Of a stretch of 64,000 nucleotides of DNA, positions 1 to 64,000 are shown piece after piece; position 1 is the first letter of the stretch; each line of letters opens with the position of its first letter. The stretch comes from an uncultured bacterium (lineage in GTDB: Bacteria; UBA8481). Where the stretch lies: the NCBI GenBank assembly GCA_964499705.1, contig CAZCME010000013.1, forward strand, positions 45,217 through 109,216, in the 5' to 3' direction. The notes beneath the pieces were generated by a model. It was not told where the DNA came from. It ran no database searches and saw only the letters and a program-made list of their open reading frames with translations. Both the position numbers and the translations under genes were made by a program.

Positions 1-738
1 ACGATGTCGGCCCCTTCCTCGATATCCAGAGCGATCTCCTTCATGGCCTCGCGCGCGTTCCGGAAATCCATCTGGTAGGACTTCCGGTCGCCGAACTGCG
101 GAGGACTCTGCGCAGCGTCGCGGAACGGGCCGTAGAACGCGGAAGCGTATTTCGCGCTGTATCCCATGATGCCGGTGGTCGAATGGCCGGCGGAATCGAG
201 CCCGCGCCGGATCGCTCCGACGGTACCGTCCATCATGCCCGAGGGCGCGACGAAATCGGCGCCCGCTTTCGCATAGGCGACGGAGGCCTTGACGTAACCC
301 TCCACCGCGGCGTCGTTGTCGACCTCCTTCGACGCCGTGATCGGACCGCAATGTCCATGATCCGTGTACTCGCAGAGGCAGACATCGGCGAAGACGAACA
401 TCCCGGGCAGCTTCGTCTTCAAGGCGCGGATCGCCATCGGAACGATACCATCCTCCGCCCACCCGGCCGAACCGGACGCGTCCTTCCGGTCGGGAATACC
501 GAAGAGCATGACCGCCCGGAGGCCATACGAATAAAGTTCCTCCGCGTCCGCCAGGAAGGTATCGATGGAGAACTGTTGGATGCCCGGCATGGAGACGATC
601 GGCTGGCGAACGCCGCTGCCGAACCGGATGAAATAGGGATACACGAGGTGATCGGCCGTCAGGGACGATTCCGCGACCAGGTCCCGCAGCGCGGGCGTGG
701 TCCTCAGCCGCCGGGGGCGTTGTGTCAGATTCAGCATG
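1..738 (-). CDS. hemB: Porphobilinogen synthase (delta-aminolevulinic acid dehydratase), partial; 3' end beyond window start
   Basis: Minus-strand reading frame from ATG at 736-738 is open to coordinate 1 (not in the ORF track because no stop is inside the window). My translation: MLNLTQRPRRLRTTPALRDLVAES...VSMPGIQQFSIDTF...LFGIPDRKDASGSAGWAEDGIV...FADVCLCEYTDHGHCG..., the characteristic ALAD pattern. Confidence 0.85.
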
Positions 739-848
739 GGAGAAGGATACGGTCTGTCACCGGAGCGGACAAGGGACGTGTGAGGGAGTGAAGCAGGTGT
801 CACTTTCAACTTTTGTTCGGAGGCTCTCTCCTGTAAATTGGTTTTCTC

Positions 849-2198
849 ATGGAAACCACCTACCAGCAGATCAGGAAACGGGACGGCTCGATCGTGCCGT
901 TCACGCCCATCCGGATCACCAACGCGATCTACAGGGCGGCCATCGCCGTCGGTGGACGCGATCGAACAACCGCGGAAAGCCTGACCGGGAAAGTCGTCGC
1001 CTATCTCCGCAGCCGGCACGCGGACGATATCCCGGCCGTGGAGATGGTCCAGGATGCGATCGAGAAGGTTCTCATCGAGAACGGCCACGCGAAGACGTCG
1101 AAGGCGTTCATCCTCTATCGCGACGAGCGGACCCGCAAGCGGCAGGGACGGATCGGCGACATGGCCGGACCGAACCAGCAGGGCGAATGCATTCCGTGGA
1201 AGAAGATCTGGAACATCCTCAACTGGGCCGTCGATCACCGCGTCGCGACCGTCGGGCAGCTGAACGAGCGGATCCTGGACGGTTCCTTCTTCGATCTCGT
1301 CAAGGAAAGCGAGGAAGCGTATTCGCTCGACATCGCCCGCGCCGCCGACGCCATCCTGAAGCGGCGCCATGAAGTGCGCGTCGTCATCGTCGCCGGCCCT
1401 TCCTCCTCGGGCAAGACGACGACGACCATCAAGATCGCGGAACATCTCCGCAACGAGGGTTTCGAGTTCGTGCCGTTCCACGTCGACAATTACTTCTTCA
1501 ACCTGGAGGACCATCCCAAGGATGAGTTCGGTGACTACGACTACGAGACACCGCAGGCCCTCGACCTTCCGCTCATCAACGATCATCTGAAGCGATTACT
1601 CGCGGGCGAGGGAGTCGACGTGCCCTATTTCAACTTCATGTCCGGCAAGCGGGAGGGATCTCACGAGCATCTCAAGATCAACGATCAGCAGATTCTGCTC
1701 ATCGATTCCCTGCATGGCCTCTACGGAGCCATGACCGAGGGAATACCCGTGACGGCGAAGTTCCGGCTCTATATCGAGACGCTTCTGCAGATGCGCGGGA
1801 CCGACGGAACATTCATTCGATGGACGGATCTGCGGCTCATCCGCCGCATGGTCCGCGATTCCCGGTCGCGGAACATGACGCCGACGAAGACTCTGGAGCA
1901 CTGGCACTATGTGCGCCGGTCGGAACTGGAGCATATCTGTCCGTTCGTCACGACCGTCGATTACGTTGTGAACGGCGCCCTGCCGTACGAGCTCCCCATC
2001 TGGGCCGCGCGCATGAGGGATAACTTCCAGAAATGGGCGAAAGAATACGAGGGAAATCATCACAAGACCGACGCCTTCCGCCGCGCCACCCGCGTCGCCA
2101 ACATGCTCGAATCCATAACCCCCTGGACCGATGAAACGATCGTCCCGGAAAATGCCCTGATGCGCGAATTCATAGGCGGCTCGTCGTACAAATACTAG
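849..2198 (+). CDS. ATP-cone domain fused to uridine kinase/phosphoribulokinase-like P-loop kinase
   Basis: ORF 849..2198. N-terminus (QQIRKRDGSIVPF...ITNAIYRA...AFILYRDER) resembles an ATP-cone; central Walker A VVIVAGPSSSGKTTTT and downstream HVDNYFF / YDYETPQALDL resemble uridine kinase family proteins. Confidence 0.7.
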   Translation: METTYQQIRKRDGSIVPFTPIRITNAIYRAAIAVGGRDRTTAESLTGKVVAYLRSRHADDIPAVEMVQDAIEKVLIENGHAKTSKAFILYRDERTRKRQGRIGDMAGPNQQGECIPWKKIWNILNWAVDHRVATVGQLNERILDGSFFDLVKESEEAYSLDIARAADAILKRRHEVRVVIVAGPSSSGKTTTTIKIAEHLRNEGFEFVPFHVDNYFFNLEDHPKDEFGDYDYETPQALDLPLINDHLKRLLAGEGVDVPYFNFMSGKREGSHEHLKINDQQILLIDSLHGLYGAMTEGIPVTAKFRLYIETLLQMRGTDGTFIRWTDLRLIRRMVRDSRSRNMTPTKTLEHWHYVRRSELEHICPFVTTVDYVVNGALPYELPIWAARMRDNFQKWAKEYEGNHHKTDAFRRATRVANMLESITPWTDETIVPENALMREFIGGSSYKY

Positions 2199-2200
2199 GG

Positions 2201-2228
2201 GGGGACATTCTCCAACATTCCAACATTG
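2201..2228 (-). repeat. 28-bp REP-like repeat, copy 1 (reverse orientation of CAATGTTGGAATGTTGGAGAATGTCCCC)
   Basis: Exact GGGGACATTCTCCAACATTCCAACATTG immediately after the stop of the kinase-like gene; inverted partner lies 67 bp downstream. Confidence 0.8.
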
Positions 2229-2295
2229 GCAATATTGAAGTTCACAATCCTTCCATGGAACTTTCCTTCGCAAAAGCACGTAACTCCTTCTGACA

Positions 2296-2323
2296 CAATG
2301 TTGGAATGTTGGAGAATGTCCCC
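2296..2323 (+). repeat. 28-bp REP-like repeat, copy 2 (CAATGTTGGAATGTTGGAGAATGTCCCC)
   Basis: Exact reverse complement of copy 1; together they form an inverted doublet with a 67-bp spacer (2229..2295). Confidence 0.8.
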
Positions 2324-2433
2324 TGTCTCCACTTCGCGACAGTCTGTTCGGATTCCAACGACACTAAAACTTACATAAACCAAGTTTGACCCATTGAAAT
2401 TACACCATTTGCGCGAATCCCATCCATGGCACA

Positions 2434-2766
2434 ATGATTGCTCTTATGTCCTGCATGATGCTCAAACAGACCCTGGAGGGACATGACATGATTCTCAATC
2501 CACCGCTCGATTCCTTTTCGCACACGCACGCCTCGGACCATGCAGAACGCCAAAACCTGTATCGCGAGCTTCTGACCGTCACGTGCGGCATCGATCTGAT
2601 CGGCGTCATCCTCATCATCGCGGGGCTCGTGAAGTGGTCGTATTTTCCGAGCCCGCATCTTCTGGAGACGCTCTTTCTGGGAGCCTGCGTCTTCTTCTCG
2701 GCGGGGGTCGCGCTCTGGGCGCTGGGAAATCGAAATACGGAATTCGAAAAGCTCACAGAGGTTTGA
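2434..2766 (+). CDS. Hypothetical small membrane protein
   Basis: ORF 2434..2766 with a hydrophobic stretch (IDLIGVILIIAGLV...LGACVFFSAGVALWAL); no recognisable motif; start uncertain. Confidence 0.35.
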   Translation: MIALMSCMMLKQTLEGHDMILNPPLDSFSHTHASDHAERQNLYRELLTVTCGIDLIGVILIIAGLVKWSYFPSPHLLETLFLGACVFFSAGVALWALGNRNTEFEKLTEV

Positions 2767-2807
2767 ATCGCCGGGGGGCGGAGACGTTCTTCGCCTCCCG
2801 CGGTTCC

Positions 2808-3341
2808 TTAGCGCGGTACCATGATGAATGGCAGGTTGCGATAGCGTTCCTGCCAGTCTAGACCGTACCCCACGACGAACTTGTCCTCGATGACGAATCC
2901 CGTGTAGTCCACCTTGACGTCCGTCTTGCGGCGGCTCGGCTTGTCGAGAAGCGAGCAGATCCTGATGGATTCCGGATTTCGGACGGACAGGATCTGCTTC
3001 AGGTAAGACCATGTGAGGCCGGTATCGACCACGTCCTCGACCATGAGAAGATGCCTGTTCTCCAGCGGCACGACGATGTCCTTGATGATCCGGACAACGC
3101 CGGAGGATTTCGTGGAGATGCCATAGGACGAGACGGAAATGAAATCGATCTCGATGGGAAGATGAATTTCGCGGACGAGATCCGCGAGAAAAACCGAGGC
3201 GCCCCTCAAGATGCCGACGACGAGGAGATCCTTGCCGCGGTATTCCTGGGTGATCGTTTCTCCCAACCTCTTGACGGCACCCCTGATCTGATCCTCGGTG
3301 ATGAGGACTTCTCCGATGACGTCATCCGCCCAACTCACCAT
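2808..3341 (-). CDS. hpt: Hypoxanthine phosphoribosyltransferase
   Basis: ORF 2808..3500 trimmed to the internal Met at 3341 (MVSWADDVIGEVLITEDQI...). PRTase motif LLMVEDVVDTGLT and overall Hpt-like sequence; lies downstream of tilS as in many bacteria. Confidence 0.85.
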   Translation of the reverse strand: MVSWADDVIGEVLITEDQIRGAVKRLGETITQEYRGKDLLVVGILRGASVFLADLVREIHLPIEIDFISVSSYGISTKSSGVVRIIKDIVVPLENRHLLMVEDVVDTGLTWSYLKQILSVRNPESIRICSLLDKPSRRKTDVKVDYTGFVIEDKFVVGYGLDWQERYRNLPFIMVPR

Positions 3342-3423
3342 GTTTGTCGCCTCCAGGATTGAAGTATGGAGGATGAAGGGCGACGAAGACAATGCCTCTT
3401 TTCTTCCTTCCAACGTGACTTCA

Positions 3424-4866
3424 TCACGCCGCGTCCGGACTCTCCGACTCGACCGGAGCCCGCTCCACATCGATACGCAACACCCGCGTCGTCGTCTCAT
3501 GGATCCGGGTCCGCTCGTCCTGCTTCAGGCCGATGACCCAGAGGATTCCTTCCTCGTCGCACAGGATCGGCCAGCGGTCCCGTTCAAGGAGCGAAATCTT
3601 CTCGTCGATGAAGATATCGTGCAGCTTCTTGGATCCCTGCATGCCGAAGGGCCGGATGCGATCGCCCTCGCGGCGCGTCCGGACGACCAGTCCGCCGCGA
3701 ATCGCGGAGCGATCGAAGAAAGCCGAGTCGCGGAGCACGCCCTCGGAAACGACGCGGAGCGAGCGGGGGCGGAATTCCTTCACGCCCGGGCTGTGCGACG
3801 CAAGTGAACACGTCACACTCAGAGAAAGCGGCGCGATCCGCGTGAGACCGTTCTCCTCCACGGGGAATACACCTTTCACGAGCGGCGAGACCTCAGGTGG
3901 ATGACCGATGACGAACGTCCTGCGGAAACGGCCTTCGACGTAGGCGAATAATTCGCCGGCCACGCTGACGCGTTTTTCATCGGCAACGACCCCGGCGAGA
4001 AGTTCAAGGAGCTCATATCCCGGAGCGACGCCGAACTTGACGAGGACGAGCTGGAAGACCCTGGCCCGAAGCGCGGGATGCAATTGCCGCAGGGATTCCA
4101 GTTCCCGCTCCAGTCGGCCGCCCGCCTCCCGCCACTTCCCCAGCTCCTCCGCCGCATGCGCCTCCAGGTAATCGTCCTCCCCGCGGATGATCTCCGCGGT
4201 CCGGCAAAGCCCGTCGATCAACTGGGGATTGCCGTGCTCCATCAGGAACGGCAGCACCTGGTGGCGGATCCTGTTCCGGGCGAAGACGATTTCCGCGTTG
4301 GTCGGATCGTCTCGGTGCGACACGCCCTGCGCTTCCGCGTAGCGGATGATCTCCGCGCGGCGCACCGAGAGGAGCGGCCGGAGAATAAGGAGCCCTCCGG
4401 AATTCCGGACGGGCGGAATGCCGGCCAGGCCGCGGATTCCCGTTCCCCGCAGGAGGCGGAAGAGCACGGTCTCCGCCTGGTCATCGGCATGATGCGCGGT
4501 CACGACCGCATCGAGGGCAAGCTTCCGAGCGGCGCGCTCCAGAAAGGCATATCGCGCCTTCCGCGCCCATTCCTCCACGGATCCTTCCCGCGACTCGAGC
4601 GTTCTCTTCTCGGAATGAACTTCCAGGCCGCATTCCCGCGCCGCCTTCTCGACGAATTTCCTGTCTTCGTCGGATCCGGGCCGCAGGTCATGGTCGAAAT
4701 GGAGCACAACGGGGATGAACAAGGATCGGGAGGCGAGGCGCCGGACGACATGCAGGAGCGTCATCGAGTCGATGCCGCCGGAGACCGCCACGCCCAGGCG
4801 CGCCGGCTTTCCATCGGGCAGATGCTCCGCCAGAAACGCCTCCACGATCTCGACCATGCCCTTCAT
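3424..4866 (-). CDS. tilS: tRNA(Ile)-lysidine synthetase
   Basis: ORF 3424..4866; N-terminal PP-loop motif VAVSGGIDSM and HHADDQAETVLFRLLRG region typical of TilS. Confidence 0.85.
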   Translation of the reverse strand: MKGMVEIVEAFLAEHLPDGKPARLGVAVSGGIDSMTLLHVVRRLASRSLFIPVVLHFDHDLRPGSDEDRKFVEKAARECGLEVHSEKRTLESREGSVEEWARKARYAFLERAARKLALDAVVTAHHADDQAETVLFRLLRGTGIRGLAGIPPVRNSGGLLILRPLLSVRRAEIIRYAEAQGVSHRDDPTNAEIVFARNRIRHQVLPFLMEHGNPQLIDGLCRTAEIIRGEDDYLEAHAAEELGKWREAGGRLERELESLRQLHPALRARVFQLVLVKFGVAPGYELLELLAGVVADEKRVSVAGELFAYVEGRFRRTFVIGHPPEVSPLVKGVFPVEENGLTRIAPLSLSVTCSLASHSPGVKEFRPRSLRVVSEGVLRDSAFFDRSAIRGGLVVRTRREGDRIRPFGMQGSKKLHDIFIDEKISLLERDRWPILCDEEGILWVIGLKQDERTRIHETTTRVLRIDVERAPVESESPDAA

Positions 4867-4943
4867 CCCTGATGATCATATCACGTTCTTTATCGCTCCA
4901 AGTCAACATGGCGCGAGCGCGGAGAATCCCTATAATCGACCCG

Positions 4944-6185
4944 ATGAGACATCCCCTCGGCAATCTTCTCCTGACCCTCTTCTGTTTCACGCCGATGGTT
5001 CCCGCGCACGCGGCCGACACGGTCACCATCTCGCTCTGGCATTCCTTTCGCGGGCAGGAAGCGATGGCCCTGGAGACCGTCGTCGCCACCTTCAACGAGC
5101 AGCATGCCGACAGGCTTGTGACACGGCAGATCGACGGGCATCGCTTCAACGACATCGTCGAGGAGGCATTCCAGAAGAACGGCGGTCCCGACATCGTGGT
5201 CTGGGCGCACGACAAGGTCGGGCCGTGGGCGAACCGCGGCTTCATCCTGCCCCTCGACGATCTCGTCGACACCGATACGCTCGATCTCTACATCCCGAAC
5301 TGCCTCGATGCCGTCCGAAGTTCCGGACGGCTGTACGGCCTGCCCCTCTCCTTTGAAACGCTCATCCTCTATTACAACCGCAACCTTGTCTCCCGTCCTC
5401 CCGCAACCACCGATGAACTGATCGAGATCGCCCGCGGGATTTCCAATCCGGCGGAAAAACGGTACGGCCTTGTTTACGAACGCGGCAATTTCTACTTCCA
5501 CGCGATCTGGCTGCACGGCTTCGGAGGCCGCGTCTTCGACGAAGCGGGCCGGTTCGACGTCCGATCGCCCGCGATGATCCGCTCCCTGGAATTCGCGCGC
5601 GACCTGTCCGCGACGCACCGGATCATCCCGGACACCGTCGACTGGAATGTCGAGATCGACCTCTTCAATGCCGGTCGCGCCGGCATGCTCATCAGCGGCC
5701 CCTGGGCCTGGGGCAGTCTCGACTGGGACAGCGTTCCAGTCGGCATCGCGGCAATGCCCGTCGTCTCCGCGACGAACCGGTTCGCCGCGCCGTTTCTCGG
5801 AGTCAAAGGCTTCTACATCAATGCCAGGTCCGCGCATCCCCGATCCAGCCTGGCCGCGATGACGCACCTCACGTCCGCCTTCAGCGGATGCCTCATGAAC
5901 GTGATGGCCGGCTATCTCCCCGCGAACCGGTTCGCGTATGAATTCAACGCGCTCGCGGAGCATCCCATCACGGCGAAGTGCGAGGAGCAGGTCGATTCGA
6001 CGGTGCTGATGCCGTCGAGCCGGGAGATGGGGTATGTGTGGCAGGTGATGATCCACGACAATGCCACGAACCACCCGGGATGTCTTGACAGGATTTTCCT
6101 GGAAGGAGTATCCGCGGAAGACGCGGCGCAGGAAGCATGGAATCGCTACCAGGCGCTGGCGGAAGCCGATCAGCGCGGAAAGTGA
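4944..6185 (+). CDS. ABC transporter substrate-binding protein (family 1 solute-binding, sugar type), orphan
   Basis: ORF 4872..6185; start placed at Met 4944 giving a signal peptide MRHPLGNLLLTLFCFTPMVPAHAAD; mature part resembles MalE-type binding proteins. No permease or ATPase genes adjacent. Confidence 0.65.
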   Translation: MRHPLGNLLLTLFCFTPMVPAHAADTVTISLWHSFRGQEAMALETVVATFNEQHADRLVTRQIDGHRFNDIVEEAFQKNGGPDIVVWAHDKVGPWANRGFILPLDDLVDTDTLDLYIPNCLDAVRSSGRLYGLPLSFETLILYYNRNLVSRPPATTDELIEIARGISNPAEKRYGLVYERGNFYFHAIWLHGFGGRVFDEAGRFDVRSPAMIRSLEFARDLSATHRIIPDTVDWNVEIDLFNAGRAGMLISGPWAWGSLDWDSVPVGIAAMPVVSATNRFAAPFLGVKGFYINARSAHPRSSLAAMTHLTSAFSGCLMNVMAGYLPANRFAYEFNALAEHPITAKCEEQVDSTVLMPSSREMGYVWQVMIHDNATNHPGCLDRIFLEGVSAEDAAQEAWNRYQALAEADQRGK

Positions 6186-6366
6186 GCGCATTCGGGCGGG
6201 CGGAAAAAGAAAAACCCCCGGAAGCGAGCGTCGCTCCGAGGGTTTCCTTGTCCCGGAATCCTTGACCCTTTTCAGGGGGCGTTCCGATTCCGAGCTTTAA
6301 ACCTCTGTTCGATTTCAGCGACCTGCTTTACCTTTTAGAAGGGCGGCCGCAACCTGTCCGAACGCG

Positions 6367-6585
6367 TCAGGCTCCCTGCTGGACCGCGAACGCCTCCAGG
6401 AGATCGGTCTTCCTGAAGCGGCGATGTCCCATGCGGGAGAAACGGTAGCACTTCAGCCTGTTCGATGAAGTCATGCGCCGGATCGTCGCCTGGGAGACAC
6501 CAAGAAATTTGGCGGCCTCGTCAATGCCGATGAATCCGTCGCGACCGTCGCTGATCCTGGGGGAAACCTCTTGAACCTGTTCCAT
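6367..6585 (-). CDS. Helix-turn-helix DNA-binding protein (excisionase/MerR-like HTH)
   Basis: 72-aa ORF with AAKFLGVSQATIRRMTSSNRLKCYRFSRMGHRRFRKTDL, an excisionase-type HTH pattern. Confidence 0.6.
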   Translation of the reverse strand: MEQVQEVSPRISDGRDGFIGIDEAAKFLGVSQATIRRMTSSNRLKCYRFSRMGHRRFRKTDLLEAFAVQQGA

Positions 6586-6753
6586 CTTCCTTCTCCTTTA
6601 GCGTATGATCTATATCGATCCCGATTTCGCCGGAAGCGAAGGCGGGACGGAGTATTTCGAGCCGATGCTCTTGAGCGCCGGAGGACTCTTTCGAGCCCTT
6701 TCCAACCGCTCCATCAAAGTAATCGGTTGGCTATAGCCAGACTTTAATATTTA

Positions 6754-6963
6754 TTGTTAGATTTTTTACCGGGAGGCTATTTTTACAGGCATATGGAACA
6801 ACATGGTGAGAATCGGATGAGCGAAGATGAGAAAACCATCCTCAAGTTCGACTCCGGAGCGGGAGGATTCGAGTACATGATCATCATCCTCGTCGTTCTC
6901 GCCGTTTTCATGCTCCTGGCGGGCGGTTACTTCCTCTGGACGTGGCAGCCGCCGGGCACCTGA
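6754..6963 (+). CDS. Hypothetical small membrane protein
   Basis: ORF 6754..6963 with a single hydrophobic helix (MIIILVVLAVFMLLAGGYFLW); weak support. Confidence 0.3.
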   Translation: MLDFLPGGYFYRHMEQHGENRMSEDEKTILKFDSGAGGFEYMIIILVVLAVFMLLAGGYFLWTWQPPGT

Positions 6964-7359
6964 TCATTCATCGTACGAAACCGCGGTGTGATGGCTGTAT
7001 TCGCCTATATGCGGCGGAAGCGACCAGCCCCGGCATCGCGCGTGACAACGATAGCAGACGGCAAGCTGGGGGACACGGCGGTAGAGCAACCAGTCGATGA
7101 GAGCCGCGACGGGAAGAGAGAGGCCGTATGTGGACGGCACGAGACCGATCGCAACGAGCATGATGGCGCATCCCAAGGCGGTGTTGAAATCGCGCTGGAG
7201 GTAGAAGTGCGGGCAATCGCAGAGCGGGCAATGTTCGAATGAGAATTCCGCATCGGGCAGGCTGAATGTTTTTCCGCACGCGGAACATTTCAAATTGCCG
7301 TCCGTGACGCAGATCGATGCCTTGCAGCCCGGACAATGACCGTCGATCGAACGGCTCAA
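6964..7359 (-). CDS. Zinc-ribbon membrane protein, hypothetical
   Basis: ORF with CPGC...CSAC and CPLCDC...CYRCHARC cysteine pairs flanking a hydrophobic segment; overlaps the stop of the upstream membrane protein gene by 4 nt (7356..7359). Confidence 0.5.
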   Translation of the reverse strand: MSRSIDGHCPGCKASICVTDGNLKCSACGKTFSLPDAEFSFEHCPLCDCPHFYLQRDFNTALGCAIMLVAIGLVPSTYGLSLPVAALIDWLLYRRVPQLAVCYRCHARCRGWSLPPHIGEYSHHTAVSYDE

Positions 7360-8129
7360 AGCGCGAGCCCATACCGGATGAGATAGTACTTGTAGGCCAG
7401 CTCACCCATCAGCATCGAAATGAGAACGACGTACAGAAGACCCGTCGCGGACTGCGTTGATTCGATCTTCACGGTGCCGAGGACGAAGAAGCCGACGATG
7501 AGCGGGAAGACCGTGCCGAAGATGAGCGCAATCCAGAGCAGGAATCCTTCGTAGGTCTGGAGATATTCCGACATCGGGATGAGCATGTCGCCCTCGAACA
7601 CGACCGGCCTGAACGCAAAGGCGTAAGCGTCCCAGATGAGACGCAGAACGAGGAGCGCGACGAGAACTCTCGCTGCATTTCGGAGAGGCCGGATCGAGAG
7701 CTTCTGGACGCTCAGATACCAGTGCCCGAGAACGACGGCATAAATGGAAGCGCAGAGAAGGAGCCCGCCGAGAACGGATGCCAGGAAGGATCCCGCATCC
7801 ATGGGTCTCACGTGACGTTGAAACGCCACGAGAACAAGAAGTCCCGCCGTCGCCGGAACAATAAAGAGAGAATCGCGGATGATCTCCCTCTTCCACGAAA
7901 CAGCCGTCACGGCCAGTGCAAGGACCATCCAAATGCCGATGAGAATCTTTGTTTCCTCCGGAATGCCCTGGAACCAGAGAATGAGGAGGACCACTCCCGC
8001 CGGAACATAGGCCATGCCGATGTTGAACCGGTAGAAGTCGGGATCGACAACATCCTTCGTGTGGCAGAAGAAGAAGAGCGGGTAGAGCGCTCCGATCAGG
8101 ATGAAGTCGAGATAGAGAATGGAGGACAT
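7356..8129 (-). CDS. Polytopic membrane protein, hypothetical (last gene of the bc-complex operon)
   Basis: 257-aa ORF with multiple hydrophobic helices, directly downstream of the multihaem cytochrome c gene on the same strand. Confidence 0.55.
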   Translation of the reverse strand: MSSILYLDFILIGALYPLFFFCHTKDVVDPDFYRFNIGMAYVPAGVVLLILWFQGIPEETKILIGIWMVLALAVTAVSWKREIIRDSLFIVPATAGLLVLVAFQRHVRPMDAGSFLASVLGGLLLCASIYAVVLGHWYLSVQKLSIRPLRNAARVLVALLVLRLIWDAYAFAFRPVVFEGDMLIPMSEYLQTYEGFLLWIALIFGTVFPLIVGFFVLGTVKIESTQSATGLLYVVLISMLMGELAYKYYLIRYGLAL

Positions 8130-8163
8130 AGGAGAAGTATGAAGTATGAAATACTTCGTACTT

Positions 8164-11031
8164 CTATTGCGCCGTCACAAGGTAATCGCGAAGTGCCTGG
8201 AGCTGCTTTTCCTCGTCCGGCGTTCCGCCGTCGAGGTTGGCGGGCATCCGGACTCCGGGATAGAAGGCGGCCGGGTTGCGGATCCATTTAACGATCCAGT
8301 CCGCGCGGAGCCTCTTTCCGGCGAGCGCCAGGTCGGGAGCCCATGTGTTGGATCCGCTGAGCGGCGTCTTCGCGCCGATGATGTGGCACGTAGTCGCGCA
8401 TCCCAGGTCGTCGACCAGTTGTCGGCCTGCCGCGACTTCCGCGGAAGAGGGATCGGGATGGCGAAGTTCGCTGAGGATCATGGTCGGCGTTTCCACGGCG
8501 GCGAAATAGTAGACGAGCGTGTTCAGCTCCGCGTCCCTGAATCCGAACGACGGCATGCGTACATTCAGCCACGGCCGCGGTCTCGCCATCGCCGGATCAC
8601 GGATGAAGTCGTAGAGCCACTCCGCCCGGATCTTCTGGCCGGTGCTGATGAGATTCGGAGGATTGACGTTCGTGAGCCACGGAGCATCGAAAACATCCGA
8701 TTCGACGCCTTCGTATTTCATCACGGCTTCGCGTATAACGGGCCGGATCGAGCCGCCGCGTCCTTCGATGATATGGCAACCCTGGCAGTTGTATTCGCGG
8801 ACGAGCCGCTGGCCCTGTTCCACGACGAGGTTCTTCGGGGTTCTCGGGAACATCTTCTCCGCCTTCACGCTGGGCTTCACGAATCCGACGATGGCCGTCA
8901 CGACCGCGTCGATCTCGGTGTCGGAGAGATCGAAGTTCGGCATCCGGAGCTTATCCAGCGGCGCAAGAACCCGCTCACGGTCGAAGATCCTCGGCTCCTT
9001 CAGCTTCTGCGTGAACCAGTCGTAGTTGTTATGGCCGATGTCATGAATGTAGCCGAAATCGAGCTTGGAAACCGGCTTGGAACCTTCCTCCGTCAATTCG
9101 GTGCCGATCGGCATCGCGGTGTCGAATCCGGGGATCTCGTGGCAGCCGAAGCAGCCATACGTGCCTATCAGTTTCCGGCCGGTGAACTCGAGCTTCTGCG
9201 CCTGAGAACTCTTTTCGATCGTCTCTTTCGCCTGGGCGTTCGTCATGTTCTTCGCGAGAAACTCCAGCATGATTCCATTCAGGATCTTCTCATCGAGGGG
9301 AGGAATCTCCGTGTTGAACTCCTCGTTCCTGTTCTGCATCAGGTACGCCGTGACATCAGCCGCTTCCTGATCCGTCAGTCTCAGATCGGGCATCCTCGTA
9401 TTGGGCGAGAACGCATGAGGATTCCTGATCCAGTTGTAGACCCAGTCGGCGGAGGTCTTCGTCGCCAGTCCCGTCAGCTCCGGCCCCTGCATTCTCCGTA
9501 TCATGTCCGACGTCGTGTTCGTCCTTATGAAGGCCGATCGATCCTTGTCAAAGTGCGTCTTGTCTTCCTGCAGGTGGCATCCGTAGCAGCCAGTCGTCGC
9601 GAGGATCTTTTCGCCGCGGGCCGGATCGCCGGGCATCGCCATCGAAGCCATCGCATGCGTATCGCTGAACTGGAAGAGGTAGGCGACCATCGCGTGGATT
9701 TCCTGGCGGGATCGAGCCTTCTGTTCGTCGGAGCTGTTGTTCGACTGATCGAAGAACCGCGGCATCCACGTGTTATGGCGGAAGCTCTTCGGGTTCAGGA
9801 TCCACCGGTACGTCCAATCCTTGGACGTCTTCGCGGCGATCTTCCTCAGCGACGGGCCCGGCTTCGACCGGCCCAGGTAGCGGGAGATGTTATGGCAGCC
9901 GTAGCATCCGGCCTTCTCGATGACCTGGAGGCCCAGGTTCAGTTTCTCCGCGCCGCGCAGTTCCGTGGCGTGCGAATGACAGTTCAGGCATCCCGCTTCC
10001 GTGTACTTCGTCGGAAGCATCGGAGTCTCCCAATAGTGATAGAGATACCAGCCGTATTTCGCCTTCCATTCCTCTTCCTGCTCATGTGACGACGGCCTGT
10101 GAATCGACATCAGGAAGCTCGTGCCGCGTCCGCGGCCCAGGTGGCAGCTCGCGCAGCCGAACTCCTCGACCGGATGCGGGGAGGCGCTCGAAAGAAACAG
10201 ATCCAGCTTCGGATGCGTCTTGAAGGGCTGGGCATCTTCCGCGAATTCGGGCCTCATGAGGCCCTGGTGGCAGGTCTGGCACCGGTCGACGCTCGGGACG
10301 CGGAGAAAGTTCAGGTTGTCGGTGACGTCAGGAACGACGACTTGTTCGATCTTGTAGGACGGGTTGAGGAAATCGAGAAGCGGCATGTCGCGAATGGCGT
10401 TGCCGATCTTCGCGAGGAGGCTCATGTTCTCCGGATCCATGTTCGCCAGTTTCCTCTGGAGAACGGCGGCCTTCCTGGCCAGCGCGGCGGCGGAATCGTT
10501 CAGAGCGCGGATGGCGTCCTGCTTCTTCATCATCTCGGCGGAGGCGCTCTCCAGGTCCGTCGCGGCCTTCTCGTTCTTCAGGCGCAATGCTTCCATCTCG
10601 CCGAAGAGCTTGTCCATCTCCGCCTTCTGCTTCTGCCCCTCATGCCCGTGGCCGCGTTGGTTCTCGTAGCGATATTTCGCGGCTTCGTACTCCGATTTGC
10701 GGAACTGGTAATCCTGGTTCGCCTTGTCGCTGACGGCCTTCAATTCCGTGATGGTTTTCGCAAACTCCTGGCTCACCATCTTCCGGATTTCCAGGTCCGC
10801 CTCCACCTGAGCGACCGCGTCGACCGCGTTCTGCAGGTCGGCGCTGGAGAGGACATCGCGCGTCTTGGAGATATCGAGCTTCCTGAATTCGCGCTGAAAG
10901 TGTTTCCATTCGCGGTCGTAGTCGTCCACGAACATCCAGATGAACGTGGCGAACATGATGATGCTCGATATCGCGAAGACCCGGTTCACCCGGGACATCA
11001 CGTAATATCTCTGCTCGCCCTTCTCCGCCAC
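8164..11031 (-). CDS. Multihaem c-type cytochrome (about 8 haem-binding sites), bc-complex associated
   Basis: 955-aa ORF with CxxCH motifs CQTCH, CASCH, CLNCH, CYGCH (twice), CFGCH, CQGCH and one CxxxCH (CATTCH); N-terminal TM segment followed by a coiled-coil-like region. Confidence 0.8.
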   Translation of the reverse strand: MAEKGEQRYYVMSRVNRVFAISSIIMFATFIWMFVDDYDREWKHFQREFRKLDISKTRDVLSSADLQNAVDAVAQVEADLEIRKMVSQEFAKTITELKAVSDKANQDYQFRKSEYEAAKYRYENQRGHGHEGQKQKAEMDKLFGEMEALRLKNEKAATDLESASAEMMKKQDAIRALNDSAAALARKAAVLQRKLANMDPENMSLLAKIGNAIRDMPLLDFLNPSYKIEQVVVPDVTDNLNFLRVPSVDRCQTCHQGLMRPEFAEDAQPFKTHPKLDLFLSSASPHPVEEFGCASCHLGRGRGTSFLMSIHRPSSHEQEEEWKAKYGWYLYHYWETPMLPTKYTEAGCLNCHSHATELRGAEKLNLGLQVIEKAGCYGCHNISRYLGRSKPGPSLRKIAAKTSKDWTYRWILNPKSFRHNTWMPRFFDQSNNSSDEQKARSRQEIHAMVAYLFQFSDTHAMASMAMPGDPARGEKILATTGCYGCHLQEDKTHFDKDRSAFIRTNTTSDMIRRMQGPELTGLATKTSADWVYNWIRNPHAFSPNTRMPDLRLTDQEAADVTAYLMQNRNEEFNTEIPPLDEKILNGIMLEFLAKNMTNAQAKETIEKSSQAQKLEFTGRKLIGTYGCFGCHEIPGFDTAMPIGTELTEEGSKPVSKLDFGYIHDIGHNNYDWFTQKLKEPRIFDRERVLAPLDKLRMPNFDLSDTEIDAVVTAIVGFVKPSVKAEKMFPRTPKNLVVEQGQRLVREYNCQGCHIIEGRGGSIRPVIREAVMKYEGVESDVFDAPWLTNVNPPNLISTGQKIRAEWLYDFIRDPAMARPRPWLNVRMPSFGFRDAELNTLVYYFAAVETPTMILSELRHPDPSSAEVAAGRQLVDDLGCATTCHIIGAKTPLSGSNTWAPDLALAGKRLRADWIVKWIRNPAAFYPGVRMPANLDGGTPDEEKQLQALRDYLVTAQ

Positions 11032-11046
11032 GTTCCGTCTTCCTCT

Positions 11047-12162
11047 CTAAATGTTGAAGAAATACTCGGGGATCGCCACGAGGTATTTCAGGTTGAATGT
11101 CCAGCGCAGGTACATCTTGATCGGAATGAGGATCGCCCACAGGAGCATCACGATGAAGGTGCTGTAGCGGATCGGCCCCAGGCCGGCGTACATCTTCTTC
11201 AGCCAGGTCTTCGCCAGGAGAGGCGGCATCACCGCGAAATATCCTCCGACGAATAGAATGCCCCACATCTCCCGCAGGAGAATGTTCTTCGGCAATCCGA
11301 TGTTCAGGCCCTTCATGTAGATGTATTCGGACAGGTTGACGTTCGTCAGCGCTTCGAGCTTATGCAGGTCCCACGCCTCGAACGGGCCGAAGAAGTTCCA
11401 GTTCGGGCCGCGGAGAAATGTCCCGATGAAGATGAGGTAGACCCAGAGGATGAGCCAGCCGAACATGAAGAGCGAGATCGCAAGGCGCCGCTGCTTGTAG
11501 CTGTAATACCCGACGCCCTTTTCATTGTTGTCGATGAAGGGAATCGCGGCGATGCCTCCGAGGACAAGCGTCGGGAGGATGACGCCGGCGATCCAGGGAT
11601 CGAAATAGACGAGAAGCTCCTGGAGACCGAGGAAGTACCACGGGGCCTTGGCCGGATTGGGCGAGAGCGTCAAGTTCGCGGGTTCCTCCACGGGTGCCGG
11701 GAGATAGATCGACCAGACGATGAGAAACGCGGTGCAGAGAATAAGGGAGATGAACTCGATGTAGACGAGGTCCGGCCAGACAAGCACTTTATCCTTCGGA
11801 TCATGGATTTCGGTCGGCTTCATCCCGCTCGCGAGCTTCGCGTCGTTCTCCACGGCCTGCTTCATCGCGAGCCAGAGGAAGAAGTATGTCAGGAATGCGA
11901 GCCCCGCGATCGGCACGTTATCGGGCTTTGTCAGAATGAGGCTGCAGTTCTCGTCGGCCAGTCCAATGAGAAAGAAGAGCGTCATCAGGGCGAAGACCGT
12001 GACCGCGCCCTTGTTGGTCCAGAGGAACGGGATCTTCAGCCGTGCGTTCCACTTCTCGAACCAGTCGTTCGGCGGAAAGACGAAGAAGAGACCGCCCGCC
12101 AGGACTGTGAATGTAATGCGCGGGTCCGAGAGGAAGTTGACGAATTCCTTGAGGTAATGCAT
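11047..12162 (-). CDS. Cytochrome b C-terminal domain protein (subunit IV-like, split cytochrome b)
   Basis: 371-aa polytopic membrane ORF containing PWYFLGLQELL, which resembles the conserved PEWY region of cytochrome b C-terminal domains; start overlaps the stop of the cytochrome b N-terminal gene by 1 nt. Confidence 0.75.
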   Translation of the reverse strand: MHYLKEFVNFLSDPRITFTVLAGGLFFVFPPNDWFEKWNARLKIPFLWTNKGAVTVFALMTLFFLIGLADENCSLILTKPDNVPIAGLAFLTYFFLWLAMKQAVENDAKLASGMKPTEIHDPKDKVLVWPDLVYIEFISLILCTAFLIVWSIYLPAPVEEPANLTLSPNPAKAPWYFLGLQELLVYFDPWIAGVILPTLVLGGIAAIPFIDNNEKGVGYYSYKQRRLAISLFMFGWLILWVYLIFIGTFLRGPNWNFFGPFEAWDLHKLEALTNVNLSEYIYMKGLNIGLPKNILLREMWGILFVGGYFAVMPPLLAKTWLKKMYAGLGPIRYSTFIVMLLWAILIPIKMYLRWTFNLKYLVAIPEYFFNI

Positions 12163-12974
12163 CAGGTCGGCCCCGATATTCCGCCGTCCTTGCGGACGCG
12201 CCAGAAGTGCACCGCCATCATGATCATGATGACAAAGGGAAGACCGATGCAGTGGAGCACATAGAACCGCAGGAGCGTCGCTTCGCCGACGAACCTACCG
12301 CCGAGAAGCGCGAACCGGACGTCGGAACCCTGGTGGACGAAGTTGATGTCACCGAGCGCCAGGAACGCCGTTCCCGGGCCCTGCGCTCCCATGAACGGTG
12401 TCGCACCGCCCATGTTGGATCCGACCGTGATGGCCCAGATCGCGAGCTGATCCCACGGCAGGAGATAACCCGTGAAGGAGAGAAGCATGGTGAGAAGGAG
12501 GAGAACGACGCCGACGACCCAGTTGAATTCGCGCGGCGGTTTGTACGAACCGGTCATGAAGACACGGAACATATGGAGCCAGACGGTGATGACCATCAGG
12601 TGAGCGCCCCAGCGGTGAATCTCGCGCATGATCCCCAGCGGCACCTGTTCGCCCAGGTCGACGATGTCACCGTAGGCGTATTCGACGGTCGGGCGGTAAT
12701 AGAACATGAGGAGAATACCGGTGATGGTGAGGACGAGGAAGATGAAGAACGTGAGTCCTCCCATGCACCAGGTGTATTTCACCTTCACGGCGTGAGTCGG
12801 GAGCTGGACGGGATGGAGGTGCAGAAAGACGTTGTTCAAAACGACCATCATCCGGTCGCGCCGCGTGGAGGGCGGGCCGCCGCCCTGGCGAAAGAGCGAC
12901 CGCCAGATTGGCGAATCGGCGATATACTTCCACACATCCGCCGGAGTGATCATCTTCTTCTGTTCGTCAGCCAT
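12162..12974 (-). CDS. Cytochrome b N-terminal domain protein (b6-like)
   Basis: 270-aa ORF with haem-ligand-bearing helices ([31 protein letters not shown]) typical of cytochrome b/b6. Confidence 0.85.
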
Positions 12975-12994
12975 CGTTTACCTTCCTGTTGTCA

Positions 12995-13897
12995 TCAGAC
13001 GCGGAGATAGGACTCGGGATTTTCCCATTCGCCCTTCTCCTGCTGAAACTTTCTCGTCTTGTCCACGAAGATCTGCCCGTCGTCCGCCATGACAATCTTG
13101 TAGCGTTCGAGCGGACGGGGGGCCGGCCCCTCGAAGTTGATGCCCGTTCTGCGAAATCCGCTGCCATGGCACGGGCACTTGAATTTTCCTTCGCCGGCCA
13201 GCCAGTTCGGCGTGCATCCCAGGTGCGTGCAGACCGTGGAGAGCGCGAACATGTTGCTGCCATCGCGGACGATCCAGACGCCGTATTTCTCCTTCCAGCG
13301 CTCGGAGACACCGGCGTCGTATTCGTCGGGGAAACCGGCTTTGAACGATTGCGGCGGCTCGAAGAGGACATTCGGGAACATGAAGCGCTGCATCATCGCG
13401 AGCGAGCCGGCGGTCGCGGCGGAGAAGGCGAACCAGCCGACGGAGAGCGCGGATATGAACGCGCGGCGGTCGACGCCTTCACCGTCGGGCATGAGGGCGG
13501 CGACGGGAGTCTTCTTCGGATCGAATTCGATGGCGTGAGCTTTCCCATAAATCTGATCGCGAGCGATGACGACCTGGCCGGGACCGATCGAAGCGGGAAG
13601 ATATTCGAGCGGCTTGGCTTCAGCAGGTTTCGCAGCAGCCGCAGGAACCGGTTTTGCAGCGGCGACAGCGGGTTTGGCAGCGCCGGCTGTCGCGGGCGTT
13701 GCTGCGGTGGTTACGGGCTTGGCGGCGGGCGAGGAGGATGCCGCCGATACGGACGCGGCTTTTTCAATGACGGGCGCGGAGCCTGCGACGGGCGAGGCCT
13801 TAGGAGCCACTTTCACTGCGGGCTTCTGGACTGAGGCGGCGGCTTCTTTTTTTTCCGGCTCCACGGAAGGAGCCGACTCTCTGTTTGATTCCGTCAT
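12995..13897 (-). CDS. Rieske [2Fe-2S] protein of the bc-type complex
   Basis: C-terminal CTHLGC...CPCHGS Rieske boxes; twin-arginine/TM anchor DRRAFISALSVGWFAF. The ~135 N-terminal residues are Ala/Pro/Lys-rich low complexity; an alternative start at Met 13492 (MPDGEGVDRRAF...) would remove it. Confidence 0.8.
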   Translation of the reverse strand: MTESNRESAPSVEPEKKEAAASVQKPAVKVAPKASPVAGSAPVIEKAASVSAASSSPAAKPVTTAATPATAGAAKPAVAAAKPVPAAAAKPAEAKPLEYLPASIGPGQVVIARDQIYGKAHAIEFDPKKTPVAALMPDGEGVDRRAFISALSVGWFAFSAATAGSLAMMQRFMFPNVLFEPPQSFKAGFPDEYDAGVSERWKEKYGVWIVRDGSNMFALSTVCTHLGCTPNWLAGEGKFKCPCHGSGFRRTGINFEGPAPRPLERYKIVMADDGQIFVDKTRKFQQEKGEWENPESYLRV

Positions 13898-14017
13898 ACG
13901 TAGCTGGATACACCTTGCGCGACTGAATTTAAGCGTCGGGGATTGTAATCATCCCATGTGAGTTTAATCAAGTGAAAATCTACACACACTCCTTTAATTT
14001 CTCTCCTCATTCGTCCT

Positions 14018-14926
14018 TCACCTGCCGGATGCTTCCATCGCGGCATGGCGAACTTTCATGTTCGGATCCTCTTTCGCCAATCTAGCGGTGGCCGCCTGTA
14101 AATCCGTATCCTGCAGCCCTTTGGACACTTCGATCACGACCTTGATCGCCTCATTCACTTCCTCGGAGCTGACCTCGGGAAATTCAGAGTAATAGTTCCG
14201 ATCCAGCAATTTCAGGAGCTGATCTTTCCCGGAAGGGTCCTTCATTTTTGCCAGCGCGATAGCCGCATCCCATCGGATGTTCGGCTCCGCATCATTAAGG
14301 GCTCCGCGCAGCACCTCGATCGAGGAAGAGTCGCCGATATTCCCGAGAGCGATGATCGCATTCAGGCGAATCCTCCCGTCCGGATGCGCGCTCGCCGTCA
14401 TGAGCGGCGGCACGGCGCGCGGATCGCGGATCGTCCCGAGCGCATGAATGAGGGAAGGCTTATTCTCATCGGGATCTTTTCCCAGAGCCGCGATGAGCGG
14501 CTCCACAAATGCGATGTTGCCCGTTCTTCCCATCGCCAGAGCGAGGTATTGCCGGACACGATTGTCGTCATGTTCCGCGTGTTCGAAAGCCGCGATCATC
14601 TCCGCGACAAATCGTTCTTCCTTCGGAACCAGCTCGGAATTGGCGAGAATCCGCGACAGCTCGAACGCCGCCTGCCAACGTTTCGTGGCCGCGCCCGTCT
14701 TGATGTCGTTCAGGTAATCGTATGTGGTGTGCTGCTCCATGGTGATGATCCGCACGATGAGATAGATGAGCACTGCGAAGACGGCGATGAGAAAAGGGAC
14801 AACGAAGAAGGAATGCACGATGACGCGGAGCAGGGACGGTTTTTTTTCAGGAGACGCGTTCGCCTGAGGCAGACTGGCCTGGGACACGTCGGACGTCGGG
14901 GGACCGGATGAGTGGGAATTTTCCAT
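14018..14926 (-). CDS. HEAT/PBS-lyase-like repeat protein with N-terminal membrane anchor
   Basis: 302-aa ORF; TM helix near the N-terminus, then repeated alpha-helical units (LIAALGKDPDENKPSLIHALGTIRDPRAVPPLM..., AIIALGNIGDSSSIEVLRGALND...) of HEAT-like type. Confidence 0.6.
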   Translation of the reverse strand: MENSHSSGPPTSDVSQASLPQANASPEKKPSLLRVIVHSFFVVPFLIAVFAVLIYLIVRIITMEQHTTYDYLNDIKTGAATKRWQAAFELSRILANSELVPKEERFVAEMIAAFEHAEHDDNRVRQYLALAMGRTGNIAFVEPLIAALGKDPDENKPSLIHALGTIRDPRAVPPLMTASAHPDGRIRLNAIIALGNIGDSSSIEVLRGALNDAEPNIRWDAAIALAKMKDPSGKDQLLKLLDRNYYSEFPEVSSEEVNEAIKVVIEVSKGLQDTDLQAATARLAKEDPNMKVRHAAMEASGR

Positions 14927-15045
14927 CGATGTGATTGCGGATTAAAACGGCCTGCGCGGATCAAGTCAATGCTCATGAAAATCCTGCGAGAGTCAAATCG
15001 GGTCAAGAGCGCCGTGATAACTATCTCCCTGCCCCCGGGCAGGAA

Positions 15046-15492
15046 TCAGGCGGCGGGAATGTTCAGAGCAGGACCGCCGTCCTCGGGGAAATCAGCGCGG
15101 CGTGAATTGGCGTCGTAGAGCATCTCGTAGATCCGGTGTGTCATCGGATTGGCTCCCTGGTTCGCCGCGTTCTTGGCGTAATCGTCAAGCACCATGGAGC
15201 GGAACGTCTCCTCGGTGGTGCCGCCGTCGAGAAATCCCGTCCGTTGCACGGCCTTGTCCATCTCCTTGAACATCATGCCGAAGAGGATGGAAACGAACTC
15301 GGAAGCGGTCTCCTTCATCTTCACTTCCTGCGGCGTGGATGCGGATTCGAAGAGCTTCCTGGACTTGTCGATCGAGCGGATGACCTTCTGGCCGAATTCC
15401 GGAGCGGAATTCCGGAGGTTTTCGAGTTGCTGCTCGCGGGCACGGTCGGCGGTCATGTCGCCGACCTTCAGGAGGGAGCCAAGACCAATCAT
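15046..15492 (-). CDS. Flagellar rod-binding protein (FlgJ N-terminal domain-like)
   Basis: ORF 15046..15621 trimmed to Met 15492 to avoid overlap with flgI; ASEFVSILFGMMFKEMDKAV...GGTTEETFRSMVLDDYAKNAA resembles rod-binding domains. Start uncertain (Met 15456 also possible). Confidence 0.55.
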   Translation of the reverse strand: MIGLGSLLKVGDMTADRAREQQLENLRNSAPEFGQKVIRSIDKSRKLFESASTPQEVKMKETASEFVSILFGMMFKEMDKAVQRTGFLDGGTTEETFRSMVLDDYAKNAANQGANPMTHRIYEMLYDANSRRADFPEDGGPALNIPAA

Positions 15493-15577
15493 AAAGCCGG
15501 ACCGACGACCCCCACGGATGGGGGAACGGCCTTGGCCGGCAGTGCCGCGAGAGTCCAGGGATGGACGGAGCGGCACA

Positions 15578-16699
15578 TCAGATGAACTCCAGTTCCGCGT
15601 GCAGTGCTCCGGCGGAGGCAATCGCCTGCAGCACCGCGATGATGTCCTTCGGCGTGGCGCCGACGGCGTTCAAGGCGCGGACCAGCTCCCGGACATTCGT
15701 GCCCTCGGGAAGCGTCACCGTATTCTCCGGTTGCTCCTCGATCGTCTGCTCCGTGGCGGCCGTGGCTCCGCCGCCCGTGCCCGCATTCGCGGCGGTCGTA
15801 CTCTTGATCGAGAGCGACAATTCGCCGTGCGAGATCGCGACGGTGGAAATGCGGGCGTTCTCTCCGAAGACGATCGTACCCGTCCGCTCGTTGATGATGA
15901 TCTTCGCCACCGCGTCGGGCTGCAGAAGGATATCCTCGATCTTCGCGATGAAGGGGACGGGATTATCGCGATAGTTGGCCGGCAGGATGACTTTGACGCG
16001 CTCCGCGTTTTCAGCGCGCGCCAGGGGCGGACGAAAGGCCGCGTTGACCGCGTCCGCGAGGCGCGAGGCCGTCGCGAAATCGGGGCGCTTCAGGACCCAG
16101 GTGAGCGAACCGTCCGCGTCGATCATGTCGGATGCGATGGAATTTTCGACGATCGCGCCGTTCGGAATCCGCGCCGTCGTCTTGTGGCTCTCCGCCGTCC
16201 GCGCTCCGGCCGCCCCCGACGAGAGCGATGCGCCGCCGCCCAGGGAGATCTGGCCCTGCGCCACGGCGTAGACCTTGCCGTCGGCTCCGACGAGCGGAGT
16301 CTGGAGGAGCACTCCGCCTTCGAGACTCTCAGCGTCGCCGATGGAGGAGACCGTGATATCAAGCTTCTGGCCGGCGGAGATGAACGGAGGAACCTGCACC
16401 GTCACGATGACCGCCGCGAGATTTTTCGGATCGAGCGTCTGCTGATCGAGCCGGATGCCGAACTTGCCGAGCATCGCGAGGACGGACTGGATCGTGAAGC
16501 GCGAACGGGCCGAATCACCCGTGCCCCGAAGGCCGACGACGATGCCGTAGCCGACGAGCTGGTTCTCCCGGACACCCACGAGCTTGGCGACATCCTTGAT
16601 GCGAACCGCCGGAGCGGAAGAAGCGGAGATGCCAAGCGCCATGATGAGCGCTAGAGCGGTGCCGCGATGGGCGGCGTGCAGAATGCGTGAGAGGCTCAA
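15578..16699 (-). CDS. flgI: Flagellar P-ring protein
   Basis: 373-aa ORF with signal peptide and overall FlgI-like sequence (IKDVAKLVGVRENQLVGYGIVVGLRGTGD...LGGGAS...); start overlaps the flgH stop by 4 nt. Confidence 0.9.
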   Translation of the reverse strand: MSLSRILHAAHRGTALALIMALGISASSAPAVRIKDVAKLVGVRENQLVGYGIVVGLRGTGDSARSRFTIQSVLAMLGKFGIRLDQQTLDPKNLAAVIVTVQVPPFISAGQKLDITVSSIGDAESLEGGVLLQTPLVGADGKVYAVAQGQISLGGGASLSSGAAGARTAESHKTTARIPNGAIVENSIASDMIDADGSLTWVLKRPDFATASRLADAVNAAFRPPLARAENAERVKVILPANYRDNPVPFIAKIEDILLQPDAVAKIIINERTGTIVFGENARISTVAISHGELSLSIKSTTAANAGTGGGATAATEQTIEEQPENTVTLPEGTNVRELVRALNAVGATPKDIIAVLQAIASAGALHAELEFI

Positions 16700-17505
16700 A
16701 AGAAGATCCCCGTCACGAAGGCGAAGGCCTTTTCCAGGAAGCTGGGGCGCTCGTCGTTCGTATAGCGGAGCGTCCCGTTCACCTTGATCGAAGCGTTCGC
16801 GACGGCATTGGACGAGACGATGTTGCTCGCGGAGACGTCATCAGGACGGATGTGGCCCGTCAGTTCGATGAGCTGTTCCTCGGAGTTCACGCGCATGATC
16901 TTGCGGGCGATGACCTGGAGATTGCCGTTCGGAAGAACGTTCAGGACTTCCGCGGCGACCGTCGCCGTCAGGGACGTGCGGCGGTCGGACTGGTTATCGC
17001 TGGAGAGCTTGCCCTCGTAATCGAGATTGATGAACGGCACGAACCGGCCGAAGAGATTCTTCGTTCCGGCTCCGTTGCCCGTCGGAGCGACCGTGCCATC
17101 AGCAGTCACTTCCTTTTCGCGCTCCGTCTTCCACTGGTGATTGGCGTCCGTCGTCTCGTCGATCCGGATCGTGATGATGTCGCCGGTCTTGAAGGAACGC
17201 TTGCCGGCGTTGAAGAGCCCGCCGCCGTTGCCCTGCTGCCACAGCGACACGGCGGACGCCTGGAAAGTCAGTGCGACGACGAGGCTCATGCCCATGATGA
17301 CCTTGGCCGCCAGTCCCGGCCCCCGCTTGCGGCGACTGCGCTTTCGCTTCTGGGGTGTCGGGTTCGCGGAAACGGGACGCGCCGATGGCGCCACGCTCGG
17401 CTCGCTCTGAAGCGCGGGCGCCGAATCGCCGACGAACGCGATCGCGGGCTGCGAAAACAGATCGAGCTGCAAGGGTTCTGCGTTTGTTTCTTCGTTCCTG
17501 TTCAT
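16696..17505 (-). CDS. flgH: Flagellar L-ring lipoprotein
   Basis: 269-aa ORF; C-terminal region (GDIITIRIDETTDANHQ...VLPNGNLQVIARKIMRVNSEEQLIELTGHIRPDDVSASNIVSSNAVANASIKVNGTL) is FlgH-like. N-terminal start may be internal. Confidence 0.85.
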   Translation of the reverse strand: MNRNEETNAEPLQLDLFSQPAIAFVGDSAPALQSEPSVAPSARPVSANPTPQKRKRSRRKRGPGLAAKVIMGMSLVVALTFQASAVSLWQQGNGGGLFNAGKRSFKTGDIITIRIDETTDANHQWKTEREKEVTADGTVAPTGNGAGTKNLFGRFVPFINLDYEGKLSSDNQSDRRTSLTATVAAEVLNVLPNGNLQVIARKIMRVNSEEQLIELTGHIRPDDVSASNIVSSNAVANASIKVNGTLRYTNDERPSFLEKAFAFVTGIFF

Positions 17506-17532
17506 GGCCTCATCCTTTTTTTCATTGCCGAA

Positions 17533-18510
17533 CTATTCGATGCTGACTTCGCCCGCTCCCGTGATCCGTCCCGAAATGATCCTGTTCGACGAAACGTTCC
17601 GGACCTTGATGATCTTGCCGATTCCGCCCGGCTCGAAGGCTTCCCCGATGGACGTGATCTCGAGCCCGCGACCGCGCACGATCATCCGGATCCGGTCTCC
17701 GCGCTTGACGAGAGTCTCCTGCTCGATGACCGACGAAGTCACGACCACGCCCGGAAGGACCGGCCTCGTGAGGACTCGACCGACCGCGGCTTCCAGGCTG
17801 CCGACCGCATCGCGCGGCTGCTCGAAGAGGTCGCGCGTCTCGACGCCGAGATCCTCGGCCCGGAGAATCGCTCCGCGTTCCGCGCGCTTGAGAGCGACAA
17901 CGACGGCTCCCGGCCGCACGGCTTTCAGGGTGACATTCTCCTTCTGCACTTCATCTCCGACCGAAAGCTCGATCGTGACAAAGAACTGCCCTTCCATCCG
18001 CCTCGGTTTCGAAACGGACAGCTCGACGTCGCCGAGCGGCAACGCCGGGATCGAAGGAGCGCGAACGACCTCAATTCGCACGTCGGCCGGTGCCTGCTTC
18101 TTCAGTTCGGCGACGACGGCCTCCATGATCCATTCGGATGAAACGTTCTGCCCCTTGCGGGAGACGACGATCTGCTCCTCGCCGCGGAGCGTGATCTGCT
18201 GGGGAAGAAATCCCTCCTGCAGAAGCCGCATGCGGATGTGATCCGAGGAAACGACCCGGCTGCGTCCCGGCGGAGGAGCGAATCCGACCGAAAGCAATTC
18301 GAGACGCTTCGCCTCGTCGGCGTTGATGCCGGAGATCGCGCAGACGTCTCCGAGCGAGATGAACTTCCCGTCGACCTCGGCTCCGTGCATCGTGGCCGTC
18401 AGTGCCGTCGCCGGCGCGGCGCAGATGAGAAAGCTCGCCACGACGCGGCTCAGGAGGCTGGGACGGAAGAGTCCCAGCTCATGGACGATCACGCGAACGA
18501 GGCTGCTCAT
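17533..18510 (-). CDS. flgA: Flagellar basal-body P-ring formation protein FlgA (SAF domain)
   Basis: 325-aa ORF with signal peptide and C-terminal SAF-like region (GVVVTSSVIEQETLVKRGDRIRMIVRGRGLEITSIGEA...GKIIKVRNVSSNRIISGRITGAGEV). Confidence 0.75.
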   Translation of the reverse strand: MSSLVRVIVHELGLFRPSLLSRVVASFLICAAPATALTATMHGAEVDGKFISLGDVCAISGINADEAKRLELLSVGFAPPPGRSRVVSSDHIRMRLLQEGFLPQQITLRGEEQIVVSRKGQNVSSEWIMEAVVAELKKQAPADVRIEVVRAPSIPALPLGDVELSVSKPRRMEGQFFVTIELSVGDEVQKENVTLKAVRPGAVVVALKRAERGAILRAEDLGVETRDLFEQPRDAVGSLEAAVGRVLTRPVLPGVVVTSSVIEQETLVKRGDRIRMIVRGRGLEITSIGEAFEPGGIGKIIKVRNVSSNRIISGRITGAGEVSIE

Positions 18511-18543
18511 GAAACGCTCGATGCCATGGAAGAGGTCATCGGA

Positions 18544-19329
18544 TTACCGTTTCAGGCTGGACGCTGTCGAGAGGATCGAATCCTGGGTCTGGATCGACTT
18601 GGAATTAACCTCGTAGGCGCGCTGGGCGACGATAAGGTCGATGAGTTCCTCCGCGACGTTCACGTTGGAGATCTCGATGAATCCCTGGCGCAACGCGCCG
18701 GTGCCGTTCTGGCCGGGATTTCCGGTCAAGGGCGGACCCGAGGCCGCGGTTTCGCGGTACGTGTTGGTGCCGAGCGCCTGGAGACCGGCGGGATTGACGA
18801 AGTTGGTGAGCTGGATCGTTCCGACACCCTGAAGAGTGCCGTCCGCGAGCTGCTGCGTCACGATCCCCTGCTGGTTGATCTCGATGTTGACAGCGGTCGG
18901 ATCGACCTGGATCGCGGGCTGCAGAAGGAATCCGGAGTGCGTCACGATCTGACCCGTCGAGTCGCGCTCGAAGGAACCGTCGCGCGTGTAGGCGACCGAA
19001 CCGTCCGGAAGCTGGATCTGGAAGAAGCCGGAACCCTCGATGGCGATGTTGAACTGGTTCTCCGTCTGGCGGAAGGACCCCTGCGTGAAGATCCGCTCCG
19101 TGGAGACGATGCTCGTGCCGTGTCCGACCTGCACGCCGGAAGGAACCTGCGTGCCGACCGAAGACGGCGTGCCTGCGAGATGGACCGTCTGGTAGAGAAG
19201 ATCCTGGAAGTGCGCGCGGGCGCGCTTGAAGCCGGTCGTGTTGACGTTGGCAAGATTATTCGCGATGACGTCGGTGTTGAATTGCTGCGCGGCCAGGCCG
19301 GTCGCGGCCGTGTAGAGGGCTCGGGTCAT
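18544..19329 (-). CDS. flgG: Flagellar basal-body rod protein FlgG
   Basis: 261-aa ORF; N-terminal MTRALYTAATGLAAQQFNTDVIANNLANVNTTGFK and C-terminal LIDLIVAQRAYEVNSKSIQTQDSILSTA are rod-protein signatures; AAGGAG Shine-Dalgarno upstream. Confidence 0.9.
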   Translation of the reverse strand: MTRALYTAATGLAAQQFNTDVIANNLANVNTTGFKRARAHFQDLLYQTVHLAGTPSSVGTQVPSGVQVGHGTSIVSTERIFTQGSFRQTENQFNIAIEGSGFFQIQLPDGSVAYTRDGSFERDSTGQIVTHSGFLLQPAIQVDPTAVNIEINQQGIVTQQLADGTLQGVGTIQLTNFVNPAGLQALGTNTYRETAASGPPLTGNPGQNGTGALRQGFIEISNVNVAEELIDLIVAQRAYEVNSKSIQTQDSILSTASSLKR

Positions 19330-19414
19330 CTAAGGCTCCTTGGTACTGCGATCGCGGCGAATCGGTCGGTCATCGCCGCGCGGGCTTCTCCAAAGAGACC
19401 AGCCCGTAAGTTAT

Positions 19415-19440
19415 TTATCGACCTTTCCAAACTAAACTAA
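19415..19440 (-). promoter_or_regulatory. Candidate sigma-28 (FliA)-type promoter upstream of flgG
   Basis: Minus-strand sequence TTTAGTTT-N11-GTCGATAA resembles the TAAAGTTT-N11-GCCGATAA class; located ~85 nt upstream of the flgG ATG. Pattern match only. Confidence 0.3.
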
Positions 19441-19462
19441 AGGGAACATTTTCGAACAATTA

Positions 19463-20308
19463 TCAGCCGACCCGGCCGACGTCGTTGACGGCCTGACCGA
19501 GGAGCGTGTCATGGGTCTGGACAACCTTGGCGGAAGTCTCGTAGGCGCGCTGCGATTTGATGAGATCGATCATCTCGCGGACAAGATTGACATTGGATTG
19601 CTCGAGCATGCCGGTCCGGAGCTTGGTGCCGAAGAGAAGCTTCTGGGGAGGACCGGACTCGTCCGTGGCGCGAAAAAGGGTATACCCGACCTTTTCCAGG
19701 CCATGGACATTCTCGAAGGATACCAATCTCAGCGCGTCGGCCGTCACCGGATCCTGCCAGAGGTTGACGCCTTCTCCGGTGTAGGTCGGATTCGTGATGA
19801 TCCGACCGTCCGGTTCGAATCGGATATTGGAGGCGTCGACCTTCACGGGACCGTTTTCCCCGAGGACGAGGGCTCCAGCCTGCGTCGCGAGGTATCCTTC
19901 GGAATTGACGATGAAATTTCCGGCGCGCGTGTACATCTTGCCCTGGGGAGTCAGAACCTCGAAGAAACCATAGGATCGCGCCACGCCGGGGATGCCCTCG
20001 ATCGCCATATCGAAGAGATTCCCGGTGTTGATGGTAGCCGGAGAAACCTCGTGAGTGGTGACGATGTCGTCCACCTGGACGCCCGTTCCCACTCGTCCCA
20101 CCGGCGGAGTGAGATCGAATTCGCGCATCGGAGTCACGAGCTTTTCATCGTGCATCCTGTGGGCGAGCATGGACGGGAAATCGCGGTACACGACCGTATC
20201 CTGCTTGAAACCGACCGTGTTGCCGTTCGCGAGGTTGTTGGCGATGACTTCCATCTCCACGCCCCGCGCGATCATCGCCATCGCACCCGTATAAAGTCCT
20301 CGATCCAT
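19463..20308 (-). CDS. flgF: Flagellar basal-body rod protein (FlgF-like)
   Basis: 281-aa ORF; rod-protein N-terminal motif VIANNLANGNTVGFK and C-terminal MIDLIKSQRAYETSAKVVQTHDTLLGQAV. Confidence 0.85.
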   Translation of the reverse strand: MDRGLYTGAMAMIARGVEMEVIANNLANGNTVGFKQDTVVYRDFPSMLAHRMHDEKLVTPMREFDLTPPVGRVGTGVQVDDIVTTHEVSPATINTGNLFDMAIEGIPGVARSYGFFEVLTPQGKMYTRAGNFIVNSEGYLATQAGALVLGENGPVKVDASNIRFEPDGRIITNPTYTGEGVNLWQDPVTADALRLVSFENVHGLEKVGYTLFRATDESGPPQKLLFGTKLRTGMLEQSNVNLVREMIDLIKSQRAYETSAKVVQTHDTLLGQAVNDVGRVG

Positions 20309-20355
20309 GTTTCTCGAATATCGGGATAGATTTGATATAACATGACAAGAAAATT

Positions 20356-20961
20356 ATGACCATCCGTCCTCCCGCCTTCGAACGCCTCGTCGATGCCCTG
20401 TCGAGATTCCCCTCGATCGGCCCCAAGACTGCCGCGCGGATCGCGCTCTGGCTTTTGAACCAGCCGCCGGAAGCCAGCGAGCGGATCGCGCGGGCCATCA
20501 CGGAAGCGCGGCAGACAATCAGAAGATGCAGGATCTGTTTCCAGTACGCGGAGGACGAGCTGTGTCCGGTCTGCGCCGATCCGGCGCGGGACAAATCCAT
20601 TCTTTGCGTCGTGGAGGAAGCCGTGGACGTCTGGAGCTTTGAGCGGACCGGGCGATATCGAGGAACCTACCATGTCCTCGGCGGCGCGATTTCTCCATTG
20701 GACGGAATCGGTCCCGACGAGCTGACAGTCCAGGCTCTCTTGGAACGAGTCGCGGATCCCGCGCAGGGAATAGCGGAAGTCATTCTCGCGACCGATCCCG
20801 ACACGGAGGGCAACGCCACCGCGCTCTTCATCGCAGACCACCTGCCGCGGAGCCGCGTCAAGGTAAGCCGACTCGCGCACGGGCTGCCCGTGGGCGGCGA
20901 ACTAGCCTATTCCGACGATGCGACTCTGGCGGAAGCTCTGGCGGGTCGACGGATTTTATGA
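20356..20961 (+). CDS. recR: Recombination protein RecR
   Basis: 201-aa ORF with C4 zinc finger (CRICFQYAEDELCPVC) and Toprim-like region (LCVVEEAVDVWSFERTGRYRGTYHVLGG); divergent from flgF. Confidence 0.9.
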   Translation: MTIRPPAFERLVDALSRFPSIGPKTAARIALWLLNQPPEASERIARAITEARQTIRRCRICFQYAEDELCPVCADPARDKSILCVVEEAVDVWSFERTGRYRGTYHVLGGAISPLDGIGPDELTVQALLERVADPAQGIAEVILATDPDTEGNATALFIADHLPRSRVKVSRLAHGLPVGGELAYSDDATLAEALAGRRIL

Positions 20962-21142
20962 ATCGACACCGGAAGCGAAACTGGCGGACGCAAGGGCCTG
21001 CGCACTTCTCCCTGGGCCTCTGCACCGAGTGGGCTCGATCTCTTTCGTCCGCAATTTTCATGAGACGAGGAGACACGCGTCTTGTGCGCCGGTTTCACCT
21101 CATATAGGATCGATTCTCGTTCAGCAGGGAGGAAAAAGTAGA

Positions 21143-23584
21143 ATGAGAAACAACGCTTCATGTTCGACGTTCCGAATTCGATATTTATTTCTGTCAGGTT
21201 ACTTACTCGCCCTATTCGCAGCGAGTGATACATCCGCCGCCGCGCTGATCTTTCCGGATTCGCCAGGACCGGTTGCCGACAAGGTATTCGGGCAGCCGGG
21301 TTTCATAACCAACACCGCCGGAACATCTCTCGATCAGATGTCTGGCCCTTCTGATATTCTTTTCGACTCCGTCGGTCGGATGTACATTGCGGACCTGAAC
21401 AACGACCGTATTCTAATCTTCGCAAACCAAGACGATACAAGGGCCGATTTTGTGATAGGCGGGCCAATCAGTGGCGCGTTGCCAGGTCTTACCGGGGTTC
21501 CTTCTGGCGCGGGGGCCGATAGGCTGAATGCTCCAACGTTTCTCGCTCTCTTTGACGGCCCGGACACCTCCGTGTTGTTTGTATCCGAACAGTTGAACCA
21601 GAGGGTTCTCGGTTACATCTTAAGGCAACCTGGGTTTTCATTTCTCAGCGACACGCTGGCAGACTATGTCTTTGGGCAACCCACGTTTGATACAAACGTT
21701 ATTTCCAACAATGGCACAGGGGCCTCGTTACTTTCTGCCGTTGGACTTCGGAATCCGGCCGGACTTTCAATCCTGGATACTGGAGCTTCCACGATTTCGC
21801 TTTTCGTTGCGGATAGAACCAACTTGCGTGTTCTCCGGTATGACATCAATAAATCCCTTTTTGGTCTCCCCAATAGCAGCATGGATACAATTCCGGATGA
21901 GTTGTGGGGACAACCCGATTTTATGACTTCCGAACTAACTTTTGCCGTTTCGCGAGAAATCATTAGAGGGCCGCTCGGTGTAGCTTCAACGCCGGACAGG
22001 TTATTCATTGCCGCGGTACAGCCGAGGGTCGTAGTCGAATCTCTCACCGATCCCGACACTTCTTTTGACGGAGTTTATGGTCAGCCCGATTTTACATCTC
22101 AGACTGCCGGAAATGACACCACCTCGCTCGCTTCGCTTTTCTTATCGGTGGCGATAGGTCCAACAAAAAATGTATTAGCGATCATAGACAGGCAAAATCA
22201 TCGTATTCTACTGCACACCGATACTTCAGGCGCAGATATCATTCCCGATGATATTATCGGCGATACGAACTTCGTGGCACCCGTTCTTACCGGACCAAGC
22301 GCACAGTCGCTGCGTCTCCCAACCGCAGCTTATTTCCGATCCGACTCTGAAGTTTGGGTCACCGATTTCGGCAATAATCGCGCCCTGAGATTTGACCGCG
22401 GCTCCAACAACACGCCTGTTGGAAATAATGTGAACGTGACGGAATCGTTTGCAGTCCAAGGATTCCTGGTTACTGTGAAATTCGCATCAGTTTCGCAGGC
22501 GGGCAACACCGAGATCAGGTTACTCGACTCGATCCCACCGCTCGGAACAGATTTCCGCCTGACGAGCGATTCACTCTGTCCATCTTCCGATAATATGATC
22601 TTCCAGATCGGAACGACTGCGATCTTCACAACGGCTCAAGTGACGATCAATTTCAATGATAATGCCTGCCTGAAAAGCCTTTCGGTTCCCAATAAACTGA
22701 GCCTTGAGATGTTGCATTTTGACCTAATCCCGCCAGACCCGGACACCGTGACGTTCGGTAATGCTAATCCGGGAACAAATGAGATCAAAAGCATCGATCT
22801 CACCACGCTTTCGCCCTTTGTCGTCGCGGAGAAGATCTTTCGCGATCTCACACCGCCGACTATCACAATCGAAATCGAGAGCGGACATGTTTTTCATAAC
22901 TACGACGAGCCGGTTTTCAAGCCCAAGTCATTTGTGACGCTCAGCGCGACGGACAGCTCCGGAGTTTCCACGTTTGAGTGGCGGATCGATGATGGCGAAT
23001 TCCAAAGCTACTCCGAACCGTTCCAGATTGGCGAGAGCGTCGCGCGATCGAAGGGGGCGAATCCGAAGTCTGAAACGCACGTTCTGACAGCGCGAGCAAG
23101 CGACGTCTTCGGTAATACAGAGGAAACGCATCTCATATTCCGACTTGCGTCAAACGGACAACCGCGCGTTGATCGCAGCGTGCAGAACCTCACTATCCAA
23201 AGGGGAACTCTTCACATTTTCTCGATGCTCGAAAGCATTCAATTCGACCTCGGAGAGGAGATCGTTCTCACCATTGTATATGAGAATTCGCAGGATGTTT
23301 ACCGGCCTAACAATCCAAACCCGACGCCCGATGGAGGACAAACGATCGTCAGCATTTTAGATTCCCTTGGTCGCGAAGTCCATTCGCAAAGACGACACCC
23401 CGATCCTGATCCCGCGAAAGTCACGATCGGTATGGGCGAGAAATTAACCTACTCCTATTCCGTCATTTCGAAGATGTTTCCAAATGGTCTGCCTGCGGGT
23501 CGATACACCCTTGTGATTCAGTTCCGCGGCGAGTTTGCCGGACATCATGCATTCGAGGTAATGGACGATGACAGCGTCAAATAA
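21143..23584 (+). CDS. Secreted NHL-repeat beta-propeller protein with C-terminal beta-rich extension
   Basis: ORF 20918..23584 trimmed to Met 21143 (GGGAGG Shine-Dalgarno 10 nt upstream; signal peptide MRNNASCSTFRIRYLFLSGYLLALFAASDTSAAA). Repeated GQPGF/GQPTF/GQPDF and (A/S)DxxNxR(I/V)L motifs; gene is visibly lower in GC than its flanks. Confidence 0.75.
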   Translation: MRNNASCSTFRIRYLFLSGYLLALFAASDTSAAALIFPDSPGPVADKVFGQPGFITNTAGTSLDQMSGPSDILFDSVGRMYIADLNNDRILIFANQDDTRADFVIGGPISGALPGLTGVPSGAGADRLNAPTFLALFDGPDTSVLFVSEQLNQRVLGYILRQPGFSFLSDTLADYVFGQPTFDTNVISNNGTGASLLSAVGLRNPAGLSILDTGASTISLFVADRTNLRVLRYDINKSLFGLPNSSMDTIPDELWGQPDFMTSELTFAVSREIIRGPLGVASTPDRLFIAAVQPRVVVESLTDPDTSFDGVYGQPDFTSQTAGNDTTSLASLFLSVAIGPTKNVLAIIDRQNHRILLHTDTSGADIIPDDIIGDTNFVAPVLTGPSAQSLRLPTAAYFRSDSEVWVTDFGNNRALRFDRGSNNTPVGNNVNVTESFAVQGFLVTVKFASVSQAGNTEIRLLDSIPPLGTDFRLTSDSLCPSSDNMIFQIGTTAIFTTAQVTINFNDNACLKSLSVPNKLSLEMLHFDLIPPDPDTVTFGNANPGTNEIKSIDLTTLSPFVVAEKIFRDLTPPTITIEIESGHVFHNYDEPVFKPKSFVTLSATDSSGVSTFEWRIDDGEFQSYSEPFQIGESVARSKGANPKSETHVLTARASDVFGNTEETHLIFRLASNGQPRVDRSVQNLTIQRGTLHIFSMLESIQFDLGEEIVLTIVYENSQDVYRPNNPNPTPDGGQTIVSILDSLGREVHSQRRHPDPDPAKVTIGMGEKLTYSYSVISKMFPNGLPAGRYTLVIQFRGEFAGHHAFEVMDDDSVK

Positions 23585-23729
23585 TGGCAGTGAAACTTCT
23601 TACATAACAATTGCGGACCAGATAGATCCTGTATTATACTGGTTTCGGATAAAGGGCATCAGTCGTTACTGACCCTTATCCTTGTTCCAGGATTCCATTG
23701 ACTGTGAACAATATTGCATCGGAGCTGAA

Positions 23730-24788
23730 ATGAAGCGCGTCGAACCCGCCTTGGTCAACGTGAAATTCGCGAAATTCCCGACGCCAACTGCTGCCGTTCT
23801 TGAGCTGACGAACAGATGCAACGAACAATGCATTCACTGCATTCGCGAATCACCCGATCTACGATTCGACGACGAACTTGCGACCGCCGAATGGCTGAAG
23901 GTCGTTGATGATCTTGCGGACATCCGTACTTTTTCCGTATGTCTGACGGGTGGAGAGTGCACGATCCACCCCGGGTTCCTGGAAATCATCGACCGATGCC
24001 GAAGCCATCGCATTAATGTGTCGATAAAGACAAATGCACTTTCGTTGGCGCGAATCGCGCCGATGCTAGCGCGCAAGGGAGTCGGATTCATTGAAATCTC
24101 GCTGTACGGCGCGACACCGGAATCGCACGATCGGTGCACCCGGATTTCCGGTTCATTCCAGCGTCTCGTCGAGGGTGTCAAGGCGGCGAGAAAAAACGGT
24201 ATTCCAGTCTCCATGAACGCGATTGTCTTTCGATGGAATGCTCATGAGGCTCTTGCGATGCGCCGGCTTGGCCAGGAACTGGATTGCCCGATCAAACGCG
24301 ACTTCATGCTCTCGACCACCGATCTTGGCAGGCACCTCGATCTGGAATTGGTGACGTCTGCCCAGATTCGAGAAATCGAGTCGATCTGGCCCATGAACAC
24401 GCTGCCGGGCGCGCAGAACCGTCTTTCCCGGGTAAAAATCTGTACTCAGGGCATGAACACAGTCTGCGTAACCGCGCGTGGCGAAGTACTTTCATGCGTC
24501 ACGATCCGCAAGCCGCTCGGCAACGTCAGAAAAAATGGCCTCGCCGATACCTGGCTCACCACGACGGGAGGTCACAGCGGTGCAGCCCGGCGAGCGCATG
24601 ACGTGGACTACGGGAATTTCACTCGCTGCGAAGCGTGCAAGCATCTTCCGGTCTGCAGCGTCTGCCTGGGACAAAACTTCGCCGCCACCGGCAGCTTTTA
24701 CGAACCTCCCCTTGAAAGATGCTTTATTACCATGTCATTATTCGGTAACAAGGAAGGGATGGAAAATGGAAAGGAAGTCCATGCGTAA
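23730..24788 (+). CDS. Radical SAM enzyme with C-terminal SPASM/twitch-like cysteine cluster (putative peptide maturase)
   Basis: ORF 23682..24788 (TTG) trimmed to ATG 23730 with GGAG upstream. CNEQCIHC (Cx3Cx2C) radical SAM cluster near the N-terminus; C-terminal CEACKHLPVCSVC auxiliary-cluster motif. Confidence 0.8.
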   Translation: MKRVEPALVNVKFAKFPTPTAAVLELTNRCNEQCIHCIRESPDLRFDDELATAEWLKVVDDLADIRTFSVCLTGGECTIHPGFLEIIDRCRSHRINVSIKTNALSLARIAPMLARKGVGFIEISLYGATPESHDRCTRISGSFQRLVEGVKAARKNGIPVSMNAIVFRWNAHEALAMRRLGQELDCPIKRDFMLSTTDLGRHLDLELVTSAQIREIESIWPMNTLPGAQNRLSRVKICTQGMNTVCVTARGEVLSCVTIRKPLGNVRKNGLADTWLTTTGGHSGAARRAHDVDYGNFTRCEACKHLPVCSVCLGQNFAATGSFYEPPLERCFITMSLFGNKEGMENGKEVHA

Positions 24789-24996
24789 GTTATATGAAAA
24801 GCCGGAGCTGATCTGCTACAGCGGAATCAAGGTCGGAGTCTATTCCGTCTCCAACTCCAACGCCAATTGTCAGGCGGATTGCGCCGCCACTGTCTGTTCA
24901 TTTGTCGCGACAGCGTCGGCGGCTCCATGCGACACCTGCGATAACGACAATTCCCAGTGCGCTACCGGCCTGAATCCCGTGGTGGACTGCCTCTAA
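24766..24996 (+). CDS. Cys-rich small peptide, candidate RiPP precursor (76 aa, 8 Cys)
   Basis: ATG 24766 preceded by AAGGAAGGG about 8 nt upstream; overlaps the last 23 nt of the radical SAM gene in another frame. Sequence MERKSMRKLYEKPELICYSGIKVGVYSVSNSNANCQADCAATVCSFVATASAAPCDTCDNDNSQCATGLNPVVDCL. Confidence 0.5.
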   Translation: MERKSMRKLYEKPELICYSGIKVGVYSVSNSNANCQADCAATVCSFVATASAAPCDTCDNDNSQCATGLNPVVDCL

Positions 24997-25045
24997 TCCG
25001 GCGCGCTTTCTTGCGCCTTCCCCACGCCTCCGATAACATCCTCGA

Positions 25046-25705
25046 ATGCCCTACTACGTCAGCATCGGTGGACAGAATTACGGACCGGCCGAGCCGGACG
25101 AGCTCCAGAAATGGCACAAGGCGGGTTCCTTCAATCCCACTGACTTCGTATGGAATGAAGACGCCAACGAGTGGACCGAGGCGGCCCGGTTCGCGCCGCT
25201 GGCGCACCACTTCGATACGGCGGCGGCACCGGCCGTGGGCATCGAGGAGATCGACGAGCTTCCGCGCGAACAGAGCGCGCTTCAGCCGGCCGCGGGTCCC
25301 GAAACCGAAAGCTGGTGCGCGAACCATGAGACGAACAGAGCGACGGCGGTCTGCCCCCATTGCCGGAAATCCTTCTGCGCCCAATGCATGGTCTCGACGG
25401 GAGGAATCTCCGTCTGCATCGACTGCGTCAGCTCCGAAAAGGGCTCCGCGACTAAAAGTCCGAAGCGCACGGTCCTTCTGATCGGCGCCGTCATCGTCCT
25501 CATCGGCATCGCCGTCGGATCCTATCTCTTCTTCGCTCCGAAGCCCATCGAGCAGCCGGCCACGCCGGAGCTGATCGAACTGAAGCGAGGAGATGCGCCG
25601 GCCTCTCTGGCGGCGCCGGACAAGGCCGCCCCTCCCGCTGAAACTCCGGACACATCCGATTCGTCGGCCGGAGCCGTTGCTCCTTCAGATACTTCCACAC
25701 CATGA
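25046..25705 (+). CDS. DUF4339-like N-terminal domain / zinc-finger / single-pass membrane protein
   Basis: N-terminus MPYYVSIGGQNYGPAEPDELQKWHKAGSFNPTDFVWNEDANEWTEA; Cys/His cluster CANHETNRATAVCPHCRKSFCAQCMV...CIDC; TM helix VLLIGAVIVLIGIAVGSYLFF; Pro/Ala-rich C-terminus. Stop overlaps the glnD start (ATGA). Confidence 0.6.
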   Translation: MPYYVSIGGQNYGPAEPDELQKWHKAGSFNPTDFVWNEDANEWTEAARFAPLAHHFDTAAAPAVGIEEIDELPREQSALQPAAGPETESWCANHETNRATAVCPHCRKSFCAQCMVSTGGISVCIDCVSSEKGSATKSPKRTVLLIGAVIVLIGIAVGSYLFFAPKPIEQPATPELIELKRGDAPASLAAPDKAAPPAETPDTSDSSAGAVAPSDTSTP

Positions 25706-28020
25706 AAGGTTTCATCGCGCCGCTCATTCCTCCAAGCGAGCCCGAGGAGCTGGCACTCTGGGGCTCCAATCTCACGAAAGCTCTCACCGACCTGACGGAG
25801 AAGCTGACCTCGCCGGCCTTTGCCGAGCTCGATCCCGCGCGCGTCAGCGCATACGCCGTCGGCGGATACGGGCGCCGCGAGCTCGTTCCCTTCTCGGACG
25901 TCGACATTCTCTTCGTCGTGAAAAAGGACAAGGAAGTCGACCTCTCGAAGTCGATCTCCTTCCTATGGAGCCTGGGACTGAAACCGAGCGTCCTCATCCG
26001 GAATCTCGACAACCTGAAGGCCGCGGTCGCTGACGATCTGCTCTTCGCAACGACTCTCATCGACGCGCGGCACCTTTTCGGTTTCGAAGCGGAGCTCCTG
26101 TCCGGCCCGAAGACGTGGATCCGGTCGATCCGTCCGAAATTCGCGGAGGAGCACGAGAAGGAGAGAATGATCCGGCACCTGAAATATCTCGGCGCGGGCC
26201 ATCAGGAGCCCAACGTCCGGGATGGTCGCGGAGGCCTGCGCGATCTCCAGGATCGCCGGTGGATCGGCGCCATGGACAACTGGGAGAAACGCGACGAGGC
26301 GCTCTCCCCGGGGCAATGGGAGGATTACCGCAGGCTCCTCGCCGCCCGCGCGATCATCCACTGCGCGCTGGAGAAGCGCGAGGACCGGCTGCTGCTGGAA
26401 GAACAACAGACGATCAACGACTGGCTCGGATGGCCCATCGGAAAAAATTTCGCGAAGGAAACGCTCAGCACGATGAAACGCGTCGTCCGATCCTTCGATC
26501 CGGCGCCGCCCGACCCCGAATCCCGCGTCACCATCACGGAATTTCTGAACCGCATCGGAGCCGCAGACGAGAAGCCGCCGGCGACTTACCTGCGAAGGTG
26601 CGACGAAACAGGCGACCTGGGCCGACTCATCCCGGAATGGACGCGCATCGAATGCCTCACGAGGAACGATCCGATCCACCTCTTCACGCCCGAGGAACAT
26701 ACGCTCCGGGCCGTGGAACACCTGGATGCGATGCTCGCCGAAGGCCGCTTCCCGATCGACATCGCCGCCCTGAAGCGCCGCGATCTCCTGACGCTCGCGC
26801 TCCTCTTCCACGACATCGGCAAGGGATCCGGCAGGGACCACGAGGTGCGCGGACGGGAAATCGCGGAGGAGACGATGGAACGATGGGGTTATCCGCCGGG
26901 CGACATCGCGCTCGTCGCGTTCCTCGTGAACGAGCATCTGCTTCTCTCGTCGAACGCGTTCATGCGGGACGTTCACGATCCGAGCCTCATCCATGATGTC
27001 GCGAAGCGGATCGGCGACATCGAAAAGCTGACGATGCTCTATCTCCTAACGGTCGCCGACATCCGTGCCGTCAACGTGGAGTCGTTTTCGGAATGGAAAG
27101 CGAACCTCCTCAATACTCTGACGCGCCGCCTGTACCGCCAATGCCAGGCTTACCTCCCGACCGCCAAGCTCGCGGCGGACATACTCCGGCGTCGTCACGA
27201 GGCCGTGCTGCGACTCCCAGGGATGGGAGGAGTGTCGCGGGAGTCCACGGAGGGACGGAGCGACCCGCTCATGGCCAGCGATGCTCTCGACATGGACATC
27301 GAACGGCACTTCGCCAACATCGACGCGCGGTACGCCCTTGCTCATTCGCCCGAGCAGATCGCCAGCCACATCAAGCTGATCCCGAGATTGACGGCCGAGA
27401 AGACGGTGATCGAGCACCACTCCCATCCGGAAATGGGCTACACGGAAGTCCTGGTCATCACTCAGACCCATCACGGCCTCTTCGCCGAGATCGCCGGCAC
27501 CCTGTCCGCGAAGGGCTTCAATATTCTCGAAGCGGACATTTCCACCCGGACCGACGGCATCGCGATCGACTCCTTCAAGGTGAGCGACACATTCGATCCG
27601 GACCGCTGGAAATCCTTCGACCGTGACCTGATGCGCCTTCTTTCTAAGGAGATTTCGGCGGCGGCGCTGATCGCGGAACGCATGCCCTACGCCCGCCGGA
27701 ACGACCGCAAGGGGTCAGCGGCCGGCCGCAAGAAAACCGCGATCCTCATCGATAACCAGAGTTCCAAGACAAACACCGTCGTCGAGGTGATGGCGCCGGA
27801 CGAGATGGGCATTCTATACAGAATCGCCAAGACATTTCGTGATTGCGAGATAGGCATCAATTCGGCTATCGTATCGACAACATCGGATCAGGTAGTCGAC
27901 GTCTTCTACGTCACCACCCGGTCCGGAGAGAAGATCACGGACAAGACGGGCATGGAACGAATGGAATACCTGTTGCGCCAGATTATTTCGACCGAGAATT
28001 CAGGAGCCGCCATAGCATGA
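25702..28020 (+). CDS. glnD: [Protein-PII] uridylyltransferase/uridylyl-removing enzyme
   Basis: 772-aa ORF with nucleotidyltransferase motif (AVGGYGRRELVPFSDVDILFV), HD domain (LLFHDIGKG) and C-terminal ACT-like repeats. Confidence 0.85.
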   Translation: MKGFIAPLIPPSEPEELALWGSNLTKALTDLTEKLTSPAFAELDPARVSAYAVGGYGRRELVPFSDVDILFVVKKDKEVDLSKSISFLWSLGLKPSVLIRNLDNLKAAVADDLLFATTLIDARHLFGFEAELLSGPKTWIRSIRPKFAEEHEKERMIRHLKYLGAGHQEPNVRDGRGGLRDLQDRRWIGAMDNWEKRDEALSPGQWEDYRRLLAARAIIHCALEKREDRLLLEEQQTINDWLGWPIGKNFAKETLSTMKRVVRSFDPAPPDPESRVTITEFLNRIGAADEKPPATYLRRCDETGDLGRLIPEWTRIECLTRNDPIHLFTPEEHTLRAVEHLDAMLAEGRFPIDIAALKRRDLLTLALLFHDIGKGSGRDHEVRGREIAEETMERWGYPPGDIALVAFLVNEHLLLSSNAFMRDVHDPSLIHDVAKRIGDIEKLTMLYLLTVADIRAVNVESFSEWKANLLNTLTRRLYRQCQAYLPTAKLAADILRRRHEAVLRLPGMGGVSRESTEGRSDPLMASDALDMDIERHFANIDARYALAHSPEQIASHIKLIPRLTAEKTVIEHHSHPEMGYTEVLVITQTHHGLFAEIAGTLSAKGFNILEADISTRTDGIAIDSFKVSDTFDPDRWKSFDRDLMRLLSKEISAAALIAERMPYARRNDRKGSAAGRKKTAILIDNQSSKTNTVVEVMAPDEMGILYRIAKTFRDCEIGINSAIVSTTSDQVVDVFYVTTRSGEKITDKTGMERMEYLLRQIISTENSGAAIA

Positions 28021-28042
28021 TGATGAGACAGGGCCCCGCCCT

Positions 28043-28924
28043 GTGAAGGTCCATTTCTACGGTGTCCGAGGTTCCCTGCCGACACCCGGCCCCTCGACGG
28101 TAAAGTACGGGGGCAACACATCCTGCGTCGAGGTCAGCGTTCCTGAAAGCGACAACATCTTCATCATCGACGCCGGCACCGGGATCCGCGAGCTCGGCGG
28201 CAAGCTCGCTTCCAAGCGCGACAAGGTCATCAACCTCTTCATCTCCCATACGCACTGGGATCACATCCAGGGCTTTCCCTTCTTCGTGCCGATCTACATG
28301 CCCCATCACAAGGTCAAGGTCTTTGGCCCCACCAACGATTCGCTCGACCTCTCCCTGCACGACGTCCTCACAAAGCAGATGGACTACTCCGTCTTCCCCG
28401 TCCGCTACGGCGAGCTCCAGGCGACGCTCTCGTACACGGCCATGAAGAAGGAGACGCTGATGATCGGCGAAGTCGAAGTGACGGCGCGCCCCCTGAATCA
28501 TCCCGTCCTGACGCTCGGATATTCCATCGCTCACAAGGGAAAGAAGGTCGTGTATCAGTCGGATCACGAACCTTTCTACAATCTTTTTTCCGACGGCGCG
28601 GAGGAGGCGGATTCCTTTATCAACGAGTTGAACCAGGAGATCGTGGATTTCGCCGCCGGAGCGGATCTTCTGATCGCCGACGCGATGTACACGGCCGAGG
28701 AATACGACAAGCACCGCGGCTGGGGACACTCCTCCGTTCTGCACGTCCTCGACCGCGCCATCGCCGCCAAATGCCGGAAGCTCGCCATCTTCCATCATGA
28801 CCCCCTGCACAACGACGCGTTCATGGATAAGATCTACGAGGATCTCATGGCGGAAAAAGCCAGGCGGGATGCGGGCGACCTGGAAATCTTCATAGCGGCG
28901 GAAGGTCTCGAGATTACTCTTTGA
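28043..28924 (+). CDS. MBL-fold metallo-hydrolase
   Basis: 293-aa ORF with the metallo-beta-lactamase motif ISHTHWDHIQGFP and downstream His/Asp ligands. Confidence 0.75.
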   Translation: MKVHFYGVRGSLPTPGPSTVKYGGNTSCVEVSVPESDNIFIIDAGTGIRELGGKLASKRDKVINLFISHTHWDHIQGFPFFVPIYMPHHKVKVFGPTNDSLDLSLHDVLTKQMDYSVFPVRYGELQATLSYTAMKKETLMIGEVEVTARPLNHPVLTLGYSIAHKGKKVVYQSDHEPFYNLFSDGAEEADSFINELNQEIVDFAAGADLLIADAMYTAEEYDKHRGWGHSSVLHVLDRAIAAKCRKLAIFHHDPLHNDAFMDKIYEDLMAEKARRDAGDLEIFIAAEGLEITL

Positions 28925-29292
28925 CCGGGGGAGGGGACATGATCTTCACGAGCAGATTCTTCAAGGTCATCGCCGGCCTTGCGATCCTGTTCTCGGCGGC
29001 CTGTTCGGCGCAACCCACGGGAATCGACCTGGAGAAGCTGGATGATGCGTCGCGGCACGCCGTGCGGCGCGCGGTCGAGCTCGTCATGGAAGCGAAGAAT
29101 GTCCGGGCGGAGGACGTGGAGGTGCTCTCGGCGGAAGCGGTCGACTGGCCGGACTCCTCCCTCGGACTGCCGGAACCGGGGATGATGTATGCCCAGGTGA
29201 TCACTCCTGGCCATCGCGTCAGGCTGAAGGCGAAAACGGACGAGATCCTCGAAGTGCATACGTCCGGAACGAGAGCAATCCTGAAACACTGA
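28921..29292 (+). CDS. Hypothetical small secreted protein or lipoprotein
   Basis: 123-aa ORF; N-terminal hydrophobic segment ending in SAAC; start overlaps the upstream stop. Confidence 0.4.
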   Translation: MTGGGDMIFTSRFFKVIAGLAILFSAACSAQPTGIDLEKLDDASRHAVRRAVELVMEAKNVRAEDVEVLSAEAVDWPDSSLGLPEPGMMYAQVITPGHRVRLKAKTDEILEVHTSGTRAILKH

Positions 29293-29367
29293 TTTGTTTC
29301 AGCCGGAAAATGGATTTTCGCGAACTGAAATCGTAAATCCTCAATCCTTATGATACAGTTTCACCCC

Positions 29368-32055
29368 ATGTTGACCTCTTCCGACATCCGCGAGTCGTTC
29401 CTCGGCTTCTTCGAGAAAAAAGGCCACCGCCGCGTGCCGTCGTCGCCCCTGCTGCCCGCGGAGGATCCGACCCTTCTGTTCACGAACGCGGGCATGAACC
29501 AGTTCAAGCTCGTTTTCACCGGCCGCGAATCGCGCGACTACAACCGGGCGGCTTCCTCGCAGCGTTGCGTGCGTGCGGGCGGCAAGCATAACGACCTGGA
29601 GAATGTCGGATACACGGCTCGCCACCACACCTTCTTCGAAATGCTGGGCAATTTCTCCTTCGGGGATTACTTCAAGGAAGGCGCCATCTCCTTCGCTTAC
29701 GATCTCCTCGTTCGAGAATGGAAGATGGATCCGGCGCGGCTCCTCTTCACGGTCTTCTCCGGCGAAGGCGGAATCCCGGCCGACGACGAGGCGCGCTCGT
29801 TGTGGAAGAAGATCGCGGGAGTCGGAGACGACCGCGTGCTGGGGCTGGGGATGCAGGACAATTTCTGGGCGATGGGCGACACGGGGCCGTGCGGACCGTG
29901 TTCCGAGATCCATTACCACCTGGGCGACGACATCGCGTGCGCGGAAGAGTCGGCCGGACGAAAATGCAAAGGTGTCGCGTGCGATTGCGACCGCTGGATG
30001 GAGATCTGGAACCTTGTCTTCATGCAGTACGAGCGATCGGGCGAAGGCGTGCTGACTCCCCTGCCTGCTCCCTCGATCGACACGGGCATGGGACTGGAGC
30101 GCGTCACCGCGGTCCTGCAGGGTAAACGCTCCAACTACGATACCGATCTTTTCCAGCGGATCATCGCGGAGATCGGATCGCGCATGAACAGGACCTATGG
30201 TCAGGAGGAGACGACCGACGTCTCCCTCAGGGTCGTCGCGGATCACCTCCGCGCCGCCGCGTTTCTCATCGCGGACGGCATCTATCCCTCGAACGAAGGG
30301 CGGGGCTATGTGCTGCGGAGGATCATGCGCCGTATGATCCGGCATGTCCGACTGATGGGTTCGCACGAACCCGTGGCCTTCACGCTCGTGCCCGTTCTCG
30401 TCGAGCTGATGGGCCAGGCTCATCCCGTCCTGGAAGAACGCGCGGCGATCATCACGCAGGCGATCCGCCGCGAGGAGGAGACATTCCTCGTCACGCTCGA
30501 TCGGGGCCTGTTGCTCCTGGACGAAGCCATCGCATCCCTGAAGGAGAAGACGATCCCCGGCAGCATCGTCTTCAAGCTGTATGACACATACGGATTTCCT
30601 CCGGACCTGACCGCCCTTCTCGCGCGCGACCGGAATCTCGCGATCGACCAGCCGGGATTCGACGCGGAAATGGCGGCTCAGCGGGATCGTTCGAGAAAGG
30701 CTTCGAGCTTCGAAGCGGCGGCGGAGATCGACACGGATGTGGAGACGCCGACGGAGTTCGTGGGATACGAGGAGCTCCGCGCGGATGCGCGCGTCCTCAC
30801 GGTCTTTCCCGAGGCGAACGGGAAGCATTGCGTCGTCCTCGATCGTTCGCCTTTCTACGCCGAGTCCGGCGGCCAGGTCGGCGATCAAGGCCTCATTTCG
30901 GGCGGAACAGCCCGCTTCCAGGTGGAGGGAACCATCAAGAATTCCCGGGGTGTTTATTTCCACACGGGCGTATTCGAATCCGGAATGCTCGACGTGGGCG
31001 CCCTAGTCCGCGCGGAGGTCAATCGCGGTGCGCGCGTGGCGACGGAGCGCCATCATACGGGAACGCATCTGCTTCACGCCGCGCTTCACGAAGTGCTGGG
31101 AGATCACGTACGGCAGGCCGGGTCGCTCGTGACGCCCGACAGGCTGCGCTTCGACTTCGCTCATTTCCAGGCCATGACTCCGGAAGAAATCCGAAAGGTC
31201 GAAGAAATCGCGAACGCCGCCGTGCTCGCCGACCTGGATGTCACGAAGCGGGTCTACCCCATAGAGGAAGCGAAGAAGATGGGGGCGAAGATGTTCTTCG
31301 GGGACAAGTACGGGGAACTGGTCCGCGTCGTCTCGATCGAAGGGCGCAGCGATTACGGCGAGAGCTCTTCGGCCGCTCGGGAAGTTGCATCGCGAGAGTT
31401 CTGCGGCGGCACTCATGTCCGGCGGAGCGGCGAGATCGGGATCATCAGGATCCTCTCGGAGTCGGCCATCTCGGCGGGAGTCCGGCGCATGGAAGCCGTG
31501 GCCGGAACGAAAGCGCTGGAGCATGTCGTCCGCCACGAGGAGATACTGCACACGGTCGGAGCCAGGCTAACTTCGACCGTGGCTGAGCTGCCGGAGCGGC
31601 TGGAGCGGGTGCTCGACGAGAGGAAAAAGCTCCAGAAGGAACTGGCGCGAGCGCGCGCGGAAAAGGCGATGCGGGAGGCGGATGAAGCCGTGAAGGGATT
31701 TCAGGACCTCGGCGGCGTCCGGCTGGGCGCGGCCTTCATCGAGGACATCGATCGCACCGCCATGCGACTGGTCGGAGACAAGCTCTTGCAATCCATCGGC
31801 AGCGGCGTCATCATCGTCGGCAGCAATCCCGCCGATGACGAAGGCCGCAGGAAAGCCGCGCTCTGCGTCCTCGTCTCCAAAGATCGGACGAACATCGTCA
31901 AGGCGGGTGACATCGTCGCGCGGCTGGCGAAGATATGCGGCGGCGGCGGCGGGGGACGACCTGAGATTGCCGAAGCGGGCGGCAAGGATGCGGCGAAGGT
32001 GCCCGAGGCGATCGATGCCGCGGCCGGAATCGTAAAGGAGCTGATGAAAGCATGA
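29368..32055 (+). CDS. alaS: Alanine--tRNA ligase
   Basis: ORF 29350..32055 trimmed to Met 29368 (MLTSSDIRESFLGFFEKKGH...); class II aaRS motifs and AlaS editing/C-terminal regions (HHTGTHLLH). Confidence 0.9.
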   Translation: MLTSSDIRESFLGFFEKKGHRRVPSSPLLPAEDPTLLFTNAGMNQFKLVFTGRESRDYNRAASSQRCVRAGGKHNDLENVGYTARHHTFFEMLGNFSFGDYFKEGAISFAYDLLVREWKMDPARLLFTVFSGEGGIPADDEARSLWKKIAGVGDDRVLGLGMQDNFWAMGDTGPCGPCSEIHYHLGDDIACAEESAGRKCKGVACDCDRWMEIWNLVFMQYERSGEGVLTPLPAPSIDTGMGLERVTAVLQGKRSNYDTDLFQRIIAEIGSRMNRTYGQEETTDVSLRVVADHLRAAAFLIADGIYPSNEGRGYVLRRIMRRMIRHVRLMGSHEPVAFTLVPVLVELMGQAHPVLEERAAIITQAIRREEETFLVTLDRGLLLLDEAIASLKEKTIPGSIVFKLYDTYGFPPDLTALLARDRNLAIDQPGFDAEMAAQRDRSRKASSFEAAAEIDTDVETPTEFVGYEELRADARVLTVFPEANGKHCVVLDRSPFYAESGGQVGDQGLISGGTARFQVEGTIKNSRGVYFHTGVFESGMLDVGALVRAEVNRGARVATERHHTGTHLLHAALHEVLGDHVRQAGSLVTPDRLRFDFAHFQAMTPEEIRKVEEIANAAVLADLDVTKRVYPIEEAKKMGAKMFFGDKYGELVRVVSIEGRSDYGESSSAAREVASREFCGGTHVRRSGEIGIIRILSESAISAGVRRMEAVAGTKALEHVVRHEEILHTVGARLTSTVAELPERLERVLDERKKLQKELARARAEKAMREADEAVKGFQDLGGVRLGAAFIEDIDRTAMRLVGDKLLQSIGSGVIIVGSNPADDEGRRKAALCVLVSKDRTNIVKAGDIVARLAKICGGGGGGRPEIAEAGGKDAAKVPEAIDAAAGIVKELMKA

Positions 32056-32225
32056 AGCAGAAAAGGAAGTCGGGAGAGACCACGGACGAAATGGAACAGG
32101 CGGAACTCGCGACCCTGGCTCCGGAGCTGGCGGCGAACGACAAGAGCGAAGAGAAAGCCTGGGGCATCAAGACCGACAAGGCGGCCTACAGCCGCCAGCG
32201 CATCGACATACCCGACCGCTGGTAA
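32052..32225 (+). CDS. Hypothetical 57-aa hydrophilic small protein
   Basis: ATG at 32052 overlaps the alaS stop (ATGA); my translation MKQKRKSGETTDEMEQAELATLAPELAANDKSEEKAWGIKTDKAAYSRQRIDIPDRW with genome-like GC-rich third positions. Below the ORF-track length cut-off. Confidence 0.25.
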   Translation: MKQKRKSGETTDEMEQAELATLAPELAANDKSEEKAWGIKTDKAAYSRQRIDIPDRW

Positions 32226-32241
32226 TTTCCGCTTCATCCCT

Positions 32242-32649
32242 TTGAGCAAGCCCTCGACCGTCCTCGCCGTCGACGCCGGCACGGTCCGGATCGGCTTGGC
32301 GATTTCCGACGAGACCGGCACGTTTGCATTTCCCCTCGAAGTCATCCCCGCAAAAAATGCGATTGCGCGAATCAAGGCGCTCTGCGAGGAGCGCACGGTG
32401 ACGCAGGTGATCGTGGGACTGCCGCTGACGATGAAGGGAGACATCGGCCCCGAAGCCGCGCGTGTGGAGAAGTTCATCCGGAAACTTCAGCGCGCTCTTC
32501 AACCCCTGCCCGTGACCGCCGTCGATGAACGGCTCAGTTCACTCGTGGCGGACCGTATTCTCGAATCCGGCAAGGGACACCCAAAGCGCGACGCCGTGGC
32601 GGCGGCGGTGATACTGGAGAGCTATCTGAAGACGATCAATGACAAATGA
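32242..32649 (+). CDS. ruvX: Putative pre-16S rRNA nuclease / Holliday junction resolvase-like protein (RuvX/YqgF)
   Basis: 135-aa ORF (TTG start in track) with VLAVDAGTVRIGLAISD... and VIVGLPLTMKGDIGPEA; canonical position downstream of alaS. Confidence 0.8.
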   Translation: MSKPSTVLAVDAGTVRIGLAISDETGTFAFPLEVIPAKNAIARIKALCEERTVTQVIVGLPLTMKGDIGPEAARVEKFIRKLQRALQPLPVTAVDERLSSLVADRILESGKGHPKRDAVAAAVILESYLKTINDK

Positions 32650-32719
32650 CGAATGAACAACGACTGATGAACAATTCCTGATTGTTCATCAGTCGTTGTT
32701 CATTCGTCATTTGTCATTG
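32637..32719. terminator. Perfect 39-bp inverted repeat with 5-nt loop; candidate bidirectional terminator
   Basis: Arms 32637..32675 and 32681..32719 are exact reverse complements (loop TCCTG). The arms contain the last codons and stops of convergent ruvX and asnB, so both proteins end in NDK. Confidence 0.5.
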
Positions 32720-34617
32720 GAACCCTGGTCCGCAAACTGACGGTGCCATAGCTCCAGCATCAGAAGCGCCCAGAGACGGAAGGCATTATTGCGGCGACCG
32801 GCCTTGTGGTCATCAATGAGGCGTTCGATGACTTCGCGCTTGAAGTAGCCGCGCGCGAGGGAACCCGAGTCCAGGAGGATCTCGCGAATATATCCGTGCA
32901 GCTCGCCCTGGAACCAATGCGAAAGCGGAACGCTGAAGCCCATCTTTCTTCGATAGAGAATCTCATACGGCAATATTCCGTGATGCGCTTCCTTCAAAAT
33001 TTTCTTCGACGAGAACGCTCCGACTTTCCACGTCCGCGGCAGGGAAGCGGCGAACTCCATGATCGACGTGTCGAGGAGAGGCGATCGGGTTTCGAGCGAG
33101 ACGGCCATGGAGGCGACATCGACCTTCACGAGAAGCGTATCCGGCAGGTACATGAGCGTATCGGAACGGAGAACGCGGTCGACGAGATCGGCCTTGCGGG
33201 GATTGTCCCAGCCGTCGGTCATGAGACGGAGGAGATAATCGTCGGCGGAGTGGTTGCCGAGCCGGGCGCGAAATTCGTCGGAGTACATCTGTTGCCGCGC
33301 CTCGGCGTCGAAGTATGCGAAGATGCTGAGATTGAACTTGTCCGGAGTGCATTGCGAGGCTCGCGCGAAGCGGCGGATCTTCCTCGCGAGCGATCGGTTT
33401 TGCACTCCCTCGGGAAGCCATGACGTCGCTTTTTCCGTGAGCGAGCGTATGCCGGAGGTCGTGAGGCTGGAATAAAGCCCGTGCATGAGGAGCGCGCGGT
33501 AGCGCTCGTAGCCACCGAAGTATTCGTCTCCCCCGTCGCCGTTCAACGCCACCGTGACGCGCTGGCGCGTCATGCGGCTGACGTAGTAGGTCGGCAGGGC
33601 GGACGAGTCGGCGTAGGGCTGGTCGTAGTGCCAGACGAGCTTCGGCAGGATCTCCATGGCGTCCGGTTCGACGATGAATTCCTCGTGCTGCGTGCCAAAC
33701 TTCTCCGCGACCATCCGGGCATACTGGGTCTCGTTGAAATCCCTGTTCGGAAATCCGATGGAAAACGTTTTGACCGGCGCGGAGGATACTTCCGCCATGG
33801 CGGAAACCACCGCCGAGGAATCGACGCCTCCGGAAAGAAACGCGCCGAGCGGAACGTCGGATATGAGCCGGGCTTTTGTGGCGTCGACGATCAATTCGCG
33901 TAGCCTGATTTTCGCGTCGTCGTACGAGAGATCGGTCTTCCGGACCCAATCCGCCTGCCAGTAGGTTTCGATCTTTGCGCTTTCGCCTGTCCAGACGAGT
34001 CGCGAAGCGGGAGGCAGGCGATGCACGCCATTGAAGATGGTTTTCGTTCCCGGAATCGACTGATATGTAAGATACAGATCGATCGACTCCGGATCGATTT
34101 CGCGCGGGCAGTTCGGAAGCGTCAGGAGCGCCTTGATCTCCGACGCGAAGTAGATCCCCTCGGCGTCCTCGAACCAGTACACCGGTTTTTTGCCCGCGCG
34201 ATCGCGCGCGATGAGGAGCGAGCGATCCCGCGTGTTCCAGATCGCGAACGCGAACATGCCCCTCAGTTTTTCCGGAACGCGCGCGCCGAGTTCCTCATAG
34301 AGATGAACGATCGCCTCCGTGTCGGAATGCGTCCGAAATCGATGACCCCTGGATTCCAGATCCGGCCGCAGCTCGAGAAAGTTGTATACCTCCCCGTTGA
34401 ACGTGATCCAGACCGATTCGTCCTCGTTGGACAAGGGTTGCCTGCCGCCCTCGAGATCGATGATGGAGAGCCGGCGATGTCCAAGCCCACAGCCTTCCAG
34501 CGCGACGTGCCCTTCCCCGTCGGGACCGCGATGGACCAGCGTATCGGTCATACGTTTGAGAACGGAAACGTCGGGCTTGCGCCCATCTCGATAAACAATT
34601 CCAGCTATGCCGCACAT
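32707..34617 (-). CDS. asnB: Asparagine synthase (glutamine-hydrolysing)
   Basis: ORF 32707..34647 trimmed to Met 34617 so the protein begins MCGIAGIV (catalytic Cys2); PP-loop SGGVDSS; the upstream 10 codons of the track ORF are encoded by a repeat copy. Confidence 0.85.
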   Translation of the reverse strand: MCGIAGIVYRDGRKPDVSVLKRMTDTLVHRGPDGEGHVALEGCGLGHRRLSIIDLEGGRQPLSNEDESVWITFNGEVYNFLELRPDLESRGHRFRTHSDTEAIVHLYEELGARVPEKLRGMFAFAIWNTRDRSLLIARDRAGKKPVYWFEDAEGIYFASEIKALLTLPNCPREIDPESIDLYLTYQSIPGTKTIFNGVHRLPPASRLVWTGESAKIETYWQADWVRKTDLSYDDAKIRLRELIVDATKARLISDVPLGAFLSGGVDSSAVVSAMAEVSSAPVKTFSIGFPNRDFNETQYARMVAEKFGTQHEEFIVEPDAMEILPKLVWHYDQPYADSSALPTYYVSRMTRQRVTVALNGDGGDEYFGGYERYRALLMHGLYSSLTTSGIRSLTEKATSWLPEGVQNRSLARKIRRFARASQCTPDKFNLSIFAYFDAEARQQMYSDEFRARLGNHSADDYLLRLMTDGWDNPRKADLVDRVLRSDTLMYLPDTLLVKVDVASMAVSLETRSPLLDTSIMEFAASLPRTWKVGAFSSKKILKEAHHGILPYEILYRRKMGFSVPLSHWFQGELHGYIREILLDSGSLARGYFKREVIERLIDDHKAGRRNNAFRLWALLMLELWHRQFADQGSNDK

Positions 34618-34629
34618 GGGGGAAGAATA

Positions 34630-34657
34630 GGGGACATTCTCCAACATTCCAACATTG
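34630..34657 (-). repeat. 28-bp REP-like repeat, copy 3
   Basis: Exact GGGGACATTCTCCAACATTCCAACATTG; on the minus strand it ends 12 nt upstream of the asnB ATG. Confidence 0.8.
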
Positions 34658-34826
34658 AGGATGAAGGAGTTATGGAATTCATTCCTAAAGGAATCATGAA
34701 AAGTTCATCATCATCTCGCGGGAAAATGCATCTGGGATATTTTTCAAGGCTGGAATCGCTGAAAATAGGGTCCAACACGCGAATGCGTCTGAGTTTTCAT
34801 CGTTTCAACCCCGATAAAATCCAGAC

Positions 34827-35849
34827 CTAAACGACTAACTCCTGCTGCGTCAATGTTGGAATGTTGGAGAATGTCCCCCTGATTGCTTCGGCAAGGGCTC
34901 CTTTGCGCCTGTCTTTTCGCATGCGAGAAACGATCATCGAATAATAACCATTCGGGTGGCGATCGCCGTCCTCATGCTGGATACGGTCGTAGGTCCAGCG
35001 GGCCAGCTCATGCGCAATGTAGATCGTGAGTTCGCGGTGCATCGCCTCGATCGACGACCATGCCTGGCGGCGCATTTCGGATGTGGCCATGACGAACCGG
35101 TCGGCCATCTGCTGAAGATCGCTCCAGGACCACGACACGGCGTCGCGGTCCATCGTGCGTCGCTTTCTGGTTTCTTCGAACCGCTGACGGCGTTCCGTCT
35201 GGAGTTCGATACGCTTTCGAAATAGATGCGAGCTCATGAAACGGCCGTTATGGCCCTCGCGAAACAGTGTTTCGTTGGATTCTGCGTTGAGTTCATTGAA
35301 CCATCTGTCCAATACGCCCAACTGTTTAACATGATCGAAGGAGGAGATGTTCTTTCCGAAGAGTTGCTCGGCGAGCAGATGCCGGTCGACGCGATTTCTC
35401 TGGGTTCCCATGCCCAGCATTTCCCGCGCACTGCACCAAGGATAAAGAAGCGGATCGCGTACGAAACCGGCACGGACTGGATTGAGGATGATGTAGGCGA
35501 CGACGGTTTCAAAGTAGGACTCCGTCTCGATGACGAGCGACTTCGATCTGCCCTGGAAGAGGTGGCCGGTCCGGTCGTGGCGTCGGTTGAGTTCCTGAGA
35601 GGCGCGCGTCAAAAATCGCCGCAGGAATTCCGAAATGTCGCCGCCGGGCGTTCGAAGGCAGAAATGAAAATGATTCGGCATGAGACAATAGGCATACGTG
35701 ACGACGCGAAACATCTTTGCCGACTCGAAATAGAGATCGAGAAATCGACGGTAATCGGACTCGTGCTGGAAGAACGGGTGCTTGTCGACGAAGCGATTGA
35801 GGACGTGGTAGACGGCGTCCTTGTAGGCGATGCGTGGACCTCTGGACAT
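34827..35849 (-). CDS. IS200-like Y1 (HUH) transposase, REP-associated tyrosine transposase (RAYT)-like
   Basis: 340-aa ORF; HUH motif CLMPNHFHFCL and tyrosine motif VAYIILNPVRAGFV align by eye with the PEHMHCIW and YIYINPVK regions of E. coli RayT; N-terminal AVYHVLNR. C-terminal codons read through a repeat copy. Confidence 0.75.
   Translation of the reverse strand: MSRGPRIAYKDAVYHVLNRFVDKHPFFQHESDYRRFLDLYFESAKMFRVVTYAYCLMPNHFHFCLRTPGGDISEFLRRFLTRASQELNRRHDRTGHLFQGRSKSLVIETESYFETVVAYIILNPVRAGFVRDPLLYPWCSAREMLGMGTQRNRVDRHLLAEQLFGKNISSFDHVKQLGVLDRWFNELNAESNETLFREGHNGRFMSSHLFRKRIELQTERRQRFEETRKRRTMDRDAVSWSWSDLQQMADRFVMATSEMRRQAWSSIEAMHRELTIYIAHELARWTYDRIQHEDGDRHPNGYYSMIVSRMRKDRRKGALAEAIRGTFSNIPTLTQQELVV
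34851..34878 (+). repeat. 28-bp REP-like repeat, copy 4
   Basis: Exact CAATGTTGGAATGTTGGAGAATGTCCCC; inverted partner of copy 3 with a 193-bp spacer; lies inside the last ~17 codons of the transposase ORF. Confidence 0.8.
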
Positions 35850-35860
35850 GGCGATGTCTC

Positions 35861-36202
35861 CTATCGGCTTGCGGTGCGGTCGAAATAGTCGCGGACGATG
35901 TTACGGAAGCGTGTGGATCGATGAGGAAGTTCGGCGAGCCATCGCATGTATGTCGGGTCGCGCCGGCTGATCTCCTCGAGCGACCGGCCGCGATGCTTGC
36001 CGAACGCGATTCGATGCGACCTGCCGTGGGGAATCAAACCGGATCGCTTCCGTTCGAAGTTATCGCTGCAGGCGGCTGAATAGACCTCGTCGGCCTTCCG
36101 GAAGGCTTCGTCTTCCGATAGGCCGATACTTCTGAAAATTCCGAATGCACAGGCGCGATCCTGCTCCGGGCTGGTCACTTTCCGCCGATCCTGTTTCGCC
36201 AT
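35861..36202 (-). CDS. Small protein with exodeoxyribonuclease X C-terminal-like (DUF3820-like) motif
   Basis: ORF 35861..36373 trimmed to Met 36202 (MAKQDRRKVTSP...); IAFGKHRGRSLEEISRRDPTYMRWLAEL resembles the FGKYKG...DP.YL.WL motif of that family (recalled, not searched). Confidence 0.45.
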   Translation of the reverse strand: MAKQDRRKVTSPEQDRACAFGIFRSIGLSEDEAFRKADEVYSAACSDNFERKRSGLIPHGRSHRIAFGKHRGRSLEEISRRDPTYMRWLAELPHRSTRFRNIVRDYFDRTASR

Positions 36203-36286
36203 TGTGGTCTCCTTTCGTGATTGAGTGTCATACAGAGCAGAAGTTGTGCCGGCAGAAGTGCTTATTTTCCAGCAAGAGCATATCCG

Positions 36287-36332
36287 GAAAAGTGTCGAAT
36301 CCTGGACACATGTCCAGAATTCGACACTTTTC
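36287..36332. promoter_or_regulatory. 46-bp imperfect dyad symmetry, candidate operator
   Basis: GAAAAGTGTCGAAT-CCTGGACA-CA-TGTCCAGA-ATTCGACACTTTTC; 14-bp outer arms perfect, inner arms 7 of 8; located ~85 bp upstream of the small gene preceding the transposase. Confidence 0.3.
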
Positions 36333-36551
36333 ACGCACAGGATTCTCAGGATCAACAGGATGAAAACCGGCAAATCATATATTTTGAACGTTCATCCTAT
36401 CCTGTGGATCCTGCTCAATATTGAAGCGAAAATAATATTTGCAGTGGCTATAGAGCTCGGGTATTGACTACGGGGACAGATATTTCTTGGATTGGAGCGC
36501 AGCCAGGATTTTGACTGCCGGCTGCAAAAATGTGTTCTATGATGAAAATGG

Positions 36552-37496
36552 ATGAAAATGGGCCGTCCAATCACTTTTCAGTTGTTGATTGGATCTATTC
36601 TTTTACTTTTTGCCGACGAAGGTCCCGCCGGAATCTGCCTTCTCTATTTCAGTCAGAACATCGCTACTTTTGGTCGAATTGCGTTTCATTCACGATCCAG
36701 ACGAATGATCGCGCTCGGCCTCATTCTTATTTTGGTTCAGATATTTTTTTGCATGAAACTTTTCTTTGCTCTCACGCTAGACACATTCGAGTTGCTTCTT
36801 CGCAACAACTTTATTCCTGCCGTTTTCGTTTTCTTCCTCGAAGGTGCGACAGTCGATGAGGCAATGGCGAAGCGCGCCGGCTTTTGGATCTTTCTAATTA
36901 ACTGGGCGATTCTCTCGGCCGGTATGATTGCGTTTGCTCGACTAAAAGCTGAGCACCACCTTCAATTCGCTATCATTGCGTTGGTAGCTCTCTGCAAAGG
37001 ACTGTCGCAACTGGCGCCAACATTGCGTGAAAACCGCAAGCGAACTCCGTTTGGGCACGCGGCATACGGGGTACTCGTTCTGATAATGCTATTCGGTTTC
37101 TATCACACAATTGGAAGCGAGCGTCCATCTGTTGATTACGCGGGCGCGCTTGAACGTGCATTAACGACAGGCGATTCAGAACAAGCGATTGCGCTTTTGC
37201 AATTAACCAATCCTTCCGGGCAAATCGTGGTCGCCCACCAGGTCGACGGCACACCTGCAATCGAGCTCGCGCTGCAATCTCAGTTGCCGCAGGTTCGCAA
37301 AGCGGCAATTAGAACGTATGAGGTCTGGATGATCAACGCCGTCGATCGGGATCCATCCGATCGTGATGACCTTGAACGTCGCTACAAATCTCACATGACC
37401 CCGCTACTGTCCGATCCTGTATCAAGAATTCAAGAACTGGCGAGGGAAGCATATGAAAATCCAAAAGGCTATTCGGGATGGAGAAGCCCGTTCTAA
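36552..37496 (+). CDS. Hypothetical membrane protein with C-terminal helical-repeat region
   Basis: 314-aa ORF in an AT-richer stretch; several hydrophobic helices then a soluble C-terminal part (ALLQLTNPSGQIVVAHQVDGTPAIELALQSQLPQVRKAAIRTYEV); start uncertain. Confidence 0.45.
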   Translation: MKMGRPITFQLLIGSILLLFADEGPAGICLLYFSQNIATFGRIAFHSRSRRMIALGLILILVQIFFCMKLFFALTLDTFELLLRNNFIPAVFVFFLEGATVDEAMAKRAGFWIFLINWAILSAGMIAFARLKAEHHLQFAIIALVALCKGLSQLAPTLRENRKRTPFGHAAYGVLVLIMLFGFYHTIGSERPSVDYAGALERALTTGDSEQAIALLQLTNPSGQIVVAHQVDGTPAIELALQSQLPQVRKAAIRTYEVWMINAVDRDPSDRDDLERRYKSHMTPLLSDPVSRIQELAREAYENPKGYSGWRSPF

Positions 37497-37627
37497 TTTT
37501 CGTGACTGTGAAAGGAGATATTCTCTACATTCCTACATTTAAATAAATGAGTTGCAGAAGCGTCATTCCGGCGAATACAAAATTTGCATTTGCTCTGAAC
37601 AACTGCCTTCTCTAACTCCATCATCCT

Positions 37628-37655
37628 CAATGTTGGAATGTTGGAGAATGTCCCC
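37628..37655 (+). repeat. 28-bp REP-like repeat, copy 5
   Basis: Exact CAATGTTGGAATGTTGGAGAATGTCCCC ending 14 nt upstream of the STAS gene ATG. Confidence 0.8.
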
Positions 37656-37669
37656 CTATACTCCCTCTC

Positions 37670-38035
37670 ATGGAATTCGATCGCATACCGGGGGACACCG
37701 TCACTCGCTTCATTCTCTCAGGCTCCATGGAGACGGGGCGGTTCGAGCGGTTTCGCTTCGAGGCCAAGGATGCCGTCATCCCGCAGTCGCCCCACCTGAT
37801 GCTCGATGTGTCCGGCGTCGACTTCATCGATTCGTGCGGGATCGGGACGATGATCGAGCTCTTCAAGCACACGAAACTCCACGGCGGGGAGCTCATCATC
37901 GCGGGAATGCAGGAGCACCTCGTCAAGCTCTTCCAGATGCTGAAGCTCGATACGTTCTTCACCATGGTGCCCGACTTATCCGCCGGAGAAGCTCTGCTGG
38001 CGAAGATTCGCCGCAGGGATCAGGGCGTGTCATGA
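37670..38035 (+). CDS. STAS-domain protein (anti-sigma-factor antagonist-like)
   Basis: 121-aa ORF; LMLDVSGVDFIDSCGIGTMIELFKHTKLHGGELIIAGMQEHLVKLFQMLKLDTFF is a SpoIIAA/STAS pattern. Confidence 0.75.
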   Translation: MEFDRIPGDTVTRFILSGSMETGRFERFRFEAKDAVIPQSPHLMLDVSGVDFIDSCGIGTMIELFKHTKLHGGELIIAGMQEHLVKLFQMLKLDTFFTMVPDLSAGEALLAKIRRRDQGVS

Positions 38036-39477
38036 CGCCGGAGAACGACAAGGCTCCGGCGGAATCGGTTTTGCCCGGGTCCGCGTCCCCGAAAACCGCT
38101 CAGCTCGAATCGATCTTCTCCCAGCTCGACAAGATCCAGAAGCAGGTTTCACTGACGAGGCACGAGCGGCCGATGACGGAGATGTTCTTCGAAGTGCGCG
38201 AGCGGAAGTCGGTCCTCTTCGCCAACATATCCCGCGCCGTTCTGAAAAGCCTTTCCAGCCACGATCGTATGATGACAATGATCCGCAGCTCCATGTCGCG
38301 GGAGGAAAAATCGCGCGAATTGAAGGCGAGTTCCGCGGTCATTCTTCAGGATGTACTCTCCGCACTGGCAGCATCGCTGACGACGCGCGAGAAGGAACTC
38401 GTCCTCCTGGAGATCATCGACGAGGTCCTCGGCCTGGGCCCCATCGAGCAGCTGATCCGGGACCGGGAGATCGGGGAGATCATGATCAACGGGCCGGACT
38501 TCATTTTCATCGAGCGGCGCGGCAAGATCGAGCTTACTCCGCTGAAATTCCAGGATACCGAGCACCTCATGAAGACGGTGGAGAAGATCCTCTCGCCGGT
38601 GGGCCGCCGCGTGAACGAGTCGACTCCCTGTGTCGACGCGCGCCTGGCGGACGGCTCGCGCGTCCACGTCGCCATCGCTCCGGTCGCCCTGAACGGCCCT
38701 CTCGTGACGATCCGGAAATTCCCGGAGCGCGCATTGACGCTCGACGACTTGATCGACGCGGGCACGCTCTCTCCGGCCATGGCGGATTTCCTGAAATGCT
38801 GCGTGGAAGGACAGTTGAATATTCTCGTGTCCGGAGGAACCGGCAGCGGAAAAACCACGCTCTTGAATGTGCTCGGCATGTTCATCCCGAGCGGAGAGCG
38901 GATCGTCGTCATCGAGGATTCGGCGGAACTGCAGATCCACCGGATGCACGTCAACGTCGCGCGACTGGAATCCAAGCTGGCCAACATGGAAGGGCGGGGC
39001 GAGATCCCGATCCGCGAATTATTGAGGAACGCGCTCAGGATGCGGCCAGACAGGATCGTCATCGGCGAGGTACGCGGAGGCGAAGCGTTCGAGATGCTGC
39101 AGGCGATGAACACCGGGCATGACGGCTCTCTTTCCACGGCGCACGCGAATTCGCCGATGGACATGATCCACAGGCTGGAAGGGATGTGCCTGATGGCGGG
39201 GCTCGACCTTCCGATTCCTGTCATCCGGCGGATGATCGCGGGAGGCCTCAACCTCATCATCCAACAGAACCGCCTGAAGGATGGAACTCGCCGAATGGTG
39301 GAAATCTCCGAGGTTGCCGGCATGGAGGACGGTCACGTCAAACTCCAGTCGCTCTGGAAATTCCGTTCGACCGGAACCGACGCGCGGGGAAGAATCGCGG
39401 GAGCGTTCGATCGATCGGCTCACCAGCCCAAGTGTCTCGACAAGCTCGTCTCGGCGGCGACGGAACTGAACCTGTAG
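38032..39477 (+). CDS. CpaF/TadA/VirB11-family secretion ATPase, orphan
   Basis: ATG 38032 overlaps the STAS stop (ATGA); Walker A VSGGTGSGKTTLLN, Walker B/Asp box IVVIEDSAEL, His box GHDGSLSTAHANS. The upstream 160 codons of track ORF 37552..39477 are out-of-frame read-through. Confidence 0.8.
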   Translation: MTPENDKAPAESVLPGSASPKTAQLESIFSQLDKIQKQVSLTRHERPMTEMFFEVRERKSVLFANISRAVLKSLSSHDRMMTMIRSSMSREEKSRELKASSAVILQDVLSALAASLTTREKELVLLEIIDEVLGLGPIEQLIRDREIGEIMINGPDFIFIERRGKIELTPLKFQDTEHLMKTVEKILSPVGRRVNESTPCVDARLADGSRVHVAIAPVALNGPLVTIRKFPERALTLDDLIDAGTLSPAMADFLKCCVEGQLNILVSGGTGSGKTTLLNVLGMFIPSGERIVVIEDSAELQIHRMHVNVARLESKLANMEGRGEIPIRELLRNALRMRPDRIVIGEVRGGEAFEMLQAMNTGHDGSLSTAHANSPMDMIHRLEGMCLMAGLDLPIPVIRRMIAGGLNLIIQQNRLKDGTRRMVEISEVAGMEDGHVKLQSLWKFRSTGTDARGRIAGAFDRSAHQPKCLDKLVSAATELNL

Positions 39478-39535
39478 TTCCCGGTCATGGCTCATCATTT
39501 CCCGTCGTCAATTCCGCGAAAGCGGGACTGACGAA

Positions 39536-40237
39536 TTATTCCATCAGGTTGTACTTCACGATGTGCCGGAACGCGGCGACGCCGTCTTTCCACGTGATCT
39601 TCTTGCCTTCGTCGTAAGTCCGGCCGAAGTAGGAGATCGGGATTTCGAAGATCCGGGCTCGCGCTTTCGCCACCTTGGCGGTCAGTTCGGGCTCAATGCC
39701 GAAACGGTTTTCCTTCAGGTTCAAACTCTTCAAAAGCGGCGCGCGGAACGCCTTGTAGCCGGTCTCCATGTCGGTAAGGTTGATGTTCGAGAATGCGTTC
39801 GACATGAGCGTCAGGAACATGTTACCGAGATAATGCCAGAAGTACAGGACACGGTGGGGACCTCCGAGAAAGCGCGAGCCGTACACGACGTCGGCGTCGT
39901 TGTTGAGAATGGGAGCGATGAGCGCGGCAATGTCCTTGGGATCGTATTCGAGATCGGCGTCCTGGATGACGATGATATCGCCCGACGCCAGGGCGATGCC
40001 TTCGCGAAGGGCCGCCCCTTTCCCGCGGTTGACGGGGCAGTATTTCGTCACGAGTTTCGCGACCGGATGCGCTTCCGTGTATTCGCGGATCCGGTCCGGA
40101 GTGCCGTCCTGCGACGCATCGTCGACGATGATGATCTCGGTGTCGTCCGCTCCAGTCTTGACCGCGCGGACCCGATCGAGGATCGTATGAATCGTATCGT
40201 GCTCGTTGTAAACGGGTATGACGATGGAAAGTTTCAT
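39536..40237 (-). CDS. Family 2 glycosyltransferase (Dpm1-like)
   Basis: ORF 39536..40273 trimmed to Met 40237 (MKLSIVIPVYNE...); IIVDDASQDGT and VIQDADLEYDP motifs. Confidence 0.8.
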   Translation of the reverse strand: MKLSIVIPVYNEHDTIHTILDRVRAVKTGADDTEIIIVDDASQDGTPDRIREYTEAHPVAKLVTKYCPVNRGKGAALREGIALASGDIIVIQDADLEYDPKDIAALIAPILNNDADVVYGSRFLGGPHRVLYFWHYLGNMFLTLMSNAFSNINLTDMETGYKAFRAPLLKSLNLKENRFGIEPELTAKVAKARARIFEIPISYFGRTYDEGKKITWKDGVAAFRHIVKYNLME

Positions 40238-40247
40238 GGCCATGCTC

Positions 40248-41003
40248 CTAGATCGATCCATTCGCCGGCGCAAAATGCCGGTCCGTCGCCACCCCGATGC
40301 GATGCATCGAGAAGCGTAAAAGGCGCCACAAGATGTTGAGGCCGTATTTCACGGAGCGTTGGAAATTGATCTGCGACGCTTCGTCGAAATAGCGCGTCTC
40401 GATGGGGATCTCGACGAAACGCATTCCCGCCTGGATGCCCTGCAGGATGATCTCCGTGTCGAATATGAAGTCGTCGGAATTTTCGTCCATGCGGATCGCC
40501 TCGAGATATTTCCGCGTGTACGCGCGGAACCCGGAGTGGATCTCCGTCAGGTACACGCAACACGTGATGTTGAAGATCGCGGTCAGGGCGACATTCGCGA
40601 CGAATTTCCACTTCGGCATGCCTCCCTCGTTGAAGCGGCCACCCAGCATGCGGGAACCGAACGCGGCGTCGGCGCGACCTTCCTTCAAGGGAGCCAGCAG
40701 ATCGGGGATCATGCGGGGATCATACTGGTGGTCGGGATGGACCATCACGACGATGTCGGCGCCGCGATCCAGCGCGGTCCGGTAACACGTCTTCTGATTC
40801 CCTCCATAGCCGCGGTTTCTGGGATGGACCGTCACTTCGATTCCCAGGGATCGGGCCTTCTCCACGGTCTTGTCCCGCGAAGCGTCGTCGACACAGAGCA
40901 CATGATCAAAGTGGCCCTGCGGTAGGTCGTGGTACGTGCGCTCGATCGTCTTCTCCGCGTTGTACGCGGGCATCACGATCCAGACAACCGGGTTCCTGTC
41001 CAT
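40248..41003 (-). CDS. Family 2 glycosyltransferase
   Basis: 251-aa ORF with VWIVMPAYNAEKTI, LCVDDASRD and VVMVHPDHQYDP motifs. Confidence 0.8.
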   Translation of the reverse strand: MDRNPVVWIVMPAYNAEKTIERTYHDLPQGHFDHVLCVDDASRDKTVEKARSLGIEVTVHPRNRGYGGNQKTCYRTALDRGADIVVMVHPDHQYDPRMIPDLLAPLKEGRADAAFGSRMLGGRFNEGGMPKWKFVANVALTAIFNITCCVYLTEIHSGFRAYTRKYLEAIRMDENSDDFIFDTEIILQGIQAGMRFVEIPIETRYFDEASQINFQRSVKYGLNILWRLLRFSMHRIGVATDRHFAPANGSI

Positions 41004-41012
41004 TCAGGAAAT

Positions 41013-42509
41013 CTAGCGACTCGGCGACTTCGGAGCAAGGGGGACGAGATCGGGGGGCAGGGACTTGTACACGACGAAAAGAATGCGACTGTCGAGATCG
41101 TGGGAGGCGAAGTCAATATTCCTGGCTACAAGGAGCCGTTCCCAATTTCTCGTGTTCGCGTCATCCGGCAATAAGACCGCGGGGCGCTCCGCACGCCGCA
41201 ACTGTTCCGTCCACACAGGACGTCGGTCACTGGAATTGGGAGGCATTGTCGCGGACACGGGGATCCGCCCCAGCAGGCGAAATCCGATCGGATAACCGAG
41301 ATCGTAGTCCGCATACAACCCGTCCGCGCCCGCCCGTAGGATGATGTCCGCGGCGCGGCCGACAACGGGATGGGGGGCGAACGCGGCAATCATGCGGACA
41401 TCCGCATACAACGAGACCACGACGAGCGGAATCAGAACGCAGCGCGCGCCGTACTTGCCGAAAGCCTGAACGGCGACGACGAGCGCGATCGCTACCGTGG
41501 TCCACTGGCGATCGCGCGTCAGATTACCCGCAAGATTGAATAGAAGCAGCGCGACGAGGAAGGAAAGAACAAGGATGCCCCATTCGCTCCCCTGCCTGTG
41601 AAGGAGAACGCCGCCCCAGACAGCCAGTCCCAGAAGGATAACGGCTCCAGCGAGACCTCCGCAGGGCGAGAACAGATTCGACAGCCCCAGCATCGTCTCC
41701 ATGATCCACTGAGGCACCTGGCCGACGCGGCCCATCATCGCGTCCCACAGATTCGACTGGGCCGTCGCGTCCAGCGATCGCCCTCCCAAGCGCCGGAATG
41801 TGGCGCCCGGAGCGATGGAGAGATTATATATCCAGAACGGCAGGCTCCCCGCCATGAAGCCCGCGCACATCGACAAGCAACCCTTCACGTGGAGGGAGCG
41901 CTTCCAGAGGAGAAGCACAAGACCTGAAATAAGAAAGGGCAGGCCAAGCCAGAGGATCATGAAAGACGCTCCCATTAGAAAGCCCGCGGCCAGGAAATCG
42001 CGCGAGCGAAGGGAGCGGGAAGCCGCGATGCACATGATCCAGATGGCGAAACCCAGGCAATACGTCTCGGGATAGCCTCCGTGGGCTGTTGTCGAGAGCA
42101 AGAACATGGTGGGAAGCGAAGCCGCCATCGCCATGGCGGCCAGGTAGGAATTGAAAGTATCGAACGCGCGACGCAGTGACAAGAACACAAGGGGAGCCAG
42201 CACGGCGTCATAGAGGAGCGTAGGCAGACGAAAAGAGAAGGGGCTCGGTCCATACCAGGCCATGAACGGTATGCTCAGGTAGGAAATGAGCGCCGACGCA
42301 TAATGCGCGCCCCAGCAATAGAGGGGATATTCCTCCCCTCGCGCGATCGCGAATGCCATGAGACCGAATACGCTTTCGTCTCCGGACAATTCGCTGCGGG
42401 AAATGAGCGGCAGGCGGAGTAGAATCGCGAACGCTCCGGTCACCAGGGCGGGAAACATCAGATTGGAGGATGGATCACGCGCGGTTTCGGGAGAAGGAGA
42501 AGCGCTCAC
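41013..42509 (-). CDS. Polytopic membrane glycosyltransferase-like protein (ArnT/PMT-like)
   Basis: 498-aa ORF, about 12 hydrophobic helices, located with the two GT2 genes; family assignment by architecture only. Confidence 0.5.
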   Translation of the reverse strand: MSASPSPETARDPSSNLMFPALVTGAFAILLRLPLISRSELSGDESVFGLMAFAIARGEEYPLYCWGAHYASALISYLSIPFMAWYGPSPFSFRLPTLLYDAVLAPLVFLSLRRAFDTFNSYLAAMAMAASLPTMFLLSTTAHGGYPETYCLGFAIWIMCIAASRSLRSRDFLAAGFLMGASFMILWLGLPFLISGLVLLLWKRSLHVKGCLSMCAGFMAGSLPFWIYNLSIAPGATFRRLGGRSLDATAQSNLWDAMMGRVGQVPQWIMETMLGLSNLFSPCGGLAGAVILLGLAVWGGVLLHRQGSEWGILVLSFLVALLLFNLAGNLTRDRQWTTVAIALVVAVQAFGKYGARCVLIPLVVVSLYADVRMIAAFAPHPVVGRAADIILRAGADGLYADYDLGYPIGFRLLGRIPVSATMPPNSSDRRPVWTEQLRRAERPAVLLPDDANTRNWERLLVARNIDFASHDLDSRILFVVYKSLPPDLVPLAPKSPSR

Positions 42510-42590
42510 GCGCCGATAATACAGTGTCAGGCCGCCTCATTGCCATATTCAATGTGGTCATGTGACGGCCCGGCATCGTAGAATGCCGGC

Positions 42591-44138
42591 ATGAAATGGA
42601 ACAGCTACGATTTCGTTCTCTCCGCTGACGCCCAGTGGAACGGCGCGAGCCAGGATTATATCCGCGACCTCCGGGAGTATCGCCGCGCCGATCTGAAGAG
42701 CGAATACCAGACGATCGTCTCTCCGGAACTGCATCGACTGTTGCCTCGACGGGCCGGACGAACGTTCGAGTCGGCCGACCAGAGCACATGCGTCCGGGTC
42801 AGGGCGATCGACCAGCGGATCGGATTCCCGGCGGAGTTCTTCCAGTGCATGCTCCAGAAGCCCCAGCACTACGTCGACTACCACAGCCGGCATCCGGCAT
42901 TCATGAGCCTCGTGCGGAACAATCACGCGAAGCTGAACGAAATCCTGGACGCGGGATTCCGCGCCTATTACGCGCGCGGCGTCTCTCCCGATCATGCGAT
43001 CTACGACGAGATCGACCGGCTCTTCCGCAGTGAAGACGCGGAAATGCGCGGGATGCTGAAGGGATACCTCACGCAGAAGCCGCAGCGCGCGATCTTCCTC
43101 ATCGACGTGGAGTCGGCACCGGCATCGCTGCCGTGGCTGGAGCCCGTCTACCAGACGATCAAGCACCACCTGCTGAACTGGGGGATCGACCACATCGCGG
43201 TCCTGACCGGAAAAGGTTATCACTTTGTTACGCAGGTTCCGCTGTATGCGGAACGCGGCATCCACGACGGCAAGGCGCATCTGAACTATGCAATGCTGAA
43301 CCTCATGGCGCGCGGCGGTCCCGTCAAACCCGAGACGCTCGACGGGCTCGTGTCCGTCCGCTGGGGCAGCCGTAAGCAGTCTCCGACGCCCCTCCTGTCG
43401 CAACGCTCCTACCAGGGCATGTGGAAGCTGCAGCAGTTTTTTCTCGTCAACATCGCCGACGACATCCGGCGCCAGCTCTCTCGCGCGAGGATGAATCCGT
43501 GGGTCAACTTCAGCGACACGGAGAAGGAGACCGTCATCCTGGACACGACGAGCATGCTGCGGCAGGTGGAGATGGGCGTCTTCGGCAGCGTCGGAAGCCT
43601 GTACAACAAGAAGAGAAATCCGCCGAAGGTCCGGATCATCCGCAGCCGGAACGGGCACGAATTCTTCCGGAACGACCTGAACTGGATGCTCTCCACGCGA
43701 ACCGATCTCGGCGCCGTGAAGCACCACCTCGTCCACACCGGTGGCCGCATCCCCGACGGCTCGCGTGGCATCGAGAACATGATCCACGGGTATGATTCCA
43801 GCCGGATGAAACGCGAACTGCACGACCCCTGCGACCGACCGCTCTCGCCGGAATGGATCTCCGAGATCTTTCAGTCGAACTACCGCATCATCTGGCAGCG
43901 GTGCCCGGAGATCCTCTCCCACATCGAGCACGCCCAGCCGAATTTCCTGAATCCGTCATGTCTCTCTTATGTCTATCGCCGCCTGGCCGCGCGCGGATTC
44001 TCCGTGCCGGAGATGATGACGATCACGAAGGCGGTGTACTGCGATCCGGCCAAGAACGTTCAGATCGACGGCAAGTATTCAAAGGACGAATGGTGCCGGT
44101 GGCCCGAGCTGCTGCTGGGAGAGTGGTTCAAGGGGTAG
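42591..44138 (+). CDS. Hypothetical protein, 515 aa, no recognisable domain
   Basis: Long ORF with genome-typical codon usage and non-repetitive composition; several His-rich segments (WGIDHIAVLTGKGYHF, HHLVHTGGRIPDG) but no motif I can assign. Confidence 0.55.
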   Translation: MKWNSYDFVLSADAQWNGASQDYIRDLREYRRADLKSEYQTIVSPELHRLLPRRAGRTFESADQSTCVRVRAIDQRIGFPAEFFQCMLQKPQHYVDYHSRHPAFMSLVRNNHAKLNEILDAGFRAYYARGVSPDHAIYDEIDRLFRSEDAEMRGMLKGYLTQKPQRAIFLIDVESAPASLPWLEPVYQTIKHHLLNWGIDHIAVLTGKGYHFVTQVPLYAERGIHDGKAHLNYAMLNLMARGGPVKPETLDGLVSVRWGSRKQSPTPLLSQRSYQGMWKLQQFFLVNIADDIRRQLSRARMNPWVNFSDTEKETVILDTTSMLRQVEMGVFGSVGSLYNKKRNPPKVRIIRSRNGHEFFRNDLNWMLSTRTDLGAVKHHLVHTGGRIPDGSRGIENMIHGYDSSRMKRELHDPCDRPLSPEWISEIFQSNYRIIWQRCPEILSHIEHAQPNFLNPSCLSYVYRRLAARGFSVPEMMTITKAVYCDPAKNVQIDGKYSKDEWCRWPELLLGEWFKG

Positions 44139-45037
44139 TGCTCACCACGATCACGTTCAGCTCCCGCGACCGGGAGACGGTTCAGGACCTGGACGAACGC
44201 TTCCATCGATCCGATGCCTGCGACCCCTGGGTCAAATCCTTCTTTATCCACGCTTATCGCGATCTCTTCGACGACATCAGGAGCGTCGCGCCGGCGGTCG
44301 CCGTGCCGTACAACTGCGGAACGCTCATCGCCGCTCCCAACGGCAAGCTCGTCGGCATCGACCTGACGCTTCTGGAGAATTATTACGGCGGTCGCGACTG
44401 GAATGTGCCGGGCTGGCTGTACGATCTCATCTCCGACCGTCTCGACGTCCTCATCGTCTCGCACGGGCACTGGGATCATTGCTGGGTGGAACTCATCTGG
44501 AGCATGATCCGGAAGGGCAAGACCGTGATCGTGCCGGAGGGAATCCGCACCTGCGCGCCCAAGTTCCTGCCGCAGGGGTGTCGCGGTGTAGCGGACGACG
44601 CGCGCTTCTGGTGGAACGGGCTCCATTTCGCCTTTCACCACAACAGGCACGTGTACGACGGCGGACGCGGCATGAATGTCCTGACGACGCGCATCTGGGA
44701 CGGCCGGAACGTCTACCTGCACACATCTGATGCGGACCCCACCGACGAGGAGCGATTCCGCTGGCACGATCCTCATCCTGTCGATGTGCTCCTCTTCAAG
44801 TTCGGCGGCGTCTCCCCCTTCGTCTCCGACTACGACGCCCTGGTCCGGACCGTGGACCTGATCTCCCCCCGAAAGCTCCTGCTGCCCATTCACCTGAACG
44901 AATTCGGCCATCGGGGCACGGGAGCCGCTCTGCCGTATGGGCACACGTATGACGTCTTCGAGAGGTATCGCGCGGAGGGTCGGCTCGGGTCGAGGCGGTA
45001 TGCCGTCCTCTTCGGGAACAGGATAGTCCGTCTGTAG
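44138..45037 (+). CDS. MBL-fold metallo-hydrolase-like protein
   Basis: Reading frame of ORF 43853..45037; contains VLIVSHGHWDHCW (HxHxDH) before the first internal ATG, so the start must be the GTG at 44138 overlapping the upstream stop (AAGGGG just 5'). Start uncertain. Confidence 0.5.
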   Translation: MLTTITFSSRDRETVQDLDERFHRSDACDPWVKSFFIHAYRDLFDDIRSVAPAVAVPYNCGTLIAAPNGKLVGIDLTLLENYYGGRDWNVPGWLYDLISDRLDVLIVSHGHWDHCWVELIWSMIRKGKTVIVPEGIRTCAPKFLPQGCRGVADDARFWWNGLHFAFHHNRHVYDGGRGMNVLTTRIWDGRNVYLHTSDADPTDEERFRWHDPHPVDVLLFKFGGVSPFVSDYDALVRTVDLISPRKLLLPIHLNEFGHRGTGAALPYGHTYDVFERYRAEGRLGSRRYAVLFGNRIVRL

Positions 45038-45040
45038 GGA

Positions 45041-45069
45041 GGGGAAATTCTATGTTGGAGAATGTCCCC
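45041..45069 (+). repeat. Degenerate hairpin copy of the 28-bp repeat family, copy 6
   Basis: GGGGAAATTCT-ATGTTGG-AGAATGTCCCC: the right half matches the family consensus (ATGTTGGAGAATGTCCCC), the left arm is its near-complement. Confidence 0.6.
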
Positions 45070-45283
45070 TTGACGCTGCGGCTTTCTCTTCGATATAGTT
45101 TCTCCTGAAGGATCCCTGATCCTTCCAAGCAGAGGCACCCGCCTCTCACCTCGCAGCCTGCCGCTGTTTCCGGCGCGGACTTGCGCGACCGAGGTTTTCG
45201 TGTTTTGCCTGTGACGACGTGTGTCCAGGGGGCGGGTATCCAAGGATCGGCCGGACAGCGCAGTTGAACAAGGAGACCGCGGA

Positions 45284-45796
45284 ATCAGCAAAGGAAAGCT
45301 CAGAATCAACGAGGACATCAACGTTCGCGAAGTGAGGCTGATCGGGGAAAATTCCGAGCAGCTCGGAATCGTCAGCAAGGAAGAGGCTCTGGCAAAGGCT
45401 CGCGCCGCCGGCCTCGATCTCTGCGAAATCGCAGCGAATGCGAAGCCGCCCGTCTGCAAGCTCATGGATTTCGGGAAATACAAGTACGAAATGCAGAAGA
45501 AGCTGAAGGAAGCGCGGAAGAAGCAGAAGGTGATCCACGTCAAGGAAGTCAAGCTCTCCCCCAAGATCAACGAACACGACTACCTCAACAAGTACAACGC
45601 GGTGGAACGGTTCATATCCGAGGGAGACAAGGTGAAGGTGACGATGGTATTTCGAGGCCGCGAGGGAGCACATCCCGAGTTCGGCGCGAAGATCATCAAC
45701 AGGCTGGTCGAACAGATCAAGACAACGGCTCAGATCGACCGCATGCCCAAGCAGGAAGGCAACCAACTCTCGGTGATCCTCTCCCCGATGCCCTAG
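45284..45796 (+). CDS. infC: Translation initiation factor IF-3, probable non-AUG (AUC) start
   Basis: ORF 45221..45796 (GTG in track) is IF-3-like (KLRINEDINVREVRLIGENSEQLGIV...PPVCKLMDFGKYKYE...). A strong AAGGAG at 45270..45275 sits 8 nt before an in-frame ATC at 45284; no Shine-Dalgarno precedes the GTG. Confidence 0.75.
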   Translation: MSKGKLRINEDINVREVRLIGENSEQLGIVSKEEALAKARAAGLDLCEIAANAKPPVCKLMDFGKYKYEMQKKLKEARKKQKVIHVKEVKLSPKINEHDYLNKYNAVERFISEGDKVKVTMVFRGREGAHPEFGAKIINRLVEQIKTTAQIDRMPKQEGNQLSVILSPMP

Positions 45797-45857
45797 GCTC
45801 GGATGAAGGCATCGCCCGGGAACCGGCGCTGCCTTGTGGAAGAGGAGAAAGAAGAGT

Positions 45858-46049
45858 ATGCCCAAATTGAAATCGCACAGCGGAGCCAAGAAGAGGTTCC
45901 GCGTCACCGCGAGCGGGAAAGTCACCAGCAAGAAGGCCGGCCGGAAGCACAACCTTTCCCATAAAGCCCGGAACCGCATGCGCAAATTGAGGACCGGACT
46001 TGTTCTGGCGCCCGTCGAGACGAAAAAGGTTCTCGGCGTTCTGAAATAA
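45858..46049 (+). CDS. rpmI: 50S ribosomal protein L35
   Basis: ORF 45834..46049 trimmed to Met 45858: MPKLKSHSGAKKRFRVTASGKV... Confidence 0.9.
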   Translation: MPKLKSHSGAKKRFRVTASGKVTSKKAGRKHNLSHKARNRMRKLRTGLVLAPVETKKVLGVLK

Positions 46050-46061
46050 GGAGACACTACA

Positions 46062-46451
46062 ATGCCAAGAGCCAAGGGCGCTTCATCGCGCCAGAAGAGA
46101 CACAAGATATTCAAACTCGCGGAAGGAATGCGCGGAGGCCGGTCGAAGCTGTACAAGACGGCCAAGGAATCGGTCATTCGAGCGCTCTCGTTCTCATACC
46201 GCGACCGCAAGACGAAGAAGCGCGAGTACCGCGCTCTCTGGATCGCCCGCATCAACGCAGCGACCCGCAACTCCGGAATGAGCTACAGCCGCTTCATCGA
46301 CGGGCTTAAAAAAGCCGGCGTCGATATCAACCGCAAGATGCTTTCCGAGCTGGCGGTCAACAGTCCGGACGCGATGAACAACCTCATCGAGATCGCCCGT
46401 TCGCAGCAGGCAGCGGAGAATCCGGTCGCGACTTCTGCACAGCAGGGATAG
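46062..46451 (+). CDS. rplT: 50S ribosomal protein L20
   Basis: MPRAKGASSRQKRHKIFKLAEG...YRDRKTKKREYRALWIARINAA is L20-like. Confidence 0.9.
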   Translation: MPRAKGASSRQKRHKIFKLAEGMRGGRSKLYKTAKESVIRALSFSYRDRKTKKREYRALWIARINAATRNSGMSYSRFIDGLKKAGVDINRKMLSELAVNSPDAMNNLIEIARSQQAAENPVATSAQQG

Positions 46452-46499
46452 AGGCGGAACCATTTCCACCTGGCGTACCGGAGCCGGGATCACACGCGC

Positions 46500-47603
46500 A
46501 TGAATGAGCGGTTGCGCGCGCTCCGGGACGAAGCGCTCGGCCGGATCGAGGCGGCATCGGCCGCGGAGCTGGAGAACCTGCGCGTCAGCTATCTGGGCCG
46601 CAAGAGCGAGCTGAAGTCCCTCTTGAAGACGCTCGGGTCCCTCTCCCCGGAAGAACGCCCCGCGTTCGGAGCCGCCGTCAACGCGGCGGTGCGGGAGATC
46701 GAGGGGCGGATCGAGGCGCGCCTGGAGCAGCTCTCCACGACCTCGAGCGGGCCGCTCATCGATTTCACGCGCCCCGGGTTCGCGCGTCGCCAGGGACTTC
46801 CGCACCCCATTATTTCCACGATCGAACAGATCACTCAAATCTTCGTCCGGCTCGGATACGGCGTCGCCGACGGACCCGACATCGAGGATGACGCGCACAA
46901 TTTCCGCGACCTGAATTTCCCTCCGGATCATCCCGCGCGCGACGCTCAGGATACATTTTTCGTCAAGCGACATCCGATCGGCGACAATCCCCTGCTGCTC
47001 CGCACGCATACCTCGCCTGTCCAGATCCGCGTCATGGAGGCGATGACTCCTCCCCTGTCCATCATCATCCCGGGCCGGACCTACCGCGCGGATGCCCAGG
47101 ACGCGACGCACTCCCCGATCTTCCACCAGGTCGAAGGGCTCGTCGTCGGATACCACATCTCGATGGCCGATCTGAAGGGGACGCTGGAACATTTCGCGCA
47201 GGAATTCTTCGGCCCGAAATTCCACGTCCGGTTCCGGCCGTCGTTCTTTCCCTTCACCGAACCGTCCGCCGAAGTCGATGTCTCCTGCGTCGCCTGTCGC
47301 GGCGACGGTCGTTCCGTTCCTCCCTGGACGTCCCCGGCGTCTCCCGCGCACGCGGGAGCGGGCGCCTCATGCCGCGTCTGCCGGGGCACCGGTTGGCTGG
47401 AAATTCTCGGCGCGGGCATGGTGGATCAGAACGTCTTCGAAGCGGTCTGCGCCAGGCGCGGCGACCGCGTCTACGACCCTGAAAAAATCTCCGGATTCGC
47501 CTTCGGAATGGGAGTGGAACGCGTGACGATGCTCCGCCACGGCGTCGACGACCTGCGGCTCTTCTTCGAAAACGATCCGCGATTTCTCGCGATGCTGGCA
47601 TGA
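46500..47603 (+). CDS. pheS: Phenylalanine--tRNA ligase alpha subunit
   Basis: Class II aaRS motifs (FRPSFFPFTEPSAEVDV, GFAFGMGVERVTMLRHGVDDLR); carries an extended double-CxxC insertion between them. Confidence 0.9.
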   Translation: MNERLRALRDEALGRIEAASAAELENLRVSYLGRKSELKSLLKTLGSLSPEERPAFGAAVNAAVREIEGRIEARLEQLSTTSSGPLIDFTRPGFARRQGLPHPIISTIEQITQIFVRLGYGVADGPDIEDDAHNFRDLNFPPDHPARDAQDTFFVKRHPIGDNPLLLRTHTSPVQIRVMEAMTPPLSIIIPGRTYRADAQDATHSPIFHQVEGLVVGYHISMADLKGTLEHFAQEFFGPKFHVRFRPSFFPFTEPSAEVDVSCVACRGDGRSVPPWTSPASPAHAGAGASCRVCRGTGWLEILGAGMVDQNVFEAVCARRGDRVYDPEKISGFAFGMGVERVTMLRHGVDDLRLFFENDPRFLAMLA

Positions 47604-47613
47604 GCGATCCGCG

Positions 47614-49650
47614 ATGAGAATTCTCCGTTCGTGGCTGTCGGAATTCGTCGACCTCGACAGCATCCATGATGACGACACGCTCGCGGCGCTCTTTTCCCGC
47701 GCGGGCATCGAGGTGGCGGCGCGCATGCCCTCGGAAACCGGCACGATCTTCGAGGTCGAGGTGACGGCCAACCGACCGGACCTGCTCTGCCACAGGGGCG
47801 TCGCCCGGGAACTGGCCGCGCTGATGGAGACTCCGATGAAGCCGTCGACGGCCGGAGCCGAACTCGATTCCGGAGGCACCTATCCGATCCAGATTCTCGC
47901 TCCCCAGTGTTCCCGTTACAGCGGCGTCGTCCTGAGAAACATCACGGTGACGGAGGCGCCGTCGTGGATGGCCGATCGGATCAGCGCCATGGATCTGAAA
48001 CCGATCTCCAACGTCGTCGACGCCACCAACTACGCGCTCTTCGAGCTGAATCATCCGCTGCACGCCTTCGATCTCGACAAGCTCGACGGCGAGATCCAGG
48101 TCCGCCACGCGCGCGACGGAGAACGGATCGCTCTCCTCGACGGAACCGACCGGCTCCTGACGCGCGACGACCTCGTGATCGCGGATTCGAGGCGCGCCGT
48201 CGCCCTCGCGGGCGTGATGGGCGGCGCGGACACGGCCGTGACGACGGAGACGAAGAATCTCCTCCTGGAGGCCGCCTGGTTCGATCCGGCCGCCGTCCGG
48301 AAGACCGCGCGACGGCTCGGCATCTCCACCGATTCGTCGTATCGCTTCGAGCGCGGCGCCGATCCGGAGGGAACGATCCCCGCGTTGAAACTGCTCGTCT
48401 CGCTCATCCAGAACACGGCCGGAGGCGAGATCGAGCATGGCGTCCACGATGTCCGTCGCGAGCCGGTGCAGGCGCGATTCGCCGCGATGCGGCCCGGAAG
48501 AATCCGGGACATGCTCGGCCATGACGTGGAGCGATGGGAAGGCAAGCTCAACGCCATCGGCGTCACCGTCGCCGGCGGCCAGGCCATCCTGCCTTCATGG
48601 CGTCCCGATCTCTCGCGGGAAATCGATCTCATCGAGGAACTCGCGCGCCTCGACGGATACGACAAGATCCGAGCGACGCTCCCGTTTCGCGCGGGGCGCA
48701 CGCGCGATTTCCATTACGAGCATGCCGATGCGTCGCGGTATCGCTCCCTGAAGGAATCCATCGCCGATTTCGCGACCGCGCAGGGATTCGATCGATGCCT
48801 CAATTTTTCCTTCGATCGCCCCGAAGGAGGCGACGTCGAGCTTCTCAATCCCATCAACGCCGAAGAATCCGTGCTCCGCGGCTCGCTCCTGCCGTCCCTC
48901 CTCCGGACCGCCGGACTTCGCGCCGACCGCGCGGGCGAGAATTCCGCGTTTCTTTTCGAGATGGACAAGATCTTCAGAAACGGGGATGCGGCGCCCGAGG
49001 AGCGGGATTGCGCCGCGTTCCTTTTGTCCGGCCGCGCGGAGGATCGCCGCTATGACGGCCGTGCGGCCGACGAGATCACGATCGATCATCTGCTCGGAAT
49101 CCTCCGCGCTCTCTCGAACACGCTCCGGGTGCGGATCGAATATCGCCCTGGAAATTCCGACGGTCTCTTCCAGGCTCGATTCGCCGGAGCCCTGTTCCAG
49201 ACGTTCGCCGCGATTCTCGCGAACGATGCTCCCTGCGGAATCGCGGGAGAAATCCGGTCGAACGGAGGAGCGAAAGTCTACGGCGCGGAGCTCGATCTGT
49301 ATGCGCTGCACGGGATCGTCGCGGAGTTCGCGCCACCGCGCTACGAGCCACTGCCCCGCTATCCGGGTTCTACGAGGGATCTGGCTTTCTGGATCGCTTC
49401 CGACACGCTTGTCGGTTCCCTCGTGGATGCCGCGCGCGCGGCCGGAGTGGATATCCTGGAGAGTTGCGAGATATTCGACGTCTTCACGGCGAAGGCCGCC
49501 GCCGGCGCGGTCCCGAGGAAATCGGTCGCGCTCCGGCTGAGCTTCCGTTCGAAAGACCGGACGCTGACGGAGGAGGAAGTGGCGGAGGGCACGCGTCGGA
49601 TCAAGGAGAGGATCTGCGCCGCATGCGGCGGGGAGCTTCGCGCGTCATGA
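47614..49650 (+). CDS. pheT: Phenylalanine--tRNA ligase beta subunit (short form)
   Basis: 678-aa ORF with B3/4 and B5-like regions and C-terminal FDVF...RLSFRSKDRTLTEEEV anticodon-binding-like end; directly follows pheS. Confidence 0.85.
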   Translation: MRILRSWLSEFVDLDSIHDDDTLAALFSRAGIEVAARMPSETGTIFEVEVTANRPDLLCHRGVARELAALMETPMKPSTAGAELDSGGTYPIQILAPQCSRYSGVVLRNITVTEAPSWMADRISAMDLKPISNVVDATNYALFELNHPLHAFDLDKLDGEIQVRHARDGERIALLDGTDRLLTRDDLVIADSRRAVALAGVMGGADTAVTTETKNLLLEAAWFDPAAVRKTARRLGISTDSSYRFERGADPEGTIPALKLLVSLIQNTAGGEIEHGVHDVRREPVQARFAAMRPGRIRDMLGHDVERWEGKLNAIGVTVAGGQAILPSWRPDLSREIDLIEELARLDGYDKIRATLPFRAGRTRDFHYEHADASRYRSLKESIADFATAQGFDRCLNFSFDRPEGGDVELLNPINAEESVLRGSLLPSLLRTAGLRADRAGENSAFLFEMDKIFRNGDAAPEERDCAAFLLSGRAEDRRYDGRAADEITIDHLLGILRALSNTLRVRIEYRPGNSDGLFQARFAGALFQTFAAILANDAPCGIAGEIRSNGGAKVYGAELDLYALHGIVAEFAPPRYEPLPRYPGSTRDLAFWIASDTLVGSLVDAARAAGVDILESCEIFDVFTAKAAAGAVPRKSVALRLSFRSKDRTLTEEEVAEGTRRIKERICAACGGELRAS

Positions 49651-49889
49651 GCGTTGTGAATCTCGACGATCTCGAGAATGCCGTGGAGCGTCTGATCGGC
49701 GCGCTCGTCGCGGAACGGTCGCGGAAGAAGGAACTGATGATCCGGCTCGCGGAGCAGGAAGCGCGCCTGGAGAAGGAACCGTTCGAGGTCGAGACGCTGC
49801 GGAAGGAAAACGCCCGCCTGAAGCGGAACTGCTCGATCGCGGCGGAGAAGATCGAGGAGCTCCTCGCCAAAATGGATACGCCCACATGA
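49647..49889 (+). CDS. Small coiled-coil protein (ZapB-like), hypothetical
   Basis: ATG 49647 overlaps the pheT stop; 80-aa heptad-rich MSVVNLDDLENAVERLIGALVAERSRKKELMIRLAEQEARLEKEPFEVETLRKENARLKRN...; the longer track ORF 49464..49889 is out of frame upstream. Confidence 0.45.
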   Translation: MSVVNLDDLENAVERLIGALVAERSRKKELMIRLAEQEARLEKEPFEVETLRKENARLKRNCSIAAEKIEELLAKMDTPT

Positions 49890-50167
49890 AGCAGACGGTC
49901 CATGTCATGGGGCAGAACGTGACGGTCAACACCGCCTCCACCGATCCCGTCTATGCTCACGATGTGGCTCAGCACGTGAACCAGGTCTCCGCTCGTATTG
50001 CGGCCCAGCTTCCGAAGATCTCCCGGGAGATGCTCGCCATCATGACCGCGATGGAAATATCGGATGAACTCTTCCGGCAGACATCCAGCGCCCTTCCGGA
50101 AGGCCGCCGGCCGAAGGCGCGGATCGAGACCCTCCTGAAGCGGATCAACGACGCGATAGGAAACTGA
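49886..50167 (+). CDS. zapA: Cell division protein ZapA
   Basis: 93-aa ORF; VHVMGQNVTVNTASTDPVYAHDVAQHVNQ...MLAIMTAMEISDELF fits the ZapA pattern; start overlaps the upstream stop. Confidence 0.65.
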   Translation: MKQTVHVMGQNVTVNTASTDPVYAHDVAQHVNQVSARIAAQLPKISREMLAIMTAMEISDELFRQTSSALPEGRRPKARIETLLKRINDAIGN

Positions 50168-50225
50168 TCTCTTCGGTTGCTAACCCCTTGACCATCACGC
50201 GCCGGATGATTACGCTCGCGGCAGG

Positions 50226-51605
50226 ATGAATCATTCGGGCCGATCGCTTCTCCTTCTCTTCCTCCTGATCCTCTTCTCCTCCTGTACCCCCACAAGGCTC
50301 GCTGTCACTTCGACGCCGACCGGCGCCGTGGAAATCGACGGTCGCGAGCGAGGCATGACTCCTGTCACCATCGAAACCGAGTCGGGCCGGACGCACGACA
50401 TCGTCGTTTCGGCGGCGGGATACGAGAACTGGCGTTCCCGCGTCCGCGTCGAGCGGGACCAGGAAGTTCATGCGATCCTGACGCGCACACCTCCGCCCGT
50501 GACCGTCAAGGAAACCGTCGAAGTGCCGACCGCGTCCCGGACAAGGCTCGCGGTCTTCGTCGAACCGGACGGGGGCGAGGTCTGGGTCGATGGAAAGAGT
50601 CGCGGCATGGCCCGGGCCGACCGGCCTGTCGAGGTCGTGTACACGACGAATCCGACGCTGGCCGACGTGGTCGTGACGCGCGAGGGCTTCCGGAAATGGA
50701 CGCGGTCCGTGGATCTCGAATCGGGCCGCGAGAACCGCGTCATCATCCGCATGGAACCGCTCGCGGCCTGGTACACGTTCACCTCCGACGCGGAGATGCT
50801 CCGCAACACCGTCAGCCAGGTCGTATCCTCCACGGCGAACCTGCCATCCCTCGACCGATCTTCGAAAATCGCCGTGCTCTCCATCGCTCACGGCGAAGGC
50901 TCCGACGAGCCGCTGCAATCGCTCCTCGACGACGCCTTCATAACCACGCTCGCCCAGGCGGGATTTTCTCCGGCGGAAAACGACGACCACATGCTGGTGC
51001 AGCTGGCGCATTCCGCTTCCGGAGATTCCATCCCCATCAACGTGATCACGGACAACAAGGGCCCTGACCGGCCGTTCGTTTACGACGCGGAAATCGCGAC
51101 GAAGAGAACCGAGCGCGCGGTGGACGCCCTCCCGGTCACGATCACATCGAGCGTGAGAACGACAACCGAGGATGACGACGTGACGACGGAATCGACGACG
51201 ATCCGGACGGAAACGGTGATGAAGGAGCGGACGCGGCAGATTCCCATCACGGCTTACATTCCCACGGCCGACCAGTTCCTGGCGTATCGCGTCCTGGATT
51301 GCGGGATCTCCAAGACGCCGATCGAGGAGGGAGAAGCGCGCGAGGAGAACATGCTGTATCGCCGCGCCGAATTGCGCGTTCACCTGCGCGTCATCAACGC
51401 CAAGACAGGGATCATCACGTGGGCCGGATTCCTGACCGGGAGAACCGCGGATGAAATTCCCGTGCGCGTCAGCATGGACCTGGCGAATCCGCCGAACCGC
51501 ATGTATGCCGATCCGCTTCCGGACTCGTGGCAGAAATTGCGTCACCCTCCGTCCCGAAGGGTGAACATGGATGTACCGGCCGTCGTCTCCCCCACGCCGC
51601 GCTGA
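50226..51605 (+). CDS. PEGA-domain lipoprotein, paralog 1
   Basis: Signal/lipobox-like N-terminus (LLLLFLLILFSSCTPTRLA) then two PEGA-like beta modules (AVEIDGRERGMTPVT..., EVWVDGKSRGMAR...) and a C-terminal domain sharing blocks with the downstream paralog (KGPDRPFVYDA). Confidence 0.6.
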   Translation: MNHSGRSLLLLFLLILFSSCTPTRLAVTSTPTGAVEIDGRERGMTPVTIETESGRTHDIVVSAAGYENWRSRVRVERDQEVHAILTRTPPPVTVKETVEVPTASRTRLAVFVEPDGGEVWVDGKSRGMARADRPVEVVYTTNPTLADVVVTREGFRKWTRSVDLESGRENRVIIRMEPLAAWYTFTSDAEMLRNTVSQVVSSTANLPSLDRSSKIAVLSIAHGEGSDEPLQSLLDDAFITTLAQAGFSPAENDDHMLVQLAHSASGDSIPINVITDNKGPDRPFVYDAEIATKRTERAVDALPVTITSSVRTTTEDDDVTTESTTIRTETVMKERTRQIPITAYIPTADQFLAYRVLDCGISKTPIEEGEAREENMLYRRAELRVHLRVINAKTGIITWAGFLTGRTADEIPVRVSMDLANPPNRMYADPLPDSWQKLRHPPSRRVNMDVPAVVSPTPR

Positions 51606-51612
51606 ACTTTCT

Positions 51613-53151
51613 TTGAAAGTACTGCATCGCTCTCTTCCGGCACTTCTTCTTCTCGCGGCGTCATGCACTCCCACGCAACTCGCGATCTACTCCCGGCCGG
51701 GCGGAGCGGAGGTTTACATCGACGACAGGCTGTATGCGCGGACGGTGAACGAAGCGACGCCCGTGACGCTGGAAGTGCGGAGCGGAAAATATGGAGTGAG
51801 CATTCTGAAGGACGGGTATCACCCCTGGGCGCGGACCGTGGACGCCAAGCCCTACTCCGTCACTCCCGTCCTGGCCGACCTGGTCCCGATCGAACCCATC
51901 CGGACCTATGTGCCGATCGGGGCCGTCGAGATCCGCATTCATCCGGCGGGAGCGCGCGCCTGGCTAGACGGACAACTCCTGTCACAGCTACCGGAGAACG
52001 CGGGAGAACCCTTCATCATCGAGGGGTTGACGCCGGAGGCGCACGTCCTCCGGGTCGAACGGCAGGGATACGAGTCGGAGGAAACCCGGTTTGAAATCTT
52101 CTCGCAGCTCGTTTCGAACGTCACCCTGAGGCTGGAGCCTTTGAAGCCGTACTATGTCTACCCTTCGAACGACGATCTCCTGAGGAACGCGGCGGTACGC
52201 GCGCTTCGGGGAATCGCTCATCTGCCCGGGATGCGTTCCACGAAGACGATCGGCCTTGTGAGCCTTGACGGGGAAGCGGACGAACTGGACGGGCTCCGGC
52301 CGCTCGTGGAGGACGTGATGATCGCGGAGCTCGCCCGCAACGGCCGGGGCGTGGTCGAAAGGGAGAATCATCTCCTCGTGCGCCTCGCGCAGGAATCGGC
52401 GCGTTCCGATTCCTTCTCGCTCGAAGTGCTCACGAAGCACGGCGGGCCCGACCGGCCGTTCCTGTATGACGCGCGCCTCAAGTCAGCCGCGGACGCGATC
52501 GCGATGCTGGCGACGGACACGGCGGGGCGGGCGCGGCAGATCATCGTCCGCAATCGCGTCGAAGAACCGCTCGCGCATCTGAAGACCGCGGACCAGATCA
52601 TCGGCTATCGCATCGTGGAACGTTCGCTGCGATCCGATCCGATCGACGATCCCGGCTCGCCCGAGCCGATGATCCGGCGCGAAGCGATCATCCGCCTCTT
52701 CATCCGCTTCCTCGACGCGAAAACCGGAATTGTGCAATGGGCGGAACGTTTCGAGGCGTCAGTCGCGGACCGTGTGCCGCAGCGTGTGTACCGCTGGCTC
52801 GAGCATCCGCCCTCGCGCACGTACGCCTACGAGATGAAGCAGAAGCCCGGAAGGGACGCGCGCGAATCCCGGGATACCGCGGCGGCATCGCCCCCGATCG
52901 AATATTTCACCGAGGACGACCTGGGCGGCATCGGCGACCAGGATATCCTCTTCTGGTACTGGCGGAACATGGGCGAAGCCTATCTCCGTGCCGGCCGCTT
53001 CGGCGACGCCGCGCGCCACCTGCGGGAGGCCGTGGCGATCCGGCCGCTGGACTACGAATCAAGGATGCTCTACGCCGAATCGCTCCTGAAGAACGGTCAA
53101 TTGAACGAGGCGGGCCGTGAATACATCCAGGCCATGCGACGCATGGAATGA
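51613..53151 (+). CDS. PEGA-domain lipoprotein, paralog 2, with C-terminal TPR-like tail
   Basis: Track ORF 51571..53151 overlaps paralog 1; in-frame TTG at 51613 gives lipoprotein N-terminus LKVLHRSLPALLLLAASCTPTQLA. Shares CTPT(R/Q)LA, PEGA modules and HGGPDRPFLYDA with paralog 1. Confidence 0.6.
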   Translation: MKVLHRSLPALLLLAASCTPTQLAIYSRPGGAEVYIDDRLYARTVNEATPVTLEVRSGKYGVSILKDGYHPWARTVDAKPYSVTPVLADLVPIEPIRTYVPIGAVEIRIHPAGARAWLDGQLLSQLPENAGEPFIIEGLTPEAHVLRVERQGYESEETRFEIFSQLVSNVTLRLEPLKPYYVYPSNDDLLRNAAVRALRGIAHLPGMRSTKTIGLVSLDGEADELDGLRPLVEDVMIAELARNGRGVVERENHLLVRLAQESARSDSFSLEVLTKHGGPDRPFLYDARLKSAADAIAMLATDTAGRARQIIVRNRVEEPLAHLKTADQIIGYRIVERSLRSDPIDDPGSPEPMIRREAIIRLFIRFLDAKTGIVQWAERFEASVADRVPQRVYRWLEHPPSRTYAYEMKQKPGRDARESRDTAAASPPIEYFTEDDLGGIGDQDILFWYWRNMGEAYLRAGRFGDAARHLREAVAIRPLDYESRMLYAESLLKNGQLNEAGREYIQAMRRME

Positions 53152-53162
53152 AATCCACGCAA

Positions 53163-53194
53163 CCAAATCCCAAATCCCAAATCCCGAATCCCAA
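53163..53194. repeat. Tandem heptanucleotide repeat (CCAAATC, ~4.5 copies, one variant)
   Basis: CCAAATC CCAAATC CCAAATC CCGAATC CCAA in the intergenic region; an inverted complement TTGGGATTTGGATT occurs at 53267..53280 abutting the HD-GYP gene start. Confidence 0.7.
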
Positions 53195-53257
53195 CTTCTC
53201 CATACGGAAGCGGAAACGGGCCGGGCAATCTTCCTGCCTTGATGGTCGGAAACGGAA

Positions 53258-54427
53258 ATGTGTATTTTGGGATTTGGATTAATGTACACAGTCGAAGTGC
53301 GCGACGCGAAGGCGGGCATGACGCTCTCGCGGCCGGTCTTCACCCGGAACGGAAACCTGCTCCTCGATGCCGGCACCCGCCTCTCCGATCATACCCTCGA
53401 CCTGCTCGATCTCTGGGGCATCTTCGACATCCAGGTCGATTCGATCGACTCGCCTTCCGGTCACGCGCCCGCTCCCCGGCAGAAGAAAAAGTTCGATCCT
53501 GTGAAGCGCGAGGCCGAGAAGAAGCGAGTGGAGGATGTGGGCGGCTGGGTGCGCGATGAGATCGAGGGTCTCATGAAGCAGATGAATTCCGGGGGAAGGG
53601 ACATCGACATGGAGCGGCTCAAGGGAGTCGCGGAGTCGATCGTGGAGGAATCCATGAAGGACAACGAGCTGATGGTCTCCCTGACGACGCTCATGGACTT
53701 CGACAGCTATCTCTTCTCGCACGCCGTCCACGTCTCGATTCTCTCCGTCGTGATCGGCATCGCGATGGGCCTCACGCAGAAGGAAATCCAATCGCTGGCC
53801 ATCGGAGGAGCGCTCATCGATCTCGGAATGCTTAAGGTGGACCGGAAAATATGGGATAAGGACGGCGTCCTGTCGGAAGCCGAGTTCAACTTCGTGAAAC
53901 AGCATCCGCTCCTGGGATTGAAGGACGCCGAGCCGCACTGCCGGGGCGATGTGGCTTCTCTCCGGATCATCGCGGAGCATCACGAGCGGCTGGACGGATC
54001 GGGCTATCCCCGGAAGCTGCGGGACAAGGCGATTCATCCTCTGGCGAAGATCGTCGCCGTCTGCGACATCTATGACGCGATGCAGCAGCCCCGCGCCTAC
54101 AGGAAGAAGTGGCTCCCCTACCAGGTCATGGGCCATCTGCTCGTCTCGTCCACGGAGACCCTGGACGCGCAGGTTGTGAAGACTTTTCTCCGCACGATGT
54201 CCGCGTATCCCATCGGATCGTTCGTGAAGATGGATACCGGCCAGGTCGGCGTCGTCGTCTCCTCCAATCCCGCCAGCCCGATCCGACCTGTCGTGAAGCT
54301 CTTCCTGCTGGCTTCGGGAGAGACCATGGAGAAGCCGGAATTCGCGGATCTTTCCGCCGATAAGAGATTCATCATCGGACCGATCGATCCCCGCCAGATC
54401 CACGTCAAACCCTTCGATGTTTTCTAA
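53258..54427 (+). CDS. HD-GYP domain phosphodiesterase (c-di-GMP-type)
   Basis: HD motif (HAVHVS) and EHHERLDGSGYPRKL GYP signature. Alternative start at Met 53282 (MYTVEVRD...) would place the inverted heptamer segment in the 5' leader. Confidence 0.8.
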   Translation: MCILGFGLMYTVEVRDAKAGMTLSRPVFTRNGNLLLDAGTRLSDHTLDLLDLWGIFDIQVDSIDSPSGHAPAPRQKKKFDPVKREAEKKRVEDVGGWVRDEIEGLMKQMNSGGRDIDMERLKGVAESIVEESMKDNELMVSLTTLMDFDSYLFSHAVHVSILSVVIGIAMGLTQKEIQSLAIGGALIDLGMLKVDRKIWDKDGVLSEAEFNFVKQHPLLGLKDAEPHCRGDVASLRIIAEHHERLDGSGYPRKLRDKAIHPLAKIVAVCDIYDAMQQPRAYRKKWLPYQVMGHLLVSSTETLDAQVVKTFLRTMSAYPIGSFVKMDTGQVGVVVSSNPASPIRPVVKLFLLASGETMEKPEFADLSADKRFIIGPIDPRQIHVKPFDVF

Positions 54428-54439
54428 AGCGACGACGGG

Positions 54440-55966
54440 ATGAATTCTCATTCCGGGATCGCGCGGTGCCGGACCGCGGTCCTGTCCGGGATAGACGCTC
54501 TTCCGGTGGATGTGGAAGTGGATATCGGGCGCGGATTGCCGGGCCTCAAGTGCGTCGGGTTGCCGGGCGCCAGCGTGAAGGAATCGGAGGAGCGGGTCAA
54601 ATCGGCGATCCGGAAATCGGGCTTCGACTGGACGAGGAAGCGGATCACGGTCAATCTCGCGCCCGCCGACCTGCGAAAGGAAGGCTCCGGTCTCGACCTC
54701 CCCATCGCCCTCGGAATTCTCGCCGCTTCCGGAGCGCTGCCTCACGAAGCGCTGGAAGGATGGATGGTCCTCGGGGAATTATCGCTGGACGGCCAGCTCC
54801 GCCCGGTCCGCGGCGCCTTGAATTTCGCGATGCTGGCCCGCCGCTCGGGCGTCAGGCGATTGCTGGTTCCGCAGGAAAATGTCGCGGAAGCCTCGCTCTG
54901 CCATGACGTGGATGTCCACTCCGCGCGGAATCTTGCTGAAGCGGCTGCGCTGTTGCCGGCCCCCGGTGCTGTTCCACCTCGTGCGCCCGCGTCGGCGATT
55001 CCGGAAAGCGACCTGGACTTCGCGGATGTCCGCGGACTTTCGACACCGCGCCGGGCCGCGCTTGTCGCCGCGGCGGGCGGCCACAATATTCTCATGATCG
55101 GGCCGCCCGGTTCCGGGAAGACGATGATCGCGCGACGCTTTCCGACGATCCTGCCGGCGCTGGAATTCGACGACGCCCTGGAGATGCTCCGGATCCATTC
55201 CGCGGTCGGCCTGACCCTGAACGGCACGCTCCCGTCGATTCCTCCATTCCGCGCCCCCCACCATACGACCTCCGCGGTCGGCATGATCGGCGGCGGCCAT
55301 CCGATGCGGCCCGGCGAAGTGTCGCTGGCGCACCGTGGCATTCTCTTCCTGGACGAGCTGCCGGAATTCCGCCGCGATCTCCTGGAGTCGCTGCGTCAGC
55401 CGATCGAGGACGGGCACGTCACGGTGACGCGTGCGTCGGGATCGGCGAATTTCCCCGCGAAGTTCATGCTCGTCGCCGCCATGAATCCCTGCCCCTGCGG
55501 CCAGCTCGGCTCGGACATCCCGTGCGAATGCGCGCCGTCGCAAGTCGGCAAGTACATGCGCCGCATCTCCGGTCCGCTCCTGGACCGCATCGATATCCAC
55601 CTGGAGGTTCCGCGCCGGCCGTACCGCGAGACATCCGCGAACGCGCCCGGCGAAACATCCGCTTCGCTGCGGCAGCGGGTGACCGAGGCGAGAACGCGCC
55701 AGAATCTGAGATATGCGAAGGCTCGATATCGCACCAACGCGCAGGTTTCCGCGAAGGCGTTTCGGCAGTCCTTCGAAGCGGAGGAGGCCGCGCACGAACT
55801 GCTGCGGGAATCGGTCGACGGGCTCGGATTGTCCGCGCGCGCCGCGGAGAAGGTGGAGCGCCTGGCGCGGACCGTCGCGGACCTGGCGGGGCGGGACCTG
55901 GTCACGGAAGACGATGTCGCCGAAGCGGTCGGCTACAGGACGCTCGACAGGCGTTGCCGCGCATGA
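54440..55966 (+). CDS. comM: YifB/ComM-family Mg-chelatase-like AAA+ ATPase
   Basis: N-terminal Lon-protease-like domain, Walker A MIGPPGSGKTMIA, Walker B ILFLDELPEF, and Cys cluster NPCPCGQLGSDIPCEC typical of the family. Confidence 0.85.
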   Translation: MNSHSGIARCRTAVLSGIDALPVDVEVDIGRGLPGLKCVGLPGASVKESEERVKSAIRKSGFDWTRKRITVNLAPADLRKEGSGLDLPIALGILAASGALPHEALEGWMVLGELSLDGQLRPVRGALNFAMLARRSGVRRLLVPQENVAEASLCHDVDVHSARNLAEAAALLPAPGAVPPRAPASAIPESDLDFADVRGLSTPRRAALVAAAGGHNILMIGPPGSGKTMIARRFPTILPALEFDDALEMLRIHSAVGLTLNGTLPSIPPFRAPHHTTSAVGMIGGGHPMRPGEVSLAHRGILFLDELPEFRRDLLESLRQPIEDGHVTVTRASGSANFPAKFMLVAAMNPCPCGQLGSDIPCECAPSQVGKYMRRISGPLLDRIDIHLEVPRRPYRETSANAPGETSASLRQRVTEARTRQNLRYAKARYRTNAQVSAKAFRQSFEAEEAAHELLRESVDGLGLSARAAEKVERLARTVADLAGRDLVTEDDVAEAVGYRTLDRRCRA

Positions 55967-57933
55967 AGAAGGAGGATATTCGAAACCAGCTGCGAGGATT
56001 GCAGGCTCTGCAGGGGCTCGCGCCGTCGTTCCTCGACGAGATCGCGGAACTGGGGGTGGAAAGAACATACGCGCGCGATTCGATCGTCATATCCGAAGGG
56101 CAGGTCGTGGAACATTTCTTCGTGATACTCGGAGGACGGCTGCTGGCTCACTATGGCGACAAGGTTGTTTCGCACATGGAGCGAGGCGACACGTTCGGCC
56201 AGCTGAGCCTGATGGCGGAAGTGCCGTCGCTCGTCACCGTGAAGGTGCGGCACGACGCGCGGCTCCTGCACGTTCCGCGCAATCTCTTCCGGAAAGCGCT
56301 GGCATCGAGCCCGGAGTTCGCGGCGCAGATCTTCAAGGGTTCCGCCGCGCGCCTCGCGACGATCAACCAGGAGACGAGGACGCGCCAGCCCGTCATCGTC
56401 GCCGTGCATTCGGCGCCCGCGGGAGTCGGCAAGACGAAGTTCGCCATCAACCTGGCGTGCGCCATGGCCGCGGAAAATGCCGGCCGCGTGCTTCTTGTCG
56501 ATGTCGCCACGGAGAAAAAGCGCTTCATCGACATCTTCGGTTTCGGAGGATCTCTGCCTCTTGTCGATCTGCGGGACATCGAGACATCGAGCCGGGACGC
56601 GGTGCGGGAAAAAACGCGAAAGCACGATGCCGGGTTCGAGATACTCCGCCTGGCCCATCGCGGGAGCTCCGCGAGCGCGGACCAGACGCGCGAGGACGAG
56701 GCGGTCGCGCCGCTGCTTTCATCGCTGTCCCGGACATTCCATTACATCGTGACCGATCTGCCTCCGGTCATGGACGCGACCGTCTGGAAATTCCTGACGC
56801 ACGCCGATACCGCGATCATCCTGACGTCGGCCGAGCCGGTCCATCTCGCGCAAACAGCCAATCTCCTCGGAAAGCTGCCCGGCAAGGCCAGGGTCCTTGT
56901 GACGCGGGCCACGACCGAGCTCGAAGCCAAACGAGAAACGATCGACACCGCGCTCGGACAGCGCGTGGACGAATTCCTCGAGGAGCTCCCGGAAGGCGAT
57001 GAAATCGCTTTCATCTCCCGCCCGGGATCCCGCTACGCCTCGGCGGTACGCCGCCTCGCTCGCGGCATCCTCGGCCGGCTCGTGGGCCTGGCGCTCTCCG
57101 GAGGCGCCGCGAGAGGGATGGCTCACATCGGCGTCCTGAAGGTGCTGGAAGAGGAAGGCATCCGGCCCGATATCATCGCCGGAACTTCGATGGGGGCCCT
57201 GATCGGCGGGATGTGGGCGTCCGGGAGCAACGCGGCCGTATTGGAAAGGATCGCGCGGAGGATCCGACGGAGCGAGTTCTTCAGCATCTTCGACCTGGCC
57301 CTGCCGCCTTCGTCAGGGCTCCTTCGCGGCACCAAGGTCGATCACTTCATCCGCGGCGTCTTCGGCCAGAAGCGCTTCTGCGACCTTCTGATTCCGCTCC
57401 GGGTCATCGCCACCGACATCGACACGGGAGATCACGTCGTCTTCGATCACGGTTCCGTGGCCGACGCCGTCCGGTCTTCCGTGGCCATCCCCGGAATCCT
57501 GAAGCCGAACATCGTCGACGGCAGGCGCCTGACGGACGGCGCCGTCATCGCTCCCGTTCCCGTCGATACGCTGCGGGAGGCGGGCGTGTCCCGGATCATC
57601 GCCGTCAACGCGATTCCCACCGCCGAATGCTTCCGCGATTACAGCCGTTCGGCGATCCAGCCCGCGGCGGGACGGAGCGATTTTCTCGCGCGCCTCTTCC
57701 ATTTCAGCACCCGCGACGTGCCAAGCCTTCTCGATATCATCGTCCGCTCGAACCAGTTCATGGAGGCGGCGATCGCGGAACATTCCTGCCAGGGCGCCTC
57801 GGTCATCATCCGCCCGTGGCTCCCGGAACTGCACTGGATGGATTTCGACTCCGCGCCGCGCTTCATCGAGTCCGGCGTCAAGGCCGCCAGGGAGGCGATG
57901 CCGGAGATCAGGGAGATGATGAATGGGGGATAA
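55963..57933 (+). CDS. Three-domain fusion: cNMP-binding domain / ParA-MinD-like P-loop domain / patatin-like phospholipase
   Basis: ATG 55963 overlaps the comM stop (ATGA); the upstream part of track ORF 55522..57933 is out of frame. cNMP-binding (ISEGQVVEHFFVILGGRL...GDTFGQLSLM); P-loop AVHSAPAGVGKTKFAINLA with Walker B IVTDLPP; patatin motifs SGGAARG, GTSMG, TDGAV. Confidence 0.75.
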   Translation: MKKEDIRNQLRGLQALQGLAPSFLDEIAELGVERTYARDSIVISEGQVVEHFFVILGGRLLAHYGDKVVSHMERGDTFGQLSLMAEVPSLVTVKVRHDARLLHVPRNLFRKALASSPEFAAQIFKGSAARLATINQETRTRQPVIVAVHSAPAGVGKTKFAINLACAMAAENAGRVLLVDVATEKKRFIDIFGFGGSLPLVDLRDIETSSRDAVREKTRKHDAGFEILRLAHRGSSASADQTREDEAVAPLLSSLSRTFHYIVTDLPPVMDATVWKFLTHADTAIILTSAEPVHLAQTANLLGKLPGKARVLVTRATTELEAKRETIDTALGQRVDEFLEELPEGDEIAFISRPGSRYASAVRRLARGILGRLVGLALSGGAARGMAHIGVLKVLEEEGIRPDIIAGTSMGALIGGMWASGSNAAVLERIARRIRRSEFFSIFDLALPPSSGLLRGTKVDHFIRGVFGQKRFCDLLIPLRVIATDIDTGDHVVFDHGSVADAVRSSVAIPGILKPNIVDGRRLTDGAVIAPVPVDTLREAGVSRIIAVNAIPTAECFRDYSRSAIQPAAGRSDFLARLFHFSTRDVPSLLDIIVRSNQFMEAAIAEHSCQGASVIIRPWLPELHWMDFDSAPRFIESGVKAAREAMPEIREMMNGG

Positions 57934-58018
57934 ATACGAAGACACGAAGTTTGATATTCAACACAATTCTTTTGCTTTTCTCTTCGCGTCCTGGTGTCTT
58001 CGTGGTTAAATCCCACTC

Positions 58019-59506
58019 ATGATCTCCAACTGGAGCCGATTCACGGCGTGGCCGGCGCGCGAAATGAAGCGCCTCCAGGACCGGCTCCTCGTGGATTTCC
58101 TTCGCGAAGACCTCGTCCCGTTTTCCTCCTACTACGCGAAGCTTTTCGACGAGCAGGATATCGACGTGGATGAGATCAACGCGGTGTCCGACCTCGCGGG
58201 TCTTCCCTTCACGACGAAGTCGGATCTCATCGCGGCATTGGACGAAGATCCGCTCGCCTTCGTCCTCCGGCCGACCGCGGACCTGATCCGGGCTCACTGG
58301 CCCCTTGCGAGAAAGTTACCGCTCCTGGCGCGGAAGCTCTTCAAGGGCGAAGCCGATGTGAAGCGCGTCCTGGAGAAGGAATACCTGCCGATCTTCATGA
58401 CGGCAACGACGGGACGCGCGGCGAAACCCGTGTCGTTTCTTTACACGCGAGCGGACATGTATCGACTTCGCACGGCGGGGCGTCGCACCGCTGATGTCAT
58501 TGGCCTGACATCCGCGGATCGCTGCATCAACCTCTTCCCTTATGCTCCGCATCTCGCCTTCTGGCAGGTCGCCTTCGCGGGTTTCGAATCGGGCATCTTC
58601 ATGCTCTCCACGGGCGGCGGGAAGACCATCGGCACGGCGGGAAATATCCGCGCGATGGAAAAAGTGAAGCCCACGTGCCTCCTCGGCGTCCCGAGCTACG
58701 TGTATCACATCCTCCGATGCGCGGAGAAGGAAGGATTGAAGCTGTCGTCGATCAACACGATCGTGCTGGGCGCCGAAAAGGTGCCGCCCGGCCTGAAGGA
58801 ACGTCTCTCCGACCTGGTCGTTCGCCTGGGAGGAAAGCCGCCGCGCGTCGTGGGGACATATGGATTCACCGAAGCCAAGATGGCGTGGTCGGAATGCGAT
58901 GGCGGCACCCAGGGCAGGGAAAGTTCCGGTTACCATCTCTATCCCGACATGGAAATCATCGAGATCGTCGAACCGGAAACAGGCCGCGTCGTCGGCGAAG
59001 GCGAAAGCGGCGAGATCGTCTACACGTCGCTCGATGGGCGCGGCACGGCCGTGCTGCGGTATCGAACGGGAGACTACTGCGAGGGCGGAATCACGTATGG
59101 CCCGTGTCCTCATTGCGGCAAGACCCTTCCCCGTCTCTCCTCGAACATCACGCGTCTTTCGAACGTGAAGGATGTCAGCCTCACCAAGGTCAAGGGCACG
59201 CTCGTCGATCTGAATCACATCGCCTCGCTCCTGTCGGACGCAAGCGAGATCGAGGAGTGGCAGCTTGAGATATCGAAACTGAATGACGATCCGTCCGAGG
59301 TGGACGTCATGACGCTCTCCTTCACGCCCGTCGCGGGAGCGCGGATCGAGCCGAAGGAAATCTCCCGCAGGATCTTTGACGCCACGGAAGTGGCCTTGAA
59401 CAAGGTCGAAGTCCTGGCGCTTCCGGAGATGGTCGCGAAGCTGGGGCTCGAAACCGAATTGAAGGAGAAACGAATCATCGACCGCAGAGCGGAAGCGAAG
59501 AAGTAG
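58019..59506 (+). CDS. Phenylacetate-CoA ligase-like adenylate-forming enzyme (PaaK / F390 synthetase family)
   Basis: 495-aa ORF; N-terminal LAGLPFTTKSDL motif, TTGRAAKPV (AMP-binding P-loop-like), and C-terminal domain typical of PaaK-like ligases. Confidence 0.7.
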   Translation: MISNWSRFTAWPAREMKRLQDRLLVDFLREDLVPFSSYYAKLFDEQDIDVDEINAVSDLAGLPFTTKSDLIAALDEDPLAFVLRPTADLIRAHWPLARKLPLLARKLFKGEADVKRVLEKEYLPIFMTATTGRAAKPVSFLYTRADMYRLRTAGRRTADVIGLTSADRCINLFPYAPHLAFWQVAFAGFESGIFMLSTGGGKTIGTAGNIRAMEKVKPTCLLGVPSYVYHILRCAEKEGLKLSSINTIVLGAEKVPPGLKERLSDLVVRLGGKPPRVVGTYGFTEAKMAWSECDGGTQGRESSGYHLYPDMEIIEIVEPETGRVVGEGESGEIVYTSLDGRGTAVLRYRTGDYCEGGITYGPCPHCGKTLPRLSSNITRLSNVKDVSLTKVKGTLVDLNHIASLLSDASEIEEWQLEISKLNDDPSEVDVMTLSFTPVAGARIEPKEISRRIFDATEVALNKVEVLALPEMVAKLGLETELKEKRIIDRRAEAKK

Positions 59507-59523
59507 GAACTACGCGGCTTCCT

Positions 59524-60057
59524 TCAAATTCCGCCCTCTTCGACCCGATCGAGCTTCTGAACGGTTCCATCCGGAGCCGAAATCTCGAAAGGAAACCAGA
59601 GATCGCGCGAGTCGTCGTCCATGCGACACGAGAGCTCCTCGATTCCGCCCCCGACATCCGTGACGCGAATTTTCACATCGGCATCGAGATCCTTCGACGG
59701 ACCGGGAGCCCAGTATCGGACGGCGACGCGCCAGGAACCTGTTTCGCGGGCCGGAACGAAGCGGAGTTCCTCGTCGCCGGAGAGTCCGGAGACACGCTCG
59801 GTCGCGGCGGTTTTTTTCGCGAGCACGCGCACGTTGGAATCGCCGGATGATGCGGCCATCTGCCAGAGCTCGACATCGAGGTCGGCATCATTATCCCAGG
59901 AGAGCCGGATCAGTACTCCCTGCTGTTGCGGCTCGCCACAACCCAGGATGGTCGCCGCGACAAAAAGCGCGGTAGCCAGAACCTTGACGAAGCCGGCGTG
60001 CCCGCGTACGATTTCAGAGGAAATGAATTTGTCCGGCCGCATCATCCCGGCCATCAT
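59524..60057 (-). CDS. Hypothetical lipoprotein
   Basis: 177-aa ORF; lipobox-like LFVAATILGCGEP; rest hydrophilic, no motif. Confidence 0.5.
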   Translation of the reverse strand: MMAGMMRPDKFISSEIVRGHAGFVKVLATALFVAATILGCGEPQQQGVLIRLSWDNDADLDVELWQMAASSGDSNVRVLAKKTAATERVSGLSGDEELRFVPARETGSWRVAVRYWAPGPSKDLDADVKIRVTDVGGGIEELSCRMDDDSRDLWFPFEISAPDGTVQKLDRVEEGGI

Positions 60058-60092
60058 ATTCCAAAACCGGTTATCTGATATTCGAATTCACC

Positions 60093-60165
60093 GGGCGCGT
60101 AACTCAGCGGCTAGAGTGCCACCTTCACACGGTGGAAGTCGCAGGTTCAATCCCTGCCGCGCCCA
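60093..60165 (+). tRNA. tRNA-Val (anticodon CAC)
   Basis: 73-nt cloverleaf folded by hand: acceptor GGGCGCG/CGCGCCC, D-stem ACTC/GAGT, anticodon stem CCACC/GGTGG with loop TTCACAC (anticodon CAC), T-stem GCAGG/CCTGC with loop TTCAATC, discriminator A; CCA not encoded. Confidence 0.85.
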
Positions 60166-60266
60166 GGATCAGCGGCTGCCATCCATCAGCGGGAGGAAAT
60201 TCGTGTGAATCGGAAGCGCGAAGATTTTTCAGAATATCGGCCCATCGCTCGCGACTTCATGGTGCC

Positions 60267-60791
60267 ATGACGACCACCCCCATCAACAATCTCGCTGCCG
60301 TCCCCTTCCTGGCGCTCCTGGACGACAACGAATGCCGGGCTCTGGGAGCGCGCCTGCAATCCAAATCCTATCAAGCCGGCGAGGAAATATTCGCGCAGGG
60401 GCAGCCGGGGGATTCGTTCTACATCGTGAAAAGCGGTCGCGTGAAGATCTTCATCGAGAGCGGGGACGGAGAAGAGATCGTCTTGACGGAGAGCAAGGCG
60501 GGCGACGCGTTCGGCGAAATCTCGCTCTTCGACGGAGGTCCGCGCACCGCCACCGCCGTCGCCGCATCGCAGGCCGAATTGCTCTGGCTCGATCGAGGAC
60601 GCCTCCTCGATTTTCTCTCCGACTTCCCGCATGCCGCGCTCGACCTCATGGCGTTCATGGGTCGCAGGCTTCGCGAGACGGACGAATTGCTCCGCGTCAT
60701 CATCGCCCGCAAGCCCGAGAGCAAGGCGGCCGAAGAAAACTCCACCTTCGATCAGATCTCCAGGAGCATCAGGAAGTTCCTGTCGGCCTGA
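60267..60791 (+). CDS. Stand-alone cyclic-nucleotide-binding domain protein (Crp-like effector domain, no obvious HTH)
   Basis: ORF 60132..60791 trimmed to Met 60267 (MTTTPINNLAAVPFLALL...); motifs GDSFYIVKSGRVKIF and AGDAFGEISLFDGGPRTATAVA; C-terminus too short for a Crp-type DNA-binding domain. Confidence 0.7.
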   Translation: MTTTPINNLAAVPFLALLDDNECRALGARLQSKSYQAGEEIFAQGQPGDSFYIVKSGRVKIFIESGDGEEIVLTESKAGDAFGEISLFDGGPRTATAVAASQAELLWLDRGRLLDFLSDFPHAALDLMAFMGRRLRETDELLRVIIARKPESKAAEENSTFDQISRSIRKFLSA

Positions 60792-60838
60792 TGCGCGCCA
60801 TGGACGAAGCCGCGGCCGTGCGATAACCTCCGTCGCGG

Positions 60839-63800
60839 ATGGCCTCCAAGGGAACCAAGGGTAAGGAAGCGAAAAAGAGCTCCGCCGCGTCCAAGCGCCT
60901 GCGTGCTCTTCTGTGGGGTTTCCTCATCGGCATCCTCGTCTGCGCTTTCACGCTGGCCGTCGGTACGACGAATTTCGCGAAGAAGACGGAGCTGATCACG
61001 CTCGATCTCCGCTATCGCCAGAGGCCTCCCGTACGTTTTCATCCCGATGTCGGATATATCGACTTCGACGACTCTTCCATCGCGCTCTTCGGCCGCTGGG
61101 TCTGGCCGCGACACCGGATGGTGGCGCTCGTTCGAACGCTCGATCGATACGACGCGCGCGCGGCCGGATACGACGTCTTCTTCACGGAAAAAAACGACGT
61201 TGTCCTGGCCACGGACCGGCTCGCGAGAGAATCCTCCGACACGGGCACCGCGCCTCCTCCCGTGGAGAAGGTCACGGCGGCCTTCCGGGACTACGACATG
61301 GAATTCGAGGAGGCGATCCGCGACGCGGGCAACATGTATCTGGGCCAGTTCATGCCTCAGCCCGACGCGGAAATGGCCGCGGGAAGCCCGACGGAGAGAC
61401 GGGCCAAGATCCAGAACTACATCGACTCCCAGTTCATGCCCACGCGCACGCCGGATCAACTGGCGGCGCTCGTGGTGGCCGAGCAATTCGCCGTCGACGC
61501 CGATTCCGCGATGGACGAGCATCTCTACAAGGCCATCGGCATCACGACGGTGCTGCCCGAACTCTCTCTCGCCGCGGCGGGCGTGGGCTACGCCCAGATC
61601 ATCGAGGATCTCGATCCCGCCGTCCGACTGTATCCCCTCTTCATGTATTTCAACCGAAAGGCCTACCCTTCCATCGCCGTCGTCATGCTCTGCCGGCTCC
61701 TCGATGTGCCGGTGCAGAACATCCGCATCGTGCCGGGCGAGTTCATCGAGTTCCCGAACGCGCTGACCGAGCCTCCGGACCAGTCGGTGCTCGCCGATCC
61801 GGAACACCCCGTCCGGAAGGAAGCGCCCCGCGGGACGATTCGCATCCCCGTGGATCAGCATGGCCAGATGCTCGTCAACTGGGCGGGCTCCTTCATGGAA
61901 CGGGGCCTCCATATATCTTTTCGCAGCATATCAGCCTTCCATGCGCTCGCGCGCTCCAAGGAGATCGCCGGGCGCTACGCCCCCGTGCCCGACTCCTATG
62001 CGCCACTCCGTGACGAAATCTGGACGGCCATCAGCGAGGACAAGCTGGTGACGGACGAGGAAGGCAGGAGACTAGCCGAGGAGATCGCTCTGGCTCACGT
62101 CGTGGAGCCGATGCTGGACGCGGGCGTTTCGCCGGTGGACGCATGGACGACGGTGACATCGGGCCCGGAGCCCATCTGCCCGCCCGAGCCGAACTTGAAG
62201 GACGTCATCACCGCGCTCGACGTCGCTCATCGCGCCCGGGACGGGCAGGACACGACCAGCCCCCTCGGCGAAACCTGGAATCGGGAGATCAGCCGCAACA
62301 TCGCCTTCTTCGCGAAACGCGATCGCCTCCAGGAAGTATCGCCTCTTTATTTTCCACGGCCCTCCTCCGCCATGTGGGACGGAGAGATGAAGGAATTCTC
62401 GCCGGTCGACCTGGAAAACAAGATGCTCATGATCGGACTGACCGGGATCGGCACGATCGATCTGAACCCGATGCCATTCGAGCGCGCCTGTCCGATGGTG
62501 GCGCTGCACACCAACGCCCTGAACACGATTCTCACGAAGCAGTTCCTCCAGTTCCCCGAAAAATCCGACCGTTACATCGCCGTGCTCATCCTGGGGCTGG
62601 GCGCGTCCCTTCTCTGCGCTTTCCTCTCGCCCTCGCAGGCCTTCCTGCTCTGCCTCGCCATGGGAGGCGGCTACACATGGCAGGTCTGGTCCTACTGGCG
62701 CAACGACGGCCGCTGGGTCCCGCTCGTGGAGCCGCTCCTTGCGCTTTCGCTCACCTACGTCATCCACGTCGTCATCGAATTCATCCGCGCGCTCCGCGCC
62801 AAGCAGCAGATCCGCGGCCTCTTCTCGACGATGGTCTCCCCGAACGTCCTGAAGCTCATGGAGCAGAATCCGGACAAGTTCTCCCTGACCGGCGAACGAA
62901 AGCCCGGCACGATGTTCTTCTCCGGGATCGAGGGATTCGGCAAGGTGACGCAGGGTGTCGCTCCGGAGGATCTCTCCGCGATCCTCGGCATGTATCTCAC
63001 GCCGACGAGCGAGATCATCATGGATTACGACGGTTACATCGACAAGTACGAGGGCCATATCATCATGGCCGATTTCGGAGTTCCGCTGGACGATCCGGGC
63101 CACCCGTGGAAGTGCTGCTACTCCGCGATCGAGCAGCAGCAGGATATCGAGGCCTTCCGCGTCTTCGTCGCGGCGCGCTACGGCGAGGACGTCACGGTCG
63201 CCATGGGAATCAACAGCGGTTACGTCTCCGCGGGGAACATGGGCTCGGAGAAAAAAATGCAGTACACTGTGATGGGCGACGCCGTGAACGTGTCGGCCCG
63301 GTTCCGTCCCGCGAACATCATCTACAACACGGGAGTCATCACCGGCGAAGCCACGGAACCGCTCATTCGCGACACGGTCGAGCTCCGCATGCTCGACAAG
63401 CTCCTCCTGAAAGGCAAGACCAAGCCCACGACCATCTATGAAGTGATGGGGTGGAAGGAAGAGAGCTATCTGAAGACGAAGGCGGGAAAACCCGTGCCGC
63501 CGTCGCTCTTTGTCCGCTGGCGAACCTGCCCGCCGGAGAAGGTCTTCGGATATATCCTCTTCTGGCGCAGGCGTGAAAAGGACCACGGAGTCGCTCTCTG
63601 CGGCGAGATCGCGGCGTTCTTCGAATCGGTGGTCCCGATCGCGGAAGAGATCATGATCCACTCCGCGACGCTCTCCATCAGCTCCCTGGATGCCGCCATC
63701 AACCGCGTCGAGGACGCCGTCAGGAGCATCGCTCCGGAATCCTGGTCCACGCCGGATGTTCCGCCGCGACAGGAAGGCGATCCGACATGGATGCAGAAGC

Positions 63801-64000
63801 TCCATCACTGGGCCATCCGCGTGGAGGCGATGGACAAGGTGCTGCACGACGCGCATCACCGCGGAGCCACCTCGCCGGACGGCGTGCCCGCGGTCGTGGA
63901 GCTTTTGATGCAGACCGTCTCTCTCGCCGGCAAGATCCAGCGGCTCCGCGAAAACCTGCCCAGGCAGTCCCGGCTCGGCATCGCCTCCATCAACCGCGCG
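60839..64000 (+). CDS. CHASE2 sensor domain-containing class III adenylate/guanylate cyclase, partial (3' end beyond window)
   Basis: Frame open from ATG 60839 to the window end (no such ORF in the track, consistent with no stop in the window). My translation: MASKGTKGK..., CHASE2-like ITLDLRYRQRPP...YIDFDDSSIALFGRWVWPRHRMVALVRTLDRYDARAAGYDVFF, TM helices, then cyclase domain MFFSGIEGFGKV...MADFGVPLDDPGH...YTVMGDAVNVSARF. Confidence 0.75.
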   Translation, partial: MASKGTKGKEAKKSSAASKRLRALLWGFLIGILVCAFTLAVGTTNFAKKTELITLDLRYRQRPPVRFHPDVGYIDFDDSSIALFGRWVWPRHRMVALVRTLDRYDARAAGYDVFFTEKNDVVLATDRLARESSDTGTAPPPVEKVTAAFRDYDMEFEEAIRDAGNMYLGQFMPQPDAEMAAGSPTERRAKIQNYIDSQFMPTRTPDQLAALVVAEQFAVDADSAMDEHLYKAIGITTVLPELSLAAAGVGYAQIIEDLDPAVRLYPLFMYFNRKAYPSIAVVMLCRLLDVPVQNIRIVPGEFIEFPNALTEPPDQSVLADPEHPVRKEAPRGTIRIPVDQHGQMLVNWAGSFMERGLHISFRSISAFHALARSKEIAGRYAPVPDSYAPLRDEIWTAISEDKLVTDEEGRRLAEEIALAHVVEPMLDAGVSPVDAWTTVTSGPEPICPPEPNLKDVITALDVAHRARDGQDTTSPLGETWNREISRNIAFFAKRDRLQEVSPLYFPRPSSAMWDGEMKEFSPVDLENKMLMIGLTGIGTIDLNPMPFERACPMVALHTNALNTILTKQFLQFPEKSDRYIAVLILGLGASLLCAFLSPSQAFLLCLAMGGGYTWQVWSYWRNDGRWVPLVEPLLALSLTYVIHVVIEFIRALRAKQQIRGLFSTMVSPNVLKLMEQNPDKFSLTGERKPGTMFFSGIEGFGKVTQGVAPEDLSAILGMYLTPTSEIIMDYDGYIDKYEGHIIMADFGVPLDDPGHPWKCCYSAIEQQQDIEAFRVFVAARYGEDVTVAMGINSGYVSAGNMGSEKKMQYTVMGDAVNVSARFRPANIIYNTGVITGEATEPLIRDTVELRMLDKLLLKGKTKPTTIYEVMGWKEESYLKTKAGKPVPPSLFVRWRTCPPEKVFGYILFWRRREKDHGVALCGEIAAFFESVVPIAEEIMIHSATLSISSLDAAINRVEDAVRSIAPESWSTPDVPPRQEGDPTWMQKLHHWAIRVEAMDKVLHDAHHRGATSPDGVPAVVELLMQTVSLAGKIQRLRENLPRQSRLGIASINRA

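Follow-up and report, generated by a model that had tools for sequence, protein, structure and literature searches.

Two adjacent genes, here called A and B, in a 64,000-nucleotide stretch of DNA (the window) from a Candidatus Hydrogenedentota MAG encode paralogous envelope lipoproteins of the Hydrogenedentota, which are presumably processed by signal peptidase II and derive from an ancient duplication. Our tentative reading, to which we assign a probability of about 0.45, is that both proteins together form a non-enzymatic heteromeric scaffold or adaptor. The locus is laid out in Table 1; both open reading frames lie where a preliminary description of this DNA had placed them, and a protein identical to A is found in NCBI under the name 'PEGA domain-containing protein [Candidatus Hydrogenedentota]'.

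Table 1. Features of the A/B locus (window coordinates; AF2, AlphaFold2-type model)
Feature	Position	Strand	Remarks
Small ORF upstream of zapA	49647-49889		
zapA	49886-50167	+	59 nt upstream of A; Pfam ZapA E 1.1e-12
Gene A	50226-51605	+	459-aa lipoprotein: signal peptide, PEGA, PEGA, CsgG/LpoB-like domain, conserved basic tail (ORF listing, ortholog alignment)
A signal peptide and lipobox (LFSS-C20)	50226-50285	+	Cys codon 50283-50285; Cys nearly invariant in orthologs
A PEGA domain 1	50295-50483	+	residues 24-86; Pfam PF08308; beta-sandwich model, pLDDT >90
A PEGA domain 2	50538-50753	+	residues ~105-176; second Pfam PEGA stretch; AF2 strands 107-175
A C-terminal alpha/beta domain	50757-51521	+	residues 178-432; member of unnamed lipoprotein family
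A GPDRPFVYDA, most conserved motif	51060-51095	+	residues ~279-288; low-confidence loop
A-specific Thr-/charge-rich insertion	51090-51257	+	residues 289-344; long beta-hairpin in model; B counterpart much shorter
A-specific conserved tail	51522-51602	+	consensus PLPDxWQ+LRHxPxR...PRVR (ortholog alignment); A of the window has PTPR
Gene B	51571-53151	+	526 aa from ATG 51571 or 512 aa from TTG 51613
B TTG start (alternative) with lipobox LAAS-C	51613-51666	+	Cys codon 51664-51666
B two PEGA domains	51676-52134	+	residues ~36-104 and 117-188 (ATG numbering); Pfam, AF2 model
B C-terminal alpha/beta domain	52138-52839	+	paralogous to C-terminal domain of A
B two TPR repeats	52936-53142	+	four helices
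HD-GYP-type gene	53258-54427	+	Pfam HD_5 E 3e-21; HD dyad degenerate

Architecture and age of the paralogous pair

BLASTP aligns A with B at 128 identities over 420 residues (30%; 51% positives; E 5e-53). The match starts at the lipobox cysteine, runs through the whole of the shared domain and is not limited to low-complexity sequence, which bears out the proposed paralogy. In B, the order of signal peptide, two PEGA domains and CsgG/LpoB-like domain is followed by a TPR tail, an addition to the common architecture that had been suspected and is confirmed by BLASTP and Pfam. This tail consists of helix-turn-helix repeats recognised by TPR_19 (29.7 bits, cut-off 25) and TPR_2 (28.5 bits, cut-off 27). 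Each protein carries two PEGA domains with a beta-sandwich fold, which score above the PF08308 gathering threshold (64.2 and 58.3 bits, cut-off 20.8); in A, they are separated by a Pro-rich linker of 18 residues.

Both N-termini, read directly from the translations, fit a signal peptidase II lipobox. That of A (MNHSGRSLLLLFLLILFSS-C20) combines a charge at R6 with a hydrophobic stretch from L8 to F17 and an F-S-S-C20 lipobox, and that of B (...LPALLLLAAS-C) has K2/R6, L8-A16 and A-A-S in front of a cysteine that is C18 from TTG or C32 from ATG. Together with the conservation of this cysteine in at least 90% of the orthologs of A and B in the ortholog alignments, this supports the assignment as lipoproteins. 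For B, a TTG start overlapping the end of A had been suggested. TTG 51613 stands as a candidate and is also the NCBI start of the 98% identical MAG protein P0012, which begins with MKVLHR; it lies 7 nt past the stop codon of A (51603-51605), and it is only ATG 51571 that overlaps A, by 35 nt. Both starts yield the same mature protein, each by way of a valid lipoprotein signal peptide.

The C-terminal domain holds 25 of the 31 columns that are invariant among 28 A- and B-type sequences. P283, F284, Y286 and A288 of A, within its most conserved motif, are invariant in both paralog clades. This motif falls in a low-confidence part of the models of A and B alike, with pLDDT below 50 across residues 253-292 of A. 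The two strands predicted for the A-specific insertion (289-314 and 319-344) reach a pLDDT of about 57-76, and the C-terminal tail of A is unstructured in the AF2 model. Of the sequence blocks listed in the preliminary description, CTPT(R/Q)LA and GPDRPF(V/L)YDA are truly shared. The two occurrences of HPPSR occupy non-homologous positions: EHPPSRTYA of B aligns with ANPPNRMYA of A, and the HPPSR of A lies about 20 residues further downstream within the A-specific tail.

The A-type and the B-type proteins each make up one of two sister clades, and one of each type is kept in every lineage sampled (about a dozen pairs). It follows that the duplication is ancient rather than recent and that the two copies are not redundant. 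The notion of a duplicated envelope module of unknown function is supported in the form of two paralogous lipoproteins, of which B has the extra TPR tail.

The shared C-terminal domain and its lipoprotein family

The alpha/beta domain at the C-terminus of both proteins (230-255 aa), previously left anonymous, is a divergent and hitherto undescribed relative of the CsgG/LpoB/DUF4136-type lipoprotein fold, placed at the margin of the CsgG/HfaB-LpoB-DUF4136 group. Its family counts 324 cluster representatives at E <= 1e-3. A and B themselves score 325 and 352 bits against profile A5, which was built from these very sequences, and distant members independent of its seeds reach E-values of 1e-11 and below. 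The family is recognised by a match to the C-domain profile over its full length and by an N-terminal helix with (S/T)(D/N)xxLLR, an ER(D/E) after strand 2, a YR and an R...R..DA.TG...WA motif. Some members are named 'CsgG/HfaB family', 'DUF4136' or 'LpoB' in their source entries, and 99 of the 146 best representatives have a lipobox within the first 45 residues.

The family is tied to Pfam CsgG by P0039, which matches both the family (E 4.4e-27) and the Pfam model (28.8 bits, gathering score 20.8). Weak to significant matches to the same model occur in 7 of 40 family members, the best at 9e-07, and Foldseek matched CsgG chains at a probability of 0.9-0.99. The domain shows an LpoB/TolB-N-like globular fold. 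A search of all PDB chains with the C-domain profiles A5 and A6 gave no meaningful match, no NCBIfam family matched A, B or any of the 40 family members scanned, and no catalytic family was matched by A or B in Pfam or NCBIfam.

Among the 146 best representatives, 39 are extended at the C-terminus by 120 aa or more. A terminal F or W is a trait of the outer-membrane beta-signal, and 26 of these 39 proteins end in one of the two residues; P0045 additionally shows a weak OMP_b-brl match. Judged by such sequence traits, the wider family is associated with the outer membrane. PEGA is rarely combined with this C-domain (5 of the 146). Where the domain stands alone, a separate PEGA gene (L015, L005) or TPR genes (L018) can follow it. 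The neighbours of about nine distant members comprise PEGA in two cases (four loci, L016 and L017 duplicating L015), TPR in one and Peptidase_C14 in two, with four being uninformative. Since these neighbourhoods are heterogeneous, a Rosetta-stone argument built on them is only suggestive. No second family copy was found adjoining the distant members.

CsgG and HfaB (Pfam PF03783) are the lipoproteins of curli and holdfast secretion. A and B resemble them in being lipoproteins with a common alpha/beta core of about 250 aa and an R..(V/I)....TG strand-turn-strand motif. Neither protein gives a hit to PF03783, so that the sequence link is transitive, by way of family members that do reach the Pfam CsgG threshold. 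Unlike CsgG/HfaB, A and B have PEGA domains at the N-terminus, and no csgE/csgF or hfaA/hfaD partner genes lie beside them. To DUF4136, GNA1162 (DUF799) and PelC-type lipoproteins neither protein has a significant sequence match; there is no pel or other polysaccharide operon nearby, and these families lack the PEGA and TPR additions. With PEGA proteins they share two bona fide domains each, the pairing with this C-domain setting them apart; we know of no established function for the PEGA domain.

Genomic context

The gene order zapA-A recurs in L001 and L002, and several Hydrogenedentota share, as a conserved synteny, the placement of the pair between zapA and the HD-GYP gene. Regarding the proposed location between cell division genes and c-di-GMP turnover, the flanking genes are as described, and the turnover role is doubtful because the HD dyad of the neighbour is degenerate, reading ID or VD in a motif check. 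In the CG07 lineage, A and B are both retained on separate scaffolds and neither follows zapA (a genome-collection scan with a strict peptide pattern returned four loci). What ties A and B to zapA and the HD-GYP gene is thus synteny rather than an operon requirement.

A and B are adjacent or nearly coupled in translation where their spacing is tight, with a 7-nt gap or a 35-nt overlap in the window, a 23-nt gap in L002 and a 1-nt overlap in L011. The gaps between zapA and A in the window, L001 and L002 are not mutually alignable, and an Rfam search of the three found neither 6S nor any other RNA. A scan for promoters and terminators between pheT and the patatin gene gave no hits. With zapA, the HD-GYP gene, yifB and the patatin gene as neighbours, the context is one of plain chromosomal housekeeping.

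Possible roles of A and B

In the proposed scaffold, A and B would sit at the outer membrane facing the periplasm, a placement suggested by homology to barrel-fused relatives. Thr follows the lipobox cysteine, in keeping with an E. coli sorting rule that may not hold in Hydrogenedentota. The lipid-modified cysteine would be followed almost directly by the two transthyretin-like PEGA beta-sandwiches, which would form a semi-rigid spacer. Contact between A and B and with a partner would then be made by the CsgG/LpoB-like domains, using the GPDRPFxYDA loop and conserved Arg, Asp and Glu residues, and the TPR of B might recruit an additional protein, the conserved C-terminal tail of A being one candidate ligand.

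It is unlikely that A and B do not interact at all and work with separate partners or under separate conditions, their adjacency being a relic of tandem duplication. Such independence would agree with the identity of merely 30%, the clade-specific features (hairpin and basic tail in A, TPR in B) and the unlinked genes in the CG07 genome. It fits poorly with one-to-one retention in every sampled lineage, with the same 25 C-domain positions being invariant in both clades and with the close spacing or overlap in most genomes, which suggests co-expression. Surface display as adhesins or S-layer anchors is conceivable because it was in proteins of the cell surface and the S-layer that PEGA domains were originally described. 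We consider it very unlikely: the C-domain typically lies upstream of an outer-membrane beta-barrel and behind an N-terminal lipid anchor, which places it in the periplasm; the structural relatives LpoB, PelC, GNA1162, the CsgG core and LptE all face the periplasm; and no genes for surface-lipoprotein export (Slam or similar) are found nearby.

LpoB is an outer-membrane lipoprotein that activates PBP1B in E. coli and Salmonella. By analogy, A and B, anchored in the outer membrane, could activate or modulate peptidoglycan synthases at the division site, with the PEGA pair as trans-periplasmic spacer and the TPR of B in a role comparable to that of the TPR modules in CpoB or LpoA. Membership of A and B in LpoB itself fails, as neither the Pfam LpoB model (E <= 1) nor TIGR02722 (NCBIfam, <= 0.01) matches them. 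An hhalign comparison of the family profile with E. coli LpoB, a weak template as a single sequence, gave a probability of about 5% and aligned the signal peptide alone. LpoB bridges its lipid anchor and globular domain by a long disordered Pro-rich linker (PMC4632607), whereas the spacer in A and B consists of two folded PEGA domains. Moreover, their C-terminal domain has about twice the size and contains strands of 16 residues as well as a large insertion, and they form an obligate paralog pair with TPR on one partner. The UB2H domain of PBP1B, the target of LpoB, is to our knowledge confined to gammaproteobacteria; we know of no UB2H-bearing partner of A and B, and the window contains no PBP gene. 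Taking into account as well that the zapA linkage is absent in the CG07 lineage and that the LpoB fold is common to many functionally unrelated lipoproteins, we regard an Lpo-like function as decidedly unlikely.

CsgG is a lipoprotein that assembles into a nonameric 36-stranded barrel (PMC7304575). The Pfam and Foldseek matches to CsgG and the long beta-hairpin predicted in A could point to a comparable ring, whose hairpins cross the outer membrane for export of a polymer or protein. When the register was set by aligning the R..V....TG strand to CsgG residues 171-191, the flanks were compared by inspection; in CsgG, they make up its two transmembrane hairpins. In A, the first flank is an acidic loop of 10-12 residues (EEGEAREEN) and the second a direct connection from strand to C-terminal helix, and neither inspection nor the AF2 model reveals two amphipathic transmembrane beta-hairpins per subunit. 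A home-made scan for hairpins of alternating hydrophobicity did not flag CsgG as positive control and was discarded. The hhalign comparison with E. coli CsgG, again a weak single-sequence template, remained at about 5% and aligned only the R..V....TG motif. Like that in LpoB, membership in the CsgG pore family fails, and the reading of A and B as an export pore is disfavoured; we judge it extremely unlikely.

Beyond the scaffold or adaptor that we favour, A and B might be subunits of a Hydrogenedentota-specific hetero-oligomeric ring or of a trans-periplasmic tether that extends from the outer membrane and couples it to peptidoglycan synthesis or division. We think such an assembly unlikely; it would add a functionally new branch to the CsgG/LpoB fold group, fused to PEGA spacers and a TPR adaptor, in a phylum that would lack the proteobacterial Lpo and CpoB factors.

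The pairing of A and B is genuine and conserved, and amounts to a variant, specific to this phylum, of something already known, with a role that we infer; it overturns nothing and opens no long-standing question. More generally, the analysis delimits an unnamed family of about 324 clusters of lipoproteins, which has neither a Pfam or NCBIfam model nor a solved structure and merits a database entry. As no member stems from a cultured model organism, the practical value lies mainly in annotation. Family members often carry a fused outer-membrane beta-barrel and, in occasional cases, PEGA and TPR modules, either in the same protein or next to it. If the scaffold model is true, the pair would reveal how the space beneath the outer membrane is arranged in an uncultured and poorly known phylum, which reuses a fold employed elsewhere for activating cell-wall synthases (LpoB), funnelling polysaccharide (PelC) or making secretion pores (CsgG). 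Should the ring or tether be true, the family would represent widespread, unrecognised periplasmic adaptors anchored in the outer membrane and often fused to a small barrel.

Anatomy of the lipoprotein pair

The neighbouring genes A and B encode PEGA lipoproteins that are confined to one phylum and go back to an ancient duplication. In BLASTP, 30% of 420 aligned residues are identical and 51% similar (E 5e-53), and since the alignment starts at the lipobox cysteine and extends through the whole of the shared C-terminal domain, the similarity is not confined to low-complexity sequence and the proposed tandem paralogy stands. Two PEGA domains in each protein score well over the Pfam threshold and TPR repeats are found only in B, within its last ~70 residues, in agreement with the PEGA-like modules and TPR-like tail of the preliminary description. 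The predicted lipoprotein N-termini are likewise present in both: a basic n-region leads into a Leu-rich core and then a lipobox (LFSS-C20 in A, LAAS-C in B), the cysteine of which is kept in at least 90% of the orthologs.

When 28 A- and B-type proteins are aligned together, 25 of the 31 invariant columns fall in the C-terminal domain. Only A has an insertion rich in Thr and charged residues, which the model shows as a long hairpin, and a basic tail that is conserved and ends in PRVR in most orthologs and in PTPR in the window. HPPSR, described as shared by both proteins, is not at homologous positions: EHPPSRTYA of B pairs with ANPPNRMYA of A, and the HPPSR of A is a second, downstream copy inside the A-specific tail. 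We regard the anatomy as very likely right. At the hairpin tip, most A-type orthologs carry one or two cysteines beside acidic residues (DDCC, GNDC, DPCC, ENC; P0002, P0003, P0004, P0005, P0006, P0008 and P0009, columns about 340-345 of the A-type alignment A2); the tip in the window is EDDD, without cysteine.

The start of B had been described as a TTG overlapping A, which combines two candidates. A start at ATG 51571 gives a 35-nt overlap with A, and a weak purine-rich GAAGGG precedes this codon by 9 nt, but TTG 51613 lies 7 nt past the TGA of A (51603-51605) and therefore does not overlap. No Shine-Dalgarno-like sequence accompanies TTG 51613, which is NCBI's choice for P0012, a 98% identical MAG protein. 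Both starts yield a lipoprotein signal peptide and the identical mature protein.

AlphaFold2 models of A and B (mean pLDDT 76.8 and 79.0) are of high confidence in the PEGA domains, which resemble transthyretin-like beta-sandwiches, and in the core of the C-terminal domain; the tail of B compares to generic TPR. The most conserved motif, GPDRPF(V/L)YDA, is invariant in both clades and sits in a low-confidence loop of both models, a behaviour typical of a segment ordering only upon binding.

Positions of features in the window and in related loci
Feature	Sequence	Position	Strand
ORF A (459 aa)	window	50226-51605	same direction as B
ORF B (526 aa counted from first ATG)	window	51571-53151	same direction as A
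zapA-to-A spacer	window	50168-50225	
zapA-to-A spacer	L001	7741-8000	
zapA-to-A spacer	L002	7751-8000	
TTGACC	window	50188-50193	
HD-GYP-type gene	window	53258-54427	+
HD-GYP-type gene	L002	11042-12235	
HD-GYP-type gene	L001	11185-12330	
Three-part patatin gene	window	55987-57933	+
Candidate PEGA partner gene	L015	6778-8385	
Candidate PEGA partner gene	L005	6955-8766	
Respiratory cluster	window	8164-13897	-
Flagellar rod gene, FlgF/G type	window	19463-20308	-
Low-GC stretch	window	22000-24000	
IS200-like Y1 transposase ORF	window	34827-35849	-
Low-GC stretch	window	36000-38000	
515-aa ORF	window	42591-44138	+
tRNA gene	window	60093-60165	+

Distribution and gene neighbourhood

The clusters retrieved by a word-indexed search were few, 11 of the A-type and 17 of the B-type, and uniform in architecture, and NCBI holds a protein identical to A from a Candidatus Hydrogenedentota MAG; matching lengths of the longest contigs indicate that several A/B pairs share a contig. 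Neighbour-joining analysis of the C-terminal domains separates A-type from B-type proteins as two sister clades, each holding one member from every sampled lineage; therefore, the duplication is older than the sampled diversity and both copies were retained.

The window and two other Hydrogenedentota contigs (L001, L002) have the common order infC, rpmI, rplT, pheS, pheT, an 80-aa coiled-coil gene, zapA, A, B, HD-GYP, yifB and a cNMP-binding/patatin gene. ZapA is confirmed by Pfam in the window (E 1.1e-12); the small coiled-coil protein matches ZapB only below threshold. The described placement between a cell-division and an HD-GYP gene thus recurs in these three loci but not in 'Ca. Hydrogenedentes CG07_land_8_20_14_0_80_42_17' (CG07), in which A (flanked by a DUF1015 gene and purN) and B (after an MNT/HepT toxin-antitoxin pair, before yifB and the patatin gene) are located on separate scaffolds. 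As synteny is not obligatory, the zapA and HD-GYP neighbours count as weak functional evidence. The suggested c-di-GMP turnover next to B is doubtful: the HD-GYP-type protein retains the HHE(R)xDGSGYP motif, but ID (window) or VD (L002) stands in place of its canonical HD dyad, and judging from these residues it may be degenerate and non-catalytic, possibly serving as a receptor and not as a phosphodiesterase for c-di-GMP.

Between B and yifB, the CG07 lineage has no HD-GYP gene. The three-part protein (cyclic-nucleotide-binding domain, ParA/MinD-like P-loop AAA_31, patatin phospholipase) has orthologs in L001, L002 and L010, and its gene keeps its linkage to yifB and B even where A has relocated. 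The zapA-to-A spacer measures 59 nt in the window versus about 250 nt in L001 and L002, and the three spacers gave neither an Rfam match nor an alignable conserved element; in the window, TTGACC followed 17 nt on by TACGCT forms a weak promoter-like pair, unreported by the promoter scan.

Elsewhere in the window, the 515-aa ORF has a strong coding signature (GC3 0.84) without Pfam match, as have no Pfam matches the 537-547 aa genes at its ortholog position upstream of infC in L001 and L002. The IS200-like ORF adjoins one of two low-GC stretches (36000-38000; G+C 0.50 versus about 0.60-0.64 elsewhere), and these regions may be insertions. The respiratory cluster includes cytochrome b, a Rieske protein, a 954-aa multi-haem cytochrome c (FixO, Cytochrom_C, CBB3-type domains) and an unannotated 370-aa ORF. 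From the rod gene, the organism is probably flagellated. Rfam matched nothing in the window besides the tRNA gene.

An unnamed domain family and its location

The C-terminal domain has no match in Pfam or NCBIfam, and its profiles found nothing among PDB sequences. Searching 1.84 billion cluster representatives exhaustively with an HMM of the domain yielded 324 proteins at E <= 1e-3 (155 at E <= 1e-10), typically of 200-450 aa with the domain beginning right behind the signal peptide, and with a lipobox within the first 45 residues in 99 of the 146 best members. Source names, where given, are 'CsgG/HfaB family', 'DUF4136' or 'LpoB', and weak Pfam matches to CsgG (7/40) and DUF4136 (5/40) occur among 40 members scanned. 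Since P0039 passes the CsgG gathering score and also matches the domain profile (4.4e-27), the family is transitively linked to the CsgG superfamily; the domain common to A and B is a new offshoot, as yet without a name, of the lipoprotein fold of CsgG, LpoB and DUF4136. Foldseek matches of the models further include FlgT and LptE.

Few members are fused to PEGA: 5 of 146, made up of the Hydrogenedentota type and one single-PEGA protein. In two unrelated lineages (L015, L005), a stand-alone member lies directly 5' of a gene for a secreted, membrane-anchored protein starting with PEGA, and in another lineage (L018) a member has mreB and an LCP gene on its upstream side, and two TPR protein genes and a lytic transglycosylase gene behind it. 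Peptidase_C14 genes lie beside two other members, and the neighbours of four are uninformative. This weakly suggests that C-domain, PEGA and TPR modules work together. Such downstream PEGA genes also follow directly in L016 and L017 (cut), which duplicate L015. Their products start with a signal peptide and a PEGA-like N-domain (37% identical across two phyla, E 9e-12), continue with a low-complexity/coiled-coil middle and carry C-terminal Gly-rich transmembrane segments; they could be a conserved partner of the family.

About a quarter of the best members (39/146) extend at the C-terminus by 120 aa or more (120-215 aa). In 26 of these 39 the last residue is Phe or Trp, preceded by alternating hydrophobic positions (...GFKF, ...YRF, ...YQF), as in the outer-membrane beta-barrel assembly signal; one such member weakly matches OMP_b-brl. 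With a lipid anchor at one end and a barrel at the other, the middle domain must be held at the periplasmic face of the outer membrane, and by homology to these relatives we infer that A and B would reside there as well. Neither Pfam nor NCBIfam has a model for this fusion of a lipoprotein with a small barrel (examples among P0035-P0172 are P0045, P0057, P0067 and P0074).

Possible role in the envelope

No catalytic family matches A or B, and all their structural relatives are non-enzymatic envelope lipoproteins. We put the probability that the pair forms a heteromeric outer-membrane scaffold at roughly 0.45. Suspended from the inner leaflet, such a non-enzymatic heteromer would use the PEGA domains as spacers, the CsgG/LpoB-like domains as interaction modules and the TPR of B as an adaptor, for which the tail of A might be the ligand. 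The complementary specialisation, hairpin insertion and basic tail in A and TPR in B, fits a heteromer; that both act as independent paralogs, or are displayed on the cell surface, is possible with lower probability.

A rival reading is an Lpo-like control of peptidoglycan synthases, supported by the structural match to LpoB, the synteny with zapA and the surroundings of the L018 member. However, A and B fail LpoB sequence membership and are devoid of its disordered linker, the synteny breaks in CG07, and the fold is also common to unrelated lipoproteins. A CsgG-like pore is disfavoured, as the transmembrane-hairpin segments of CsgG correspond in A to a short loop of acidic character and to a strand running straight into a helix (register taken from the shared R..V....TG strand), and both faces of A's own insertion are charged.

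The duplicated envelope-lipoprotein pair is thus real and was correctly described in outline. It is of value mainly for annotation and as a pointer to how the Hydrogenedentota envelope is organised.

Follow-up and report, generated by a model that had tools for sequence, protein, structure and literature searches.

A heptamer tandem repeat with an inverted partner in the intercistronic spacer upstream of an HD-GYP gene from a Hydrogenedentota genome

We found that the spacer between a PEGA/TPR gene and an HD-GYP gene of an uncultured bacterium carries a tandem heptamer array together with a short inverted copy of its unit, and that repeat and partner are genuine and non-random. The element is probably a short G/C-rich heptamer SSR (G3N4, STRR-like) in its convergent-pair form, occupying a lineage-specific spacer in a tightly packed five-gene cluster. 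It adds a new unit and a new phylum, the Hydrogenedentota, to a repeat class that has been described before. The analysis covered a stretch of 64,000 nt, referred to as the window, and all positions are those of the window. The features at the locus are the following:

51571..53151, plus strand: PEGA + TPR gene, upstream neighbour (Pfam PEGA and TPR matches)
53163..53194, plus strand: tandem heptamer array (CCAAATC)x4.6 (Tandem Repeats Finder, sequence reading)
53169..53192, minus strand: four phased GGG tracts with 4-nt loops, GGGATTCGGGATTTGGGATTTGGG (pattern count)
53195..53265, no strand assigned: non-repetitive interior between the arms, 71 nt (sequence reading, repeat search)
53266..53277, minus strand: inverted partner of 1.7 units, TTTGGGATTTGG on the plus strand (repeat search, pairing prediction)
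53282..54427, plus strand: HD-GYP gene, downstream neighbour, 381 aa, motif HHERLDGSGYP (Pfam HD_5, 3e-21)

The repeat, its inverted partner and the neighbouring genes

Tandem Repeats Finder reported the array (53163-53194) with a period of 7, 4.6 copies of the unit CCAAATC, 92% matches and a score of 57, which is the top score among the short-period arrays of the window. Its units read CCAAATC three times, then CCGAATC as the single variant and finally CCAA, and on the strand that is sense for both flanking genes the array is C-rich. The partner TTTGGGATTTGG is a perfect 12-nt reverse complement of the array in two registers (53163-53174 and 53170-53181), and a third register pairs with it at one mismatch. 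The first-pass annotation had described (CCAAATC)x4.5 and its inverted complement at the HD-GYP start; both are present, but the array has 4.6 copies and the perfect complement extends over 12 nt (1.7 units) instead of 14. The 12-mer CCAAATCCCAAA, searched on both strands with at most one mismatch, gave four matches in the window, all four at the array/partner site, compared to a mean of 0.24 in shuffled sequences, none of which (0/100) reached four. Array and partner are therefore real and beyond chance expectation.

The partner lies 72-91 nt from the array, corresponding to an arm separation of ~70-90 nt. The interior between the arms contains a direct repeat, CGGAAGCGGAAA/CGGAAACGGAAA, at 53205-53216 and 53247-53258. 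The pattern CCCN4CCCN4CCCN4CCC occurs once in the 64 kb compared to 0.02 expected matches. Judged by this pattern, the minus-strand tracts represent a canonical G-quadruplex motif on what would be the template strand of the operon. Other inverted elements with arms made of short tandem repeats are also found in the window.

The HD-GYP start is ATG 53282, and not 53284. This start is used in the gene calls of three independent assemblies, and four orthologues, with N-termini such as MNQIEVREAKPGM, can be aligned to MYTVEVRDAKAGM from this codon onwards. The alternative upstream start ATG 53258 is unsupported, and an exact protein look-up showed that its product is not on record. As a consequence of the start at 53282, the partner ends 4 nt 5' of the start codon and outside the ORF. 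The complement had been said to abut or overlap the start region, depending on the ATG used; it closely precedes the start but does not overlap it. Likewise, the array does lie upstream of the gene, but at 88-119 nt from ATG 53282 and not at ~70-95 nt. A weak SD-like GGGA (53269-53272) is located within the partner.

On the other side of the spacer, the PEGA/TPR gene stops with TGA at 53149-53151, and the array begins 11 nt after it. The gap of 130 nt between PEGA/TPR and HD-GYP is the only sizeable one in the five-gene cluster, which runs in the order PEGA, PEGA/TPR, HD-GYP, Mg-chelatase-like and cNMP/patatin and has tight junctions otherwise.

An identical HD-GYP protein is annotated from a Candidatus Hydrogenedentota MAG, and the other contigs carrying the identical protein come from the Hainich groundwater well H51. 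The proposed check for repeat-number variation could be carried out in part: the spacer is identical in the window and three other assemblies (two from ENA, one from Logan), all of one H51 population. Since a single population was sampled, this invariance across four assemblies is weak evidence against variation in repeat number. The databases contain no closer relative, and the next homologue is 61% identical, which is too distant for a strain-level comparison. A look-up of the exact PEGA/TPR protein for further assemblies of the spacer found none on record, and a scan of JGI metagenomes for the interior sequence CTTCTCCATACGGAAGCGGAAACGG gave no match.

Relation to known heptamer repeats and distribution across bacteria

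The anatomy of the array matches that of the G-rich heptameric SSRs described by Rehm et al. (2015, PLoS One, PMC4692102), which have the units GGGAATC (Xanthomonas) and GGGGA(C/T)T (Nostoc); the literal unit differs, and one array is known here from 64 kb. According to the same study, these SSRs are mostly intergenic, the majority lie between aligned ORFs at no more than 50 bp from an ORF end, their preferred position is upstream of ORFs on the non-coding strand, and four units, the minimum for an intramolecular G-quadruplex, are preferred (PMC4692102). A Xanthomonas genome contains ~190 arrays and 70-75 convergent inverted pairs, and related units form quadruplexes in vitro. Rehm et al. identified no regulatory role, considered phase variation unlikely, found no association with mobile elements and also cite three heptanucleotides in Calothrix PCC7601 (PMC4692102).

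Like the Xanthomonas and Nostoc SSRs, the window array consists of head-to-tail heptamers in which a G3-4 tract alternates with an A/T-rich loop of 3-4 nt, and it has exactly four GGG tracts. It is also intergenic with both neighbours on the plus strand, begins 11 nt after a stop codon, has a convergent inverted partner able to form a stem-loop and shows no link to a gene class. In contrast to them, its units on the G-rich strand are GGGATTT (three times) and GGGATTC (once), one substitution away from GGGGATT and not of the form GGGNATC, and its host is a Hydrogenedentota MAG. Regarding the orientations distinguished by Rehm et al., the array follows the PEGA/TPR ORF with its G-rich strand being the non-coding one, which is the less favoured arrangement. 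The abundance of one array in 64 kb, a figure that does not cover the rest of the genome, is roughly compatible with the 1 per 27 kb of Xanthomonas.

The cyanobacterial repeat STRR1, reported by Mazel et al. in 1990, is said to have the unit CCCCA(A/G)T. The STRRs resemble the window array in being tandem heptamers in non-coding DNA, and CCCAAAT is one base from CCCCAAT. They differ in that they are abundant genome-wide in heterocystous cyanobacteria, whereas the window has a single copy in 64 kb of non-cyanobacterial DNA. Short intergenic arrays of one heptamer in distantly related phyla are also known from the TAACTGA direct repeats of Beggiatoaceae, Cyanobacteria and Bacteroidetes, which form intergenic sets of 2-6 copies within a few nucleotides of start codons, with a suspected post-transcriptional role and a single indirect repeat in 170 sets (MacGregor 2015, PMC4679880). 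Unlike the window element, these are almost never inverted, have an unrelated unit and are not G4-capable. With REP/BIME elements and MITEs the window element shares an extragenic, hairpin-forming nature and a location after stop codons and between cistrons; it differs from them in that its interior is not conserved, a target-site duplication is lacking, the arms are unequal and consist of microsatellite units, and multiple copies were not seen. A literature search with the literal repeat string returned only an irrelevant wasp-barcode paper.

In order to place the array in a broader context, a scan of one genome per species with the 19-mer CCAAATCCCAAATCCCAAA was performed, which yielded at least 120 loci with 123 arrays in them. 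The matches listed belong to Acidobacteriota, Planctomycetota, Bacteroidota, Cyanobacteria, Chloroflexota, Verrucomicrobiota, candidate-phyla-radiation groups (Parcubacteria and relatives), Xanthomonadaceae and others, and several cyanobacterial genomes among them carry the exact CCAAATC array. An inverted partner with at most one mismatch in 12 was present within 300 nt downstream for 20 and upstream for 13 of the 123 listed arrays (~27%), compared to only 3 of 123 at a control distance of 1-1.3 kb. At the listed loci, the arrays form the arms of long imperfect hairpins with unrelated interiors, and many of these start directly after a stop codon.

Among the arrays of at least 2.7 copies in 823 kb of the listed loci, 266 had period 7 compared to 24, 27 and 34 with periods 6, 8 and 9, respectively. 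More than 500 nt away from the selected arrays, the corresponding numbers were 112 for period 7 and 21, 19 and 32 for the others, in loci that are enriched for heptamer-rich genomes because they were selected for carrying a heptamer array. Unrelated arrays in the listed loci likewise had an inverted partner within 300 nt in 43 of 158 cases for period 7, 9 of 27 for period 8 and 8 of 34 for period 9. In the bacterial loci that were examined, tandem arrays with periods of 6-9 often have an inverted partner close by. We make no claim that CCAAATC itself is favoured, since this unit gave 20 matches in viral contigs compared to 24, 13 and 24 for three composition-matched heptamers. As a rough estimate, the listed arrays abut stop codons (~33 within 40 nt) more often than starts (~14); the greedy ORF calling behind these counts is crude and mis-called the window itself, and it is noisy because the repeat is open in six frames and spurious ORFs occur in high-GC genomes. 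The first-pass annotation had overlooked that the architecture is a described, generic repeat type and not specific to the HD-GYP gene.

Predicted pairing at the HD-GYP start and variability of the spacer

If the PEGA/TPR and HD-GYP genes are co-transcribed, as suggested by spacings of 4-7 nt in relatives, the arms would pair into a 12-bp helix (duplex ~-16.7 kcal/mol) that would close a structured loop of ~90 nt and bury the nucleotides from -16 to -5 relative to the HD-GYP start. Thermodynamic folding predicted a pairing probability of 0.97 between the right arm and the array if the latter is transcribed. The mean unpaired probability of 53266-53277 was 0.03 with the array compared to 0.67 in a transcript starting after it, and the cost of opening the region from -16 to +3 at 37 °C rose from 4.9 kcal/mol in the shorter transcript to 10.2 kcal/mol with the array. 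The pairing is therefore physically plausible. At 10 °C and with the array present, the predicted opening cost was 16.6 kcal/mol. In the array-containing transcript, the SD-like GGGA is predicted to be fully paired and the AUG to be unpaired with a probability of 0.55-0.79, and the outer GATT beside the partner is unpaired with the exception of one isolated A-T. Translation of the upstream ORF should not open the helix, because a ribosome terminating at 53149-53151 reaches approximately the first pair only and a second register is available. The additional registers of the array would thereby make the pairing robust to a ribosome that terminates 11 nt upstream.

The predicted masking of -16 to -5 is, however, unexceptional. 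For seven other gene starts of the window, the opening cost ranges from 3.1 to 13.6 kcal/mol, a range into which the 10.2 kcal/mol falls, and the fold of the whole leader is not unusual (z = -0.94). The structure prediction that had been called for thus supports pairing of the arms in a transcript that includes the array, while the leader as a whole does not stand out. The idea that the pairing occludes the initiation region is plausible as far as the predicted pairing itself is concerned and is weakened by the ordinary opening cost, the mostly unpaired AUG and the absence of the element from orthologous loci.

The array would be part of the mRNA only if transcription starts upstream of it. 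A scan for sigma-70-type promoters found none at threshold and no pair of hexamers flanking the array. By our own reading of the sequence, the spacer contains a sub-threshold sigma-70-like pair, TTGATG (53239-53244) and TATTTT (53263-53268), with an 18-nt spacer. A pattern search also matched a weak sigma-54-like core, GGCAATCTTCCTGC, at 53224-53237 that follows GGCAN6YTGC. If either motif were in use, the array would not be in the mRNA. A sigma-54 promoter in the spacer is not supported by the pattern count, which gave 5 matches compared to 3.4 expected in the window and is not significant by itself. Two convincing sigma-54 promoters are located elsewhere, and the core at 53224-53237 is weaker than both. 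In the region 52900-53500, no intrinsic terminator was found, the helix being followed by AUUAAUG, and Rfam covariance models gave no match on either strand at E <= 1; terminator and Rfam family readings of the spacer were rejected on these grounds.

We compared the locus to four orthologous loci, L124-L127, whose proteins are 52-61% identical. The gene order PEGA, PEGA/TPR, HD-GYP, Mg-chelatase-like, cNMP/patatin is kept in all four. The spacer between PEGA/TPR and HD-GYP measures 226 nt in L124, 81 nt in L125, 7 nt in L127 and 4 nt in L126; none of the four contains the CCAAATC repeat, and none can be aligned to the spacer of the window. The window spacer is thus not conserved among the orthologous loci. 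Two relatives have gaps of only 4-7 nt here, which suggests co-transcription of the genes as the normal state and a derived origin of the window spacer. In L124, the junction is occupied by an insertion of ~145 nt that differs from the window element and has inverted repeats of its own; the junction therefore tolerates, or attracts, palindromic sequence. This independently acquired palindromic insertion could indicate that a hairpin is favoured at the site. Because the nearest orthologous loci are distant (at most 61% identity), the lack of conservation would be compatible with a regulatory role that is young and confined to the lineage.

Pairing of this kind has a precedent in Haemophilus influenzae, where transcripts of the hmw1A 5'-UTR include the (ATCTTTC)n repeat, which pairs with a G-rich right arm; RNase III cuts the long hairpin that results (Rapun-Araiz et al. 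2025, NAR, PMC12721329). Ten repeats form the left arm at hmw, at least 11 repeats occur in nature, and their number varies in populations (PMC12721329). The hmw1A hairpin is the closest functional precedent for the pairing idea, since in both cases a heptamer SSR lies upstream of the gene and a G-rich right arm lies beside the start. By analogy, the window array, once transcribed, could serve as an anti-RBS arm and sequester the region where HD-GYP translation is initiated, the output being set by melting or cleavage of the helix or by repeat number. The near-complete predicted pairing of the arms and of the GGGA, the doubling of the opening cost with the array, its further increase at 10 °C, the position of the partner 4 nt from the ATG and the hmw precedent (PMC12721329) speak for this explanation. 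It is nevertheless unlikely that the element serves such dedicated post-transcriptional control. The opening cost and the fold of the leader are ordinary, the window helix has 12 bp (1.7 units) from a 4.6-unit array for which no variation was seen, and its pairing is a prediction that presupposes transcription of the array, in contrast to the ten-repeat left arm of hmw. In addition, the element is absent from 4/4 orthologous loci, two of which have only 4-7 nt between the genes, and the architecture is a generic one among the tandem arrays of the listed loci.

Alternative explanations and significance

From dedicated riboregulation onwards, the alternatives become progressively less likely in the order of transcription control by a G-quadruplex, phase variation and origin from a MITE. 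An element acting at the DNA level would consist of a G-quadruplex in the template strand, or of a cruciform formed with the partner, that impedes or modulates RNA polymerase between PEGA/TPR and HD-GYP or upstream of an internal promoter and thereby sets the ratio of the operon halves. The exactly four minus-strand G3 tracts with 4-nt loops are in line with this model, as are the four-unit preference, the in vitro G-quadruplexes of related units and the upstream position on the non-coding strand reported by Rehm et al. (2015, PMC4692102). The array counts in the at least 120 listed loci also fall sharply past four tracts (46, 34, 10 and 3 arrays with 3, 4, 5 and 6 tracts, respectively), a distribution that is biased by the search pattern. 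For GGGATTT, however, the motif is known from sequence alone, the array is located 88 nt from the start and not within 50 nt, and Rehm et al. identified no regulatory role (PMC4692102). We consider this model improbable.

The first-pass annotation had also suggested that slippage of the repeat would alter spacing or frame. In a phase-variable contingency locus, slipped-strand gain or loss of 7-nt units would switch HD-GYP expression through promoter spacing or reading frame. This is very unlikely, even though the tandem repeat is perfect to near-perfect and heptamer SSRs drive phase variation at hmw of H. influenzae (PMC12721329). Because the array lies outside the ORF, gain or loss of a repeat cannot shift the frame, and the scan found neither a sigma-70-type promoter whose spacing could be altered nor promoter hexamers flanking the array. 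The array has 4.6 units only, one of them a variant, and the window and three assemblies, which represent one H51 population, are identical. To our knowledge, HD-GYP is not a typical contingency gene. Rehm et al. also argue against phase variation for the heptamer SSR class (PMC4692102).

Least probable of all is the insertion of a mobile element, either a MITE or a REP-like one, whose terminal inverted repeats would be the heptamer repeats, a reading that we rejected: inverted termini do enclose ~115 bp, the spacer is lineage-specific and the window holds genuine MITE-like elements with TIRs that include tandem octamers, but the ends read without a target-site duplication, the arms are unequal (32 nt and 12 nt), neither arm nor interior has a second copy in the window, JGI metagenomes gave no match to the interior, interiors between the arms are unrelated in other phyla among the listed loci, and heptamer SSRs have no mobile-element association in Rehm et al. 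(PMC4692102).

The most likely explanation is that the element originated by slippage and that the variable spacer between the two cistrons tolerates it. The array would have arisen by replication slippage, and the partner by duplication or template switching; selection for a dedicated switch would not have been involved. We infer from the predicted pairing that the most probable effect of the element is on a polycistronic mRNA, in which RNA structure would modestly mask the region where HD-GYP translation is initiated; translation of HD-GYP may thereby be modestly lowered or uncoupled relative to that of the PEGA/TPR gene. Nothing here shows that HD-GYP is controlled by the repeat. One observation that counts against a tolerated repeat is the position of the right arm exactly on the initiation region, where a translational operator would sit.

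Array and partner might represent a functional SSR-based operator that controls translation of a c-di-GMP phosphodiesterase in the manner of the hmw hairpin. More broadly, pairs of an array and an inverted partner after stop codons might be a pan-bacterial class of RNA or DNA structures between cistrons, by which the expression ratios of operon genes are set and which are tunable by gain or loss of units. We regard this combined proposal as quite improbable.

Overall, our results suggest that pairs of a repeat and an inverted partner are generic, being found for about a quarter of short-period arrays at the listed loci from many phyla, and that they should not be read as gene-specific switches without more evidence. 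The partner frequency of ~27% and the dominance of period 7 in many phyla extend the observation made in Xanthomonas and Nostoc and are more useful than the locus itself. Should the minority view of an operator be true, the element would provide a simple and tunable means to uncouple genes within an operon that controls c-di-GMP turnover.

Tandem arrays in other genomes

We surveyed tandem arrays in L004-L123, the loci with the CCAAATC-type 19-mer from a scan of one genome per species. Among the matches listed, this sample amounts to 823 kb and draws on about 110 genomes spread over many phyla. Within it, period-7 arrays were 3- to 6-fold commoner than those of periods 6, 8 and 9, even far from the selected array. 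An inverted partner was found within 300 nt for about one quarter of the arrays of periods 7-9 and about one eighth of those of period 6, again among the matches listed. None of the six reading frames is closed by a stop within the CCAAATC array, so ORF finders read straight through it. Very long arrays and a satellite were seen at the following loci.

Long arrays and satellite in other genomes
L110 3069-3319: very long CCAAATC/GGGATTT array, 251 nt, Desulfonema magnum chromosome
L023 5215-5336: very long CCAAATC/GGGATTT array, 122 nt, reaching the contig end
L018 2460-2551: very long CCAAATC/GGGATTT array, 92 nt
L054 7007-8000: higher-order satellite, unit of about 99-141 nt, more than 7 repeats, Flavobacteriaceae MAG OY970287

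Each unit of the L054 satellite combines several heptamer arrays (TTTGGGA, TTTGGAA and ACGAGCG) in a mosaic.

Upstream regions of orthologous HD-GYP genes

Upstream of HD-GYP, we compared positions 2275-2500 of L124 and 2420-2500 of L125, two of the orthologous loci. Common to both is a conserved promoter-like stretch, TTGCTCATCGC.CGATTT.TGGTAAACCTCGTC, located 10-45 nt upstream of the HD-GYP ATG. L124 additionally carries an insertion of about 145 nt with the inverted repeats ATTCCCGC/GCGGGAAT and CGAAAGCGGGAATCCA/TGAATTCCCGCTTTCG.

Mobile-element-like repeats, putative promoters and hairpins in the window

Repeats and putative regulatory features in the window
2201-2323: MITE-like element, complete copy, about 123 bp
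34630-34878: MITE-like element, complete copy, about 249 bp
37628-37653: MITE-like element, solo right end, with a degenerate left end at about 37520
2424-2445, plus strand: putative sigma-54-type promoter, TGGCACAATGATTGCT, followed by GGAGG and ATG
36237-36332, minus strand: putative sigma-54-type promoter, GGCACAACTTCTGC, followed by AGGAG and ATG
32637-32719: perfect hairpin, 39-bp stem and 5-nt loop, CAATGACAAATGACGAATGAACAACGACTGATGAACAAT and its complement
57912-58027: long RNA hairpin, predicted MFE -46.9 kcal/mol, z = -3.17

The MITE-like elements have perfect 28-nt TIRs, GGGGACATTCTCCAACATTCCAACATTG, which contain the tandem octamer TCCAACAT twice; a 26-mer of these elements occurs 5 times versus 0 expected. 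Both putative promoters are convincing as sigma-54-type. A 22-bp palindrome, GAAAAGTGTCGAATCCTGGACA/TGTCCAGAATTCGACACTTTTC, lies about 40-90 nt upstream of the minus-strand one and looks like an enhancer-binding-protein site.

The minus-strand ORF 32707-34647 has the hairpin at 32637-32719 at its 3' end; the arms of this hairpin consist partly of heptamer-like units (AATGACA). In the predicted hairpin at 57912-58027, the left arm spans the final codons of the cNMP/patatin gene, the last of the five-gene cluster containing the HD-GYP gene, together with its stop codon (TAA, 57931-57933), and the right arm spans the ATG (58019) of the following gene. Translational coupling between the two genes would fit this layout.

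Follow-up and report, generated by a model that had tools for sequence, protein, structure and literature searches.

The catalytic centre of mammalian adenylate cyclases (AC) and of soluble guanylyl cyclase (sGC) is assembled from two unlike halves, C1 and C2 in the former and alpha and beta in the latter. One half provides the pair of metal-binding aspartates (Asp) and the other the purine-recognising pair together with an asparagine (Asn) and an arginine (Arg), so that only one of the two pockets is an active site. The other is degenerate and pseudo-symmetric, and in mammalian tmAC it binds forskolin. Homodimeric CHASE2 cyclases, such as Synechocystis Cya2 (PDB 2w01) and the proteins L044-L074 of our comparison, are encoded by single genes and carry all six catalytic residues in each chain, with two sites per homodimer. 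Laboratory mutants of the Mycobacterium tuberculosis cyclase Rv1625c (D300A and R376A) are each inactive alone and complement each other in a mixed dimer with a single site (PMC4821796).

The locus described here lies at the end of a 64,000-nucleotide stretch (the window) from a Candidatus Hydrogenedentota groundwater metagenome-assembled genome (MAG). An earlier note on this DNA had listed an HD-GYP-type protein, a cNMP-binding/patatin fusion, a stand-alone cNMP-binding (CNB) protein and a CHASE2 cyclase, and all four genes are present on the plus strand with Pfam scores above the gathering cut-offs (Table 1). It was silent on three genes in between, which encode a ComM/YifB-like protein, an AMP-binding ligase and a minus-strand lipoprotein. 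One working model in that note made the cyclase the producer of a cyclic nucleotide, the small CNB protein its receptor and the lipase fusion the effector; in the full circuit weighed here, the HD-GYP protein would degrade the signal. The genes are real but do not form a conserved circuit, and that reading is mostly not supported. We consider it probable that the region consists of two side-by-side modules, each conserved on its own, rather than one signalling unit, and that the cyclase gene (cycA) and its neighbour (cycB) together encode an adenylate cyclase that works only as a heterodimer and has a single active site. The window would thus contain only one of the two genes of a widely conserved enzyme; the other, just outside it, would encode the partner that supplies the missing catalytic residues.

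Table 1. Features at the end of the window, with positions counted from its first nucleotide
Feature	Position	Strand	Evidence
HD_5 (HD-GYP-type) protein, 389 aa	53258..54427	+	Pfam HD_5/HD E 3e-21
ComM/YifB-type Mg-chelatase-like AAA+ protein, 508 aa	54440..55966	+	Pfam ChlI, Mg_chelatase, Mg_chelatase_C
cNMP_binding + AAA_31 + Patatin fusion, 656 aa	55963..57933	+	Patatin E 5e-34, cNMP_binding E 6e-12
AMP-binding acyl/aryl-CoA ligase (PaaK/FlxY-like), 495 aa	58019..59506	+	Pfam AMP-binding
Predicted lipoprotein, 177 aa	59524..60057	-	Signal peptide and 'ILGC' lipobox
tRNA-Val, anticodon CAC	60093..60165	+	ARAGORN; Rfam 66.6 bits
Stand-alone cNMP-binding protein, 174 aa	60267..60791	+	Pfam cNMP_binding E 2e-26
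cycA, CHASE2 class III cyclase	60839..64000, runs past window end	+	CHASE2 E 8e-35, Guanylate_cyc E 4e-11
cycA metal-binding Asp positions, both substituted	62924..63058	+	Alignment to P. aeruginosa CyaB 3r5g
cycA substrate/transition-state residues, kept	63266..63301	+	Invariant in A family
cycA C-terminal extension, start	63440..64000, ~384 nt more past window	+	aa 868-1181

As the earlier note had seen, cycA carries a C-terminal extension that continues beyond the window, and the extension of the window that it suggested both completed this gene and revealed cycB, which became our main result. On the source contigs (L001 and L002) cycA encodes 1181 aa, of which residues 1-1054 lie inside the window; hydropathy places a first TM helix (TM1) at aa 23-41 and three more (2-4) at aa 579-646, and the extension after the cyclase domain is all-helical with a short TPR-like unit at its end. 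In the alignment to CyaB (3r5g), the first metal-binding Asp is replaced by Gly696 (62924-62926, in 'FFSGIEGFG') and the second by His740 (63056-63058, in 'KYEGHIIMA'). Lys736 (63044-63046) is retained, and so are Thr810 (63266-63268), Asn817 (63287-63289) and Arg821 (63299-63301) in the segment 'YTVMGDAVNVSARF'. With both metal-binding Asp lost and Lys, Thr, Asn and Arg kept, cycA has the residue pattern expected of a 'C2-like' half; because these Asp are absent, it cannot be the stand-alone producer that had been proposed.

The second gene, cycB, has its start about 381 nt outside the window, in a 4-nt overlap with the cycA stop, and encodes a CHASE2 cyclase of 1168 aa. Its sequence comes from the source metagenome contig L001, on which at least one cycA residue is not as in the window. 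The cycB protein keeps both metal-binding Asp, but Thr and Glu occupy the positions of the transition-state Asn and Arg of CyaB. The two products are paralogous membrane proteins, each with an extracytoplasmic CHASE2 domain, a TM bundle, a class IIIb cyclase domain and a helical tail of about 300 aa.

This pattern extends well beyond the locus. Neither Asp is present in any of the 39 A orthologues (32 have His at the second), all of which carry the Lys, Thr, Asn and Arg; all 36 B orthologues have both Asp ('FSSDVSGFT' in 34/36) and an 'AEEL' motif with Glu replacing Arg, whereas the six canonical residues are complete in 31/31 shorter single-gene relatives. B lies directly 3' of A in 36 of the 39 related loci, which span at least five phyla (Hydrogenedentota, Lindowbacteria, Nitrospirota including magnetotactic lineages, Thermodesulfovibrionales, Syntrophales and Planctomycetota). 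Its start falls within -4 to +37 nt of the A stop in 33/36 loci, with the 4-nt overlap in 12. Among the exceptions, L022 has an A gene and no B within 10 kb downstream, and L024 has an A without adjacent B, the B of the same MAG being on another contig (L043). A midpoint-rooted neighbour-joining (NJ) tree without bootstrap recovers each of A, B and the canonical group as a clade, and A-A and B-B distances correlate (r = 0.84). A lacks the His in one clade alone (V/A/A/T instead), and it is in precisely this clade that B carries His or Arg at the Asn position, a cross-subunit covariation that amounts to a single evolutionary event. An exhaustive phmmer search over 1.84 billion cluster representatives returned, among its best 150 hits, 23 A-type, 28 B-type, 96 canonical and 1 other.

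Each of the two proteins is missing residues that no characterised class III cyclase can do without, and non-catalytic, degenerate cyclase-homology domains occur in other proteins. Both could therefore be dead enzymes that serve only as CHASE2 receptors or scaffolds, or each could form a homodimer with a non-canonical activity. We hold this to be unlikely, as across 75 proteins the two sets of losses complement each other exactly and never occur together, and the retained residues are invariant (FSSDVSGFT in B; Lys, Thr, Asn and Arg in A), which is not expected of dead domains. The A-B gene order is moreover fixed, the genes overlap, A-type and B-type clusters are about equally numerous among the best phmmer hits, and the engineered Rv1625c equivalents complement each other.

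Under the heterodimer reading, cycA and cycB would be made in equal amounts from overlapping genes and would assemble head-to-tail. One competent ATP-to-cAMP site would combine Asp673 and Asp717 of cycB with Lys736, Thr810, Asn817 and Arg821 of cycA, the Lys/Thr pair serving purine recognition; the prediction of cAMP as the product relies on the Lys/Thr rule, which does not hold absolutely for class IIIb enzymes. In the second, conserved and non-catalytic pocket, His740 of cycA would face Glu798 of cycB and could bind a regulator, and two different CHASE2 domains would gate the single active site.

Such an enzyme would share with mammalian AC and sGC the division of catalytic residues between two halves. 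The PDB matches (VC1 and sGC alpha for cycB, the AC5 C2 region for cycA, sGC beta for both) fit the assignment of cycA as C2-like and cycB as C1-like. In contrast to tmAC, which is one fused chain, cycA and cycB are two separate bacterial genes, as in sGC; unlike either mammalian system, each has its own extracytoplasmic CHASE2 sensor, and the catalytic domains, with Lys/Thr and with P. aeruginosa CyaB as the closest match, resemble class IIIb rather than IIIa. The A/B duplication appears to be an independent bacterial event, since the NJ tree joins A with B and leaves the canonical bacterial relatives outside this group. The succession of TM, CHASE2, TM bundle and class III domain is shared with the homodimeric CHASE2 cyclases (catalytic-domain identity 32-60%), but these lack the helical insert of about 230 aa before the C-terminal TPR-like unit. 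An experimental parallel is Rv1625c, in which the substituted positions are the same two (second Asp to His in cycA, Arg to Glu in cycB). Whereas that is a laboratory construct of one gene, the state of cycA and cycB is natural, ancient and fixed in two diverged paralogues with different sensors.

The genes upstream would belong to a first module (53258-59506), a Hydrogenedentota syntenic block of HD_5 protein, ComM, fusion and acyl-CoA ligase. The substrates of HD-GYP enzymes are c-di-GMP or 3'3'-cGAMP rather than class III cyclase products, and the top PDB matches of the HD_5 protein are in line with such substrates. It keeps the HHERLDGSGYP motif, but its HD dyad is degenerate, with Ile-Asp instead of His-Asp ('ALIDLGM' aligning with 'LLHDIGK' of the cGAMP phosphodiesterase 5z7c); its orthologues have Leu-Asp (L075) or Val-Asp (L076). 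These features argue against its placement in the same pathway as the cyclase. ComM, whose stop overlaps the fusion start by 4 nt and whose position is the same in L075 and L076, is a syntenic neighbour without a cyclic-nucleotide link.

In the fusion both domains named by the earlier note were found, while a ParA/MinD-type P-loop (AAA_31) between them had been missed. NTE-type and RssA-type proteins likewise combine an N-terminal cNMP-binding-like domain with patatin, and the patatin motifs (GGAARG, GTSMG, DGA) are readable here; RssA is the best NCBIfam match, and homologues carry the JGI label 'NTE family protein'. The window fusion differs from them in the inserted P-loop, in its location within a beta-oxidation operon and in the degenerate CNB pocket of its subfamily. 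Its phosphate-binding cassette reads GQ..PS instead of GE..R[TS], without the signature Glu and Arg, and is common to the 12 closest homologues (P0115-P0126), so that the CNB-like domain probably no longer has a cyclic-nucleotide pocket; distant relatives (P0141-P0158) do have canonical ones. In four relatives (L075, L076, L080, L081) beta-oxidation genes, not cyclases, lie 3' of the fusion. The AMP-binding ligase is its conserved downstream partner (L075, L076, L080) and matches NCBIfam FlxY and PaaK, both below cut-off. The lipase would go with fatty-acid activation and beta-oxidation rather than act as effector of the cyclase.

The circuit would bring together four domain types that lie within 11 kb on one strand, and the canonical pockets of the distant fusion relatives are in keeping with it, as are those features of the small CNB protein that are given below. 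Its members are nevertheless not co-conserved, an outcome that the earlier note itself had named as refuting: the HD_5 protein, ComM, fusion and ligase recur at none of the 39 orthologous cyclase loci. In one other Hydrogenedentota genome the fusion block is about 75 kb from the pair on the opposite strand, and in a second about 14.5 kb away on the other side; in the window, a minus-strand gene and a tRNA stand between the two halves. Together with the altered fusion cassette, the beta-oxidation partners, the degenerate HD dyad and a cycA that lacks metal ligands on its own, this makes the circuit improbable.

The small CNB protein was correctly described as free of a DNA-binding domain: Pfam detects no helix-turn-helix (HTH) in its 174 aa. 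The NCBI label 'Crp/Fnr family transcriptional regulator' is unsupported because the HTH is absent. Aligned with the cassette of E. coli CRP, the protein has a canonical pocket (FGE...PRTATA). Homologues with 45-59% identity over the CNB domain and linker, and with the same GE...RTA pocket, carry PF06210 in addition to PF00027. The protein lacks this entire DUF1003 membrane domain and is a CNB-only truncation of the CNB+DUF1003 membrane-protein family. Its gene precedes cycA on the same strand by 47 nt, an arrangement shared with the sister strain L079, and it is under purifying selection (dN/dS 0.21 against that strain). The pocket, the position and the selection suggest that it may be a lineage-specific receptor, inserted between tRNA and cycA, that binds the pair's cAMP. 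The proposed receptor role is thus plausible as a local one but not as a conserved one, since among the 39 loci the gene adjoins the cyclase only in these two strains.

A reduced form of the circuit, with the CNB protein and cycA/cycB as the sole functional unit in this lineage and the CNB protein as a co-transcribed cAMP buffer or feedback regulator, is conceivable, though we lean against it. The 47-nt gap contains no terminator-like site, and the pocket, the dN/dS value and the retention in L079 are in its favour. On the other hand, the gene is known from two closely related strains only and is absent from three other Hydrogenedentota loci with tRNA-Val-cycA-cycB, the truncated protein has no output domain, and it changes faster than cycA (88% against 97% identity). 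Genes adjacent to tRNAs are often recent insertions, and its position could reflect insertion rather than function.

A cyclase near CNB and patatin domains also recalls anti-phage systems of the Pycsar or CBASS kind, with a CNB-domain or patatin effector. At the level of single domains, PADLOC weakly matched the cyclase domains to PycC (1e-16 to 1e-19), the CNB domains to PycTIR (about 1e-8 to 1e-10) and the patatin domain to a CBASS phospholipase (about 1e-7), and NCBIfam CBASS_lipase scored 25 bits against a cut-off of 200. These matches are, however, limited to shared domains and far below family cut-offs. With 1,170 aa and a purine-type Lys/Thr pair, the cyclases are CHASE2 membrane sensors, the 36 loci show no conserved effector beside the gene pair, a killing domain is missing from the small CNB protein, and the fusion sits in a beta-oxidation operon amid housekeeping synteny (L20-PheST-ZapA...). 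A defence role is therefore highly improbable.

The second module (59524 to beyond the window) would comprise the minus-strand lipoprotein, tRNA-Val, cycA and cycB; no other gene family is conserved around the pair at the orthologous loci. The lipoprotein had no match in Pfam, NCBIfam or PADLOC. Its transcription diverges from that of tRNA-Val and the cyclase pair, and its orthologues lie directly 5' of tRNA-Val-cycA-cycB in L004, L015 and L078. Within Hydrogenedentota, tRNA-Val is a conserved 5' neighbour of the pair, being found upstream of cycA also in these three loci and in L079.

Raw lists of open reading frames are crowded with shadow frames because the G+C content of the window is ~61%, and the gene order of its last 11 kb was set by reading plausible frames together with a Pfam scan (see the table below). 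The earlier note had reported several cyclic-nucleotide-type genes here, and this observation was correct. Its named genes stand, but it had missed the P-loop domain of the fusion protein and three intervening genes. An Rfam scan of the whole window returned nothing besides the tRNA. Promoter and terminator counts between 53000 and 61200 did not exceed those of shuffled sequence, which makes that scan uninformative on operon boundaries.

Genes between the HD_5 protein and the end of the window (window coordinates)
Feature	Position	Strand	Evidence
HD_5/HD protein	53258-54427	+	Pfam
ComM/YifB-type Mg-chelatase-like ATPase	54440-55966	+	Pfam
Fusion protein, 656 aa: cNMP_binding, ParA/MinD-type P-loop (AAA_31), Patatin	55963-57933	+	Pfam
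AMP-binding ligase	58019-59506	+	Pfam
177-aa protein, predicted lipoprotein, no family	59524-60057	-	
tRNA-Val(cac)	60093-60165	+	
174-aa protein, cNMP_binding domain only	60267-60791	+	Pfam
cycA, CHASE2 + Guanylate_cyc	60839, runs off the window	+	Pfam

The real feature of this region is a conserved split cyclase, the second half of which lies just beyond the window. Extension of the window, proposed in the earlier note as a way to complete the cyclase gene, was achieved with Hainich groundwater metagenome contigs found by exact-sequence look-up of the 174-aa protein; NCBI lists the encoded proteins under Candidatus Hydrogenedentota. On these source contigs cycA is complete at 1181 aa and overlaps by 4 nt a second CHASE2 plus Guanylate_cyc gene, cycB (1168 aa), which is followed by genes for an M20 peptidase and then an OTCase. 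The two proteins have ~27% overall identity and share the same layout. The cyclase homology domain PF00211 is recorded for both (in cycA with an E value of 3.9e-11, exceeding the gathering score), and in the PDB they are closest to CyaB (3r5g) and Cya2 (2w01). CHASE2 (PF05226; E 6e-35 in cycA, 1e-31 in cycB) is placed between an N-terminal transmembrane helix and a C-terminal transmembrane bundle that precedes the cyclase domain, in a region of ~530 aa in each protein. By hydropathy, the helices lie at aa 23-41 and 579-646 in cycA and at aa 23-41, 555-573 and 597-615 in cycB. No NCBIfam model matches either protein.

Catalytic residues were mapped by alignment to the solved Pseudomonas aeruginosa CyaB (3r5g). 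Where CyaB reads 'FFSDIRGFT' and 'KFVGDCVMV', cycA reads 'FFSGIEGFG' and 'KYEGHIIMA', so that the two metal-binding Asp are absent from cycA (Gly696, His740), while Asn817 and Arg821 are retained in the motif 'GDAVNVSARF'. The Asp pair is kept in cycB (Asp673, Asp717), since 'FSSDVSGFT' and 'KYEGDAIKA' are read there, and Thr794 and Glu798, within 'GEQVTLAEEL', substitute for the transition-state Asn and Arg. Neither chain alone holds the two metal-binding Asp together with the transition-state Asn and Arg; the complete set is found only across cycA and cycB together. Lys is present in both (K736 and K713). The Lys plus Thr pair of class IIIb cyclases (Thr rather than Asp) is represented by K736 and T810, invariant in 39 orthologues of cycA, and the second substrate-defining position in B-type cyclases is occupied by T, S or C.

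Class III cyclases are head-to-tail dimers in which a site combines the Asp pair of one chain with Lys, Thr (or Asp), Asn and Arg of the other (PMC9552081, PMC4821796; Schultz's group). Given this composition, a cycA-cycB heterodimer would have one complete and one degenerate site. The competent site would be formed by Asp673 and Asp717 of cycB with Lys736, Thr810, Asn817 and Arg821 of cycA, and a homodimer of either protein would have zero complete sites. Engineered D300A and R376A mutants of Rv1625c are each inactive alone and complement one another (PMC4821796); these are the same two positions as those altered naturally in cycA and cycB. Judging from the residues, we consider it quite probable that cycA and cycB work by a heterodimeric cyclase mechanism.

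The reciprocal loss is conserved. About twelve full-length relatives were recovered by homology to cycA; none has the Asp pair, 'YEGH' is invariant, and Asn and Arg are retained in all. A family-alignment scan of one genome per GTDB species, followed by tblastn and residue extraction, gave 71 loci (numbered L001 onwards). A full-length cycA orthologue (A) is present at 39 of these, with a cycB orthologue (B) immediately downstream in 36 of the 39 and the reverse order never seen. The Asp pair is missing in all 39 A orthologues, Asp1 being replaced by G, A, S, M, K, L or W and Asp2 by His in 32 and by A, V, T or N in the rest, and K, T, N and R are present in every one. Conversely, D, D and K are retained in 36/36 B orthologues; 'FSSDVSGFT' occurs in 34 and is one residue off, outside the Asp, in each of the remaining two. 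The Asn position of B is T, A, S, H or R, and Arg is replaced by Glu within an invariant 'AEEL'. The split into complementary half-sites, of the type seen in tmAC C1/C2 or sGC alpha/beta, is thus perfect over 39 A and 36 B sequences. At each of the other 31 loci there is a shorter, single gene whose match is confined to the transmembrane-plus-cyclase part; all 31 keep the six canonical residues.

Pair-bearing metagenome-assembled genomes (MAGs) are labelled Hydrogenedentota, Lindowbacteria, Nitrospirota/Nitrospirae, Thermodesulfovibrionales, Syntrophales, Planctomycetota and, once, 'Dependentiae'; several of those from Nitrospirota/Nitrospirae are magnetotactic candidates. Of 36 loci, 12 have a 4-nt overlap between the stop of A and the start of B, and 33 have a spacing between -4 and +37 nt. 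This close spacing and the fixed gene order suggest that cycA and cycB are translationally coupled. Two loci are exceptions. At L022 (10001-13330), where A has Asn and not His at the Asp2 position, B is absent within 10 kb, and at L024 (5492-8881) A has no adjacent B, the B of that MAG being on another contig (L043, 1-1917); these may be unlinked or lost partners. At L020 (2138-5958) the cycA orthologue is split over two reading frames around 4612-4717, the result of a frameshift or of faulty assembly, and the downstream cycB is intact.

In a neighbour-joining tree of catalytic domains, midpoint-rooted and without bootstrap support, A, B and canonical single-gene sequences are each monophyletic and A and B group together. 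A-A and B-B distances are correlated across 34 loci (r = 0.84). In one clade (L035, L036, L039 and L040) A lacks the His, having V, A, A and T, and precisely this clade is the one where the Asn position of B is occupied by His or Arg. Counted as a single event, this covariation is of the kind expected of cross-subunit compensation if the degenerate pocket brings the two positions opposite each other. With cycA as query, 1.84 billion cluster representatives were searched exhaustively by phmmer and the matches classified; the best 150 hits include 23 A-type, 28 B-type and 96 canonical sequences and 1 other. That A and B types are nearly equal in number, with nothing intermediate between the classes, fits obligate pairing.

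Mammalian adenylyl cyclase C1/C2 and soluble guanylyl cyclase (sGC) alpha/beta likewise have one site and one degenerate pocket. Among PDB matches, cycB hits VC1 and sGC alpha, cycA hits the AC5 C2 region, and both hit sGC beta. cycA and cycB differ from the mammalian enzymes in that their domains are of a bacterial, class IIIb-like kind and arose by a bacterial duplication. Bacterial class III cyclases have been described as homodimers with two equivalent sites, the asymmetric single-site design being regarded as a eukaryotic development (PMC9552081, PMC4821796). No natural bacterial heterodimeric or complementary class III cyclase was found in the literature searched, which leaves out most subscription-journal reviews. 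GcyB/GcyC of R. centenum was considered as a multi-subunit precedent in bacteria and set aside, as the papers speak of hypothetical or 'non-catalytic subunits' and not of complementary class III halves.

Because each protein has its own CHASE2 region, a heterodimer would show two different ectodomains. We regard as evenly balanced the fuller claim that at least five phyla possess a natural, previously undescribed class III cyclase, an obligate heterodimer whose complementary halves are the products of two overlapping genes, in which the conserved degenerate His/Glu pocket would be an allosteric site and the two CHASE2 ectodomains would form a two-input sensor (of coincidence or ratio). Prokaryotes would then have arrived independently at the asymmetry that is considered a distinguishing mark of eukaryotic as opposed to bacterial cyclases. 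If true, a conserved complementary pair would be a natural counter-example to the view of bacterial cyclases as homodimers, and a simple model for the evolution of asymmetric cyclases by duplication and reciprocal loss, for the role of the degenerate pocket and for the control of one catalytic site by two different extracellular sensors. Current database entries name the two proteins 'CHASE2 domain-containing protein' or 'adenylate/guanylate cyclase'. With such labels, a count of cyclase genes would put the number of independent sources of cAMP too high in Nitrospirota, Hydrogenedentota and their relatives.

The earlier note had combined the cyclase as producer, the small 174-aa protein as receptor and the patatin fusion as effector into one circuit, with the HD-GYP protein in the same neighbourhood. 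This proposal is largely unsupported. When flanking open reading frames of 40 pair-bearing loci were clustered all-against-all, no other family was conserved beside the pair in more than 14 of the 40, and the 14-locus cluster is a generic histidine kinase/response regulator; the remaining clusters are lineage-specific housekeeping genes. The HD_5, ComM, fusion and AMP ligase genes do not recur beside the pair in related cyclase loci. A reading as a Pycsar/CBASS defence system was also rejected: PADLOC and NCBIfam gave only weak, domain-level matches, and no effector is conserved beside the pair.

The fusion gene belongs to a different block. In two other Hydrogenedentota genomes the order L20, PheS, PheT, ZapA, PEGA, PEGA/TPR, HD_5, ComM, fusion, AMP-binding is the same as in the window, and what follows the block there is not cyclases but genes for thiolase, a FadB-like protein and acyl-CoA dehydrogenase. 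The cyclase pair lies on the opposite strand at a distance of ~75 kb in one of these genomes and, from the L004 and L076 contig ranges, ~14.5 kb upstream in the other. Beta-oxidation genes also follow a Lindowbacteria homologue of the fusion (50% identity) and a 36%-identical one. The patatin motifs are intact, namely 'SGGAARG' (GGxRG), 'GTSMG' (GxSxG) and 'TDGAV' (DGA/G), with a Pfam Patatin E value of 5e-34. The phosphate-binding cassette 'FGQLSLMAEVPSLVTV' has Gln for Glu and Ser for Arg and so departs from that of a ligand-competent cNMP-binding domain. Homologues P0114-P0126, among them the 12 closest relatives, show a similar loss, and more distant members of the family keep GE...R[TSN]. 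Given the beta-oxidation synteny and the degenerate cassette, the most likely place for the fusion is in lipid catabolism, and canonical binding of cyclic nucleotides is not expected of its N-terminal domain. Its P-loop (aa 136-340) has the Walker A 'APAGVGKT', which lacks the Lys that marks deviant Walker A ATPases. The three-domain architecture is found in about 45 full-length homologues, with beta-oxidation genes near all those examined, and we know of no characterized example.

The HD_5 protein has 3'3'-cGAMP phosphodiesterase and c-di-GMP HD-GYP enzymes as its best solved relatives. It carries the HHExxDGxGYP motif, 'EHHERLDGSGYP' (HHERLDGSGYP), and lacks the His-Asp dyad ('HDIGK'), reading 'ALIDLGM' with Ile for His; two orthologues (L075 7329-8474 and L076 7085-8278), adjoined by ComM as in the window genome, have Leu or Val. 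Proteins of this orthologue group might act as receptors without catalysis, or differ in metal stoichiometry. To our knowledge, cAMP and cGMP are not substrates of HD-GYP enzymes, and there is therefore no reason to link the protein to the pathway of a class III cyclase. The presence of four cyclic-nucleotide-flavoured domains within 11 kb proved to reflect the chance proximity of a lipid-catabolism operon to a cyclase operon, a caution for inference from gene neighbourhoods.

The small cNMP-binding protein is a reasonable candidate for a local cAMP-binding protein of the pair, through a lineage-specific link. Its pocket is canonical ('FGE...PRTATA' vs 'IGE...ERSAW' in CRP), the Gly-Glu...Arg-Thr/Ser cassette 'FGEISLFDGGPRTATA' aligning with CRP 'IGELGLFEEGQERSAW'. 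The protein has no helix-turn-helix, so there is no support for its NCBI label, 'Crp/Fnr family transcriptional regulator'. Its nearest relatives form >100 clusters (45-59% identity) of ~285-aa proteins with an added DUF1003 membrane domain, and by this comparison the 174-aa protein is a CNB-only truncation of the CNB+DUF1003 family. That membrane architecture is widespread and uncharacterized, and resembles cNMP-gated membrane effectors. A position between tRNA and cycA is found only in the window genome and its sister strain, L079 (identity 97% for cycA and 88% for the small protein). With dN/dS values of 0.21 for the small protein and 0.07 for cycA between these strains, it is a maintained gene, less constrained than cycA. 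It adjoins tRNA-Val, and tRNA genes are common insertion sites.

The arrangement of minus-strand lipoprotein, tRNA-Val(cac), cycA and cycB recurs among Hydrogenedentota in the window, L004, L015 and L078. Orthologues of the 177-aa protein (L004 3935-4399, L015 5315-5752 and L078 9093-9422) lie immediately upstream of tRNA-Val-cycA-cycB and are transcribed away from it. A periplasmic lipoprotein beside two CHASE2 sensors might serve as their accessory partner or present ligands to them.

Elsewhere in the window, positions 20918-25000 form a low-GC island (~0.50 vs ~0.61) that encodes an 888-aa secreted repeat protein and then a 368-aa radical-SAM-like protein with CxxxCxxC and a C-terminal Cys cluster. 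Directly 3' of the latter lies a possible short Cys-rich peptide, 'MERKSMRKLYEKPELICYSG...CDTCDNDNSQCATGLNPVVDCL'. The two look like a RiPP precursor/maturase pair, possibly acquired horizontally.
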